A stretch of DNA of 64,000 nt from Marsupella aquatica. Lineage: Eukaryota; Plantae; Marchantiophyta. Position 1 is the first letter of the stretch. Each line of letters opens with the position of its first letter. Positions 1-64,000 of the stretch are shown here, in pieces. The stretch spans positions 17,536,357 to 17,600,356 of the forward strand of contig OZ316892.1 of the NCBI GenBank assembly GCA_973895155.1, read 5' to 3'. Position numbers and translations under genes: made by a program. The notes beneath the pieces are model-generated. The model saw nothing but the letters and a program-made list of their open reading frames with translations. It did no database searches and had not been told where the DNA came from.

Positions 1-575
1 TGAGATAAATTACCTAAATTTTTATAAAATATAGGAGGCAAAAGAAGTTATTATAAATTCATATTTATAAAATATTTTATAATATATATTTTTCAAAAAA
101 TAAAATAGATCATTAATATTAAAAATAAAGAATATTATTAGAATGTTTATTTTATAAAATATATATATTCTAGATGTACACTCATTATTGGAAAATTCAG
201 AAATAGCACTAAGGAACACATCTTGGAAGATCTGGAAATCAGCATTTTTCTCTATCCACACCGGAAGTTCAGACAGCACTGAGGAAGACTTTTCTGGAAC
301 TTCAAGAAATGGGCACTCGATCGTTTAAGAGTCCGCATTCTGATCCTACGGTAACAGCAACGCGAGTCTACAACATCCCTATGTGCAGCATGTCCGGAAC
401 TAAGCTGTTAGCTCATAAAATGAATTTCCCGAGATGCGCTCTGTTTATGAGTCTCGATCGGAGTCGACAGTCAGTGTTCAAAAGTTAGAAAATTGGTAGA
501 TGAACGCTGACCCTCCAATTCAAACCAACCAGAGGGAATAAGATGCCCCAGGGGCTCATTCTACACTGTCTACCG

Positions 576-3500
576 TCAAAGAATAATTTCCTCTAGAACG
601 CTTGCACCCAGCATCTTGTGTGGAAGTACTATGCAATTTACCACGACGACCTCGTCCTCCACTGTAACCATTTCACCTGTGGATACACATCAACTCTCAG
701 GTTAGTAACCTCTGAGATGCACATTGCACATCCAAAACATGTCAGATTGAACAAGCATTGCACATCGAGAACTGTTCAAATATTTCGGATTTGCAAAACC
801 CGCAGAGGTTTCTCACAAGTTTCTCTTTCTGAGTCAGCTGAGCTCATCAAACTGCGGAAACAAACAGTTTAGCCCATGCAGTGCGATCAGATGATGTACA
901 GTATTGGATCCTTGGTACATAATTACCTAAAATGGCAATGCCCAGTTTTTGAGTAAAATCGCCACCTCCCTGCATGCGTGAAAACGACCTCAAATGAGAA
1001 CAAGCCTGCCTTGTTTGTTTCACCGCAGTAAAGTTTACACGAAGGTCTTCGCGTCTTCGTCACACATTATGTGGAGAACGAGTAAAGAAGAATGGTTGCT
1101 GAATTTGGTAGAATCAGCTAAGAGAGTGATATATTGTTACCAGGGAAGTTGATTCAAAAGAGAGCTGAATGTTTTGGAGAAGACAAGGACGTTCAAAACA
1201 GGATGGACTCAGCCAAACTACACAACCTGAACATTTATATCCTATCATCTTTGGTCACGAGCACGATTAAATAACTATTCAAGAGCTGACAACTTGCCCA
1301 TACTCCAAAGCTATCAAGTATTGCAATTACCTTGAGATTGTAAATAAGTGAGAGATGGTAGTTATCATTAATGCTTTTTACTTGACTGCGACGAAATTAG
1401 CTTTAGGGGCTAAAGAAATCTTCACAGACTTTCAGAAGATTAATTGCGCCCACCAGAGTGCACGAAAAAAACAAGACGCTAGAGTAATAGTCATTTCTAG
1501 CAATGGGGAAAGAATGATTTGTGACGAGGACAAATGTTTGACCCGGTCTCGAGAGCTTACTTGTACGCGAGACCATCTGCCTATGATTGATTTCCACCCA
1601 ACAATAGAATGCATCACAATTGCATTATCCTGCCAGAATTCCCACAGGTCAGAAATGAGATCACAAGCCCAAATTAGATCTATCTAAATACCGAAACCGT
1701 AAACAAGCAGACAGCATTAAGATGCCAGGATTTCATATGGAATTTACCATGATTTCCACACCATCTAGAATGATACAGTTAAGGAGCCGGACTCCAGGAC
1801 CAATCCGTGCGTTAGGAGAAATGGACACATTTGGCCCAATCTGCGAGACAATTTCAACAAACATCATGAGAATCTTTGCTGGATTTTACTTCCGTCATGA
1901 CAGATCTCTGTTACCTTGGAGACAAATGAAAGCTAGTAAATGAAGATAGCCAACAAATTCTTCGACAAGAATTCTGCAATCTCTCTGGTTGCGGAGCTAA
2001 TGAAAGTAAAAACTGTAAATGCACAATATTTCCCCTCTGTTTCTGATCTGATCGCAAGTAATTCACAACGAATATCTGACCTGCCCGGTGCGATTTCTAA
2101 TATTGCATCAAATGTTGTACCGTTTTCAAAGTATCAATTCAAATCCCGACCTTGTCATCAATAGATTACAAGAAGATCATACCTTTGAAGTTGGATGAAT
2201 CTTTGCTGATGGATGAATGAAAACATCACCTACAATATTCTTTCCTTGGGCTAAGACCCCTGGATTAGTTCTTCGAAATTCCTCAAGATACAGGGAAGAG
2301 CATCTAATGGACATCCTGAAGCAATGCATCAAATTTGGTAAGTCAAAATTCAGGGCGATAAAAGCTTGATAAACAGATTTGAAAGCAACTGGCAACATGA
2401 ATTTACCACGTCAGACGGGCCAGTTGTAGTAGCGATCCCTCATAAAAGAACGCCAATGTCATTCGTGTTGCAAATAGAGACTCGAGTACCAGCAGAAGAA
2501 GATGCTAATAAATGAGAGAGGACTCACCCGGGTGCTTTGATCTGTTCCCAAAAGTCTGCGGTTTCGAACGTGTACAGCTGTTTCTTGCCAGCCAGTGGTG
2601 TCAAAATGTCTTGATCAAGTCTCACAAAGTCAGATGGAATTGATCTGCATGATTGAGATTTGTAACCATAATTACAGACAACTGTTATGAACGCAGCTGT
2701 GAAAAAAGCCCTTGACGTTACCAACAAGGATGGTATTATCAATTTTCACAGTACAACACTGCAGGACAGAACCATGGCATTTTAACGAGACAAATACTGA
2801 GAACATCTATGAGAATGGGCATTAAGTTCACGTTTAGAGGAAACGCTGACCTCTTCATGTAGTTAATCAGATCATTATGAATTGATGACGAACAAGCACA
2901 AACAAACGAGAAGATATGGACTATGCCAGAGTTGATGATGGGTATCTAAGACTCACTTTGTCGCGGACTGGAGAGCTTCGAAGCTAGATAAACGTCGCAA
3001 AGAAGCTGGTAGAGCACACCAAACCAATGTAAGCACACCAAAACCCTACACTAGTGGTAATGGGTATCTATGACTCACTTTGTTGCTGACTGTAGAGCTT
3101 CGAGGCTATTTAAACGTCGCAAGACATCTGTTACGACACAGCAGAAACAGTGGTGAGCAAAAACAAAGGTACCCGGAGCTGCTCCCTTCTGCACACAGTT
3201 GGGGGCTGCAATTACCACACAAGTATCCACAACATCAACCTCCAGTACTCTACATTCCAGCTTTTACTACAAAAATGCAGCAGATGTTTATCTTGCTGCA
3301 GGGCCCGTGAGGCTAACCTCTGTCTACCCGAGATGTTGACACGTTTGCAATGGCCTTGAATATCTCCGGTGTGAAAATATAGACTCCACAGTTTATGTGG
3401 TCACTCACCTGAACAGTAAATTCCAATCAAAGGAGAGAACCAGAAAATGCTATTGGCTGAATTACTATGATAACAGTAGTACGGAAGGAATTATCAGGGC

Positions 3501-6159
3501 AAGATGACAAATGCAGGAAAAGCAGAGAGAAATTAGTATAGAGGTCTTACAAAAGTCTCTGGTTTCTCTGCGTAATGAAGCAGCTCCTGGGTATCTGGAT
3601 CAGCCACCAGTTCTCCAAACTGACTAGCGAAGTCTGCTGAAACCTGAGAAAGAAAGGAATGTCATCAGATTTACAGGAAATAAAAGTAGAGAATGATCAA
3701 AAGGGTGAGACGTGGAAGTTCCTCCCCACCAATCCATAGACCGGTAAATACCAAGAGCAGTTACCTTTTTCACTAAAAGGGTGCCAATTCCACCAAAAGA
3801 CCGGTGTGCAGCTGCAATCAAGTAACCACATAGCGGTGTAAGATGTATTAAAGAATAGTTCAATGGCACAAGCTTAGATTAGGGCCATACAGAGGACATC
3901 GAAACTTCATGCATATTCTGGGAAGATTTTCCTTAAACCACCACTGTCCATATAAAAGGAGAAGTGTCCAATACTTTTCACTTTTTCACATTTCTCCACA
4001 ATTTCAGGAAAATGGTACTAAAAATGGTAAAACCTGCTGGATCCAGGTTTTGTCATGGACAATGGCGCTTTAAATGGTTATTAACGGAGGCGTGATAAAC
4101 AAGATACGAATTCGGACAGAACAATTAAATACCCAGCATTTCTTGGAGCGGAAAGCTGCAGCAAACATCACAGTTTAAGACAATGATATCTTCCTGGAAC
4201 AACCACGCACAACGATTAGCACATTTGCGGCCCGCAACTTTATACTAAATTTCTTGTTATAGAAGAGATCGTAGTCATTTCTTGTTGTAGATTATGACAG
4301 GTAAACACATTCAATTTGCCCAACTACGTACTGCCAAGGATGCCAAGGAAACTAGAAAACATTGTACCTCAAAAACGTGTACTCCTCATATGTCCACGTA
4401 AACCAGCAGCATCTACTATCCATCTGAACCCCTACAAAAGCATGTCTAAACATAGAGTAAACAGCATGGATAGTGATCCTTACTGGGCTATCCTCGAGGA
4501 TGAGATCTTTGAAACTGTAAAGACCACCTGCTGACCCGTGTGGTCGGTCTTCACGCAAATATCTGTAATATGCAACAAATGGTAGCATTACCATGATTGA
4601 TGTTGCAGTCAAATCCTACGCAATATCATAGTTTGCGAGAGAACATATTGCTGGCAATTCTGCAGATGAAGATAGAATGAAATTTTATGAAATCAACCTC
4701 CTTTGATTGCAATATGGGACGAGTAGCAAGCTTTAGACTGGATAGAGCACGAAACCTCCACATGCTATACGACACTTGTAAGCCAAACTATAAAAAAGAT
4801 AGATATGTTCGTCTGAAAGGTAGGGAACTTGATTGAACTCTTTTTCAGTTTGTACCTCACTGGAATCTGGAGCTCAGTGGAGATGGTGGAGCAGTAGAGG
4901 GAAAAGTCCCTTTCTTCATAAAAGCCTATCAAGTAAATGTGGGCCAGGTTCGGTATCTGTTCCCAACATTCAGAGCGAACTCGTGAAGATTCTAAGTACC
5001 TTACAGGCCGTGCTTTGTTCAATGAAAAGCATTGAATCGTACACATAAAACATGCTATTAACGAACAAAACATGACACAAATTTGTGAGGATGCACTAAT
5101 ATTAAACAACCCTAAACTGGGAAGCCACAACTTGGTAATATACTGATATCGATAACGCCAGGGGCAAACTACGACAAACACTCGCTGTTTATTGATGGTT
5201 AGACAGGTAAAGGAATTATTAAGGGTAGATCATTTGCAGGAGGGGAAATTCCGATAGATTGGGAGAGCAGTTCCCTGGATGACCACAAATGAAATCTCAA
5301 CCACGAAACTCAGGAGGCTTTAGTCCTCACCTTAGACATGTAAGAAAGGAAACGAATTAGCACAAGGTGCACATAGGAAATCAGAGTTGATTAGGAGGGA
5401 GGGACACACCTTCTTGCAGGAGAGAACGGGATGGTGGAGCATTGGCTGCCCTGCAAGTGGGAAGAGAGGTTTGGGGATGTTGAAGGAAAGAGGTCGAAAG
5501 CGAGTACCTGCAATATTAAGATGAAGTTAAAGATGAGTAAGGCCAGGGTTGATTCATATCATCACGGATCCTGTTTATCCGAGAAGGTGATTTATGTTTA
5601 TCTAAAAATTCATATCGGAAACCGGTCTTCGCTTGGGGTGTCCAGAGGTTTCACAATACGCTTTCAATTTCTGCACAAGGTCACCTTTGTGTGTTTTCTT
5701 TAACATCGGGAAAGTTCGTAAGAAGAGTACTTATGGTGTTTACACAGGGAAGTCAACGGTAGACATGCTGTTAGTATCATTCCCTATCTAGTCCCCGCAG
5801 TCCAAGGCACAAAACCTATGGCCAGAAGGCTACAACATATACTGCATAATGGTTAGCCTCTGCTTCATTATCCACTAACTCCCATCAAGGAAATTGCAGT
5901 ACAACCTCACAAATTGCACCATAAACATGGCATATCTTCTCTGCCCCACTGAGCCCCATGGGCCCACGCCTCTCATGCGCGGAATCCACAATAATTCATT
6001 TGTGCAGGTTCTTCCTTCCTCCACCAAAAATCAGAGAATCTCATGGAAGTAGAAAGAAGCTCCAGCGGAATATGAAATAGTACCTTTCGTAGGCCCTCCG
6101 ACCATAACCACTGCCACCGTCTTCCCCGTCGAGCCATTGGTAGGAACGTCGGGACCCAT
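576..6159 (-). CDS. GMPPA: Mannose-1-phosphate guanylyltransferase alpha / KONJAC-like (GMPP regulatory subunit), 15 coding exons plus one alternative exon
   Basis: Spliced by eye with GT-AG borders and consistent phases: 6084-6159, 5410-5507, 4856-4956, 4484-4562, 4133-4193, 3765-3811, 3551-3643, 3318-3408, [3079-3127 or 2957-3005], 2528-2644, 2183-2315, 1748-1840, 1561-1629, 927-969, 576-676. Protein has [53 protein letters not shown], hexapeptide repeats ([19 protein letters not shown]) and ends EEIIL*. Confidence 0.93.
2957..3005 (-). other. GMPP-alpha exon 9b (49 nt, encodes [17 protein letters not shown])
   Basis: cag acceptor and gtgagt donor; phase 1 to phase 2 fits the flanking exons; RRLSSFEAL resembles the motif in seed-plant homologues. 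Confidence 0.9.
3079..3127 (-). other. GMPP-alpha duplicated alternative exon 9a (49 nt, encodes [17 protein letters not shown])
   Basis: Paralogous copy of exon 9b offset by 122 nt; intact cag/gtgagt splice sites; same length and phase; no stop codon. Confidence 0.75.
3937..4069. mobile_element. Short TIR element (MITE-like) flanked by TTAA, in a GMPP-alpha intron
   Basis: TTAA at 3933-3936 and 4070-4073; imperfect TIRs (accaccactgtccat / atggacaatggcgct); homologous in inverted orientation to 42106-42251. Confidence 0.65.
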
Positions 6160-9100
6160 TGCGATTGTCTTGGAAGGCCCCAGAAGAAGTCGAATACAAG
6201 AATGGAATAGTAAGGAGGATGAAAATATATTCGTTTCTTTCAAGACAGAATAACAAGCTTCTCCTCCTGCTGATGTTCCTCTGGGGCTGGTACACTTCAC
6301 TGCTGAGTGCCAGTTAACTTAATACAACAAAACTCTTTTCTCTATGCATCCCAACCATGACGGTAGTGCACAGATTTGCTGGACCTTATCCTTCCTTCTG
6401 TACCAGACAATTTCGTGGGGGAAAATTTCTGTTAGAAACTGTGATAGAAATACAGTTCTCCAATTCATGCTCTGCGTCTCAATACCTTCTAGGCACGTAA
6501 CCCTCCAAATGCACTCATTCCCTCCCCTAAAGAGCCCTTGCCTTTATTAGTTCTGCGTCCCTTGACAGTCCTCCAGTTACACTCTCTACTTTGACGCCAG
6601 TTCTTTGAACTGTACTGAATTCACCTGAAGGTTCGAATGGCTTTCCCAAGACATACACATCCTCTAGCTTTCATCTTCTCGACCTTCACTTCAGTTGGAT
6701 TAAATCTCAGACAGAAAGAACGAATTGATATCTCTATTTACGGCAAAGCACAACGGCGACAAAGAAAGAGGGGACATGAGTAAGGAGATCTATGTATAGG
6801 AAGACTGATCAGGATGCAAAAGCGCTTAGTTCTAACATTCTTTGCTCGGAAGAATAATGTCTGGTAAGTAAAGCCTGACTCATGCTTAAAGTCTTTTACA
6901 TCTCGAATCCGAGATCCAGACAAGCTTAGAACAACACCTCCCGGCTCCCATACTACAGCACTGCAATCATGGATCACTCCATCTTGAAGTAGTCGCGTGT
7001 TTGTGACTTCTCGACACGCAGATCAGGATATCACTCATTTACCTGTCTTCTTCGTTACTATTATGATGCGCGGAAAGGGCTCAGCCCGAAGAAATCAACT
7101 GGTTTGCTCTATCATCCTCATTACTGTACGACGGTGGTCGCGTAAACAGCCCTAGGAGAACTTGTGTGCCAGGACAGTCACATCACCTGCTTGCTTTAAT
7201 TCCTTTCTTCCTCACATTACAATAATACAAAGCTATAAGAACGAGCCAGTAAAGTGCAACACATTCAAAGGTAGATCACATTCAGAAAGGAGACCTGCAG
7301 CTCTGGTTCGTCCCGGCTGACTAGAATTATAATCTAAAAAAAATTATTGCCCCGATGAACTACTCTGGACAATTTTTGATGTGCAACTTTTCGAATCCGG
7401 ATCACAGTTTGACAGTTCTACCTCTCCTTGTCCGTCTTCTTTTTTCATTTCTGCCAGATGAGTGAGGTCCAGTCGCGTAAAGACGACTCAAGAAGGCTCG
7501 TCTTTGTCACTAGGAACGACAATGCTGCAAGACCAAAGCCTAAAATCAGCCAGGATTCGAAATGATGATCACGATGATAATGCCGTGCCTTAACCTTCGT
7601 CATTCTCGTGGTTGTTTGTTTTCAAAAGTCACATCACTGTACTGCTGATCTTGTTGTTATCTACCACTGGTCAAAATACTTATAGACCAGAATGGAGAGT
7701 AAGACATGACCGACAAGGAACGAGAATAGGCGCAGATAGGAGAGAAAGGTGACAGGGCAAAAAACTCGAGATGCTATAAGTCTAACTGAATAGAAGCGAT
7801 GTGATCAGGCGCTCAATCATCCGACTGCCCCTACGCATGACCGCCACCGGGCGCAGTCCGACGAAGGATTGCATTTGAAAGGAAAACCAGTAATCCTTGC
7901 GCGAAAGTACTAGAAGTAATATCAGGCTAACAAAATCCTGTGGTACCTACTCCATCTCAGAGTGCAAATCGAGCCGATTGTTGCCGCTTCCTATAACGAA
8001 CGACAACACCAAACCAGAGCAGAGCAAGTCCTCCACACCGAGATCTAATGGAGAGAGGCGACGACCCTTCGACGCCACAGGCGAATCCAGATCTAGTGTA
8101 CCACGGGATACAAATTATCGCTCTCGACACTCAAATCCATTCAGCACGAACTCAACTAGAATGAATTCTCCCCGACTTCAGGCACAGTGTGTACACGTAA
8201 ATATGTCTCTTACACGACTTTCGAATGTCTCAATTCTTTTGCAAGACATGTACAACCAAAATTCAAACTCAAAATCCGATAGTTCTGTACTGATAATTTC
8301 TCGTCGGCAAAGAACTCACCCGTTGGCGTGAGTTAGCGGCTTTTTCGCGAAGTAGCTCCCCTGTGTACTGAGTTGGATTCGAGACACGCAGCCAAGTCAT
8401 CAAAGTCAGCGACAAAAAGGGCAATAACAGTCCATATACTGTGCTACTTGTGCGACGTAAAGCTTCATTACTCACCGATTTTGCTCTACTCCGCCACCTC
8501 CTCATGCGACCTCTCCTTCCCTTCCGATTCCTTCGTGAGACAAGTTCTCTCCACTGAATTTATTTCCCTGTGGATCATGTCTTTCCGTGCTAAATTATTA
8601 ATACCTTGATATGGAATCTAACGGCTGCTGTGTTGCATTCACGTCCTGGGGAAAACTTCTGACCTTAGATTCTTCTTGTCACGAATCATGGCCTCTCCGA
8701 GTTTGGAGCGTGGGAGGAGTCCCTCCTTTTGGGAATAATTCCGTAAGAATATTCGTGGCCGGTCCGCTTTTCAAGATAAATCAAATGCAAAGACAGGCGA
8801 ATATGGAACGGTAGGTCGTGGATGGTGCCAGAATGGCGTGTGGTATTTACTCACGAAGCAAGCTTGACCTCACGGATTGTTTCATAAATATATCTCTTTC
8901 GAGGGAAAAGCTTTGATCTCCATGCGCCTCCTAGTTGGAGACCAAGGTTCCAACTCGGCAACGCATTGGCACAGGGTATGGGATGAGAACTGAATCCAAA
9001 TCATTGTGTGCGTTTGCAACGATCTTTGCCTCCTGTTCTGTAATTCCCAACTTTGAACCCGCTTTCCGCTTGAATACTCGTTAACATTCGCCTTCCTTAA

Positions 9101-9323
9101 CGACGGTACAGGAGATTTGCAAAGCGTCACTCTGTATAAAAAAATTCTGAACGACAGTCTTGTTTGCAATCCAGTTGACAATCAAGGGATCCTTGTTTAG
9201 TACCAGCGGTGGTTTGACACGGAACAATGGCTGACCTAGCAAATTTACTGCTGATCAATTAGGTGCACAGATCAATCAATCAGATGTGTGGCCTGTATAC
9301 AGGGATCCGCCGATTATATGTAA

Positions 9324-10982
9324 TTATTGTAGCCGCACAACTAATTTGTTCTTCTTGCCGGCTGACAAGAGGAGCATTTTGTCATCCACGAGGTCGACAG
9401 CATCTAATGTTTGTCCATCATCTACAACCTTCTCATTATTCAGATATAGACCTCCCTGCTTAATAAGCCGTCGAGCAGCTGCCTTACTGGCCTGCAGCTC
9501 TGTTTTCACACAAAGATCCACAACAGATACACCCAGCACTTCAGCCCTGGGAAGGGAACAAGAAGGGATATCTTCAGCAATGGATTCCAGTACTTTGGCA
9601 TCAAGCTTTGTACTAGCCCCGGGAGCCAAAGCTTGAGTAGCCCTCTCGGCATCTGCTAGGGCTTCTTCTCCATGAACAAAACGAGTCACCTCTTCTGCTA
9701 ACCTTCTCTGCGCACTGTTGGGGCTGTACCCTGGCTTCCCCATGGCCTCCTCAATAGCTTGGATCTCATCTAAATCCACAAATGTGATCATTTTCAGCAT
9801 CTTTATAACGTCAGAATCAGGGGTGCTGAACAGGTACTGGTAGAACTTATAAGGGGAGAGATAAGAGGCAGCCAGCCAGATTGCTCCTCCTTCAGACTTC
9901 CCAAACTTTGTCCCATCCGACTTGAGCAGCAGGGGCCAAGTGAGGCCATGTGCTCCATCCTCATGAAGCAATTTTCTGATCAAATCTGTACCAGCTGTGA
10001 TGTTTCCCCACTGGTCACTTCCTCCAATTTGCACTGACACCCCTTCTTCCTTGAACAAATGGACAAAGTCATACCCCTGCAGAAGCTGGTACGTGAACTC
10101 CGTGTAGCTCATACCTTCCTCGGAATTCAACCTCCTCTTCACGCTCTCTTTGGCCATCATGGTTCCCACTCTGGCATACTTCGCCACATCCCGGAGAAAA
10201 TCCAGTAAGCTGAAATCCTTCCACCAATCGTAGTTGTTTACAAAAATGGGATCGTGACCTCCTCCTAGAGAATCTTCTTTCTTCAGAATTTGGACCAAGA
10301 CTGCTCGAATGCCCTCCAGATTCTTCGAGATTGTGTCCTCACTCATGACAGGTCTCTCAATTGATTTCCCTGATGGGTCCCCCACCCTGGCTGTAGCTCC
10401 ACCCATGAGTGCAACGGGGATATGGCCACACCTTTGGAACCATGAGAGGACAATTATTCCCAGCAAATTCCCAAGATGGAGGCATTCTGCAGTAGGATCA
10501 AATCCACAATACACTTTCACCGGCGCAACACCGGGCTTGGAGCATGCCACCCTCAGCTCATCTCCGGTGATGGATTCAAGGAGTCCCCTCTCCTCCAGCA
10601 CGTCAATGACGTTCCTCCCCTCTCGAGGATTGGCGATTGCTCCTCCTCTCTCTTCGACGGCAATGCTGGCCCTGGCAAATAAGAGCCCCTCAGAAGCGCT
10701 AGTAACGGACCTACAATGACGATTTCCACCACCGTTGCGAAGAGGCGCACCTCTGAAACAAAACTGGCGCCCGGAAGGGCTGCAGTTGTATGTTTGCGCC
10801 TTGCCATTCCCCCCAAACCCGCCAACGTGAGCAGGAGATTTGAAGACTGCTGCGACATGGCTGCCAGAGCTCCACTTCTGTGCAGGGAGATTCATGAAGA
10901 AACTCACAACGCGGCTGACTGAGGTCACCACGCACGCCGACGACGTGTGTGTTGGCAGAATCCCGAGGCGCTGGCAGGCCAT
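9324..10982 (-). CDS. Tyrosine--tRNA ligase, bacterial-type, organellar (chloroplast/mitochondrion), intronless
   Basis: VYCGFDPTAECLHLGNL (HIGH-like), QIGGSDQWGNI, KFGKS (KMSKS-like), C-terminal S4-like domain (ARRLIKQGGLYLN); Ser/Arg-rich transit peptide; first ATG at 10982 (the track ORF begins at a non-ATG codon, 11009). Confidence 0.96.
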   Translation of the reverse strand: MACQRLGILPTHTSSACVVTSVSRVVSFFMNLPAQKWSSGSHVAAVFKSPAHVGGFGGNGKAQTYNCSPSGRQFCFRGAPLRNGGGNRHCRSVTSASEGLLFARASIAVEERGGAIANPREGRNVIDVLEERGLLESITGDELRVACSKPGVAPVKVYCGFDPTAECLHLGNLLGIIVLSWFQRCGHIPVALMGGATARVGDPSGKSIERPVMSEDTISKNLEGIRAVLVQILKKEDSLGGGHDPIFVNNYDWWKDFSLLDFLRDVAKYARVGTMMAKESVKRRLNSEEGMSYTEFTYQLLQGYDFVHLFKEEGVSVQIGGSDQWGNITAGTDLIRKLLHEDGAHGLTWPLLLKSDGTKFGKSEGGAIWLAASYLSPYKFYQYLFSTPDSDVIKMLKMITFVDLDEIQAIEEAMGKPGYSPNSAQRRLAEEVTRFVHGEEALADAERATQALAPGASTKLDAKVLESIAEDIPSCSLPRAEVLGVSVVDLCVKTELQASKAAARRLIKQGGLYLNNEKVVDDGQTLDAVDLVDDKMLLLSAGKKNKLVVRLQ

Positions 10983-11326
10983 GGCTCTCCTCCTCCTCAA
11001 CGAAAGCACTCCTTTCCCGTGTCACTGGGCAATTTAAGAGTCCATGGCGCCCCTAGAAACCTTCGAAATGGAAGAAACCACAGGCATGGTCTATCAGGGA
11101 TCAACTTGGCACGTTGATCGGAGCTCCATGACCTAGGGTGCAATGCGCTCTCAACCAAGAGAACTATTTTCGGGGACTTTAGAAGCTTGACAATTTGCAT
11201 CTCGAAACCTTGAGAGCTAAACATCATGAATTCCTCGAGAAACTCGGCAGCGGGAGAAGCTTGAAGAGTTCGTCTAAAGAAATTGAAAGTTTATATGTAA
11301 AATGTGTCTCGAGATGGACACTTGAA

Positions 11327-11410
11327 GCTAGCTTGCCCGAGTGGTCTAAGGGGGGCGACTTAAGATCGCCTATGCATCAGCATGCGTGGGTTCAAACCCC
11401 ACAGCTAGCA
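11327..11410 (+). tRNA. tRNA-Leu (anticodon UAA)
   Basis: Acceptor stem GCTAGCT/AGCTAGC+A, D-arm CCCGAGTGGTCTAAGGG, anticodon arm GGCGA-CTTAAGA-TCGCC, long variable arm, T-arm GTGGG-TTCAAAC-CCCAC, downstream T-run. Confidence 0.95.
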
Positions 11411-11737
11411 ATGATGGAGACTGTCCCCTTTTACTCCTCTCAACGCAGTTATTTTCTACTTCGAAAAAAATAAGTGTTTCCAAGGCAAACCAGAGGAGTA
11501 GGTGTGTTCAAACCCCACAACTACAATAGGATATTTGGTAAATTCGGTAAATCCACCCAGTGATGGTTTTGTGTCCCACTCCAAATTTGGTAACTGCATT
11601 CACTTATGTTTTTGTGTCCCACTCCTTCTAAAGTTATTTGTAGTTATTTGTTTAGGAGCCCTATGTCCGTGCGTTGCCCGGTCCATAGGGAGTTGGGCCG
11701 GGGCATTTATGGGGCAGCGGGAAGCACATATGTGTTA

Positions 11738-12136
11738 GAGCATCTCCACCGGGCCAGCAAATAGCCCCGTAACCTCCATTTAGGCATATGAGATTTCACA
11801 TATGCGGGCGGGCAGGACATCCCACCAGCACCCTGCAACCCCTAAACTGATGGCGGCCCACCGAAAAGTTGCAGACCCTGACCGCCAGATTCAGGCCCCC
11901 ATTTTGACCCCCTGAAGGATCGACGGATTGAATGTGTACACTGGGCTCAATCTGACTCAAGCTTGAGTTCCCGCTTGGAGAGTTTCCCTCACTGGACAAA
12001 CATTTCGTGCAAATTTTGCGGGGTGCCGGTGGGGATCAGCAAGAAGGGTCTCAGGCTAGTATCCTTCAGACCTGAATAAATGCGAGGCAAATTTTTGTGA
12101 TAGGAGCCACGAGTGCCCAAACGGGTGGAGATGCTC
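11738..12136. mobile_element. Tourist-like MITE (PIF/Harbinger-derived), 399 bp
   Basis: 13-bp perfect TIR GAGCATCTCCACC / GGTGGAGATGCTC; TTA TSD at 11735-11737 and 12137-12139; no coding capacity. Confidence 0.88.
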
Positions 12137-12264
12137 TTAGGGGTGCACATTTCCTCCATCAATGGTCAGGGAAGACAATTAATCGAATCCAACGGCTGTG
12201 GATCTTTCCCGCCCAACAGCTTTTTTGGATAGGACCTTGTATATATTTGCATAATCTTTCTCAG

Positions 12265-12519
12265 AAACTGGTGCTGGGTTACTTTTTCCCATACCTCATT
12301 TACATGACATAAAGATGGTCTGGACGGGGTTCAAAATACAAGTTACCATTCTGTACCCATTTCTGGAATACCTTGTTATTTCCATAATCTATTGCCCTGA
12401 AACTAGTTCTGGGTTACTTTTTCCCATACCACATTTAAATGATATAAAGATGGTCTGGATTGGGGTCACTTTTTCCCATACTGCATTTACATGATATAAA
12501 AGATGGTCTGGATTGGGGT
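12265..12519. repeat. Three imperfect direct repeats (about 55-68 bp)
   Basis: Core actttttcccatac..catttacatgatataaagatggtctgga..gggt at about 12265, 12398 and 12467. Confidence 0.8.
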
Positions 12520-13604
12520 TCTAGTTTGAACCCTACTCATAGAATGCTCAGAAAAGTTTCTGGGTTATCTTCATATTTTGGTCACAGGGTTAGGGTAACC
12601 TCCTGCCCAATCTCTCAGCATCCTAAACTTGAAATCGGTCAGCTTTTCTTGCTTTTCTAGCTTTTCTGGTCAGAAGGTTACAGCTTAGTAAGCTAGTAAC
12701 CCCCTGTCCAGTCGACATTAGGTGTGGAGTCGCCCATTAGGAACACGGTCACCAAATGGATTACGTATCACTCAGAAGCGCAACATTTACAAAGATCACA
12801 CCTAGCATTTGTTAAACAGCTGCAGCTGCATATATTATAGTGTATATATAATATATATGGGACCTTCGGATTTTGTGAATAGACCTACCTACAGATGAAC
12901 TCAGCTCCGTCCTTATAATCAAGCCTAATTCAGAATCCTGGAGACCGGAATAGTTCCTCTTTGGATTCTCCAATGAGTCTATCCCCGTCAAGGATAATTA
13001 CCTCGTCTTAGACGAACCCAAATTCATTTCTTGTACTTTAGCATGGGCTCCGGCAGAGCTATAGACCTTGCCTTTTACTCACTACAAGGTTCTTCTGGGC
13101 CGCTATCCACAGCAAATACTCGGATGAGTTGCTCGTGGCTATCACATTTGCTTCATTCACTGATCTTTACAAACACGTGATAAATTGTATGTAACTTCTT
13201 ACAGTCGAGAAGTCCACAAAGAGTTTCTTAAACATTTCCAAAGTAGCAGTCGAGCAGTCCCCAAGGATCCAGATTTGGACATACAACAGAGGTACCTCAT
13301 GAACTGGTGACGTGGCTTCACGTCGAGAGAAAACAACCCTTGTCCAACCACTTGCATCATTAGATTGCCAACAAATGCTAGATCAAGAGAAAGACTTTCA
13401 TATATTCAGATATGAGTGGTATGCTGAAATGATCGATAGCTGTCAGTATTTTGGGAACTCCTACCGAAGATTACAGTAAGATAATAAACTTTTAATTTTC
13501 CAGACCTTCAGCATTGGGTGACCAAGCTAATCTAAGGTGACCAAGCTAATCTAAGGGAAAAATATCCCTCCATCCAACCATCTTACCAAGATCCATTTTT
13601 GACC

Positions 13605-16600
13605 TCATCTATTCTTTCCGCTCCTCCAGCTTCTGCGTTGGTCATAGCTTTCATCAGACCTTTGACCATACCTCTGGGAGCGCCTACCAGAGTCCGCAGA
13701 CAGATCTCTTTTACGTGGCGGTCCTTTCTCAGGATATTTTTGATAATCCCTGCCCTCCCTGGGTTTGCTTCCGAATTGACTTTCCTCCTTGGGTTTGCTT
13801 CTGCAGTGACTTTCCTCCGTTCTGTGAACATATCTCTCCTCCCTTCTGCGATCATGTCTTCCCTCGTTTCTGTTATCATATCTGTCCTCTCTTCTGTGAT
13901 CACGTCTTTCCTCCGTTCTGCAATCATATACTGGTGAAGATCGTCGTAGAAAACTACTAGGACGCGGTTCTTCGGGTTCCCTGTCTCTACTTCGTTCTCG
14001 TGTTCTGCTCACGGGATATTTATCCATGGACACAGGTCTAGGATGGCTGTTCCAATCTATGCATCTCTTCCTGTTACCCTCAGCATATCTGCTTTCTTCG
14101 TCCCTGGTACCTCCTCGATGGAAATCCCGCAACGACTCATTTCTAGGAAGAACCTCTTGTTGCTCAGACGAACCTGAGGCCCTGCTTCCGTAATCTCTGG
14201 TGGAGCTCCTCTTACCATGACGTTTAGGGTTGTGAAAGTCATTATGAGGCCGATCTGCTTCTCTAGAAATACCGCCATAATTACTGGATCTCCTCGAAAG
14301 CAGTGGAAGTCTTCTCGTGTCCCTCGACGTGGGCCGAGAGGACCAAGAAGGTCCGGTTCCTCTCTCATCAAAGGCGCGCGGGTATCCTTGCGAATCGTCA
14401 TGTAATTGAGGAATACGATCATTATAGTCAGAAAATTTGGACCGTTTGTCTCGGTGTCCAGCACCCACGAGTTGTGGTCCCGCGCCTCCGTTACCTGGAA
14501 GTGAATTGTCTCGCCTCATCAAGTCAGTGAAATTGGGTATAACGGGTGCACATATTGCCATCAAATGAGCAGGAATAGCCTGTTCCTCTTCATTCTTGAA
14601 CTGTTCTGACTTCAAAATCTGCGACCATTGGGGATCAGTCGGACTGATACTAGATTCACCGAAAGGATCTGGCCTTGTCCAGTCAGTGAAATTGGGACTA
14701 ACGGGTGCACATATTGCCATCAAATGTGCGGGAATAGCCTGTTCCTCTTCATTCTTGAACTGTTCTGACTTCAAAATCTGCGACCATTGGGGATCAGTCG
14801 GACTGATGCTGGATTCACCGAAAGGATTTCTCTGAATGTAGTCTTGCACATCCCTTGCCCCAAGCAATCCTTCTAAATAAGGCAGGAGTCCCCCAGCTGT
14901 CGGCGAACACGCACCAGCAAAATGTAAATTTCAAGTCACCACCTTCTCTTCTCGGTTAAGACACATGCTAAATTCACTTATAACATGGCTTCACCTCGAT
15001 GAAAAGAAAGCAAAAGATATTTGAAGCGGGGAAGATAATATCCGATACTACTATCTATAACATTCTAGTGCAGGTTGTATAGAGTACACAGCTATCGACT
15101 TAGGGCATAGAAGGAAGACACCAATTTCGAGGCCGTGGTAAACGACAACAGAGGACACAATTTTCAAGATCAAACAAACTGTACACACCTAGAAAGTTGT
15201 CGTCTGGGTCAGTTGCCTTGTATGTCTTCGGGAAAATTGCTGTGTGTCGCTGCACCAAAAGAGTAAAAATAACTAACCAGCAAACATGTTCACAACCCCC
15301 AGCAAGCTTTCCCCAGCGATTATCCCCCAGGACGTCCGCCTCAAACAGAATCCTGCGCCCTGAGAGAGGAAACTAACACCTACTCCATTGTTGGTTGACC
15401 AATGATGCAGTACCTTGGCGAGACGAAGACTAAACTGTATAAATTTGATCAAAGTGAGAAGCCAATATTATGGACATCCAAGATCATTTCAAATAGGCAT
15501 ATCCGCTATCGTGATTACATACAGGATTGCTGATAGCTTTATACGGCGAATCATCAATAAGCAACGTGTTTGAAGGACCATAATCCCCTTTTGCCCATGG
15601 AAGATCAGCTTCAAATTTCTCCCACAACTTCGACAGCTCCTTCAAGAATACAGGTTTGTACTTGTTATCAGGATGTCTAACACCTGTGTCCGTGCAATGC
15701 TGCTGATGCTGCCACCACCAGAAAAATGGAGGTATGAATCAGTATCCTAATGGAACTCGCAAGAAAAAATGAGCTACCATAAATTCAGACGTCGCCGGAA
15801 TCATCATCTGCTACTGCATGTCGATCTAACTCTGTATGCTTTTGGAAGAATTGCTCGAGTGTACTCAAGAATCTACTTCTAGTTTTACTTACCCAAATGA
15901 ACGCAAGCTTTTCTTTGGCTTCTTTGAACATAAAGTCAACAAGAGAAATAACATTGTGCCTGCAAGCAAGACAATCCAATCGGATGAGACTGTGCAGGAG
16001 AAGACCTCAATAGAGACTGTCTCATTTACCCGACTGCTTAAATCCTTGGCAAAAAAATTGAAGAAATATCAGAGACCAAAATTAAGCTTTGTGCTTCCAA
16101 ATCAAATGTAGTTTGTAGCCAAGAAGGGGCGAAGGTACAATCTGAAGACGGTATACTCACTCGCGAGCTGAGGACCAGACACCAACAATGAAATTCTGGA
16201 GAGAAAACTGAATGAACTCCTCGCAGAAAGCCCTTTTGTACACTGAATAGATAGAAAGCGGGCAGGAGAACTTTTCAGAACAAACAAGCCAACGGTGTTC
16301 CTCTTTTCGTCTCGCCCCACTGAGTATTCTCTACCTATGGAAACCTAATGTAAAACAACCCTATATATTCAATTCATTTTACATTCCTTGTTTTTAATTT
16401 TTTAATTTGGAGCGGAGAGGGATTCCATTGAACATTAGCACGAACGAGAGGAAATTTTGAATCACTACCTTCGGAAACAGCTTTAAAGCAATAAACTTGA
16501 AATGTGTTTATTTCGCTGTTAGTATCAAGCCTTTTATTTTCCGCACTTTGAAAGCAATAGCGAAGTGTTGCTCGGCACAAGTAGGTGGGTGTGACCATCA

Positions 16601-16870
16601 GGAAACCAATGCTTCCTGTCTGCACAGTTTATAGTCACCATTTCTAATTCGGAAGATAATGTCAGTTCGGTGTCCTTCTCTTAGATCACCCCGGTGTCCG
16701 CCGAGGCATACATTACAGATAAAGCAAGAAGGAAGAGCAATTTTAGTACCATAGAATCGGTTTACTTTCGCATCATGCAGACGATCAGGACGCGCCTCTC
16801 CTTGAAAATACGTGTCCAACAGCAATCCATTGATATCCAGAACCAGAAGCTTTTTCCCAGAGCTCACCAT
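13605..16870 (-). CDS. FCP1/NIF-like HAD-superfamily domain protein with a long Arg/Asp/Glu/Ser-rich C-terminal tail
   Basis: Exons 16750-16870, 16161-16242, 15893-15959, 15523-15708, 15189-15249, 13605-14896 join in frame; motifs KKLLVLDINGLL, VYKRAFCEEF, VGVWSS, KPVFLKELSKLW, NTLLIDDSPYKA. Further upstream coding exons cannot be excluded. Confidence 0.85.
14522..14828 (-). repeat. In-frame 159-bp (53-aa) tandem duplication in the last exon of the FCP1-like gene
   Basis: PFGESSISPTDPQWSQILKSEQFKNEEEQAIPAHLMAICAPV occurs twice, with near-identical DNA. Confidence 0.95.
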
Positions 16871-19084
16871 CTAAACCTTTTCCCCACACACCGGACAGAA
16901 CAAAGCAATCAGAACAGAACTGCGTTCAGCTTGTCCAACAGAAATGCTTGAACGCATTGACGAACCAATGCAACCCGCAATGTTACACAGACGACGAACT
17001 GATCGGGACGATATTTCGGTTCTGAGAAATATCTACCTCTTTCACAAGGCTGTCGTTTACACATTCAGCATTTCAGATACACGTCCTGCGCTGCAATTAC
17101 AATAAATCCTCACCCTATTATTATAGATGTAGTTCGGGGTACTCGGCCGACAAAGTGCTAGAATCTACAATTTACGCAGAAATTGCGGAGTCATACGAAC
17201 TCGAGTCCCTTGTCATAGATATTAAGACACGCCAGCTGCGTGGTAGACTTATCAAGAATGAGCACATATGATTCAAGCAAAGCAAAGCGAACAATATCTT
17301 GAGGGCAGGCTATCCCAAAATCTCACCCTTCTCAAAGCCTGACGCAAAAACTATCAGACGTCAACAATATGGTCCCAAGCAAACCACAAAACAACAAGCG
17401 ACCACAGATTGGATGAGATGATTGCGTCGCAAGTCGACATCGCGAAGTCGCATTTCAAGATCCAAAGGTTTACAGAAACTGCGCTTATCACCAACCATCA
17501 TAAGAGAATTGAATCGAAGAACCAAACCACGAGAGACACACCTTCGTGAGAGCGCCAACACCGAGGAAACATATTTACAAGCAGCATCCGGTCGAGAGAG
17601 CGGTGCCAGCTCAAGAGCAGTTTCGACATTACCACTTAGCGACAGTGGTTGGACACCGCATGCACTTCGAGCCGAAGCATGAGCCGGAGGGAAGCAGTCT
17701 TTGCTCTACAATGAAATTATTGAACTAGTATCAAAGAAAACTTGATAAAAATGAATAAAAGGTGCTGGTGCAAAATTGTTTGTAAGTACGCTCAAGAAGG
17801 TCGTCGAGGCCGTTTAGGACGTATGCAGCACCAATAGTGCAGCACAGGCGTATAAATGCACATCAAGATGCCTCACGCAAGTTCTGAACCATATAAAGCA
17901 GGTCCGTTCGTTGCGCAAACGGTCTTTGTCCTGTTTAGAGGTCGTGTGATACCGGGAGCATACTTACGAACTAGGGCTCTCTGATTTCAATTCCTATTTA
18001 GGGTTTTGTCTGTGCACCAAGAAATATTTGGTGGGAACTTCAACCATTCCATTCGCTCCAGGGCAGGGCCGGGCCAGGCATTGCATTTTTGAATTTTATC
18101 CCCGGCTTCTATTCGGGAGTGCCGGCACACGCCTTCGGAATGTGGAAATACAGAAGTCTCGGAATACTTAAGTGCACGAGATCGTCAGCGCGCACTCAGA
18201 TGATATTCGATGACATGTTCGAAGAAGGTTTGCAGGAAAGTACCTGCGGTCGCCTCTGGATTATCGCTGATTTGGCGATCTCCAGACCTGTTGTTATCGG
18301 CAGCCGCGGGGGACATCTCAAGGAGTTCAGAGTGATAACTATGCATAACTTGAAGGACCGCAATTCATAAAAAAAATGCGATTCGATTATCAAATTTTCA
18401 GAATTTCAGGCAATTTGATGAGTTGTCGTGCTGCGTTCTCTACATTCCTTTGCCGCTCTCCTCTCTTTCTTTGTCCATCACTGTTGGTTCAAGTTAGATT
18501 ACATTCAGAATTGATCCATTTTTTCGGTTCTTTCTTCGGCGTCACCTTGTAGGTTCTCGCACGTCGCCTTCGTCTTGCGCAGTTTGAAAATTTGAAAATC
18601 CCGGCCGCTTATCCGATCTACAATCCAAGCGGCAACGGAACTGTCTCATCAGCAGTTCACTTGTGCTCAAATGTGTTGTGCTCAAATGTGCTTCCCGCTG
18701 GCTGCTGCTGCTGCTGCTGCGAGGTCAGGAGTCGTCCAGCAGGCACGATCGCGGAAAAAATAAGCGTGGACGCCGATCTACCGCAGCAGACAGAAGGGGC
18801 TCGTCATTCATCAGAAGCCAACGACGGAATCCCCGAAAGGTGTGCAGGGTTTTTGCCCTATAATTTTGTACCAAGCGAACAGAGTCTTCCTTGATTCCCT
18901 CGCCTCGCCACTCTTCTGAGCTGACCCCACACGAATCACGGAAAGCGGCAGCAACATCATTCTCTCCTCTCCTCCACGACCTTCGGAGTTTGGATCCACC
19001 CATCTTCGTTTTTCTGAAAAGCCGGTCGTGAACACTCATCGGGTACACTCGTACAAGAAGTACCGGGCCCATTGATTGTACAAT

Positions 19085-19830
19085 GGACCCTGTAGAAGTG
19101 CACCGTGGATAAGTGCATTCCATGTTCCCTAATATCACAAGTATTCTCTTTGTAAATGCACCCAAAAAATGCACTTTGTAGAAGGGTGAAGTGCAGTGTG
19201 GATAAGTGCATTCCATGCATTAGTGCAGGCCAACCATGTTCCCTAGTATCACAAGAATTCTCTTTGTATTGCACCAAAAAAATGCACTTTGTAGAAGTGC
19301 AGAGCAGCGTGGATAAGGGCATATCCATGCATTAGTGCAGGCCAACTATGTTCCCTCGTATTACAATTATTTTCTTTGTAATTGCACCAAAAAATGCACT
19401 TTGTAGATGTGCAGGTCAACCCTCACTAAATGACAAAGTATTGATGCTAAGGAGTGCAGTCACTAGATTGATGTAGACTAACAATGTCATCCCCTAATAT
19501 TACAAGTATTTTCTTTGTAAATGCACCAAAAAATGAAGTGCAGCGCAGCCTGGATAAGGGCACTCCATGCATTAGTGCAGGCCAACTATGTTCCCTAATA
19601 TTAGAATTATTTTCTTTGTAATTGCACCAAAAATGCACTTTGTAGAAGTGCAGGTCAACCCTCACTAAAAGACAAAGTATTGATGCTAAGGAGTGCATTC
19701 ACTAGATTGATGTAGACTAACAATGTCATCCCCTAATATTACAAGTATTTTCTTTGTAAATGGACCAAAAAATGAAGGTTCCAGAAGTACAGGTCAACCC
19801 TCACTAAATGACAAAATATTGGTACTAAAA
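19085..19830. repeat. Complex tandem repeat array (about 120-bp subunits, 239-bp higher-order duplication)
   Basis: Recurrent tgcaccaaaaaatgcactttgtagaagtgcag and ggataag..cattccatgcattagtgcaggccaac; 19398-19537 recurs at 19637-19777. Confidence 0.85.
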
Positions 19831-20103
19831 AGACAAATGTGCATTTTTGTCTATAAGTGTATACATGCATTCATTGCTGCAATGCATGTATAAAAAGCAT
19901 TGATCAATAAGTGTAGCAAACAACTCCATAAAGTACTTTCACGCACTTATCTAGTTATCCAGTTGAAATGTGCAATATGAAGGCTTGGGGTATGAGGAGT
20001 CTCTGACCCAACACTACAAAGGAGAAGTGCATTAGTGATCACCCATGCACTTACTAGATAGTGCAAACCATGCACATACAGAGAGGTGCATATGTGTGAC
20101 GCG

Positions 20104-20447
20104 TGTTGAGCATAGACGACATTCGTAACGGCAAGCCCATGAACCATCCAACGCACAATAGTCGACACATAGAGATACGTGGTTCACCTCCACATGAGGC
20201 TACGTCCACAGGAACACACAAGAGCTTTATTGCACTCTAGGCCGACCGGCCATAACAAGCATCCACAGCACAAGCTCTCCCTATCTCTCAACTAGCTCCG
20301 TAACAATGAGCCTAAGTTCCACCAGGGTCTGACATTAGCCCTGGCTATATACACAACAGCACTACCGCTAACATTAGTTAAGTCCTAACCCGAGTTAGAC
20401 TAACTGTGGTTAGCTCATGAGTCACAAGACTAGAGCAATATCTAACA
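20104..20447 (-). mobile_element. Solo LTR, 344 bp
   Basis: TGTT...AACA termini; perfect 5-bp TSD ACGCG at 20099-20103 and 20448-20452; homologous to 49889-50232. Confidence 0.9.
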
Positions 20448-22139
20448 ACGCGTACACTTATAGCATAGTGCATTCAGAGGATAAATGTTGGCTGGTGGTG
20501 TCGACCTGGAAGCCTGCACTTATACACAATTCACTGCATTCCTTTGAGACTAGATCTGGACCAAGTGTAATGCCTGACAAAACAGCCACTTTGGCTTTAT
20601 GTGAATTGGGGCAATTCAAGTAAGGTGTTTATTGATCCTAGATGACTAACAATGACCCAAGAAAAATGTTGATGTGGAGTGCTTATTTTGCAGAAATTTA
20701 GATCACCTCCCTAACATGCACTATCTTACATAGCAAACAGTAAAACCAAGGAAAATGTTGTTGTAGAGTCAGTGGTTATTTTTTGTCTAGGAATTATATC
20801 ACCTCATGGAGTGAGGTGGTCCAAAGTTTGACTCATTCATTCAAGTGAATTGCATTTATTGAATTTTACTTCAAAGACTTGTTGTTGGGAGTCTATCTTC
20901 AGAACAAGGAGTGGCCCTCTAGTTTGCTTTGATGAAAGAAAGTCACAAGCGTAACCCCACTTCTTGTAACTCCACATGTATCCCTAGTCAGCCCCTTGTT
21001 TGAATTAAACCAACTTCAAGATCACAACAAGGTTGAACCAACATCACCACCAAATTTGTTACTACTTGATTACATTTTTCTTTTTATACAAGAGAAACCT
21101 AAATTTCATATTATTGTAATGTTTTTATAAATATCAACTATGAATTACACATTAGCCATTGAGGGCCATACAACAAGATACAAAATCTGGTGTAGCCCCT
21201 TGTCTCAAAGTTTTGATGTTTATATTTGGAACATATGAGAGTTACATATAACATGATCAAATATGATGTGAATCTGCCTGTTAAATGGCCATATACAAGG
21301 TGAAATAGCTATTGAGCCTCCCCTGAACTACTTGGACATGAATAGCTTGCCTACCTGCCATTTTTCCCTCTTGAAGCACAAATGGCTGTGTTAGAGTGAG
21401 TTTTGTAACACTCATGGGCATAGCCAAGCCCAAACTATTTACACGGCTAGACCCACCATCATCTCAATTGCAGAGTATTTGGTCATGTATCTCACTATCT
21501 CAATCCTAGCCTTCACATGTAGATTCTCTCCTTTTGTGGCAACTCTCATCAAAAATTCAAACAGGCTATGTGTCGTGCATCTCACTATGACTTCTCTTAC
21601 CAAAAACTCTCTTGGAATGGAGTAAATCTCACATTGGCCGTGTGATCAGTACATAGCTAACAATTCTTTTGCCTTTTATTAAAGAAGTAGCCCATTGCCC
21701 CTGCATTGAACAAAAGATGTTGAGGAAAGGAAACTTCAAGGAGAGGAAAGGATGTTGATGAGAGGCAAAGATATCCAAAGATGTGGAGGAGTGCCAAAGA
21801 AATGCAGATGAGGCAAAAATACTCCATAGTGCAATATATAGAATGTTGAGGTGAAGCAAAGAATTGCAAGTAAGGCAGCAAAGTGCTGTCATTCCAAGTG
21901 TGTCATTTGTGTAGTCATGTTTGTTAGTGTAACTTTCATCATTTCAATTGAATTGGGTGGTTTTTTGTTACAAAAATGTTAACATTGTGGTCAACTTGAG
22001 TATTGGGAAGAGCAAGTCAGGGCAAGTAAGGGGCACGTCAGTAATATTGGGTAGTTTGGAGGACAGGTTAGTAAAATGCTGATACTGGGAATGCCCATGA
22101 GAATGACTTGTGTAGACAAGCATGGGTTCCCCAAGGTGG

Positions 22140-22295
22140 GGAAGACAGAAAGGCAAAAGGGGAAAGGGAGAAGGAGAGGGCATGGGAGAAAGAGGAGGAG
22201 GGGAGGTAGGGAGAGGGGACAGGAAGGGGAAGGCAAAATATGGGAGGGGAGCGGAGGGGAGGGGACGGCAGGGAAGTTTGAGAGGGGGAGGGAAA
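22140..22295 (+). repeat. Polypurine (G/A-rich) low-complexity tract
   Basis: About 150 nt almost entirely G/A, with many GGG runs. Confidence 0.8.
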
Positions 22296-25200
22296 AAAAT
22301 GAAATTTTCATTTTCCTCCTTGAGTTACCAATTTTTTGTTCTTGCCTCCAAGCTCGTTCCCTTGGTTCTGTACCCAACCTCCCACCCCCAGCCCTGAAAT
22401 CCCAGACCTAGCTTTCCTCCCCACCTGCATGACTCATACATTCTTTTTTGACTCTCCTTTGTGCAACATCAATGCTGTTGGGTGGCATTCAATTCCATGA
22501 AAAGGGACATATCATATGCAAACAAGAATATGATCTTTTGTTGGGGACTTATAAATATTCCTCTACAAGTAAGGGATCAAGTATAGAAAATCCCACTGGT
22601 CATCTCTTGACTGGTTTAGAGCTACTTCCACACAGAAGATGTAAACATTTGCATGTGATGAATGATGCTTACAAATAGTGATCAAAATCCCCAAGCCATG
22701 CATGTCAACCACCATTCTCTTCCCTGTTAGTCACACTTTTCCCTACCATCCCAACCCGGGTCCTCGCCCGGGTCCCAACCCACACAACTCATTGTTTTCA
22801 TGAGAAATTCTGCCTTATTTGTACAACTTCTGTTTATTCTTTGTACCTGTGGCTCCTCCCATCGCTTTTAGCTCTCCTCTCTACCCCCAATGACTTCTCC
22901 TTCCCCTCACAACTCGTGACTCTTGCTTTCATGTTATGAGTCTTCTCCCTATCTACACAAGTACTGCCTCTCCCCCATACGTACAACTCTAGCACTCTCC
23001 CCCATACGTGCAACTCTAGCAGTCTCTTCCAACTATCTTTTCTGCACACAATGTTTTGCTTTGATCATGCTTTGCAATGACAATACTTTGCTTTGACAAC
23101 ATTGTGCAGCTCCTGGGCATTGGCCTGGTGAAGTAGTTTATAAAAGAAGTCCATAGCAGATTTAGTGGCCAAGAAGTAAATGGGGCTTGTTAAAGTATGA
23201 TAGTATTGTACCTCTACCAATGGACTCACAAACGTACATCTCTATCTGCAGTTCATAATCTGTTCCCCAACATTTTCTTGATGGCCTCTAGGAAGGAGAT
23301 GGATGCCCTAGATGTAGCATAAATCTCTAGGTTAACAACACTACACAAGAATGTACACACATATGTTCTATGACACTAGCATGAAACCCTCTAGATCATG
23401 CTCTTAGGCTGATTTTACAAGAATGACTGAAAGTCTACTCTTCTTTCTCCATACCAAAACAAATGAACAAGTCTGGGAGCATATATTCTTCCCTAGACCC
23501 ACTGAATGCCATGTAGGTTTGGTGTTTTCCCATTATATGGAGAGTCACTCCCGAGTCCTCTTAGTCTAAATTCTACTGGTTGCTGGGAATATGTTGTGCA
23601 GTCCAAATTGTACTCTGTAATCAGACATGGTTCACACTATGGCTGCTTGATTCAAGGGATAGGTTTGCAATTAATAAAGGTCATTTCAGAAGTTTTTGGG
23701 TTTGAAGTGTATCTTTAAGTCATGAAGTGTCCCTCCAATTTGCCCTGGTGGAAAAAGTCACTAGTACATTTCCCTCACTTCTTGTAAAGCCACTTAGGCA
23801 GGTGTAACATTTTTTTGGGTTGCATTGATTTTGCAAGTGCAGTGAATACAGTACCATATGTTGGGAAAAACCAGCACCACGATACAGGAGAGACAAGCAA
23901 CAAGCAACCACATTGACACATGAGATACGTGGTTTACCTTTGTCAAGCCTACATCCACAAAATGCTAGAGATTTACCAAGCTTTCGCCACCAAGGCCACT
24001 CTAAGCCACCAGGTACAAGCTCTCCAAGAATGCTCCACCTAGCACCTAGCTTGCTCGATCCCTCAACAATGAGCACGAGTCTCCAAGAGCACTTCCTCCC
24101 CTATGTGCCAGGGAGACTCGTGGCTGATGGATGTGTTCTTGGAGACAAGGTTGGAGACAAGGGGGTGTGGATGATGGATTTTGGCCATAAACAAATGGTC
24201 ATAGCTGTCTCACCGTTATGTAAACTTGTTTTTTGTTTTTTTGGTTTTCTCTAGCTTCTAAAGAGACTTATGGTCATATCCTTTGACCAATCTTTATGGA
24301 TAGTGAATTTGCTAGTCCATAGCTTTTATAGACATGAAGTTAGTAGTCCACAGCCGCCTATTTTTTTGGCATTTTAGCCCGTGTGGTGAAGGAGATGCTT
24401 TAAATATTCTCTCAGTTTTTCCCTAAATATTTCCTGACCGTCAGATATTCCTAGATTTATGGACAACCATTGGATTTTGGCTAATGGAGTCCATGGTTTG
24501 GTGGAAAAGTGGCAAACGGTATACAAGGAATCTAGAGAGTTTTAGCCAAAAGTGGCAAAAACTTGCTTAAAAAGAAGAAGCTGGTCCATTGCTTTTTCTG
24601 AGTGTTCAGGTCAATCAGATGTTGAGGTTTGAGAGCCCCCATTGTACACGCCAATTGTGACAGGTAGGTAAGGTCACGAGCCTGGTTTATTTTTTGCGTG
24701 ATCCTGGATGACATTACGGTAGTGTCAAGTGAAGCGGAGGATGAATGTGGTCTGGAAAGGAGACGGGGAACGGGGAAGCACGAGCTCGTCACAGAATAGC
24801 AATACAGTAGTTGATTGTGGGTAGTTGATTGTGGGTAGAGCAGTCTGTCATCAGGGGCCCACGTACCCAACAGCAACCCTGCCGTGCCACCTACAGCTGC
24901 TCCAGCAGCAGCAGTTTGCACAAGAGGTTTGCACAACAAGCAATCTGCGGAAGTGCATTGGGAACTTACACTGTGCTGAGCCGGGTGTCTTCTTCTGCCG
25001 TGCTGCGGAAGATTCGTGATCATGTCAGCTGCGAGTGGAGAGCTGTGAATTGGAGATGAGTTGCTCGACGATTGAGAAAAGCAAAGGATCGTTTGTGGTT
25101 TAGGAAGTATCTCGGGGATACGGCGAAATCATTGCTACGTATCGGGTAAAGAGCAGATAGATTGCTGGTGCCTCTCTGAGGAGGAGGAGCAGGAGGAACC

Positions 25201-25340
25201 CTAGCCCTTGTTGGCTGTGCCACGGCGTGAGTTCATTCTGCTGAATTGTGCGATTGCACGTCAGGGAGAACGTTATTGATTGCATGTGCGGGGAGGAGGA
25301 GGCGAGGTGGAGTTGGGGTTGGCGAAATCAGGTGTAACTC

Positions 25341-28300
25341 ATGTCAACGCAAGGCTCGGCTGCCGTGGCACGCCGCTTGCGCCGTCCACTGCTGGTAATT
25401 TCATGGAGTTTTCTTTGAACTATGTGCTTCTCTGTCTCGATGATGTGATAATTGAGTCTGATTACTGAAAGGGAATTTTGGCTTGCTGGTTGATTCAAGT
25501 CGTCTCGAAGCGGGCTGTGGGTTGTTCGTCAGGGCATAACTATGTTTTAGGGAGCATATTCTCACCTTAGAGAATTGGCGAGTTTCTAGGTCATGGGCGT
25601 TGGCAAAGGCAGAATTATGGTCTATGTGGAATTTGGATGTAGTTCGCTCCATTTGCAACAGATCTGAAAACTGTTTCACCAGAATCGAGTTTCCAGAAAA
25701 TATATAGCCGATAGACATTTCGGTTTCTACATTGTTTTCAAGCGGCTTAGTTTCACCACTAAGTATGCAGATGTTGCCATTTTGGGGATTTCTGTCTACT
25801 TGTTCGTAGTTGAGCCATTGAAATTGCTGGGAAGGATTGGAAGGTGTAAATCGACACAGTCCTGCCGTTCTCTTAGGGTTGCTTCGAAGGAATCTGATGT
25901 TCTGGAGGGTCTTTGACTTAGGGTTTGCCTCAAATTGCAATCAACGGATGACAACCGAAGTACAGCTGAGGCTTTTAGGATATCACAGCCAATCTTTCTT
26001 TAGATATCTTATGTCGATATGATTTGCAAGAGATCGCCCTGTCGTGTCCAGCACGTCATAATATGCTACATCTTCCCGACGTCTAATGGAGTTCTATTCA
26101 GCTTTATAACTGTGTTCTCTAGGAAAGATTCACGTGTACCGTGCTGGCTCTCTTTGTCTACGAATGGTGCTTTCTGACGTGTTAATAGTCGGTCTATATT
26201 CAGGAGGCTTTTGGGTATTACAGCAGATCGTCACGTACCCCACCACACCTGAATATTGATGCTGTAAGTCACGGATGCGGGTTTTCAACTGCCGTCAATC
26301 AGGGGCATAACTTTTCCAAGAGGTGGTTCCAAAGTGTAGGTTTACCTGGAGGCAAAGATCATGGCCCTGGCACATCGAGTACTCTATCACGGATTTCAGG
26401 CTTGTCAAGACTGCGTGGTCATAATTGTGAGCTCACAAGAGCATCTAATTGGAGAAGCTCTGCTGCCCCAAGGCATTTGACACGCGCCCCTGGCTTACGG
26501 AGAACATTCTGCAGCGAGGCCCCCAAAAAGAGAGGTGTGAAAGGGTTATTTCGAAGTTTTTGGATAACTTGTACATTTCTCCTGCCAATTATCAGACGGG
26601 ATTACCCTAAAGTTGGGTTAAGACTTGGAATTTTGAATCAACGCGTCTGTTTCAGGTTATGAGAACTACTATCCCAAGAATAAGAAGGAGATACCGAAGC
26701 GTAACCATAAAGAAGCAAAGAATGGTATGCCTTCCCTTTCCAGTTTCTGTCGATCTTGGGGTAATTTGGTGGCACTTAGTGAAATTATTCGTGTTCTACT
26801 CTATTGTACGTAGTTTGATGCACTTATTTCAGAACAAAGAAATATCATCCTGTACAGATTGAGCATATGTTTGGTAAGATGACACGTCCCTCGAGTTGAA
26901 GGCCTATTTATGTTAATGACAAATAATTTAAGTAGTACTTTTTGAGCTACAAACCTTTTCAGGCACTTCCTGAAAGGTTGATGTATACATATATCTAAGT
27001 CTATTGCGAACTCAACTGCTGCTGGTGTGATTCCACAATGCAGAGGATCCGAAGTCAGAAGACCCGAAGATGCTCACAGATGTCCCAAAAGTCCAGATGC
27101 AATCTCTGATTCTAACAGGGTTTCTGGGTACTATCGCGCTTGCAACACTTTCCCTCAGACGGAGTGATGCCCAACAGGTACCTCCTTGTAATCTCGAATG
27201 TATTCGACTGTGCCCGGTATTAGTGTTCTCTTCAGAACTGGAAAGTGTTCTCCGCATACCAACGACTCAACTGAGCTCTCTGTAAATGTTGTAATACTCT
27301 ATACAGATCAGCTTTCAGGAGTTCAAGAATAAGTTGCTGGAGCCAGGTCTTGTTGACCACATTGAGGTGACAAACAAAAGCGTAGCAAAAGTTTACACTC
27401 ACTCCCCGTCATCCCAGGAGGGTAATGGAGGAACTGTTGAAGATTCCCAAACAGATGGTCGCCAGTCAACAAATGGAAACCGAAATGTCCGTTACAAGTA
27501 CTTTTTCAATATTGGAAGCATTGACTCGTTCGAGCGCAAGCTGGAAGATGCTCAAGACACCCTGGGGGTAGATCCCCGTGACTACATTCCTGTGACGTAT
27601 GTGTCAGAGATGAGCTGGCAGCAGGAATTACTAAGATTGGCCCCAACCCTACTTATAATTGCTGGATATATATTCTTTACTCGAAGAATGCAAGGCGGGT
27701 TCGGAGTAGGAGGTGGTGGCTCTGGTATGGGTGGGCGTGGAATTTTTAACGTTGGCAAAGCGCAAGTGACCAAATTGAATCAAAAGGCGAAAGATAAGGT
27801 GCATTCCTCAACCGTGCCTCTACCATTCATGTTTTTGTTACAGGTTGTTAGAGTCTTCTCGTCATTCTGTGTTGTAGTAGGTGGTGGAAATGTGCTGAGA
27901 ATAGTTCGCATCAGGCTAATTCCGTCACTGAATTTGGTGTGAATTGATGGCTGCCTGAGAGGCGTGGAGAGCTTCAGAATGCCCACGTGTACGTCAAAGG
28001 CGCCTGTTGTGTGAGACTATCCTACCACCTACAGTGTATTGAACCTTCCCTGTCGCTACCGAATGCAGGTTATGTTCAAGGACGTAGCAGGTTGCGACGA
28101 AGCTAAACAAGAAGTTATGGAGTTTGTCCATTTCCTGAAAAACCCCGCAAAGTACCAGGAAATCGGAGCAAAAATACCCAAAGGTGCCCTTCTAGTTGGT
28201 CCGCCAGGCACAGGAAAGACTTTGTTGGCTAAGGCAACAGCAGGAGAAGCTGGAGTTCCATTCCTTTCCATCAGCGGATCAGATTTTATGGAGATGTTTG

Positions 28301-30185
28301 TCGGTGTTGGCCCGTCTCGAGTGAGAGATCTCTTTGCACAAGCTCGGCAGGCGAGTCCAAGTATAATTTTTATTGATGAAATTGATGCTATTGGTCGGGC
28401 AAGAGGCCGCGGTGGTTTTGCTGGAACAAATGACGAGAGGGAAAGCACTTTGAATCAGCTGTTGGTGGAAATGGATGGGTTTGGTACAACCGCTGGCGTG
28501 GTCGTACTAGCAGGAACAAATAGGCCGGACATTCTTGATAAGGCTTTATTAAGGCCAGGACGTTTTGATCGGCAAATTACTATTGACAGACCAGATATAA
28601 ATGGGAGAGAGCAGATCTTCCGTATCTATCTTCAGAAGTTAAAGGTTGATCAAGAGGTTACCTATTATTCCCAGCGGGTTGCTGCACTTACTCCAGGATT
28701 TGCAGGTGCAGATATTGCCAATGTATGCAACGAGGCAGCTTTGATAGCGGCCAGGAATGAGAGGACTGTGATTACTATGGAGCATTTTGAGGCTGCTATT
28801 GACCGGATCATAGGTGGTTTGGAAAAGAAAAAAAGGGTAAGGCACTCGTGTTCTTTCCCGTGATTTTCAAATGGAATTGTTGCAGTTAGATGTTACAAAG
28901 CACACGTTGGTCCGACACAGCTTAGGATACAAGGTTATCAGTAAATTGGCTGTTTATTCAAGTGGTAGCCGGAGTGACGAGCTAGATTTGAAGACAAGCT
29001 CTTAGAACTTAATGCTAAATTGGATGTTTGCAAGTCGTGGTGCAATAAATGTTTCCAGTTCTTTGTAGATCTTTGCGTAGCTAAGAGATTTGTTTGTGAT
29101 CAGGTGATTAGCAAAGAAGAGAGGAGGACAGTTGCATACCATGAGGCTGGGCATGCAGTGGCTGGTTGGTTCTTGCAGTACGCGGAGCCTTTGCTTAAAG
29201 TGTCAATTGTTCCGAGAGGTACAGCTGCCCTAGGCTTTGCGCAGTACCTGCCCAACGAGAATCTTCTCATGACCAAAGAACAACTTCTGGACATGACTTG
29301 CATGACCCTTGGTGGACGTGCTTCAGAACAGGTACATACTAATTTTTCCTTTTGTAATAATGTGAGATACAGCTGAAAGGCAGCTGACAACCAATTACTA
29401 TTATCTCATGTTGTTTGTCTATCGAAATTTTGTCTGGATGTGGAATGTAAGGTTTATGTTGGTCGTGTATTTTAGCATCCATTTCGTTGCTATTGAAGGA
29501 GTTCTGGCCTACTTGATTTTCTGGATAAATTCATTTCTTGTAGAAATTCCTCTTTAGTGCTGTTGTGCTATGTGTTCGTTCACAAGAGATATCCAGCTCC
29601 TTAGATCTTTGGAGCTCATTGCATTTCTTATTCTTTCTTTGACAGATCTTGTTGGGGAAGATTTCAACTGGGGCCCAAAATGATCTCGAGAAAGTGACCA
29701 AAATGACCTATGCTCAAGTAGCAGTATATGGATTTAGCGAAAAGGTTGGGTTGCTATCCTTTCCACAAAAGGATGATGGGATGGAAATGACAAAGCCTTA
29801 CAGCAATCAAACCGCAGAGATCATTGATCAAGAGGTTCGCCTCTGGGTTGACACTGCTTACAAGCGTACTGTTGCATTATTAACAGAGCATAAGAAAGGT
29901 GTGGAGGCTTTGGCCTTGAAGTTGCTAGAGAAAGAAGTGCTCCATCAGGAGGACCTTGTTTTGATCCTTGGTGAGAGGCCTTTTAAAAATGCAGAATTGA
30001 GCAATTATGATCAATTTAAGCTGGGCTTTCAAAAAGGGAGGGACACAGGTGGTGGTGCCGGTGATGGGGCCAGTGCTGACAATGGGGCAGATGACGGTTC
30101 AGAAGGCTCAAATGGTGAAAAGAAAACAAACGGGTCACCTCCTCAGCCAGATGGTGCCCTTCTCCCAGTACCGGCTGTGGTTTAG
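25341..30185 (+). CDS. ftsH: Mitochondrial m-AAA metalloprotease FtsH (FtsH3/FtsH10, AFG3L2-like), 8 exons
   Basis: Exons 25341-25394, 26204-26534, 26656-26724, 27044-27177, 27307-27798, 28069-28836, 29104-29331, 29646-30185 join in frame. Arg-rich presequence [18 protein letters not shown], Walker A GPPGTGKT, Walker [35 protein letters not shown] zinc motif. The first exon is the least certain. Confidence 0.95.
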
Positions 30186-30779
30186 TCTCCTGGACGATCT
30201 TAGGCTTGAGGGAATTAATTTTTTGTATCATATGGCTAACAAAGAGAGCAGTGTTTTCACTGGTGGAAATTGGACGGATCTCAGAAGTCCTAGAGATATT
30301 TGTCACTAACTAAGCATTGCACAACCGAAGGTATAAGTTCAAAAGTTGATCAGTCAGGGGTCGAATTGTTGTACACTGGTAGTCCTCCGGAGGTACCAGT
30401 AAGTAGATTACGGCAGGTCTTGGAGGAGGTTTTACATATTTGGTATATGGGTGGACTCAATATTAAGTTCTTACCTGTAGCACTCCAGTCGACCCCCAAA
30501 TGATGTATTGATCCGAATCAGAACTGGCCGAATCGTCTGTTGACATAAAAAACTGGAACTCAGCTCTTAATCAAATTCAGCTTGTCCTTCTCAGCATAAA
30601 TTCGGCAAAGAAGCATTGGATTGACGAGCACCGCTGTCCAGTCATACCAGTAATGAGCTTATAACCACCTCTCTCCCCCCCTTCGGCAGCTTTTTCATTC
30701 CGAAACTAAAATTATGTGTGCTCTATGGCTAGTCTGCCGTATCGTCGACTTTTCCTGTCAACCTTCTGGGTTGGGCCTT

Positions 30780-31150
30780 GCTATTCGTTTACTTCTGTCA
30801 CACATAGTCAACAGTAAAGTTCGACAAGTGTATACAGTGATCGGCTGCCTCTTTCTTCGATTCTTCATATTCGTCGCATGGAATAGAGGACAAATCGGCT
30901 CACTTTAGTCCGTTTCCCCGTAGGTTCTGCACAGATTGTCCTCTGTGATTTGACGGAAGTAGAGTGGTTTTCGTGCTATTCGCTTACTTCTGTCACACAA
31001 AGTCAACCGTAAAGATCGGCAAGTGTATACAATGCGCGTTCCTCGATCGGCTGCCTCTTTCTTCCATTGTTCATCTTCGCCGCGTGGAATATAGGAGAAA
31101 TCGGCACACTTTAACTTGTTTCCCCGTAGGTTCTGCATAGATTGTCCTGT
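30780..31150. repeat. Tandem duplication (about 195-bp unit) upstream of HIR
   Basis: gctattcg.ttacttctgtcacaca.agtcaac.gtaaag...gatcggctgcctctttcttc...tttccccgtaggttctgca occurs twice. Confidence 0.85.
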
Positions 31151-31972
31151 GGACCGGAATAGAGTCCCAAGAGTTTTGGCGTACCATCTGCAACCACTCG
31201 GCATCCTTTTTGACTCTGGGCGCATCGATTTCGCGACACCACACATGCTGGGGCAGGCCTGCCGAATGGCAAACTTTCTGGTCACACGAACGATTCCTCG
31301 TAGCTGCGTCGTCCCATAAGCCTTCCCTCATCACCTCGTCCCTTTCATCATGGACCACTTCACTTCAGGCTTTATAACCCACTGCGGGACCCTCGAAGCT
31401 CTGATTAGAAACTAACACATACTCTTGCGACGTCACCTCCGAACGAAAGAAACATATTGTTAGTTGCCAGCAGAAACATGTGACCTCCTCAGTTCCCGAA
31501 ATCTAATATAGGCGGGCAAGCGGAGATTTTACGATTTCATCGAAAAGGCCACCCACTACATTCGATTTGACCGTCTAGAAGCGGAAAAGCTGGGTCTGCG
31601 CTTATCGCCCACGACAGCCGATCCTCGCATCGTTACGCTACGCGGAGGACTGTTTCTCATACAAATAGAGCCAGAGAAGTCCACAACAAAAACATTCATG
31701 TTCTCTCACTTCACGCACTGCAGTGCGTTTGTATATTCAAAGGAATGTGTATTTGAGATGAGGGACTTGTGCACACATTCTCTCCAGATAGTCGTGTACG
31801 TGATAGGAGACTGACTCGTGGGAAAGGTTGCTCAATTTTGGTGCTGTGGCCAATTCATCTAAATTTCATTTTGAGCTGAAATTGTACTAGAGCACAGCTC
31901 CAGATTCTAGCCGTGGTGGTTAAGGTGGTGGTGTTATAATTACCCGGGTAATTACCTTGGTGGTCCGGAGCC

Positions 31973-32836
31973 ATGGGTAATACATTGGGCTGTGTGCAGG
32001 TGGACCAATCTACGCTTGGCGTCAAAGAAAAGTTTGGGAAGTTTCAAGACATTATTGAGCCGGGGTGTCACTGTGTGCCCTGGTGTTGCGGATTAAACGT
32101 TGCTGGCAAACTCTCCCTTCGTGTACAGCAGCTGGATGTTCGTTGTGAGACCAAAACGAAGGACAATGTCTTCGTTGTGGTGGTGGCTTCAGTTCAATAC
32201 CGAGCGCTCAAGGACTCTGCTTACGACGCCTTCTACAAACTCACGAATCCTAAAGCTCAAATCCAGTCATATGTCTTTGATGTGGTGAGGGCCAGCGTGC
32301 CCAAGATGCTTCTGGATGATGTGTTCGAGCAGAAGAGCGAGGTTGCCAAGAATGTTGAGACGGAGCTGGAGAAGGCCATGGGAACCTACGGCTATGAAAT
32401 CGTCCAGACGTTGATTGTCGATATCGAGCCTGATGCGTCAGTCAAGAAGGCCATGAATGAGATCAATGCAGCTCAACGAATGAGGGTCGCAGCTCGGGAC
32501 AAAGCAGAGGCGGAGAAGATCCTCCAGGTGAAGAGGGCTGAAGGAGAAGCGGAGGCGAAGTATTTGTCAGGCGTGGGTATTGCAAGGCAGCGTCAAGCGA
32601 TTGTTGATGGCTTGAGAGAGAGCGTTGTTGCATTTTCTCATCAGGTCCCTGAGACAAGCGCCAAGGACGTTCTTGACATGGTCTTGGTAACCCAATACTT
32701 CGACACCATGAAGGAGATTGGAGCTAGCTCGAAGAACTCCACTGTGTTTATCCCCCATGGACCAGGAGCAGTCAAGGATGTGGCAGAACAGATTCGCAAC
32801 GGTTTGTTGCAGGGCCAAGCAGGACAGCAGCAATGA
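31973..32836 (+). CDS. HIR: Hypersensitive-induced response protein (HIR, SPFH/band-7 family), intronless CDS
   Basis: [13 protein letters not shown] (N-myristoyl/S-acyl motif), [53 protein letters not shown]; 287 aa is typical of HIR proteins. Confidence 0.96.
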
Positions 32837-35712
32837 GCAAGAGCCTCATTCTAGGCTTCTCAACTTCTGAGTTGTCAATTCTTCCTTAGTTTCCGTTTGG
32901 GTTCCCGGATCTCTCTATGTAAGTAGAAAGCACTCTAGAAAATTACAAAAGGTGTACAACAGTGAAGCTAAAACACATTCGTACCCTAGAGAGGAGGGTC
33001 TGTCTGTTGGTTTGAGACAAAACTGGTAATAATCATAGCCTGAAATGATATTGCATGAGACTTGTAAAATTTGTATTAACAAGAACAAATCAATTTCACG
33101 ATGTGAGTGATGCGTGTGCTAGTTGCAAATTGTTACCTGGTTTTCTTTCTCTCCAGCGTTTTATTACGACGCCTATTTTATGACACCTATTTTACAAGGC
33201 CTAGACGTCTACCGGCACTGTTGGCACAGTTGGCAAGAAAAAATCTCAATACTAGTCCGGACTCGGACGTAAAAGAGAACTGTGATGCCTCCTCGATCGA
33301 TATTAAATTGCAATGCCATCTTTTGTCTAGATATGGTATGGACCTTTCGAACAAGCAAGGAACAACCATCAGCTTCGACATCCAATAAATTGCCTACAAA
33401 CTGAATTGCAAGTCTGCCTGGACATTCAGTAATTGAATCGTCACCTTTAAGGAAAACTTAATCGCAATGTTCCAGAGACATGAAAGCAATTTCCTTTGCA
33501 CGAAAATTTGACGCGAGGAAAGACATTATCTCGTGGAGATTTGTACGGGAACGCACTTCCTGGTCAAGATGTTGGGTATAATCACATTCTACACCAAACC
33601 TGATTCTGTGGAGGGCATTCGATCCGATTTCGCTTCAAACTTAAATCTACATAAAATATTAGAGTTTCTACACCATATCCTGCCTCATAACGGAAAGTGG
33701 GCAATGAACCTATAGCCAAATCTATTGGAATTTGGTATGAGGAAAGACAACGCTGTAATTCCAGTTTGAAACAGACAGTCACTGAATAACTCAACTATTC
33801 TCGACAATTGCTCATTTGTTCATGATGTTAAAACTTGTCATAGAAGTTGCTGTCTCTGTGACGAATTTCGTTCACCAAGTCCCCAATTACTTTCGCACTT
33901 TTGCAATTATCCTTTCTTTCAGAACGCAGTTGTTAGTGCTTATTCTGACCATTGACAACTCACTATCCAAAGCTTCACAGGTCAGTGGGCACGTGTCTAC
34001 TCGCATCCGGTCCTGTAAGTCTTCTGATACAACAAATCTATCATCAAAAGTCTAGCAATGACATACTTCCGCTTCTCGGATTTTTTTATGGTTTCCTGAA
34101 TGAGAATGATACACATTTGACGTAATTGTCCTATTCAAAAAGAATTCAGGAGTACCTTCACTTCCAGCTTTAGGACCTTCTTGCATATACCTCTCACAAG
34201 TTTCCACCTCAACACTCCCCAAAGTATTGGTAAAAAGCAAACACAAACCTCCAAACTCTCTGCTTACCTTGCTCAATGGGAACTAGTGAGCTTGTGCAGT
34301 TCCTTATTGTTGTTTCCACATCTAGACCTGTACCTTCTTGTTGTTTCCATATCCAGTTTTTACAAGGTTCTGTTGGAATTGTTTATTTGCTTCATTCCAG
34401 TTTCAAGGTTTATGACCTCAAGGGCCTGAAAGTGTAAGAATCTGATATCTTGATACGTAGAATGAATGCTGAGCCGAGGCAAGGGCCCCACATGAATACA
34501 TGTCTGAGAGTCCAACGGAATCATCAAGGGACTCAAGAGCTAGATGGTGGTAAACTATCTACTTTATCGGTTATAGAAAAGCTCACCCGCGAGCAACTGA
34601 AACCATTTTGTCATTTCGATTTAGTGATTGCTATACTTAGGCAGATACACCATCCCAAACTTTGTTCCCAATTCCGACTTGGCAAAGAAATATCGCCTAT
34701 CAATCTACAGTGGGAGACCCATTGTACATCTACCAAACAAATTAATCACTAAGTCTTGTAGCGGACAATGTTCGGGGGAAAGTGGAGGAGTGGCCTGGAC
34801 AATTGAAGGAGTTGAGCTGATCTCAGTGAGATCTCAAAGGATGCTTTGGCACTTGGAAGCACAGAGCCAAGTAAATTCCTATCCAAGGCTATGGTCCTGT
34901 CAACAGAAAACTTTTGGCTCTTGCCCTTGGTTTTCCACTTTGTATATTGTGAGGCCTACCTGAGGAGGAGGAGGAGGTTGAGGCATACAAATCCGAGATT
35001 GAGGCATACAAATATGACTCAATGTTGGCATGCTATGTGTTCAGTTCGGCGCCATATACTCAAAGACTCTGCTCTTGCAAGACAACCCTTATTCCAATTT
35101 CAAGAGGTTAAGGACCTCAACGAGCAGAAAATTCCCAGCCCTTGCCCTTGGTTTCTTCACTTTGTATGCCACCAGGCCTGCTTGAGGAGGATGTTGAGGC
35201 ATACAAAGTGAAAGTCCTCATACCTCACCTGCCACATCATCAAAAATTTGAAGGGCGCTCGCACATTCTTAATCACTGAGTGTTATTCTAGATACACATC
35301 TGGCTGTTGGATTTTGATGTGCAATTACACGCCCTGGCTGTAGGTTTTTGATGTGCAATTGTCAGAACGCATGCTTATCCATTTCAAAACCAAAAAGAGA
35401 TTGTAACGTGTCACTACTGGCATCCTTATCATGTCCTGGTAATTGCTCATCATGTGACATTATACAGTGTACTATGTCACTCCATACCATCATAAACCCA
35501 ACTATTATGTGCAAATCGCTAAGTTGTACTCCAAATATGCATCTGGTTGTTGGTTTTTGATACGCAATTACATAAACAAGTCTGAATACCCATTCTTTGA
35601 TATGTTAATAGAAATGATGACAAAAACCATAATGCACTATCATTAATTTGATATACATAATATCCCATGGTCCTTTCAAATACATAAATTTTGGTGGGGC
35701 CCTAGAGTCATC

Positions 35713-37388
35713 TTACTTATAAAGCGTCAACTACAAGCTAGAGTTGGGGCCTAGGCTTATCGAGTGAAGCCTCTAGACCTTAACTCCATGGCTCATCATG
35801 TGGATGTGAAAACTCATGACTGTGATGTATGTCAAATGATAATCACCCATGTTTTTATGGTCATTTCTATTTGTATTAACAAATGAGCTCTATGGCAGCA
35901 GCATTAATATGTGCATAGAAAATTGTATGATATGTAATGTATGATTATTGAAATGATGACATGCATGATGATTTATCATTTCATTAACCTTCAAAAAAAT
36001 GTGAATAAGGAATATATTTTGGTGACATTTTTATTGTCCTATTCACGTTCAAAGACCAAGTAGTCGGGGCTAGTTCTCTAGTCCAATTATGGGGAGGAAT
36101 CTATATCCCTCTCACTAATAATTATGGGATATATACTAGAGTTGGGGTCTAGGCTTCTATTGTGAAGCTTCTACACCATGACTCTAGGGCCCACCAAAAT
36201 CCATGTGAATAAAAAAAACCATAGAATGTCATGTATGTCAAAATGATAATAATGACAGACCTTGACTCTAAGGACTCACCAAAATTTATGTGGATGGAAA
36301 GAAATATGGGATGTGATGTATCTCAAAATGATATTCATCCATGATAAATTTTGTCATTATCTTACTTATAAAGGGCAAAGGGGAAGCTAGAGTCAAGGTC
36401 TAGGCTTCTAGAGTGAAGCTTCTAGACCGTGGCTCTAGGGTCACACCAAAGTAGATGTGCATGGAACAAAGATATGCATGGACATGATGGTATATTATAT
36501 ATATGACATGAATAAGAGCATATGTGCAAAAATATGTATGTATACGATGATATATTATGTATCACATGAATGAGAACATACTTGCATGTAAAGAAGATAT
36601 GCATAGACAAGACAATATATTATATATGACATGAATAATTGTTTTATATAGTTTCATTAATATTTATAGAATATAAAATAAAAAATATATTTTGTTATAT
36701 TTTATTGTCTTCTTCTGGTCACCCTTTTGGACTAGTTCCTATTAACATTAAAAGAATGAGCATTCAATCTAGTGCAAAACAATTAAAAAGCAATTTGTAA
36801 ATATGGAGGAGATTTGCATTGTCACGCTGGGTCAACCAGCACTAAAACAAGACACTAGCTCGGATTACCCATTCTTTGAACATGAATAGCGGGCAGAACA
36901 ATAAATATGTTACCAAAATATACTCCTTCCCATTTTTTGAACATGAAAAGAGGGGAGTACAATAAATATGTTACCAAATTATATTGTTTCTTCACATTGT
37001 TTGAACATTAATGAATTGATTAAAAAACCATCATGCATGTCATCATTTTAATAATCATACATAATATATCACACTCTTATCTATGCACATATGTTATGGT
37101 GGGACCATAAATATTTTTAATAAAAAAAAATTTATGATAAAAAAACATTATGATTATCATTTGGTACACATCACGAGTTTTCACATACACTTGCTGAGTC
37201 ATGGAGTTAATGTATAAAGGCTTCACTCTAGAAGGCTAGTCTCCCTACTCTAAGACCTTTATAAGTAAAACTAAAAGATACTGAAGTTATCCTTGAAAGC
37301 GAAGGAAAGGTTTATAATATGGAGCAAACGAGCTATTTGTGAACACTACTCCGAGCTCTAACTTGTAGTTGGAGTTTTATAAGTAAGC
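35713..37388. repeat. AT-rich repeat complex with long diverged inverted arms (foldback/MULE-like relic)
   Basis: About 35713-36055 is the diverged reverse complement of about 36885-37268 (e.g. gatgacatgcatgatg / catcatgcatgtcatc; gagtgaagcc / ggcttcactc); internal direct repeats are also present. Confidence 0.7.
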
Positions 37389-39471
37389 TTAAAAGACACT
37401 GAAGTTATCGTTGAAAGCGAAGAAAATGTTTATAATATGGAGCAAAAGAGCGATTTGTGTGTCATGGATGCGATTTGCGTTGTTGCGCTGTGTCAAGCAG
37501 CGCTACAACAAGACAGTAAAGCTGTCCTTTGGAAGCGAAGGAAAGAGGTAACGTGAATTATTAAGGCGACCGCCCGCAAAATCGGGAAAGAAGGCATGCG
37601 GGTTTAGCCGTTGAGCGTCCCATCAGTCTTGGCATGCCCTCATTGGTCCGCGTGGGATGACACTGGACCGTATGTGTGCCACGAATCCACGTGGACACTC
37701 ATGGAGCCAACACCTGTTGAAGAATAGGAACTTGCACACGTCCAAGCTAGGTGCCGCCATAGCACTGGCCACGCTGATCTGTCAACGGCAGTCTTCGTGA
37801 CAGTTGATCGGCGTCAATATTATAAGATGTGCTTCTTTCCCTCTGTTTCCGCACCTCTCATCAGCCATATGACCCACTCGCCCTCTTGTGTAGCTCAATC
37901 AAGACTTTCAATCGCTTCTCGTCGCCCACATCTTGGAACTGAGTCTGCCCGTTGGTTTCGCATTTGTTGCTTCTGGAGTGATCCCATTTCTGCATCGTTG
38001 AGTTTTAGTCGCTCGTCGTCCCGATCTTCGAATTGAGTTTGTGATCCGACTTCGGCAACGACCATGAATCCTCTGTCCAGGCTGAGAATAGGTGTGCGCA
38101 GGATGTTCCGGAGGACGGGCCGCCAGACCAAAATGGCGAATCACAGTGCTACCTCGCCTCACACTACCGGACACTACAAGCGCCACCTCAGGCGGATGAT
38201 GTTCTGGAGGAGGTATTGATCGATCGGATGTGGGTTTCGTTCACCATTTTCTTTGTTGACATGTTGCCTCTTAGTCAGGATATCGTCAGCTTTGTCCTGG
38301 ATGAATCGAGGATTCAGAAGTGTGCCGTCTTACGATCTTTTTGCTTTCTGATGCGCAGACCTCGTGCGACGACGAGTGCCTTCTAAGCGATCCCTTCATA
38401 CGGTTGATCGCCGGACACATGGAGAAGATACGAAGGGAAGCAAGCCAGCAAGAAGCAAGCCAGCAAGAAGCAAGCCAGCTGAAAAAGCTGCCAACGTGAC
38501 TTGAAAATCTGCTGAGATCCTGACTTGCTGCACACTTAGGAACGGAAATTTGTTCCTCTTATTCATAAGCAGCTGAGGACAATGAGCCAGTCCGATTCAA
38601 AGCGGGATTGGAGATTTTATGGATTTAGATAAAGAACAGCTTTCATAGTAAAAAGATCCGGTACTTCTTGTGTACTACTCCTCTCGCTGGCCATAGTTTG
38701 TGTACATGATTTAGCTTCAATGGAAAGGTTTAGAGTGTAGAATCGCGAGTGGCGGTGACAATGTAAAATAATTAGGCGAGATCTGCCTTCTGTGGTTCTC
38801 TTTTGTGTTATTGTTCGATTATTGAAGAAGGATTTGCATTGATGCATCGATACCTTTTCAGATCTCATTGAGCCTGCATCTTGATGCGTGGACTTCCGTA
38901 TATTGTCCGGGGCGTTCCTTTATTGCCATCCGGTTATGTCGCAATAGATCTGGTAAAGATGTACGTCTTTTGTGTTGTATCACGCGGCACTCTTTGTGAC
39001 AGTGCTTACTCGGTTGACAGAGCAAGCGAAGATCGATCATCTCAATGGGCAATAACTCTTCAGTGTGCCATGCCAATGAATAGTGATGGCACACTGAATA
39101 GTTGCTACAAATTCATGGCAGTTCAATCGGCAACTAACTCCGGGCTATGTTAACATGAACCTCTGAACAGCTCCTACAGGCAGTACAAGTTACTAATCTG
39201 CCAGAGCTCGACGAAATCATACTATGTAAATGAACTTTTCCCACTGACAATGGGATGCAAGTAAGACAAACGTACTGTTGCCACGCCTACTGATACAAAA
39301 AAACGCGGATAAATACTGCTGGTGCCAAATCAAGTGTCTAATGTCAAAGCCGATATAGCTGTCCAAAAATTGCTACATCTCACTATATACTTGGTCAAAT
39401 CTGTTAAATCTCTCTCGATGATAATTGAATTGTCGGAACACTCTTTAAGGGATCTCATCCCCCGCCACGTC

Positions 39472-40050
39472 TCATTCAGAATAATGCTCATTTCCAGCAA
39501 CGGTATGCGAGTCTGCAATGAGTGGCATCTGTGCAACGTACGTCGTGTAAAGCTCTACTCCTGCAGCGATGGGCCTTCTTGACCAGTCATGATAAAATTG
39601 CAAACGTCGTTTGGGATACTCGCTTGACTCGAATTCTCCCTCAAATCCCAACACACGTTGGCTCTCTCTTTCTACCATCTTGCTTTCTCTGGACGCTCTT
39701 GATGTATCCGGCAAGATTGGAGGGTCTGGTTCCTCCGTCAATCCAAACCTCTGCTGGGTTGGTTCACTTGATCGCAGTAGGTTAGCGTGCTACCGAATTT
39801 CAGGAAGGACTTTTGCAATTTGATGGAATGTGGCCTTTCCATATTCCGGTACTATGAAGGGGAAAAGATCATGTCCTTTGGGAATGGCATGAGCTGTGAA
39901 CAGCCCCATACCTTTATGGGGACCTAGATGAGACTTCTTGACGTGACACCAACCTTCCCAGACGAAAAAATTGGCGCCTGTGGGGTTGGCAGCCGCATTG
40001 CCTATTGGTAACCAAGCTTCTGAGGCATCTGACCCATCATTTGAGTCCAT
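39472..40050 (-). pseudogene. Intronless SET-domain pseudogene
   Basis: SET motifs in order across different frames: HVKKSHLGPHKGMGLFTAHAIPKG (ORF 39790-40050), then a stop, WIDG...NLAGYIKS (about 39695-39745), then RRPIAAGVELYTTY (about 39538-39580). Confidence 0.7.
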
Positions 40051-41384
40051 TACTAGTCCCGTGCCAAAGGCTGGGGCACTAAGGACGCGATTCTTCCATA
40101 GAATTTAAACCAGAACTGTAATGAAAACGGCAAGAAGGGGACCCATCCATAGGACCATTGTGTCCTATAGAAGCTGAAGATAGAATAGTCACGTAGTCTT
40201 AGAGACGCGTGAGCAATTGAACTCCTAAACTAGAAGAGTACCCAAGAAAATTGTTGGAGACGGCTTGACTACCTAGATGCGGCATGACCTTGGTTAACGG
40301 AGGACCAGTTCATTTATTACCTCCGAAAGTTTCCAGTTCTTTCTAGAAACACGCCAGAGCATAAAAGAAGGGAGTTCACAAGGAGAATAGAACGATTTCA
40401 TGCTTCTCAATCCCACGAGAAAAATTCAAGCATCCAAAACTGACACGGTTTTGAAGAGAATTAAAAGAGCTTCAACTTTTAAATTTCGTGATATTAATTG
40501 AAAAGAGCTGCGAGACTAGACGGGCAATTTGTTCAGTATTAGATCACAAGTAAAGGGTTCAAATACAGTTTTAAATCATCGGTACAAATAATGAACAAAA
40601 ATAACTCACACTAAAAACTCCAGGGGTCTACTCAATGGATCAAATTGACAGAGGCCTTCATTCGTGTAGAGTTCTCTCACATTTAGCCCCGGACTACCCC
40701 TCTAGGAGTAAAGGGTGTGGTCCAAAGCAGAAAACAGAGTTGCTGCGGTACCCGAGGATTGTATGCACTGACTAATGAATCCCTTTACAAAAACTGGAGT
40801 TGAAGGACAGTTCTTCACGGGACCATCTTGAACTCTGTCTCAACAGGACTGGTAGTCTAGGACCCTCAGATTCATAGTTCAGATCTGATCCACACTGAGA
40901 ATGTGCACTGGCACAATATCAAACCGATTCTAATCCTTCAACCCCACTTTTGCGACTGTGATCTCTTATATGCAATTTTGAGATCCTATGAACGCAGGAT
41001 ACAAATTTGAAAGACGCTTTACATCTTCGCCTTTGGATTATTTCCCACGTTAGCTGCAAAAATGTTTTGAAGTAAAACCACAGGAGCATGAAACTGAATC
41101 CGACCTTGAACCCTAAGGTTCATCACTGTTATAACCTCGCATTGCAACAGATTTCGACGAATTGTAGCTTATAAATTTTCAAGCCCTAGGACTCAAGAGG
41201 TTTAGGGTTTCAACCAGCAGACCCAGACAGAGCCATATAGTCAGTCCTACTTGCTTGCCATCTAAACGATCGTCTTCATACCGCGATTCGACTCAGTTCG
41301 TTCTCTTGAGATCGGAGAAGTGACATCAAGCGTGAATCGCTTGACAGCTCTCGACAGACAGAAATCGCAAGGCTGTCCTCGTAA

Positions 41385-41702
41385 TTACTCCTTGGCTTTC
41401 GGCTTCCTTTCCAGTCTCCGTTTCTTTGCCTCGGCTAGCATTTGAGGCATCTTCTCCATCAGCTCCACAGTTTTCGCTCGTTTTTGTTCGGCCAGACGGT
41501 CGACCTTGTGGCCCTTCATGCGAGTCTTCATTTCCTTTCGAGGGGCGTCATACGGCCACTCCCCGCCTGCGAGAAGAGTGTCCTTCCTCAGCTTGGCACG
41601 GTGCCGCGCACTGATGGCGAGAGGCTTCCATCTGCCGTTGGCCCAGTATCCATGCACGCCTTTCGCAAGCTCCGACGCCCACTTCGCCAACCCGGTTGCC
41701 AT
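41385..41702 (-). CDS. Mitochondrial ribosomal protein mL59 (MRPL25-like)
   Basis: GRWKPLAISARHRAKLRK, WPYD, MKGHKVDR, ELMEKMPQML pattern; small basic protein; ATG at 41702 follows a likely 5'UTR-intron acceptor. Confidence 0.85.
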   Translation of the reverse strand: MATGLAKWASELAKGVHGYWANGRWKPLAISARHRAKLRKDTLLAGGEWPYDAPRKEMKTRMKGHKVDRLAEQKRAKTVELMEKMPQMLAEAKKRRLERKPKAKE

Positions 41703-41929
41703 GTTCACCTGAACGCGAGCAATGAAAGACAATCTCCTCGCTTTCCAATCTCTCTCTCAAGCTTCCAAAAAGCAATGGATGTTTGCCAATTCTCGGTGTT
41801 TCCATCTTACGTGGGCACAAACGATTGACACTGTTCTTCGGATTCGGAAGGACAGAACCTTTACAGTGTCACACAACATTCCTGGAACCTTGTAGTGTCA
41901 TGACATTAAATGAGTTTATGTACACAGTA

Positions 41930-42350
41930 GCTATGGTAACCAAGGGAACCCAAGTCACTCAGTTGAATGAAGACTGGGGCGCTGCAGGGACAAAATACCT
42001 AACCCTGGTAACCAATCGTACCCAAGTCCTTGAGTTGAATGAGATCTCAGGCTGCTGCATGACAGAGTACCTAACCATGGTAACCAAGGGAACCCAAGTC
42101 CTTAAACCCCCACTAGCCAAGACAAAAACTTGGTTACACACATTTCACCATTTTTAGTACTTTTTCACAGAATTGTGGAGAAAAGTCAGGAGAGTAATGT
42201 GAAAAAGTGAGAAGTTTTGGACACTTCTCCTTTTATATGGTCAGTAGTGATTTAAGTTGAATGAGAAGGGAGGCCGCTCCATGGACTAAGCATTGTAACC
42301 ATGGGAGCCCAACTCCTTGAGTTGAATGAGAACTGAGGCTGCTGAGTGAA
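41930..42350. repeat. Tandem repeats (ggtaacca.ggga.cccaagtccttgagttgaatgag) interrupted by a MITE
   Basis: Four degenerate units; the third is split by the TTAA-flanked insert. Confidence 0.75.
42106..42251. mobile_element. TTAA-flanked short TIR element (same family as 3937-4069)
   Basis: TTAA at 42102-42105 and 42252-42255; removing it restores the host repeat cccaagtcc-ttaa-gttgaatgag; shares the core ggacacttctccttttatatgg with the intron copy. Confidence 0.75.
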
Positions 42351-42794
42351 CATAATAATGCGGAATCCATTGAAAACCTTCTCTCAGTGGTCAAAATGGA
42401 TGTTACATGTCATGTTAAAATGTAAAATGTGCAATGCTACTAAATTAAATCTTTAGTTTGTTTGCATCACAAGTTTTTCTGTCCATCCAAGCTTACAGTT
42501 TGTCAATTTTCACATTCTCTCAAGAAACAATGCCCAGATGGACCTCCCCATTTGCTGATATGTGGTGGGAGTCCTGGTTTCTCCTCAGCCCCCTGGTTGG
42601 TTTGCTCTGGGGTCCTGGGTCAACCCTCTCTCCCTCCTTCCCTTCCTTGTCTGATCTTGATCTCTGGGTATTGTCCCCCTGTGGCTACCTTACATAAAAT
42701 TGAATGCTCCCAAGCACGACAGGCCTGCTTTGGGCCTTCAAAGGGAAAACAAAGAGTAAAATAATGTGCAACAAAGACAATTCATTTGCCTTCT

Positions 42795-43760
42795 AAACTT
42801 GACAAGGTATATGCTTGATGGGACCCCTGCCAAAAGAAATTTACGTGATAGGCCATTATGAACTTTTGTTACAAACTAGGCCCCCCTCCAACACTTTTGT
42901 GTCAGATGTTCTTGTAAAGTTCCTATAAGGAGTTTTGGCTTGATATTATCAGCAATAAGAGCTACTGTAAAGTTTAGAGTCAAATCATGCTGAATGAAAA
43001 ACTACACCATTGAGGACCCACTGAGTAACGACAGCCATCGCACAAATTGCGAGTTCCTAAGTGAAGACAATAGGTTCATGTATTCAGGTTTGAATTTCGT
43101 CTTTAGGTTGCTTCACTAAACCTATGCGTAGGGTTGGCATGATGTTTTGACATTTCTCTCTATTATTCTGTCTAAGTATGGAATGAATCTCTACTTTTGG
43201 CCATTGGTCCCTATTGCAACATGTAAATAATGTCCAAGTGTGGAATGAAGACAAAATTTAGACCCCGAATTTGTGTAAGTATGGAAGGAACCAATGATCT
43301 TTTACTCTTGACTGTTTTCACTTGTTGTAACTTTCAAAAATTTTCTTAGTGTGAAACAAAGACACCATGGACTCAATCATAAAGGGAAATTTTGCTAGCC
43401 TGCAAGACCTAGATTAAATGTTTACTTAGACTAATGTTGTACGAAACCACTATCCTGTAGCGGTGGATACCTTAAAACTCTATGATCATGTGAAGACATA
43501 ATCCATTATGTCTTCAAGTATAGGCATACGCGCGGTGGACTGTGACACATTGTGCCATGGATTGTGGTGGGAAATGTAAGGTTGACCATGCATTAAAGCA
43601 TCACATAAGAACCATGTATACGAAACCTATGAAGGGGCCTTGTTGGTAACAACATTTTTGTGGGGGACCTAGTTTGTAACAAAAATTTAGTAGGGGCTTG
43701 TTATATAAATTTGTTTTGACAAGGTCCATCAATCAGATATTTAGAAACAGTCGAGATTTT
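42795..43760. mobile_element. Non-autonomous element with about 110-bp diverged terminal inverted repeats (MULE-like)
   Basis: ttttgttacaaactaggcccccc (about 42865) versus gggggacctagtttgtaacaaaaa (about 43662), with flanking similarity; TSD not resolved. Confidence 0.5.
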
Positions 43761-45136
43761 TTTTGTTTTGTTGACAAGGTCCCATCAATCATATATTTAC
43801 AAGAGTCAAGAATTTTTTTGTTTTGTTAACTTGACAGTCCAAGATTTTTTGTTTGTTTTGGCAAGGGTCCATACATCCTCGAACTTGACCGTCAAGAAAT
43901 AAAAAACGTAATTGTGTCGCGCGCACTTTGGCAGGGGAGGACTCCGCACGCCAGTTGATTCTGCCATGATTGTGTACCGTCAGGGCATGGTCAAACTTTA
44001 GCTACTCAGAGGGGTGATCGCAGCAAACGTGCATTCTCAAGCTTGGAGTTCTGCTTTCCTTTACAGACAGTACTTCGTTTGGCATAGTTACTTAGGACCT
44101 CTCAAGACCTCTCAGAACAGTCTTCCAAGGTTGAGAAGCAGATAGTCCCGGGGAATTGTCACTGTCCTGTTAATGGTGGCAGGAGCAGCGGTGTTTGCGC
44201 AGTTTTGTGACTCCATCTTGCCTTCATACTGCCATCAGAACGGTCTTCCAAGTTGAGAAGCATGGATTGGGGAATAAGTGTCCAAATTCTGTCCCCGTGG
44301 ATGGTGGCAGCAGCAGCCGTGGTTGCGCTTGCCTGTTCTGGTATTTCATTTCTCCAGAAAGGTGAGCTGAAAATTAAACGCTCCTTTCAATTGCTCAGGA
44401 TGTCCTCAAAACAAAGGGCTTAATTACATTCCTCAGTTATAAGAAATGTCCAGAGTCACAGGCACGTACCCAAGACTACTCATTCAAGTCTTTCTTTGAT
44501 TCTCGTAGTCTACAGATAACTCTTTCTTGGTTTTTAGGGGTTTCCTTTTGCTCACTTCTTTTAGTTCCTCTTTCTTGGTTTTTAGGGTTTCTTTTTGCTC
44601 ACTTCTTTTGCGTTTGGTTTTGTCCACTTGGGACCTCTCTTGTTTATTCTTTTGTACTCTATTTGGCCTTTTTCTATATAAAGTATGTATATATTCTCAT
44701 AACGTTGGCCAAAGTTTGTTTGGGGGAATATTATACGCGTTAGTCCATGGGGAAAGGGAAGATAGTACCTCGCCCATCATGGAAAAGTCTCGCTTTGATT
44801 GAGTGCAGTTCTCCTCTGTACATATTGTCTATCTGGTCGGTTCTAAGTGGCTATAAATGTTAGCTGCGCGCTCTTCAGCTATTCAGTAAGGAGATGAATG
44901 CCTCCACTGATCATGTTATCGACTCTTCAGCTCTTCAAAGAGTAAATTTCTGAATTCTCCTCCATAACCACTGTAATCGAACTCCTTCGCAAGATTCTCC
45001 TATTAATTACACAATTTCCCTAAACCCTAAACCGAAACGCCGTATATTTACGTTGCATGCTCCGCTTCGAATTCGAGTCTCTTCTACAGTAGTAAGACAG
45101 GGTGACTGAAAGAAGTACGATATTGCACTGGCTGCA

Positions 45137-46645
45137 GTGCTTATTGGATTGACTGCAGTGCTTATCGCGTTGGCTGCCCGATTGGCGGCAGCATTTATCA
45201 AGGAGAGGGTAACACCCAAGGACTTCAGCTCTCCTACTATAGATAATCCAGCTCCGGGTATAACAGAGGAGGTCAGTGATCAATCATCCTGCGTAACTTC
45301 AATGGCATTTTGTTTCCTATCCTGCGCTCAAAAGGTGCCTTTAAAGTAGGTAAGCTTTGTAATTGTTTTCGTACGTGATTTTCGTGATTAAGGAACTTGA
45401 GAATTTCTTCAATTACTTGACTTCATCTCCATATCGAAGATTTTATATCTGTCTTTCGCATAGGAATCAATCTCAACAATCTGTCGATGATATAGAAGTC
45501 TCGATTTTATCATCACTTAGTTTGCAATTGAAACTGACATGTCAATGTTGTTTTCTCCAGGTGGAGCCCCGGGTGAAGCCTCTCAATAGATCCGTATATG
45601 AACTTTACGTTCCTACTGATGACGATGGAAATCCTATTCCTCCAGAGATGGAGATCATATTCTTTCACGGCCTTCAGTTGGGCGATTTCAAAGAGGCGTA
45701 CTGGAAGACTTGGCTCGGCAACTGCCAGGGCCAGGTGATTTGGCCACAATATTGGCTCACAATGGTGTTTCCTAAGGCGCGGATACTATCTATCACTTAC
45801 AATTCTAGTGCAATTCACATCGATGGTCAAAACGATGTGCATGACCTAGGTAGATGCTTGGTTGACGATATCATACTTGATCGTCACCATATAATCGGCC
45901 AGCACTGCCCAGTGTTTCTTGTAGGCCATAGTTTGGGGGGCCTTGTAATCAAACAATTTATCCTGTCTGCCATTGCAAGAGCAAATGCTCTATCCCCTAA
46001 CAAAAACGAGGAAGACTTCAACAAGATTAATCGATTTCTTGAAAATTTTAAAGGGCTCTTCTACTATGCTACCCCACATGGAGGTTCTAAGATAGCGGAC
46101 CTCATTACGAAACTTCCTTTCGACAGTCCTATTCTACATCTTCTCAAGACGCTTTATGTTCGGAGAGGAAGGATCAATGAAGAGTTCAGACAGCATCGCA
46201 CTAATCGGAATGTCCGGGCATTCGCAATGGCGGAAGGTCGTCCCACAAGCCATAAGGTAGCTCTAGCTTGTACACAATTTCTGTGCCAGGATTCTGCTCA
46301 AGGGTCACTCAGTTGATTTCACAACTGCCGATGACAGAATATTGATTCCGGCAATGCTTAACCTGGAGGTTGAAATCTGTACCATTGGCCCATCGTCAGT
46401 TGTTGCAGGGATTTAGTTCCATAGTCGTGGAAGAGGCATCCGCTCGACAAGACGTTGACGATTTTTACACTCATACGGAAGCCGATCATTTTACCGTCTG
46501 TAAGGCAAAGCGGAAGAGTGATCCAGTAGTCATCGGAAAGCTCGTACAATTTATCTCTGATGCAATTCGGGAGCTGGGGCCGGAGGGTTCAAGCTTGTTC
46601 GAGCGCAGGGTCCTCGTACGCACGATGACCATCCTTGACATTTAG
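45137..46645 (+). CDS. Alpha/beta-hydrolase (SERAC1/PGAP1-like, HNL N-terminal type), copy 1
   Basis: Exons about 45137-45270 (hydrophobic segment; start codon not resolved), 45561-46256 and 46409-46645 (or spliced onward at about 46609). Motifs IIFFHGL, WPQYWL..FPKARILSITY, VFLVGHSLGGLVIKQ, FYYATPHGGS, ADHFTVCK. Confidence 0.8.
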
Positions 46646-46865
46646 ATTCATTTGGTCTCGTTTGTCTGTTCTAGGCTAGTGTGCTAATGGTGAAGCCAAA
46701 AATCGTTCCATAACACTTCTCATGTGATGCGTGATGGGAGCGAGCGTAAGTTTTTCATTGTGACTATCTCTCCACTTTTACTTGAGTACGGTGCATTTGT
46801 ATTAAGCATTATTTCCAGTTAATTGTTCGACTACGAAGTCTCTAAAGTTCCTCTTCAATGTACAG

Positions 46866-48109
46866 GAGGACGCGGAGGTAAGGGATGACGATCGGGGAAT
46901 ACATCAGCTCAACGACTCAGTTTGGGAACTTCACAGTCCAAGCGGGGCCTATGAGATGGAAATAATATTCTTCCACGGTCTTCCGGAGGATGATCGATTG
47001 GGGGCGTTCCAACATGCATATTGGACGACATGGTTGTCCAACACGAAGGACAAAACTTACAAGTAAACTGGCCAAAAGCATGGCTCAGCAAGGTGTTTCC
47101 TGAGGCACGAATACTATCCATCTCGTACAATTCTAGTGTGACGGAAGTTTTAGGTCAACCGGACATGTATGTTCTGGGGGAAAATCTGGTCAGCGATATC
47201 ATACGGGACACAAATTACGATATTGGTCAGAATTGCCCAGTGTTCTTGGTAGGCCACTGTGTGGGAGGGATTGTCATTCAACAATTTATTCTGTCTGCTT
47301 TTGCTAAAAAAGTTTTGCTGCACCCGAAAAGCTACGGACGAGACGTCAGTAGAATTGAAACTTTCCTGAAAAACTTAAGGGGAGTGTTTTACTTTGGTTC
47401 TCCCCATGGAGGTTCTGAAAAGATAGGAACGGCTCTGGAAAAAAGCAACACACGGAGTCCAATCCTAGGACTTCTCAATACGCTTTACAAGCAGAAGTCC
47501 ACGATCCACGAGGAATTTAACCTGCACTTCAAAAAGTTGAAAGCAAAAGCAATCGCGGTGGCGGAGGGTAAGGAGACGAAGTATTTGGTGAGTCAAACTT
47601 ACCCATTTCAAGTTCCAATTCACCCAAGGTGTTGTTTGTTTGCTAGCTGAGCTGAGCTGCAGATCCATTTCAAAGCAGACTCGACACAATTGACTGGTTT
47701 TGCAAATATGTGTTTGCAGATCCATTTCAAAGCAGACTCGACACAATTGACTGGTTTTGCAAATATGTGTTTGCAGGGGATTAGAACCACAATAGTGACA
47801 ACGAAATCAGCTTTCCTTGGCGTTGATAATGCAAGTAATTATAGAAATGCTGCAGCTGATCATTTCTCAGTTTGCAAAGCAGAAAGTAAGAACGATTCTG
47901 CAGTGATTGGAAAGCTTACTGCCTTCATAATTGAGGCCATGCCAGGACAAACTGGATCGCGAAGTGACAGCGTCGCAACCCCTGAGCTGGAAATTCCACA
48001 GTTCATGGGCGGATGGGATTGCACTAGTCCAGGTCAACAGTCAAACTACTATAAGTGCGATGTGTGTGGAATACCTGACGGTCATTCGTGTATGTATCAC
48101 AGGTTTTAG
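46866..48109 (+). pseudogene. Alpha/beta-hydrolase copy 2, frameshifted, nucleophile Ser->Cys
   Basis: From acceptor 46866 it reads EDAEVR..MEIIFFHGL..AYWTTWLSN, then shifts frame at about 47043 into EGQNLQVNWPKAWL..GHCVGG..FGSPHGGS; donor at 47587; last exon 47777-48109 (ADHFSVCK...CDVCGIPDGHSC). Confidence 0.72.
47661..47776 (+). repeat. 57-bp tandem duplication of an intron 3' end
   Basis: atccatttcaaagcagactcgacacaattgactggttttgcaaatatgtgtttgcag occurs twice. Confidence 0.95.
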
Positions 48110-49760
48110 TTGAAATAGGTCAAGATGTTGTTGAAAGAAAAAAATTTAGTGTCGGCCAAGAGGTCATGGAGAGAAAAGATGTCATGTCGGCCAAGCGGTC
48201 GTTGAGAGAAAATAAATGTCATGGAGAGAAAAGATGTCGTGTCAGCCAAGCGATCGTTGAGAGAAAATAAATTTTTGAGAAAAAAAGATGTTGTGTCGGC
48301 CAAGAAATCATTGAGAAAAAAAATGTCGTTAAAAAAAATTTATAGTGTCGATCAAGATATCGTTGAGAAAAAAGATATCGTGTTAGAAAAGCATGGGTCA
48401 TTGCAAAACTTGTTAATAAAGAAGAAATCATTTTGTCAAAGATGTCATTATGTGAAATATGCTATTAAATCGCAAATACGGGTATAAGGGGCTCTGGGTT
48501 ACTCGGAGTCCTCATTCTCAAGTGCATCCAACACTTGAAACAACGGGCAGCACAGCAGCGCCTCTCTTGAGTCATTCGATTTGCATTGAAAGCTGCACTT
48601 ACCCTCAGTCATCAGATCAGATCTATGGCTCAAATGGTAGGTCTCGTTGAGATCTACATCTGTGAAAAAAGTAGACAAAATGGTTGGATATTTTGCGAGA
48701 AATAACAAAAAAACAAACAGGGCAATCTGATTGGCCGAATTTGAAATTTGAGTTTCAAGGGGAAGGGTCGATCTGAGCCGTCTGCATTTCTTGTCTCCAT
48801 AAATCTCGTTCGTCCATCATAGTGGCCAATCTATGGCTCAAAAGAAAGATCTCAAAGAGATCTATGGATGGGTTTTGTCCGTTTTGTAAATGGGTTAATA
48901 TTTTTCAAATGAAAAATAAAACAAATCCAAGCCTTCTTAGCTGTAGATTTTGTTTATTTTTAATCTTTACCGTCCATTTTGTAATGCCTCTAGAAATCTT
49001 ATTGATCCATGTTAGAAGATGATCTAGGGTACAAAATAAAGATCTCAATGAGATCTACGACTGGGTATTTTTTGTTTTGAAAATGAATAAATAGTTTTGA
49101 GTATAAAATTTGGTGAACTTTCAAGTTTCCAGCCATTCCTCCTCCCCGATCTTGGGTTTTTATGCGCCCTTCCAAGCATTAATGGCCGTACAATACGAGA
49201 GGTCTTTATATACCGGGAGTTGCGGTTTAAGAAAAAAATATCATTTTTGCCAAAGATATCGTGAAATAAAAAATATTATAAGAAAAAATGTGTCATTTCA
49301 CTCAAGTCATTGTTATGTAAAAGATGTCATGAAACAAAAAGTAAATGAGAAAAAGAGTGTCTTTTTTGTTTTATTTTTTTCCCAAAGTGCCCATGCATTT
49401 GAATGGCGACCACTCTATAAATTGGCACAACATTATATTATCGATTTCAAGTTTAGGGATTTAGGGTTTAGCAAAGATGACCATTATGTCGGTATCCCTT
49501 CAATCCCCGTGCGTTGCATAAAAGATGTTATTTGGTAAAAAATGTTGTTGAGAAATAGATAGTGGTGCAAAAAATATCGTTGAATAACAAAAAATTATTA
49601 AAATATATTATTGCACAAAAACTTTTGTTGAGTGAAAGATGTTATTGTGCAAAATAACAACTATGGTAGCCACAAAAGTTCTTTTTTCTTCTTTTTTCTG
49701 TTTTCTCCTTGCACAAAAAAATTATTGAATAAAAGATATCATTTCACAAAAGATTGGCTA
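48110..49760. repeat. Degenerate A-rich tandem repeats (gttgagaaaaaagatgtcgtgtcggccaag-like) with a nested insertion at about 48469-49226
   Basis: Repeated motif at 48120-48460 resumes after 49230; the insert is bounded by TTAA and imperfect TIRs. Confidence 0.65.
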
Positions 49761-49888
49761 TGACAACCTCAAAAGTATAACAAAATGAGAGGTTTTTTTC
49801 TCCCTTTTTTTCTCTTATGTTCCTTTTAAACCTTAATTTCCTCATTTTCCTATTTTTGGTCTTCTCTTTCTCTCATTCACCATCACTC

Positions 49889-50232
49889 TGTTAGGATTTA
49901 TTCTTAGATTTAGAGTTACTACTATACCGTAGTTAAGGCTAACTTAGTCACATACTTGGTTAAGTTAGTCATGTTGTGCACACTCTATAACCAAGCGGTG
50001 TTTGCTTGGAGAGTGGGAACTCAGACTCATTGTTACGGAGCTAGTTGAGAGATAGAAAGAGCTTGCGCTGTGGATGCTTGGTATGGCCGATCAGCATAGA
50101 GTGCAATAAAGCTCATGTGTGTTCCCGTGGATGTAGCCTCATGTGGAGGTGAACCACGTATCTCTCTGTGTTGACTCTTGTACGTTGGATGGTTCATGGG
50201 CTTGCCATTGCAATTGTCGTCTATGCTCAACA
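49889..50232 (+). mobile_element. Solo LTR, 344 bp
   Basis: TGTTAG...TCAACA termini; perfect TSD CACTC at 49884-49888 and 50233-50237; homologous to 20104-20447. Confidence 0.9.
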
Positions 50233-52101
50233 CACTCCACTCGTTCACCCCACCCCCCCCTCCCCATCCATGCAAGACTGGAGCTCTTTGAGGGGCTGCC
50301 CTACATTGCGAGTGTGCCCCTTGCCCAACACCTTGCCATCAACGCCCATGCCATGCGCTTGACTATGTCTTTGGGCCTTATTACTTTTGTTTTTGGTATT
50401 GAAAATGACACTGCAAATTAGTTCGTGGAACCCCTAGCTACATTTTTTAGGCCTTGTTTGAGCTTGCGTTTTGAGAGGCTAATATGGTCCATACAAGGGT
50501 CCATAATGCTCTAATAGCACAATTAAAACACTTAAGATCTATGAGATATTTTCACTAATTTTGGAACATTAATTAATAAACCCAACCCAATACACATTTT
50601 TGTTTACATTAGTTGATTTGGGCATTGGATGGCACTATATTTGACCACTAAATTGCCCTGGGCACTCATATTTGAGTTGAGAAGGCTACCGGTCTCTAGA
50701 TCAATTGAGAAATCTGCTTTTCTCAGCAAGGAACACTAAGCTTTCTAGTAGCTAAGTCCTCTTTGTAGAATATTTGTCACCTGATTTGTCTATGTATTTT
50801 CAAATTATTGGAAATTCTGAAGATGTCACTAAAGTCTCCATTTGGCAAGTTTTGAATTAGAGGTTAATAGCCTCATGACCTTGACGCAACTATTCACCAA
50901 ATGAAGAAGGGTAGCGCTTAAGCTTTCAAAAGAGAGAAGTCTGATTAGGAAGAGAAGCTGTTGGACAAATATGATAGATTTTATAGCTTGTATTGTTTAG
51001 ATTAGATTAGATTTTCTCACGAAATCAATTGTGGACCCATTCAGCCATGGCCTGAGCATTTTGACATTTTTTCAACTGCCACATGAATACTTTGCTTTGC
51101 AGGCCAAAGTTGACAGCATGGTTATCACAAGGAGTTACTTATCAAAATCAGGCCTTGTTGCTACATGCAACCAAATTCTCAAGCTACAAGAGTCAATAAT
51201 TAGTCAATCTGTGGCAAGTCCATTTGAAACCAGATCAATGTCTGATCAAATGAATTGTATCAATTCATTGAATTCAAGTTCCGACCATGGCTAGCAATTT
51301 GCCTGAATTGCAAAAGGCCAAAAATCTTACTCCATATGCCAATTACCCTTTAACAAAGAAGTTATCAAGTTATCAAGTTAGTTATTAGTCATTGCATGTT
51401 TACTATATGAAAAATATTTTTTAAATCTTTGAATTTAAGTTTGAAAATTGGATACGTAACTAAAACGGTTACATAGTGACAGTTTTACCCGTCTTGCTCT
51501 TTGTATTTTTAAGTTTTTACATTTCTTTTTACGGCATGGCATCCCAAAATTTACACCCAAATTGACGCAAACAAGAATGAAAACTGGAAGTTTGATTCAC
51601 AAAAATGATGAGTCTTGTTTGTTGCGGTTGTTGTTGACGTGGCACACTCTGGTGCCAGGAATTTTGGAAGGTCCCTCTCATGGGGTCAGTAATGACTATA
51701 AATTACCACAAATATCAGGAGAATAATTTGTTTGTCTATCTAGTGACTAAAATATTATTAAAAATTAAATTACTTTTACCACTATTACACAAAATTACCT
51801 TACACACAATATTGAATATGTACAATACTTACTTGCATGGATCATGGAGTGAGTATACTCCTTAGTCCTTGGTGCATTGTGTTAAAGTCTTTCAATTTTG
51901 TTTTGGTGTGTCATGTGATTATTCTTGCTTGTCTTGGGCACTGGTGCAACTTTTTGTGAGTCACATTAAACTCAATTCACACTTTGGCTTTATTGCTTAC
52001 CTATGACCAGATTTTTTAGTTTTTGTGCCTTGCAAATTTGAATGACTACCACTATAAAAAGTGGCACAAGTGTGTATTATAGTTTAAGATTTCCCCACCG
52101 G

Positions 52102-52243
52102 TGAAAGTTCAAACAAATTTATTATTTTTTAAATCAATTATTTTTTTAAAGAGGAAATCTGTGAAACCCCATGAAAGTTCAAACAAATTTATTATTTTTT
52201 AAATCAATTATTTTTTTAAAGAGGAAATCTGTGAAACCCCATG
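52102..52243. repeat. Perfect 70-bp tandem duplication
   Basis: tgaaagttcaaacaaatttattattttttaaatcaattatttttttaaagaggaaatctgtgaaacccca occurs twice. Confidence 0.92.
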
Positions 52244-52259
52244 CTGATTCGAAGAGTCA

Positions 52260-52700
52260 GTCACAATAGTTGAACCTAAGACCTATCACAAGTGAGCTTC
52301 CATAATATTTGAACCCAAGACTCGTCACTCAAATGAACTCTCACAATAGTTGAACCCAAGACCTATCTCAAGTGAACTTCCACAATAGTTGAACCCAAGA
52401 TACTTGAACCCAAAACTTGTTACTCAAGTGAGCTCCCACAATAGTTGAACCCAAGACTCTACTCAAGTGAGCTCCCACAATAATTGAACCCAAGACCTAT
52501 CCCAAGTGAGCTTCCACAATAGTTGAACCCCAGACCTATCTCAAGTGAGCTTCCACAATAGGTGAATCCAAGACCTAGCAATAGCTACTCAATTGAGCTA
52601 CCACAAAGTCATGCTCAAATACTTGGCTACCACAAAGTCATGCTCAAATACTTGACACCCGCAACTACTCAAGTGACCTACCACAAAGTCATGTTTATGT
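52260..52700. repeat. Minisatellite (about 39-42-bp unit cacaatagttgaacccaagacctatctcaagtgagcttc) followed by ctaccacaaagtcatg repeats
   Basis: About 8 degenerate head-to-tail units with no unique spacers. Confidence 0.88.
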
Positions 52701-53393
52701 GGGCAAAGTTCAATCAAATACTTGATACTGGCGGCTGATAGTTTATCAGTTCCTACACTCATATCCCTGGCAACTGATAGTTGATGAGTTCCAACACTCA
52801 TATCCCTGCCCACTCACTCACGCAAGTCACACTCATCTCCCTTCCAACTCACTCAAGCAAGTTGTAGACTGGTCCAAACCTCATCCCTTGGCGAACTGAC
52901 TGAAGCCAGTTGGTTTCAATGTGGCAAGAGACGAATAAACAGCCATGGCAAGCGGGAAAGAATTTCGTTTCATGCCTATGGTTTTTCACTTGTTCTGTAA
53001 CCCTCTGAATTCTGGAGAAGTTTGTGCTTTGTAACACGGGGCTGATTGGGATGCCTTCAACTTCCTTTCGCTTAAATTCATGTCACGCCCGGACACCCAA
53101 ACGCGGATTCCCAGATTCAGATATCTACAGATTCAAGGCTGTTTGCTAGATCCTAAACCTTGGGCAGCAAATTTTCATTCGACGATTCTCTTGACGATTG
53201 ATTTGGGAGAATTTTTCTTCATCTTCACATTGGACAGCACAGTGCCGTGAACGATGTTTGTGTGAGAATGTGCAGAAAATGAGCTGAAAATGAGCTAGTT
53301 GTATTTCATTTCGAAAGAGAGCCAACAAGGACCTTCATGACCAGTACAGGGTCGGCTCATATCTGCGGCGAGAAGAAGCGGTCTCTAATCTAT

Positions 53394-55082
53394 CTATGTA
53401 CAAGATGGTGGGCACGAGGACAGACTTCTAATTGAGGCAGATGATGACCGGCTTCTACTACTCGAGGTCTTAAGGTCCAATTTTGCGTTCAGGCGATAGA
53501 CAATAGGACCTATTCGCTCGTTTTCCTCGGGAGGGTGCCGATACACGACGTCTACATCGAAGCACTTGGCAGCCATCCTGAAGAAATGGGAATCCTTCTT
53601 CCACCTCCTCACGTGCCCCAACAGTATGACAGACTCTTTGCCTCCTCTTCTCTCGCTTCGTTCCTTGATTTCGGAACTCAGCTCAGGCTTGTCGCTCACG
53701 AACTGCCGTCCTGTTTCGATTCGGGATACTTGCTCAGGAGCCTTGACCTGGATATCATTTGCGTGCATGACGGGCACTAATCTCTTGCCTAGAGGTGACA
53801 AACATACAGCCGACCCAATTAGCTCTGAAAGTAAGAGCTCGGTTCCTTGGAGTGGAGAGAGTAGAGCACTCACTCTTTTCGGGATCGTAGGCATCTGTGT
53901 CTCCATGGCATGATTGGTACGATTTGTCCCTGTGGCAACGAGCCAAATCAGTGTCTGAAGGAATGGTTTGTAAGACGTGTCATGGTAAACACAGTCGGAA
54001 GCAAGGATGAGGTCGAAGGACAGCTCTCCGAAGGCCTTCACGTCTTCTTCGACGCCCCAACGGAGCACTCTCGCCTCCACGCTTCCTCCAGCAGCCGCTA
54101 CGACGCTCCTGTTGAGATTAAGGTTGTAGGAGATATTCGGGATGACATGTGGCAAATCAGTCAGCACTACGTCAGCTCCTAAGCACGCCGCTACGATGCC
54201 GACCATTCCGGTCCCTGAGCCAAGTTCAAGCACCCTCATTCTTCTCATGGGTAAGAGGACATTACTAGAATCTGTGCTAAGAGAAAGTGGTAATTCTGGC
54301 TTGTCCACGACGTGCACTCCATTTCTGTCACTATGATTCTTTTCATGCTTGTGATTGGCGTCAAAATTGGCAAAGCATGGATCTATGGGGTTCTCAATGT
54401 CTGCACTAGCAAATGGTCTTTCAATGTCTTGCGAGATCTGTGCTTCAGGGTCGCCAATCGAGTCAGTTCTTCCGTTACGCTCAAAATTGTTACAGAGGGT
54501 CACGCTGTTGTCTACAATGGGGGATATCTCGCCCTCGCAAATAGAATGAGCAAAAACTGGATCCATTTGGTGACCAATGTCTCTACCAACAAGTCTATCA
54601 ATGTCTTGAAAGATCTGTGCTTCTGGTTTGCCATTGGAGTCGGTTCTTGGCGTTCCGTCACGCTCTAAAATGTCTCCTCCTACACTGCCGTCCTTAACAG
54701 AGCAGATTCTGTCATCAAGGATACGATTGTTGTCAAGGCCCTTAAAGAAACTGTCACCGAGAATTGGATTCCTTTCTAGGCCGGTAAACGAGCTGTACCA
54801 ATCAGCCAAGTCCCGTAGAAGGTGAGGAGGTCGGACATCGATAACAGACATTCCCTGTTCTCCGTATTCTTTTTCAATGTACAAGCACGTCGCATTGGCT
54901 GCAGGCCAGAGTTGAAAGGAGAGCCCTTCGGATCGTAGCTGCCGCACGGTCACATTTGCCCCGGTGCCTCTGACCTGGTAGTGGCAAAATGTCTCTGCAA
55001 TGCACGGCTCATCTGCATCACCTTCATCGCCTTCTTCGTCAGATTGTTGCTCACAAGAACTGACTTCGATGTGGCCCCTCAT
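53394..55082 (-). CDS. METTL21/Methyltransf_16-family protein-lysine methyltransferase with large insertions, intronless
   Basis: GLSFQLWPAA, RVLELGSGTGMVGIVAA, VVLTDLPHVIPNI, LRWG, FDLILASDCVY, LGHVRRWKKDSHFF. Confidence 0.92.
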   Translation of the reverse strand: MRGHIEVSSCEQQSDEEGDEGDADEPCIAETFCHYQVRGTGANVTVRQLRSEGLSFQLWPAANATCLYIEKEYGEQGMSVIDVRPPHLLRDLADWYSSFTGLERNPILGDSFFKGLDNNRILDDRICSVKDGSVGGDILERDGTPRTDSNGKPEAQIFQDIDRLVGRDIGHQMDPVFAHSICEGEISPIVDNSVTLCNNFERNGRTDSIGDPEAQISQDIERPFASADIENPIDPCFANFDANHKHEKNHSDRNGVHVVDKPELPLSLSTDSSNVLLPMRRMRVLELGSGTGMVGIVAACLGADVVLTDLPHVIPNISYNLNLNRSVVAAAGGSVEARVLRWGVEEDVKAFGELSFDLILASDCVYHDTSYKPFLQTLIWLVATGTNRTNHAMETQMPTIPKRVSALLSPLQGTELLLSELIGSAVCLSPLGKRLVPVMHANDIQVKAPEQVSRIETGRQFVSDKPELSSEIKERSERRGGKESVILLGHVRRWKKDSHFFRMAAKCFDVDVVYRHPPEENERIGPIVYRLNAKLDLKTSSSRSRSSSASIRSLSSCPPSCT

Positions 55083-56618
55083 TTTGAGCTTCCTTAACTA
55101 TCCTCGAATCCCCATCTTCTTGTTTGACTGATCCTCATTTAGGCCTCGTGAATCAACCACTCAGAAATCTGTCCTTCGTGTGCCTGTGCGCCTACATTTG
55201 CAGACTCCATCGAGCACAAGATAATGCACACTACCACTGTCATACTCAAGTCCGCGGCATTTGCCTTTCACGAGAGGAGTGGAGCATGTGTTGACGAGAC
55301 AGGCAACATTAACCTAAAAACCGTTAATACACCGTATTGAACCATTTCAGAAACCATGTTGAGTCAGCAACGTTGGAAGTGGAAGCAGAGAAAGGACAAT
55401 GTTGAGTCAGCAAGGTTGGGAAGTGGAAGCTGGGATGGACGCAGGAACTTTACAATAAAGATATCCGTAAAGTGCAAAAATGTTGGATGAGTGGAGGGTA
55501 GTTAACGTAAACCCAAGATCGGTTCAAAACTAACTCAGGTTAGTTTAATCACATACAAAGTGACCAGGAGTTGGGTGAGAAACTTTCTTGGTGTGCAACA
55601 AGTGGAAAAAACTTTTTCAGTCTGGATTAGGGATTTCTCTCCAAGATTATAGGCGCTGCTAGCACGTCGAGGGTGAGGATCGATTCGTTAGAAATGGCAG
55701 CAGAGAGGGAGCTTCGAAGTCGAATGATAGTGCTTGACACAGGCACAATGGAGGCAGTCTCAAGAGCCATGAAGAAGAAGGGTGTGAGCAAGACAAGAGT
55801 GAAACAACGATCAGACGAGAGTCGGGAGGTGAGGGGGGTATATCCTGAAGTGCTCGCACCTTTAGATTGTTCAAGATCGGGAGGGGGGCGGACATTGCAA
55901 GCAGAACGCGGGGCAGAACGCCCTGCAGCGCCCGGGGCAGCGGCCATCAATCTTGAGCTGGCTAGCAAGGTGGCAGCAAGAGCAGAGGAGGGTGACAAGA
56001 ACAATCCGGGTATGTCCTAATTACAGAAGAACTCTCCTGCTCAGCAAACGAGGAATGGAAAAGCTATGGTAGGATTTCAGATTTGTTTGTTTCAGCTCCA
56101 ATGTGGTCAATTGAGAAATAGAGTGAAATGAAGAGAGAGAGACATCAGTATCTTTTAGTGGAATCATGAAGTGGATTTCAGATTCAGTTTAGTATCGATC
56201 TTTGTCTGCAGATCAGTACCTGTCATCAATCAAGATGATTGCTATCAATCTGGACAGTGGGGCAAAAAATCAATTTCCATCAGTATCTGCTTTCGACTGT
56301 GCTTGTTTGGATCTATTTGATTCATACTATAGTGAACACAACCCTTAGCTAATCCTTGATGAAAGCTCTGTGTTCATGAATATAGCATTGTTATGTTAAT
56401 TTGGCTTTGGTCCTGAATGATTTAGTTGTACTTCGCTTTGGATTTCTAAGAATTGAAGTGCAACCGAGACCATTTTAATTGAGCACATGTCTGGAAATGC
56501 AAGTCTTATTTCAATTGCTATATTCATGTTGGATGTCTCTGTACTTGTATTCATTCTGAGTTGTCATCAATTCGATTCAATTTGCTCTTGCTCTATTTTC
56601 GCACTTTCTCATTAGGTA

Positions 56619-57737
56619 TGGCCAATTTCGCAGTGGAGACCTTGGACAACAAGGTGAAGGAGCCTGGATTTGTGAGTCACAACTTTGTTTGCTTGGATAC
56701 CACAATCCAGCCATCCACACTTGATGCTGAGGTAGAAAATCTAGTTTCTGGGCATATGATATTTGAAAGCCCCCAGCAAGTCACCTTGTCGGATAGTAGC
56801 AGCAGCAATAAGGAAGAGGAAACTCCAATTGAATCCATGGCTGCTACCTCAGAGAGTGAAAAGTCTGGAAGCGAGTCCTCTGGACAGAGTCTAGAGATGC
56901 AGCCCAAGCTAAAACAAAAGAATTGTGAGAAGAGTGAGAAGAGTGATGGCGAAGGTCATCTACAGAAACAAAAAAAAGCAGAAGGTGAGGAAGGTGGTGG
57001 ACAATGACCACGTTGGCCCTCTAGTGAGAGCTTATTGGAAACATTTTACTGAATTCAGCAAAGGGTGAAAGCAAAAAGTGAAACAACTAGTCCCAGCTAA
57101 GGTGTGGGAGAAGATCTATGTTGACTACAAGGCGATATTTCCAAGATCACCATTTGAGGAAGAGACTCTTAAAGACCATCTAAGGGACAGCCTCAAAGAT
57201 ATGCAGTCAGGAGTGAATAACCCTGAGAACGGGGATGGAGCAACTCTGCAAGATGCAAATCTGATGTTTAAGCTAAAGGACACCCCTTCCTGGAAGGCCA
57301 GGAACATTTTGAAAGTTAGGGAAGGGGCTATGGCTGGCACAAACAGCCCTGCAGTGAGTAATCCAAAGTGTTCTGGATCTGTGGCACCACCCCGACCAGT
57401 CACCCCATCCACAAATCCAGGTGATGACACAGTAAAGAAGCCTCCCACCAAGAAGGACAGCCTGAAGCGAGCAGGAGAGAACCTTGATGAGATGATGGGG
57501 ATGTTCAAAAGTATTACTTCTGAGAAGGGCCTTGATGAGAAAACAAAGCAACAGGAGTCATTGGCTCGTCAAGCCGAATCTGCAGCTCGGAGAAAAGAAT
57601 CAGAAGAGAGAAGTGCATTTCAAGCCAAGCAAAATGTGTTGGCAGACATTACATTACTCAAGGAGCAGCGAGCATTGGAGCTGATCAGTGAGGACGAGTT
57701 CAAGGAAAAATGCAAAGCTGCTTTTGGACTCTTGTAG
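56619..57737 (+). pseudogene. Transposon accessory ORF (Myb/SANT-like), disrupted
   Basis: ORFs 56561-57007 and 57078-57737 join through a frameshift near the A-run at about 56970 and an in-frame TGA at about 57066; VWEKIYVDYK..FP..F.EETLKDHL resembles a trihelix/Myb motif. Confidence 0.6.
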
Positions 57738-58270
57738 TTATAGTTTTTGAGGTGGCAAGAGTGATCATGTACTTGACCACTTCTGCCAATATCAGTAGTT
57801 CATTGCAAACATCAGTAGTTCGACCAATTTTGTACTCTATGTCAAGGTCTATGTACTTGGCCAATTTTGATGAAGTAAACTGCATTTTGTGCTTGGAGCA
57901 ATTTTATTGCATGTAATACAAATGATTCATGAGTGAATATAAAACACATCTATGCATTTGAGCTTCCGTGTGTTGTCATGTCTTCCAAGGTCTTCAATTT
58001 CTTCATAAAGGCAAATATTTTGACTGTAGTTTTTGGAACTAGAGTAATGAATCCACAGATTTGCAAAAAATCAGTACTCAGCCATTTGAAAGGCAACTGA
58101 TAATTTTATTCATGAAGAGTCATGCATATATCCCCTAAAAACAGACACAACTTTACATACATGCTTTCAATTTGATAACATCATCAATCTTATCTGAACT
58201 GTGCATATGACAGTGCAGGCTATATATAAAATGTTGAGCCCAAGAGCTCTCTCATGAGCTTCCATGGTTT

Positions 58271-59430
58271 TCAAAAGTCGCCAGCCCATCCCTTGTTCTC
58301 TTCTCCTCTGACCCTAGGACCAATTATTTCTACTCGCATGTCCCTCCTTCGCCTATGCAGGAAATTGGTGAGCAATGCAGCTGCCCTAAATGTGATGGCA
58401 AACTTAGGTCTCACAAGATCAAATCTTTTCTGCAACCGCCTCCATTTCTGTTTCATACCACCAATTCCCCACTCCACCTTGACTCTGTATCTTGTTGAAG
58501 ATCTTCACCAGGCTTTCGTCCAATTCCATAGCTCGGATTTCCACCTTACTGAAACCTCTCATGACATAATTCTCCATGCTGGTGTATCCCTGATCGCCAA
58601 GCAAATACTCATAGTAGTCATCCTGATTTGCAAACAGGGTTCTGCAATTCTTGTCCACCCAAGAATCCTTCAGAATTGTGACATCATGGAAACTACCAGG
58701 ATAGCCAGGGTCAACATAGATAAAAAGTCCATTATGATCTACTAGCACTGTGGAATTAAAGCAATACATCTTTTTCCGCCCCTGATACCATTTACTGTGA
58801 TAGGGGTCGTCAAAGGGCCTGCGAATTTTGCATAAGGTGCCATCAACAAATCCTATGCATCCAGGCAAGTTGGTGATGACATTCCCCAACTCCAATCTCT
58901 CATCGGCAGTAGGCCATCGGATCTCATTGGCCAAGGCTTGATTTACACAAGAAGCTACAAAAATGGCATCAGCACATACTGATGATCTTGCCCAATTCCA
59001 ATGAGCAGCATCAAAATAAATTGTGTTGTCATGCTTCATGTAAAAGACGTAGCTAAGCAATCTCTGTTCTGGAGTCAATTTGCTAGGGCGACCTTTCAGC
59101 TTATGAGATAATCCAATAGACCTAGCATTCTGTTCTATGGTGGGACAAACGATTGCACAAAGCTCTACAAATTCTTCGAGAGTGAAATTTGTGAGGTCCT
59201 TGAACAATTGTGGAGTTTGAGAGTATTTAGAGAGCAGGTCATCTACTGGCCTTCTTGGGTTCACAGTCACCTAATTCTCCCGAGCAAGCTCAATTGGCTG
59301 GAATGTTTCGAGCATTATGAGATAAGCTTGCATAGCCATTGCAAGCAACAACAGCATCAAGGTATCTCCATCATCTTGGCCATCATTCTCTCCTCTCCAG
59401 AAATCTTCATTCTCGTTGCCGTGCGCAACT
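58271..59430 (-). pseudogene. Harbinger/ISL2EU-type DDE transposase (HTH + DDE_Tnp_4-like), disrupted
   Basis: CIGFVDGTLCKIRRP, YPGSFHDVTIL, YLLGDQGY, RVKVEWGIGGMKQKWRRL; frameshift at about 58487 and in-frame TAG at 59271-59273. Confidence 0.88.
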
Positions 59431-60111
59431 GGAGGATTGTTGCATATCAATTATCCCTGGCATCTGCATCTCCATTACTAGGCGCACTGCTCGGAGATCC
59501 ATAGTTGAAGAAAAAACGGAGAGCTCACCTGCTTCTTGTGGCCACCGTCAAAGAGTAGATGAAGGACTGCAGGACGCACGTAGTGGCGAGGGCGCAGATC
59601 AATTTGGCACTGATCAATTTGTTGCGATGTCCAGGCCAAGGGCAGAGGCTGCTGTTGTTGCGATGTCCAGGCCAAGGGTAGAGCTGCACATTGTTGTGCG
59701 ATGTCGAGGCCAAGGCAGAGCTGCTGAGTACAAGCATGATGGATCTATCGTGTGCCAGAATTAACTCAGGTTGATTTACAGTAACTCGTCAAGCTTTACA
59801 AAGCAGGACCTACTTTACGACTAATGAAAAATTAGCAGGTCTAATCCCGAGTTAGCCTAATTCTTAGACGAAAGTCAGGATATACTTTACGGATATCTTT
59901 AATGTCAAGAACTTTACACTTTCAGCATACTCCCTATCCTGACAGTGTCATGATATTTGTGCTCTAATTCTTGATGGGAAGCCAGGATGGACATTGAAAC
60001 TTTACAATGTCACAATGTTCCGATCGAGTCTAGGATGGACATATGTAGGAACTTTACAATGTCAGAGTATTGTGACAGTATCATGATATCTATATCTATA
60101 CTGTAATCCTT

Positions 60112-60302
60112 GATTGACTTTTACCATTCATGACCTAAATGCCATAAGTTGTAGTTTTTCTTATGACAGAGAATTTTGATATTTAGACTCTACTTGTAAG
60201 TAGACTATAATTATAGATTGACTTTTATCATTTATGACCTACCTAAAACCATAGGTTGTAGTTTCTCGTAAAACAAAATTCTGATATTGAAACTATACTT
60301 GT
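60112..60302. repeat. Direct repeat (about 85 bp, two copies)
   Basis: gattgactttta.catt.atgaccta...cata.gttgtagttt...att.tgatatt..act.tacttgt occurs twice. Confidence 0.75.
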
Positions 60303-62289
60303 GAGAAGGGACAGGCATGGGGGGTCTATGTAACCATTACTGGGCACATGCCTGGAGTACATTCTGGGAATTGTATCAAAGATTTGTATCTTGGGCCCTT
60401 CCACTTTACAATGTTGAATTTGGCTGCTGTTATATTTTGTGTTAAGGAAAGGCACAACAAGCCAACTTTAAAAAAGAAAATTGAGTTTGACCAATGGCCA
60501 ATTGTATAGGAAGAGTAAAAACGCTTGACCCTATCTCTGGGTCCCTGTCCGATCCCTGGGTGTTGTCCCATTGTGCCTACGTACCGTACCCTACATAAAA
60601 TAGCATGCTCCGGAGCAGGATATCTATCCTCTCTTGAATGGGCCTGCTTTTGGATTTCAAGGCAACAAAAAAGAAGATTGTGACCTGCTATTAGGAAACA
60701 ACCATAGTAGTGTTCTCCCAATTGTATTCAATACTATTGGTAAACTAGACCAATGAAATTCTAGCCAGCTTAGAGGGAGGAGGAGGGGCTGGCTGTCCTG
60801 TGGGAGCCAGCTGTGAAGGGTAGCAGAGGTACCACCTTAAAGCACTCCTGAATGTTTTCTCTTGTATGTGTGTACAAGGTTACCCCCTGCCAAGCCACTG
60901 AACCCCTGGCCTGGAGATTATGAAATTGGAATGAGAAATAGAGTAAAATGCAAGTGGCAAACAGTGAAGGATGAGACTTTTGCTCTGTAAAACTAAACTG
61001 AATGGCTCACAAAGGCACTCAGACTTTATGCTCAAGAATTCATCCCCACTTGGGGATAATGGCTGTAACCCCCTTGGGCTCAGCGCCCTGTGGGACTACA
61101 TCCCATTACCCCCTCTTGGGGATAGGCTACCACCACATAAAAGTGCAAAAAAAAAATTTCCATAAATTTTTGCCATTCAACTTTGGAAGATAAATCCCCG
61201 AGGATGTTAGTCTGAGGGGGATTAGATTTCTAGCATTTCGAAGGGCACAGAAGTTGGAAATTTTGTTTTCATTTTTGTTATATCATTTTCCATGAGTCTG
61301 GGATGAGCCAGAATATCTTATTCTCAGTAGGGGATCAGCCATAAGGTGAGTGGGAGAGGAAGGAGGGGATAAGTATGCTCTCCAAATCCTTGTAGAATAC
61401 AAAGGAAAACAAGAAATAGGGATTTATGCAACCTTGAATCATGTGGGCTAAAACCCTAAACCCTAACAATTCTTGTGAAAACCTAATTGTGACACACTCG
61501 ATAATAAGAGGTGTTCAATGCAAATGTGCCCATGCAATTACGAGTACATTAGAAAAAATACCCCTGTCTGGGTATTCAATGTGCAATGTCAAAATACCCC
61601 CGTCTAGGAATCCAGCGCACACCTAAGAAAGGTGTGTGATCAAGGAGAATTCGAGCTTATAAATGAGATCCCAGAATTCCACATTTTATGTTGAGATTAT
61701 CCCTAAACCTGCTCAAATTGCATGTCCAGCATGCTTGGCAAGTGCATAGGGTCTTTTGTTCAAACCACTTTTCACCCAATCCTTTTTAAGGTATCTTGAT
61801 TTCTGCAATATGACAGGGCTTTGAGCAACTCCTCTTCCAGAAAACTTTATTTGAATCACATACATGGAATGAAATTGTTGGAAGAGCATGATTGAGTTAA
61901 CATACACATTGCCTACCAAATACATCAAGAGGGAGTTGAGTCATGCTTGGCTTACCATTGATGCCACACTCCATAGTTGTCTCTCTTCCATTCCCTTGCT
62001 CATGCCAAGGCTCATGCTTTGCTTCTCATTGAAGTCACTCTACATCGCCAGTGCAACCTTTTTCCCATTTTTGGCAAAAGCTCACCAGAGTTTTGAGTCA
62101 CGTTACAGGGCCTGATAGGCACAATCTGATGGCTCTCCTTGCATCTAGGGAGATCTAACTGTCAATTTAGAAAATCTAGAAAATTTCAATAGAGAATATC
62201 TAGCATCTCCTCCTACACACAAGATAACATTGGCCACCCTTGCAAATCAAAGAAAAACCTTTTAAATTCCCGTGATATTTGGATGTAAA

Positions 62290-62810
62290 CCTAAGCTAGG
62301 TGTAATGTAATACTAATGTACTCAAACATGAAACAGCTAAAGTAAGGAGTCTCAGTCAATCTTGGCAAAGTCCACATTCTGCCTGCACTTCAAAGACAAG
62401 CAAGAGGATGACTTCATTGTCAAGCTTTTGGGAACACAAAGACAAACAAAACTTGGCTCTAGAGGAAAGAGGCTTGGTCTAAAACTAATGGAGTTGATCA
62501 TATTTGTAAAAATAAATCTAGGAAGTCTAAGTAGACAATATCCCTAGCGTCTACTTCTTCACACGAGACAACATTCACCACCCTGGAAAATGTTAACAAC
62601 CTTAAAAATTACCGAGACATTTACATTTAAAGCTAAGCTAAGTGTGATGTAAAACAAGTGTACCAAAACATGAAACAGCTACAGTAGGGAGTCTCCAGTC
62701 AATCTTGGCAAAGTCCATATTGTTCTCCATATTGTTCTGCATGTGACAAGCAAGAGGATGACTTCAGTGTGAAGCTTTTTGGGAACACAAAGACGAACAA
62801 AGCTTGGGCT
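62290..62810. repeat. Dispersed direct repeat (about 170-180 bp, two copies)
   Basis: aaacatgaaacagcta..cagtcaatcttggcaaagtcca..gacaagcaagaggatgacttca..ggaacacaaagac at about 62325-62460 and 62667-62810. Confidence 0.8.
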
Positions 62811-64000
62811 CCAATTTTCAAGCCGAGTTCAAATTTACGTACTCCAATTGGTAGGAAAAAACGCGTAGTGCTCAGCGGAATATAGAGCTTCATACTCTCG
62901 GAATTCTCAAAGCTCTTGGTGCGTGGTCGTTCTAAGGCTTGTAAGGTTATTCTCTACAAGCAGATCTGGACTTCGGCTTTGAGGAGGGGGACACATTATT
63001 TTGGCGTTGAAGACTGAAGCCACTGCTCGCGCGACAGGAGTGATTTCATGGTTTCGAAGGAACAGGAAACAGAAAGTACATAATTCAGAGGCGCGGTAGA
63101 AAGAGAATTGGAGAAAGACCTGAATATTTCGAGGCCGGTTTTCGCAATCAGGAGAGAAGAGAAGGATATTATTTAACCCTGTGAGGATACGGCAGACAGA
63201 CATTTCCTGGCAGGTTTGCAGAATAGCGTCGGAACGCACGGAGAATGTGGAACAGGGGGGCAGACTACAAACGCGTGCCCCAGGTAAGCATCCTTCCCGG
63301 CCCCTGTCTCTCGCCTGGAGACATCGATGTTAATGAATCAGAATTATGGTCAGAGAGGGAGAAGAGAGAAAGAGAGTCCAGTCCGAGTATGAATCATTGA
63401 ATGGATGGATGGAAGAACGAATGGATCGATTAATGCAGAATCCTCAGGGAACTAAATGTGCCATGAGGTGACACTGCACAATTACTTCGAAGGGCAAAAT
63501 GTCACACACGGCGTGAGCACAGAGGGTGGACAGAGCAAGCAGAGGACTTCAACTAGACAGCTGATCTGAATCTCAGGTCTCAGCTAGACGTTGAATGACC
63601 TGACCGACCAGGGTCTGATCAAAGTATCTACAGATTGATGTGTGGCATAGAAGAGTGGTTGAAACGAAATTTTTATGCAAGGCATGTTTGAAGCTGATAC
63701 CGTTGAAATTGAGTATTAGGGCGAAGCAAGTAAATGAAGCTCGGGGGAAGTTGGATTGGCTCAATTGTGGAAGGGATGGTTTGATCGCTTGAAAACAGAA
63801 TGGCGGGATTACATGACCGGGTTTCTGCAGACAATATATTCCTCACATTGGTCAGATTTTGAAGTTAATTATTTTTCAACTTTTATTTGAACGGTGGTGG
63901 CAGGGTTCACTAGGGAGTGCTGGAAACACGAACAGTGCTGGAAGCACGATGGATAGTTCAAGACCAGCTGCTCGTCGCACGAGCTTCGCGCCGCCTACAT

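Follow-up and report, generated by a model that had tools for sequence, protein, structure and literature searches.

Whether two adjacent, duplicated exons of a plant gene exclude one another, and what the choice between them would change in the protein, is the question raised by a minus-strand gene in the window, the whole 64,000-nucleotide stretch of Marsupella aquatica DNA analyzed here. The gene (coding span 576..6159, product of 416 aa) is GMPP-alpha/KONJAC-like; KONJAC is a helper subunit for the synthesis of GDP-mannose, which leads to vitamin C and cell-wall sugars. Alternative splicing is debated as a source of distinct working proteins in plants, and the exon pair bears both on how exon exclusivity is enforced in plants and on KONJAC control of GDP-mannose for ascorbate, mannans and glycosylation. 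In Arabidopsis, KONJAC is itself inactive but binds VTC1 and activates it (PMC11066809).

Of the 416 residues of the gene model, 391 are identical in the liverwort protein P0124. This 94%-identical relative carries the Pfam domains NTP_transferase and GMPPB_C, and the window model itself contains the pyrophosphorylase motif GGPTKGTRFRP, in which VTC1 has a two-residue gap. A two-residue insertion at this motif relative to VTC1 and GMPPB is a feature of GMPP-alpha/KONJAC proteins (PMC11066809). The AlphaFold model used for P0124 (pLDDT 94.9; an earlier model built on a plant-only alignment, pLDDT 65.5, was discarded) showed a nucleotidyl-transferase domain and a left-handed beta-helix, nearer to KJC/GMPPA than to VTC1/GMPPB, and its top Foldseek match was KJC2 (8YRE; E 4e-50, rmsd 1.2 A), with human GMPPA next. 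Judged by the motif insertion and by the predicted fold of P0124, the window gene is a GMPP-alpha/KONJAC gene, as a previous sequence-only reading of this DNA had proposed.

All exons lie on the minus strand. The 5' part of the gene comprises 6159-6084, 5507-5410, 4956-4856, 4562-4484, 4193-4133, 3811-3765 and 3643-3551, and the 3' part comprises 2315-2183, 1840-1748, 1629-1561, 969-927 and 676-576. Between a constitutive upstream exon that ends in phase 1 (3408..3318) and a constitutive downstream exon that starts in phase 2 (2644..2528) lies a slot that can be filled by exon A (3127..3079, residues 216-232) or by exon B (3005..2957). Each is 49 nt long with a cag acceptor and a gtgagt donor; a 73-nt spacer intron (3078..3006) separates them, and a 312-nt intron (2956..2645) follows B. 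The positions, splice sites, phases and peptides given by the sequence-only reading were all reproduced. In a frame test of the model, A alone or B alone gave an open frame of 416 aa, and A plus B, neither exon, or retention of the spacer each led to an early stop, which in the case of the spacer falls right after A. The earlier claim that exactly one exon must be used is therefore right insofar as using both or neither shifts the frame, but it is too strict, because B contains an internal TAG acceptor whose use would splice its final 27 nt (2983..2957) to A in frame and give 425 aa.

The exons are identical at 39 of 49 bases and form part of the longest and best direct repeat within 500-6300 (89 nt, 80%), which includes intron flanks. 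The donor-side element of A, GTGAGTCATAGATACCCAT (3078..3060), is identical at 18 of 19 positions to that of B (2956..2938). Two exact copies of the donor-side 22-mer, and no more, are present in the window, where 100 shuffles give an expectation of 0. A and B are thus adjacent, homologous internal exons of similar length and the same phase with valid splice sites, the properties by which homologous mutually exclusive exons are recognized. Compared with the U12-type consensus, the donors (GTGAGT or GTTAGC) and acceptors around both exons are ordinary GT-AG sites, so incompatibility between U2 and U12 sites was rejected. Only three of the ten differences between A and B are synonymous, all within EALQSATK, and the RRL codons are identical, which corrects the earlier account of the synonymous changes; selection itself is supported by the comparisons that follow.

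In Marchantia polymorpha, the gene Mp6g00070 (MARPO_0163s0013) is annotated with both forms, RRLNSF and RRISSF. The 4 differences between its isoforms P0121 and P0001 (BFI16760.1 and BFI16759.1), over 412 residues, all fall in the exon segment, a comparison that rests on annotated proteins from databases rather than on DNA or exon order; a one-residue acceptor variant of Marchantia A (411 aa) is annotated as well, and older annotations contain A alone. No paper naming Mp6g00070 was found in the literature search. At the DNA level, the spacer, the shortest intron of the gene (the others are 118-591 nt), differed from an orthologue in sequencing run X1 of a relative at no more than 1 of 73 positions, compared with 30 of 305 in the 312-nt intron next door (Fisher p 0.016). 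A paralogue assembled in X5 contigs keeps 2936-3101, with 20 differences and 2 gaps, and its flanking introns do not align; its next exon shows 21 differences in 125 positions. The paralogue alignment thus reaches down past B's donor-side element to 2936, and it was aligned up to 3158 within the acceptor region of A (3177..3128), where CTCAC, 26 nt ahead of the exon, is a candidate branch point. By these alignments, conservation of the spacer intron equals that of coding sequence, and the intron appears to be under constraint. The exon pair is conserved across species, at the DNA level in two organisms and the paralogue and at the protein level in Marchantia. Together with A and B joints in X1, this agrees with the earlier proposal of frame-enforced homologous alternative exons under selection.

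The spacer contains a single branch-point consensus match, CTTAC (3033-3029), whose A lies 49 nt from the donor of A; a steric limit of 50 nt between donor and branch point has been described from human data (PMC5740500). Predicted pairings between donor and branch regions ranked A and B first and second of 14 exons and exceeded those of 27 of 27 single-copy orthologues, although equal values were reached in 26 and 221 of 500 shuffles, respectively, which makes the pairing marginal. An RNA structure spanning the whole region was not supported (z -0.42). A duplex of A with B, the sole flag of a coarse scan of 36 region pairs (z -4.0), was rejected as a mechanism because it stems from quasi-palindromic exon sequence.

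Run X1, available as contigs only, was taken as RNA from its spliced joints, and its depth cannot rank forms; over the window gene, 10 spliced joints are listed, and 6 of 30 bins are without depth. Exon A is joined on both sides, by 2644-3079 (3 contigs) and 3129-3321. For B, the joint 2644-2957 (1 contig) was seen with a 25-nt side only, and the joint 2642-2957 (1 contig, 45-nt side) belongs to a less closely related gene copy, where B is joined on both sides; that copy has Ile rather than Ser/Thr at position -6 of the segment discussed below and is not typable for Asn or Ser at -1. The other joints listed in 2500-3430 are 3129-3356 and 2649-2930, the latter without explanation. Among the joints listed there from this one run, none joined A to B (3005-3079), skipped both exons (2644-3318) or joined A to partial B (2983-3079), and no 3318-to-3005 joint came from the close orthologue, although in contigs such gaps do not prove that a joint is absent. 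Of the junctions that the sequence-only reading had singled out for a check, those of A were therefore seen on both sides, that from B to 2644 only weakly, and that from 3318 to 3005 not at all in the close orthologue. Single-exon use is shown clearly for A and weakly for B in the contigs of one relative, and for both by the Marchantia annotation; A is likely the commoner form.

Unspliced X1 contigs cover 2615-3108 and 2978-3108, so that the 73-nt spacer was seen retained and not seen spliced, with the 312-nt intron retained along with it, and the five bins in 3140-3299 of the upstream intron are empty. This pattern would also be expected if A were the working exon, and B and the short intron served to stall splicing or to feed nonsense-mediated decay (NMD), so that the level of KONJAC is regulated. 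The stop right after A on spacer retention, the coding-like conservation of the spacer, the weak B joints and the fact that most liverwort annotations show only A are consistent with such dosage control. However, the ancestral peptide of B is intact in both liverwort classes, a full-length Marchantia B isoform is annotated, and X1 contains splices of B to the downstream exon. We consider dosage control an unlikely account of the pair, if the strongest competitor to exon choice.

Asparagine at -1, the mark of A, occurred in 7 of 310 parsed plant proteins (6 from named liverworts and 1 clustered with Calypogeia) and Ser in 293; 37 of 347 proteins had been dropped (13 without the anchor, 24 not parsed). 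A single exon copy was found in 59 of 59 scored non-liverwort plant genomic loci, many of which are near-duplicates, with 21 of 80 loci unscored (13 no hit, 5 cDNA-like, 3 no anchor). The sequences compared in these surveys included no hornwort and no named charophyte, and a search for further liverwort or hornwort proteins covering the exon region returned none beyond those in the comparison. Among the rows listed of the Riccia supplement, the gene appears in the expression sheet alone. By sequence comparison, A (Asn222, codon 3110-3108) is the derived form and B the ancestral RRxSSF form. Four-point distances of 6, 8 and 8 over the 17 residues favor grouping the A exons of the window and Marchantia together, and the pair is probably an old feature of liverworts, with a likely single origin before the split between complex-thalloid and leafy liverworts. 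Neutral change over so long a period would have left A and B further apart in DNA than they are, with their three synonymous differences and almost identical donor flanks, and this calls for conversion, constraint or a younger origin.

The last of these would apply if Marchantiales and leafy liverworts had duplicated the exon independently, with convergent Asn and a young pair in the window. The 80% identity over 89 nt including intron flanks speaks for such a history, as does window B, only 2 residues from Marchantia A, and the four-point contrast is just 6 versus 8. Against this, the same exon would have to be duplicated twice, and Asn, a residue present in none of the 303 other parsed proteins, would have to be gained twice; moreover, the flanks are under constraint, and the pair predates the paralogue split. 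Independent origins thus seem improbable, somewhat more so than dosage control.

Still less probable is a real third isoform that joins A to the last 27 nt of B across a 95-nt intron and adds nine residues, in which case the exons would not be strictly exclusive. Both Calypogeia fissa models (CAM6082001.1 and CAM6103008.1) are built in this way, but a gene predictor alone would yield such models, the 2983-3079 joint is missing from those listed for X1, and the insertion is absent from the metatranscriptome-type P0124 and from all four Marchantiales A entries. The idea that one of the copies is decaying neutrally and has no role is already close to refuted: short tandem duplications are common in the window (43 rows) and B use is weakly shown, but both copies are intact in orthologue and paralogue, the spacer is constrained and both forms are annotated in Marchantia.

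If both exons are used, the choice acts on few residues. The first nine residues contain one Ser/Thr in both A forms and three in both B forms (window and Marchantia). Relative to the second serine (position 0), Leu-5, Arg-4, Arg-3, Ser0 and Leu+4 are common to A and B, and Ser/Thr differs at -1 and -6. The SnRK1/CDPK-type consensus has a hydrophobic residue at -5, Arg at -3 and a hydrophobic residue at +4. A switch of the LxRxxS motif itself, as the sequence-only reading had suggested, was rejected, since this motif around the second serine is identical in both exons and the changes fall at -1 and -6 instead.

That the segment is a phospho-segment is borne out in other plants. In Arabidopsis, phosphorylation has been reported at Ser217 (probability 0.76; PMC4969306) and, in the supplement of PMC10783624, at Ser218 (0.99999, auxin-responsive); in rice the first serine and in Selaginella the second is phosphorylated (PMC4022089 Table 2). 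The KONJAC orthogroup is among the Marchantia auxin-differential phospho-orthogroups. No liverwort phosphopeptide of the segment was found in the portions of PMC10783624 covered, in one file of PMC13317982 or in the main text of 10.1101/2022.12.28.521631, and the literature searched yielded no description of a function for this phosphoserine, whose conservation extends from lycophytes to rice and Arabidopsis. By sequence comparison, the segment lies within an alpha-subunit insertion absent from VTC1, and in the P0124 model the block of lowest confidence apart from the N-terminus (221-230, pLDDT 71, against 94.9 overall) falls inside it. A KJC1 loop is 7 residues longer, and its human counterpart acts in allostery (PMC9168903); this loop may correspond to the exon A/B segment. 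KJC1 has the RRxSSF phospho-segment and KJC2 lacks the motif, yet KJC2 nonetheless activates VTC1 (PMC11066809).

Taken together, we favor, as reasonably probable, the reading that A and B are mutually exclusive and give two 416-aa proteins that differ in phosphorylatable residues of a regulatory segment, the pair having arisen once before the split. Duplication, frame logic and block conservation were observed directly. Joining of A to B would be disfavored because the candidate branch point of the 73-nt intron is just 49 nt away from the donor of A and because NMD would clear products with both exons or none, all of which contain a premature stop; competing donor/branch-point duplexes may set the exon choice. 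Both forms would keep the core LxRRxxS serine, Ser223, corresponding to Arabidopsis Ser218; since A lacks Ser at -1 (Arabidopsis Ser217) and Ser/Thr at -6, B could take extra phosphates that A cannot. The switch may thereby tune the control that the non-catalytic subunit exerts over its catalytic partner, VTC1/GMPPB. A fuller version, in which a liverwort-wide switch since the class split sets a site-poor A against a multi-site B, with a retained-intron third state and symmetric donor/branch RNA pairings choosing the exon, is possible but doubtful. The major liverwort classes split about 400 million years ago.

The pair is common to two distant liverwort lineages and corresponds to a single annotated locus in the model Marchantia polymorpha, and exon choice changes residues beside a deeply conserved phosphoserine. 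If the fuller version is true, this would be a deeply conserved homologous mutually exclusive exon pair in a land plant, directly editable in Marchantia, and a handle on the role of KONJAC phosphorylation. The exon pair was not found described in the literature searched.

Among known systems, steric exclusion is exemplified by alpha-tropomyosin exons 2/3 and docking/selector pairing by Drosophila Dscam and 14-3-3. Both mechanisms are described in PMC5740500 and PMC3228551. With the former, the pair shares a very short spacer, which places a candidate branch point roughly 49 nt beyond the donor; as predicted for the latter, its duplicated intronic elements can pair with shared partners, although the candidate partners are the branch regions themselves. 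Like animal homologous clusters, the pair consists of tandem, homologous internal exons of equal length and phase (PMC5740500, PMC3228551). Exon length is not divisible by three in 60% of 629 human clusters, as for the 49-nt exons here, and a donor-to-branch distance below 50 nt, found in 9%, compares with 49 nt for the window's consensus match (PMC5740500). In contrast to animal pairs, this one lies in a plant, its second exon contains a cryptic acceptor that keeps the frame, and a retained-intron state is visible. Such events are rare in Riccia (169 of 19,045; PMC13642808) and in Arabidopsis (11 of 2,442 peptide-supported events; PMC10942332). Arabidopsis KONJAC1 and KONJAC2 (At1g74910, At2g04650) and human GMPPA share the fold and family of the window protein, but Arabidopsis varies the segment between two genes (KJC1, KJC2), whereas liverworts vary it within one gene by exon choice, and the Marchantia Mp6g00070 isoforms present the same two peptide types as the window in otherwise identical proteins. 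The pair would be a further member of a known exon class that is rare in plants.

The window holds a multi-exon GMPP-alpha/KONJAC-like gene (576-6159, minus strand), which encodes 416 aa with either of two neighboring exons, A (3127-3079) and B (3005-2957), placed between exons 3408-3318 and 2644-2528. The A-form protein was identical at 391/416 positions to P0124, a closely related liverwort protein that clusters with Calypogeia fissa entries, and the top named homologues were liverworts (Calypogeia fissa, Marchantia, Riccia). P0124 aligned with KJC2 (E 1.8e-191), GMPPA (7e-102) and VTC1 (8e-58), contained a two-residue insertion absent from VTC1 in the alignment, and had a predicted structure (pLDDT 94.9) with an rmsd of 1.2 A to chain A of 8YRE, 'VTC1-KJC2'. 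The exon below the pair matched Arabidopsis 8YRE chain A and human GMPPA. According to PMC11066809, Arabidopsis KONJAC proteins lack activity of their own and activate VTC1. At least one more GMPP-alpha paralogue, exon pair included, was present in these liverworts (runs X1, X4 and X5; protein P0125), with two 1-nt deletions in its spacer (3020, 3059). At intronic positions 3930-4075, three DNA runs reached a depth of ~100-fold with numerous loose ends, which points to a small mobile element or a dispersed repeat within the gene.

Exons A and B are 49 nt each and identical at 39/49 positions; each has a cag acceptor and a gtgagt donor, and a 73-nt intron (3078-3006), the spacer, lies between them. 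The paralogous pair described in the sequence-only reading was thus confirmed in its coordinates, lengths, splice sites, gap and open frame with one exon. The repeat stretches to 89 nt at 80% identity. Seven of the 10 differences lie within four altered codons of the first nine, and three, all synonymous, in the last eight. That reading also held that exactly one exon must be used. This stood for the full exons, as A and B together lead to a stop at codon 238 and neither exon to one at 222 (retention of the spacer, 232), but not for a partial one: a TAG lies 22 nt into B, and A joined to the final 27 nt of B keeps the frame, giving 425 aa. Both C. fissa gene models are built in this way. We consider this product a likely prediction artefact, because no such joint was among those listed for the contigs of X1, an RNA-like run from another organism.

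Of five available runs, none on record as RNA, four were aligned to the window. Among them, X1 was judged to behave as RNA because of its 10 listed spliced joints and the 6/30 bins without depth; in the region examined (2500-3430), its contigs reveal presence, neither absence nor level. Exon A was joined downstream in three contigs (2644-3079) and upstream at 3129-3321 and 3129-3356, with further loose ends reading as upstream exon. Exon B was joined downstream in one contig, with a side of 25 nt (2644-2957). A more distant gene copy aligned on B with both neighbors (joint 2642-2957; loose end at position 3001), its Asn/Ser type not being assignable. Among the expected junctions, 3079>2644, 2957>2644 and an upstream joint of A were therefore seen, but 3318>3005 of the close orthologue was not listed in X1 over 2500-3430, nor was an A-to-B or a skip joint, absence from contigs not being informative. 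Two contigs were unspliced across the spacer (2615-3108, 2978-3108), while the intron upstream of A had five bins without depth; the former of these contigs keeps the 73-nt intron as well as that of 312 nt (2956-2645), possibly as a detained or unproductive third state of the gene. Joint 2649-2930 is non-canonical at its ends and encloses unknown letters; it is likely a diverged intron of a paralogue. Joint 3645-4133 (3 contigs), which likewise encloses unknown letters, bypasses the 47-nt exon 3811-3765; a short, diverged exon that failed to align is the probable cause, skipping of that exon being a possible alternative.

The Marchantia polymorpha annotation appears to provide independent support for use of both forms: Mp6g00070 is annotated as P0121 (BBN13010-12, BFI16760.1; AALRRLNSF) and P0001 (BFI16759.1, BFI37081.1; ATFRRISSF), and these annotated proteins differ at 4/412 residues, all inside the exon-pair segment. 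Entries from Riccia fluitans, M. paleacea and older M. polymorpha carry the Asn form only, so the A form is likely more common than B. Marchantia exon A also has a one-residue acceptor variant (P0121, P0122; 412 vs 411 aa), likely a NAGNAG site, and the shorter 411-aa-type form is the one annotated in Riccia and M. paleacea. The pair of alternative exons is real, conserved and homologous, and it is very likely that each of the two is used singly.

Conservation extended to the spacer. X1 contig 2615-3108 showed 31 differences from the window, 30 of them listed within 2655-2929, so that the spacer had at most 1/73 differences vs 30/305 in the intron below the pair (Fisher p 0.016). In the paralogue from DNA run X5, the downstream exon had 21/125 differences, positions 2936-3101 were kept with 20 differences and 2 gaps, and the flanking introns were unalignable; the exon-pair block was no more diverged than the downstream exon (p 0.31). 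Of 347 plant proteins, 334 had the anchor and 310 could be parsed; at the position just ahead of the core Ser of the LxRRxxS segment, 293 had Ser, 9 Thr, 7 Asn and 1 Gly. All seven Asn proteins were liverwort entries or clustered with them, and the Ser/Thr type occurred in mosses (Physcomitrium, Ceratodon, Sphagnum), lycophytes, ferns and seed plants. A single exon copy was found in 59/59 metagenome loci scorable as genomic (80 examined, 21 unscorable), whose 27 distinct flanks held the same 49-nt AG..GT exon. Because the Ser/Thr type and the single copy prevail across other plants, we conclude that B is the ancestral form and A the derived one.

On the 17 residues, the four-point sum was 6 for the grouping of A with A and 8 for each of the other two. 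The simplest reading is one origin before the split of Marchantiopsida and Jungermanniopsida, ~400 million years ago, and the pair is probably old within liverworts. The closeness of A and B DNA, which exceeds what neutral change would leave, counts against a single old origin; constraint, as shown for the flanks, or conversion would have to account for it.

No intron of the gene is shorter than the spacer (73 nt vs 118-591 nt), whose sole branch-point consensus match lies 49 nt from the donor of A; for human clusters of mutually exclusive exons (MXEs), PMC5740500 uses a donor-to-branch limit of under 50 nt. The short spacer would place the branch point at the steric limit, disfavoring A-to-B splicing, and frame shift with decay of the stop-carrying mRNA (NMD) would back up this exclusion. 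Computed pairings of a duplicated donor-side element with the branch region that precedes either exon had energies of -14.1 to -16.6 kcal/mol, ranking A first and B second among 14 internal exons and above all 27 single-copy orthologues (best -10.9). Shuffles with donor and branch hexamers fixed reached this value in 26/500 cases for A and 221/500 for B, and the whole-region RNA fold was no better than shuffles. We hypothesize that this pairing sets exon choice. In a fold of 3180-2900, A and B also pair with each other (3085-3106 with 2975-2998, probability ~0.95), as the exon is quasi-palindromic, closing the spacer into a hairpin; the stability of the region holding it did not exceed that of shuffles.

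MXE events are rare in plants, with 169/19,045 events in Riccia (PMC13642808) and 11/2,442 with peptide support in Arabidopsis (PMC10942332). No description of this pair was found in titles and abstract starts on plant MXE, exon duplication, KONJAC, GDP-mannose pyrophosphorylase or Marchantia phosphoproteomes, although subscription papers or supplements may list the event, and the literature search found no paper naming Mp6g00070. The pair was likewise not found in the accessible portions of PMC13642808 (with part of its supplement), PMC13544439, PMC10095807, PMC6581706, PMC3228551, PMC10942332, the PMC13317982 supplement or the main text of 10.1101/2022.12.28.521631. The neighbors identified by Pfam are ordinary: a tyrosyl-tRNA synthetase (9324-11021, minus), FtsH protease pieces (27295-30185, plus), a band-7/SPFH protein (31952-32836, plus), a methyltransferase (53394-55097, minus) and a DDE transposase (58419-59270, minus). 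A 441-aa open frame with no Pfam match (13605-14930, minus) contains a near-perfect 159-nt tandem duplication (14522-14827); tandem repeats of 112/239 nt lie at 19120-19777, and three copies of a 52-nt unit at 12270-12520, upstream of the synthetase gene.

The switched segment spans residues 216-232. In the predicted P0124 model these form the last part of a long helix together with a loop; apart from the N-terminus, confidence is lowest in a block of this loop (residues 221-230, pLDDT 71), and in the alignment the segment sits inside an alpha-subunit insertion absent from VTC1. An altered LxRxxS kinase motif had been proposed, but the core (Leu-5, Arg-4, Arg-3, Ser0, Leu+4), which we take to be of SnRK1/CDPK type, is identical in A and B of the window. 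What differs between A and B in both lineages is Asn vs Ser at -1, Val/Ala vs Ser/Thr at -6, and the number of Ser/Thr among the first nine residues (1 vs 3); the -6 rule is weakened by the distant X1 copy aligned on B, which has Ile there. According to PMC9168903, KJC1 has a loop that is longer by 7 residues and whose human counterpart acts in allostery; judging by the alignment, this loop presumably corresponds to the switched segment. Phosphorylation is given for Arabidopsis Ser217 (probability 0.76; PMC4969306) and for Arabidopsis Ser218 (0.99999, falling after auxin; PMC10783624); PMC4022089 places it on the first Ser in both Arabidopsis and rice, but on the second in Selaginella. The KONJAC orthogroup is among the auxin-differential phospho-orthogroups of Marchantia, at orthogroup level with no site given. 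The purpose of the pair may be to vary phosphorylatable residues in a KONJAC regulatory segment, a reading of which we are half persuaded. One angiosperm gene type among the metagenome loci (L019, L021-L023) reads RRLSNF, with Asn at the core position. With this type and Arabidopsis KJC2 (8YRE chain A), the motif appears to have been partly lost in other plants through gene duplication. In KJC2 it is wholly absent, showing both that activation does not require the segment and that flowering plants vary it through gene duplication.
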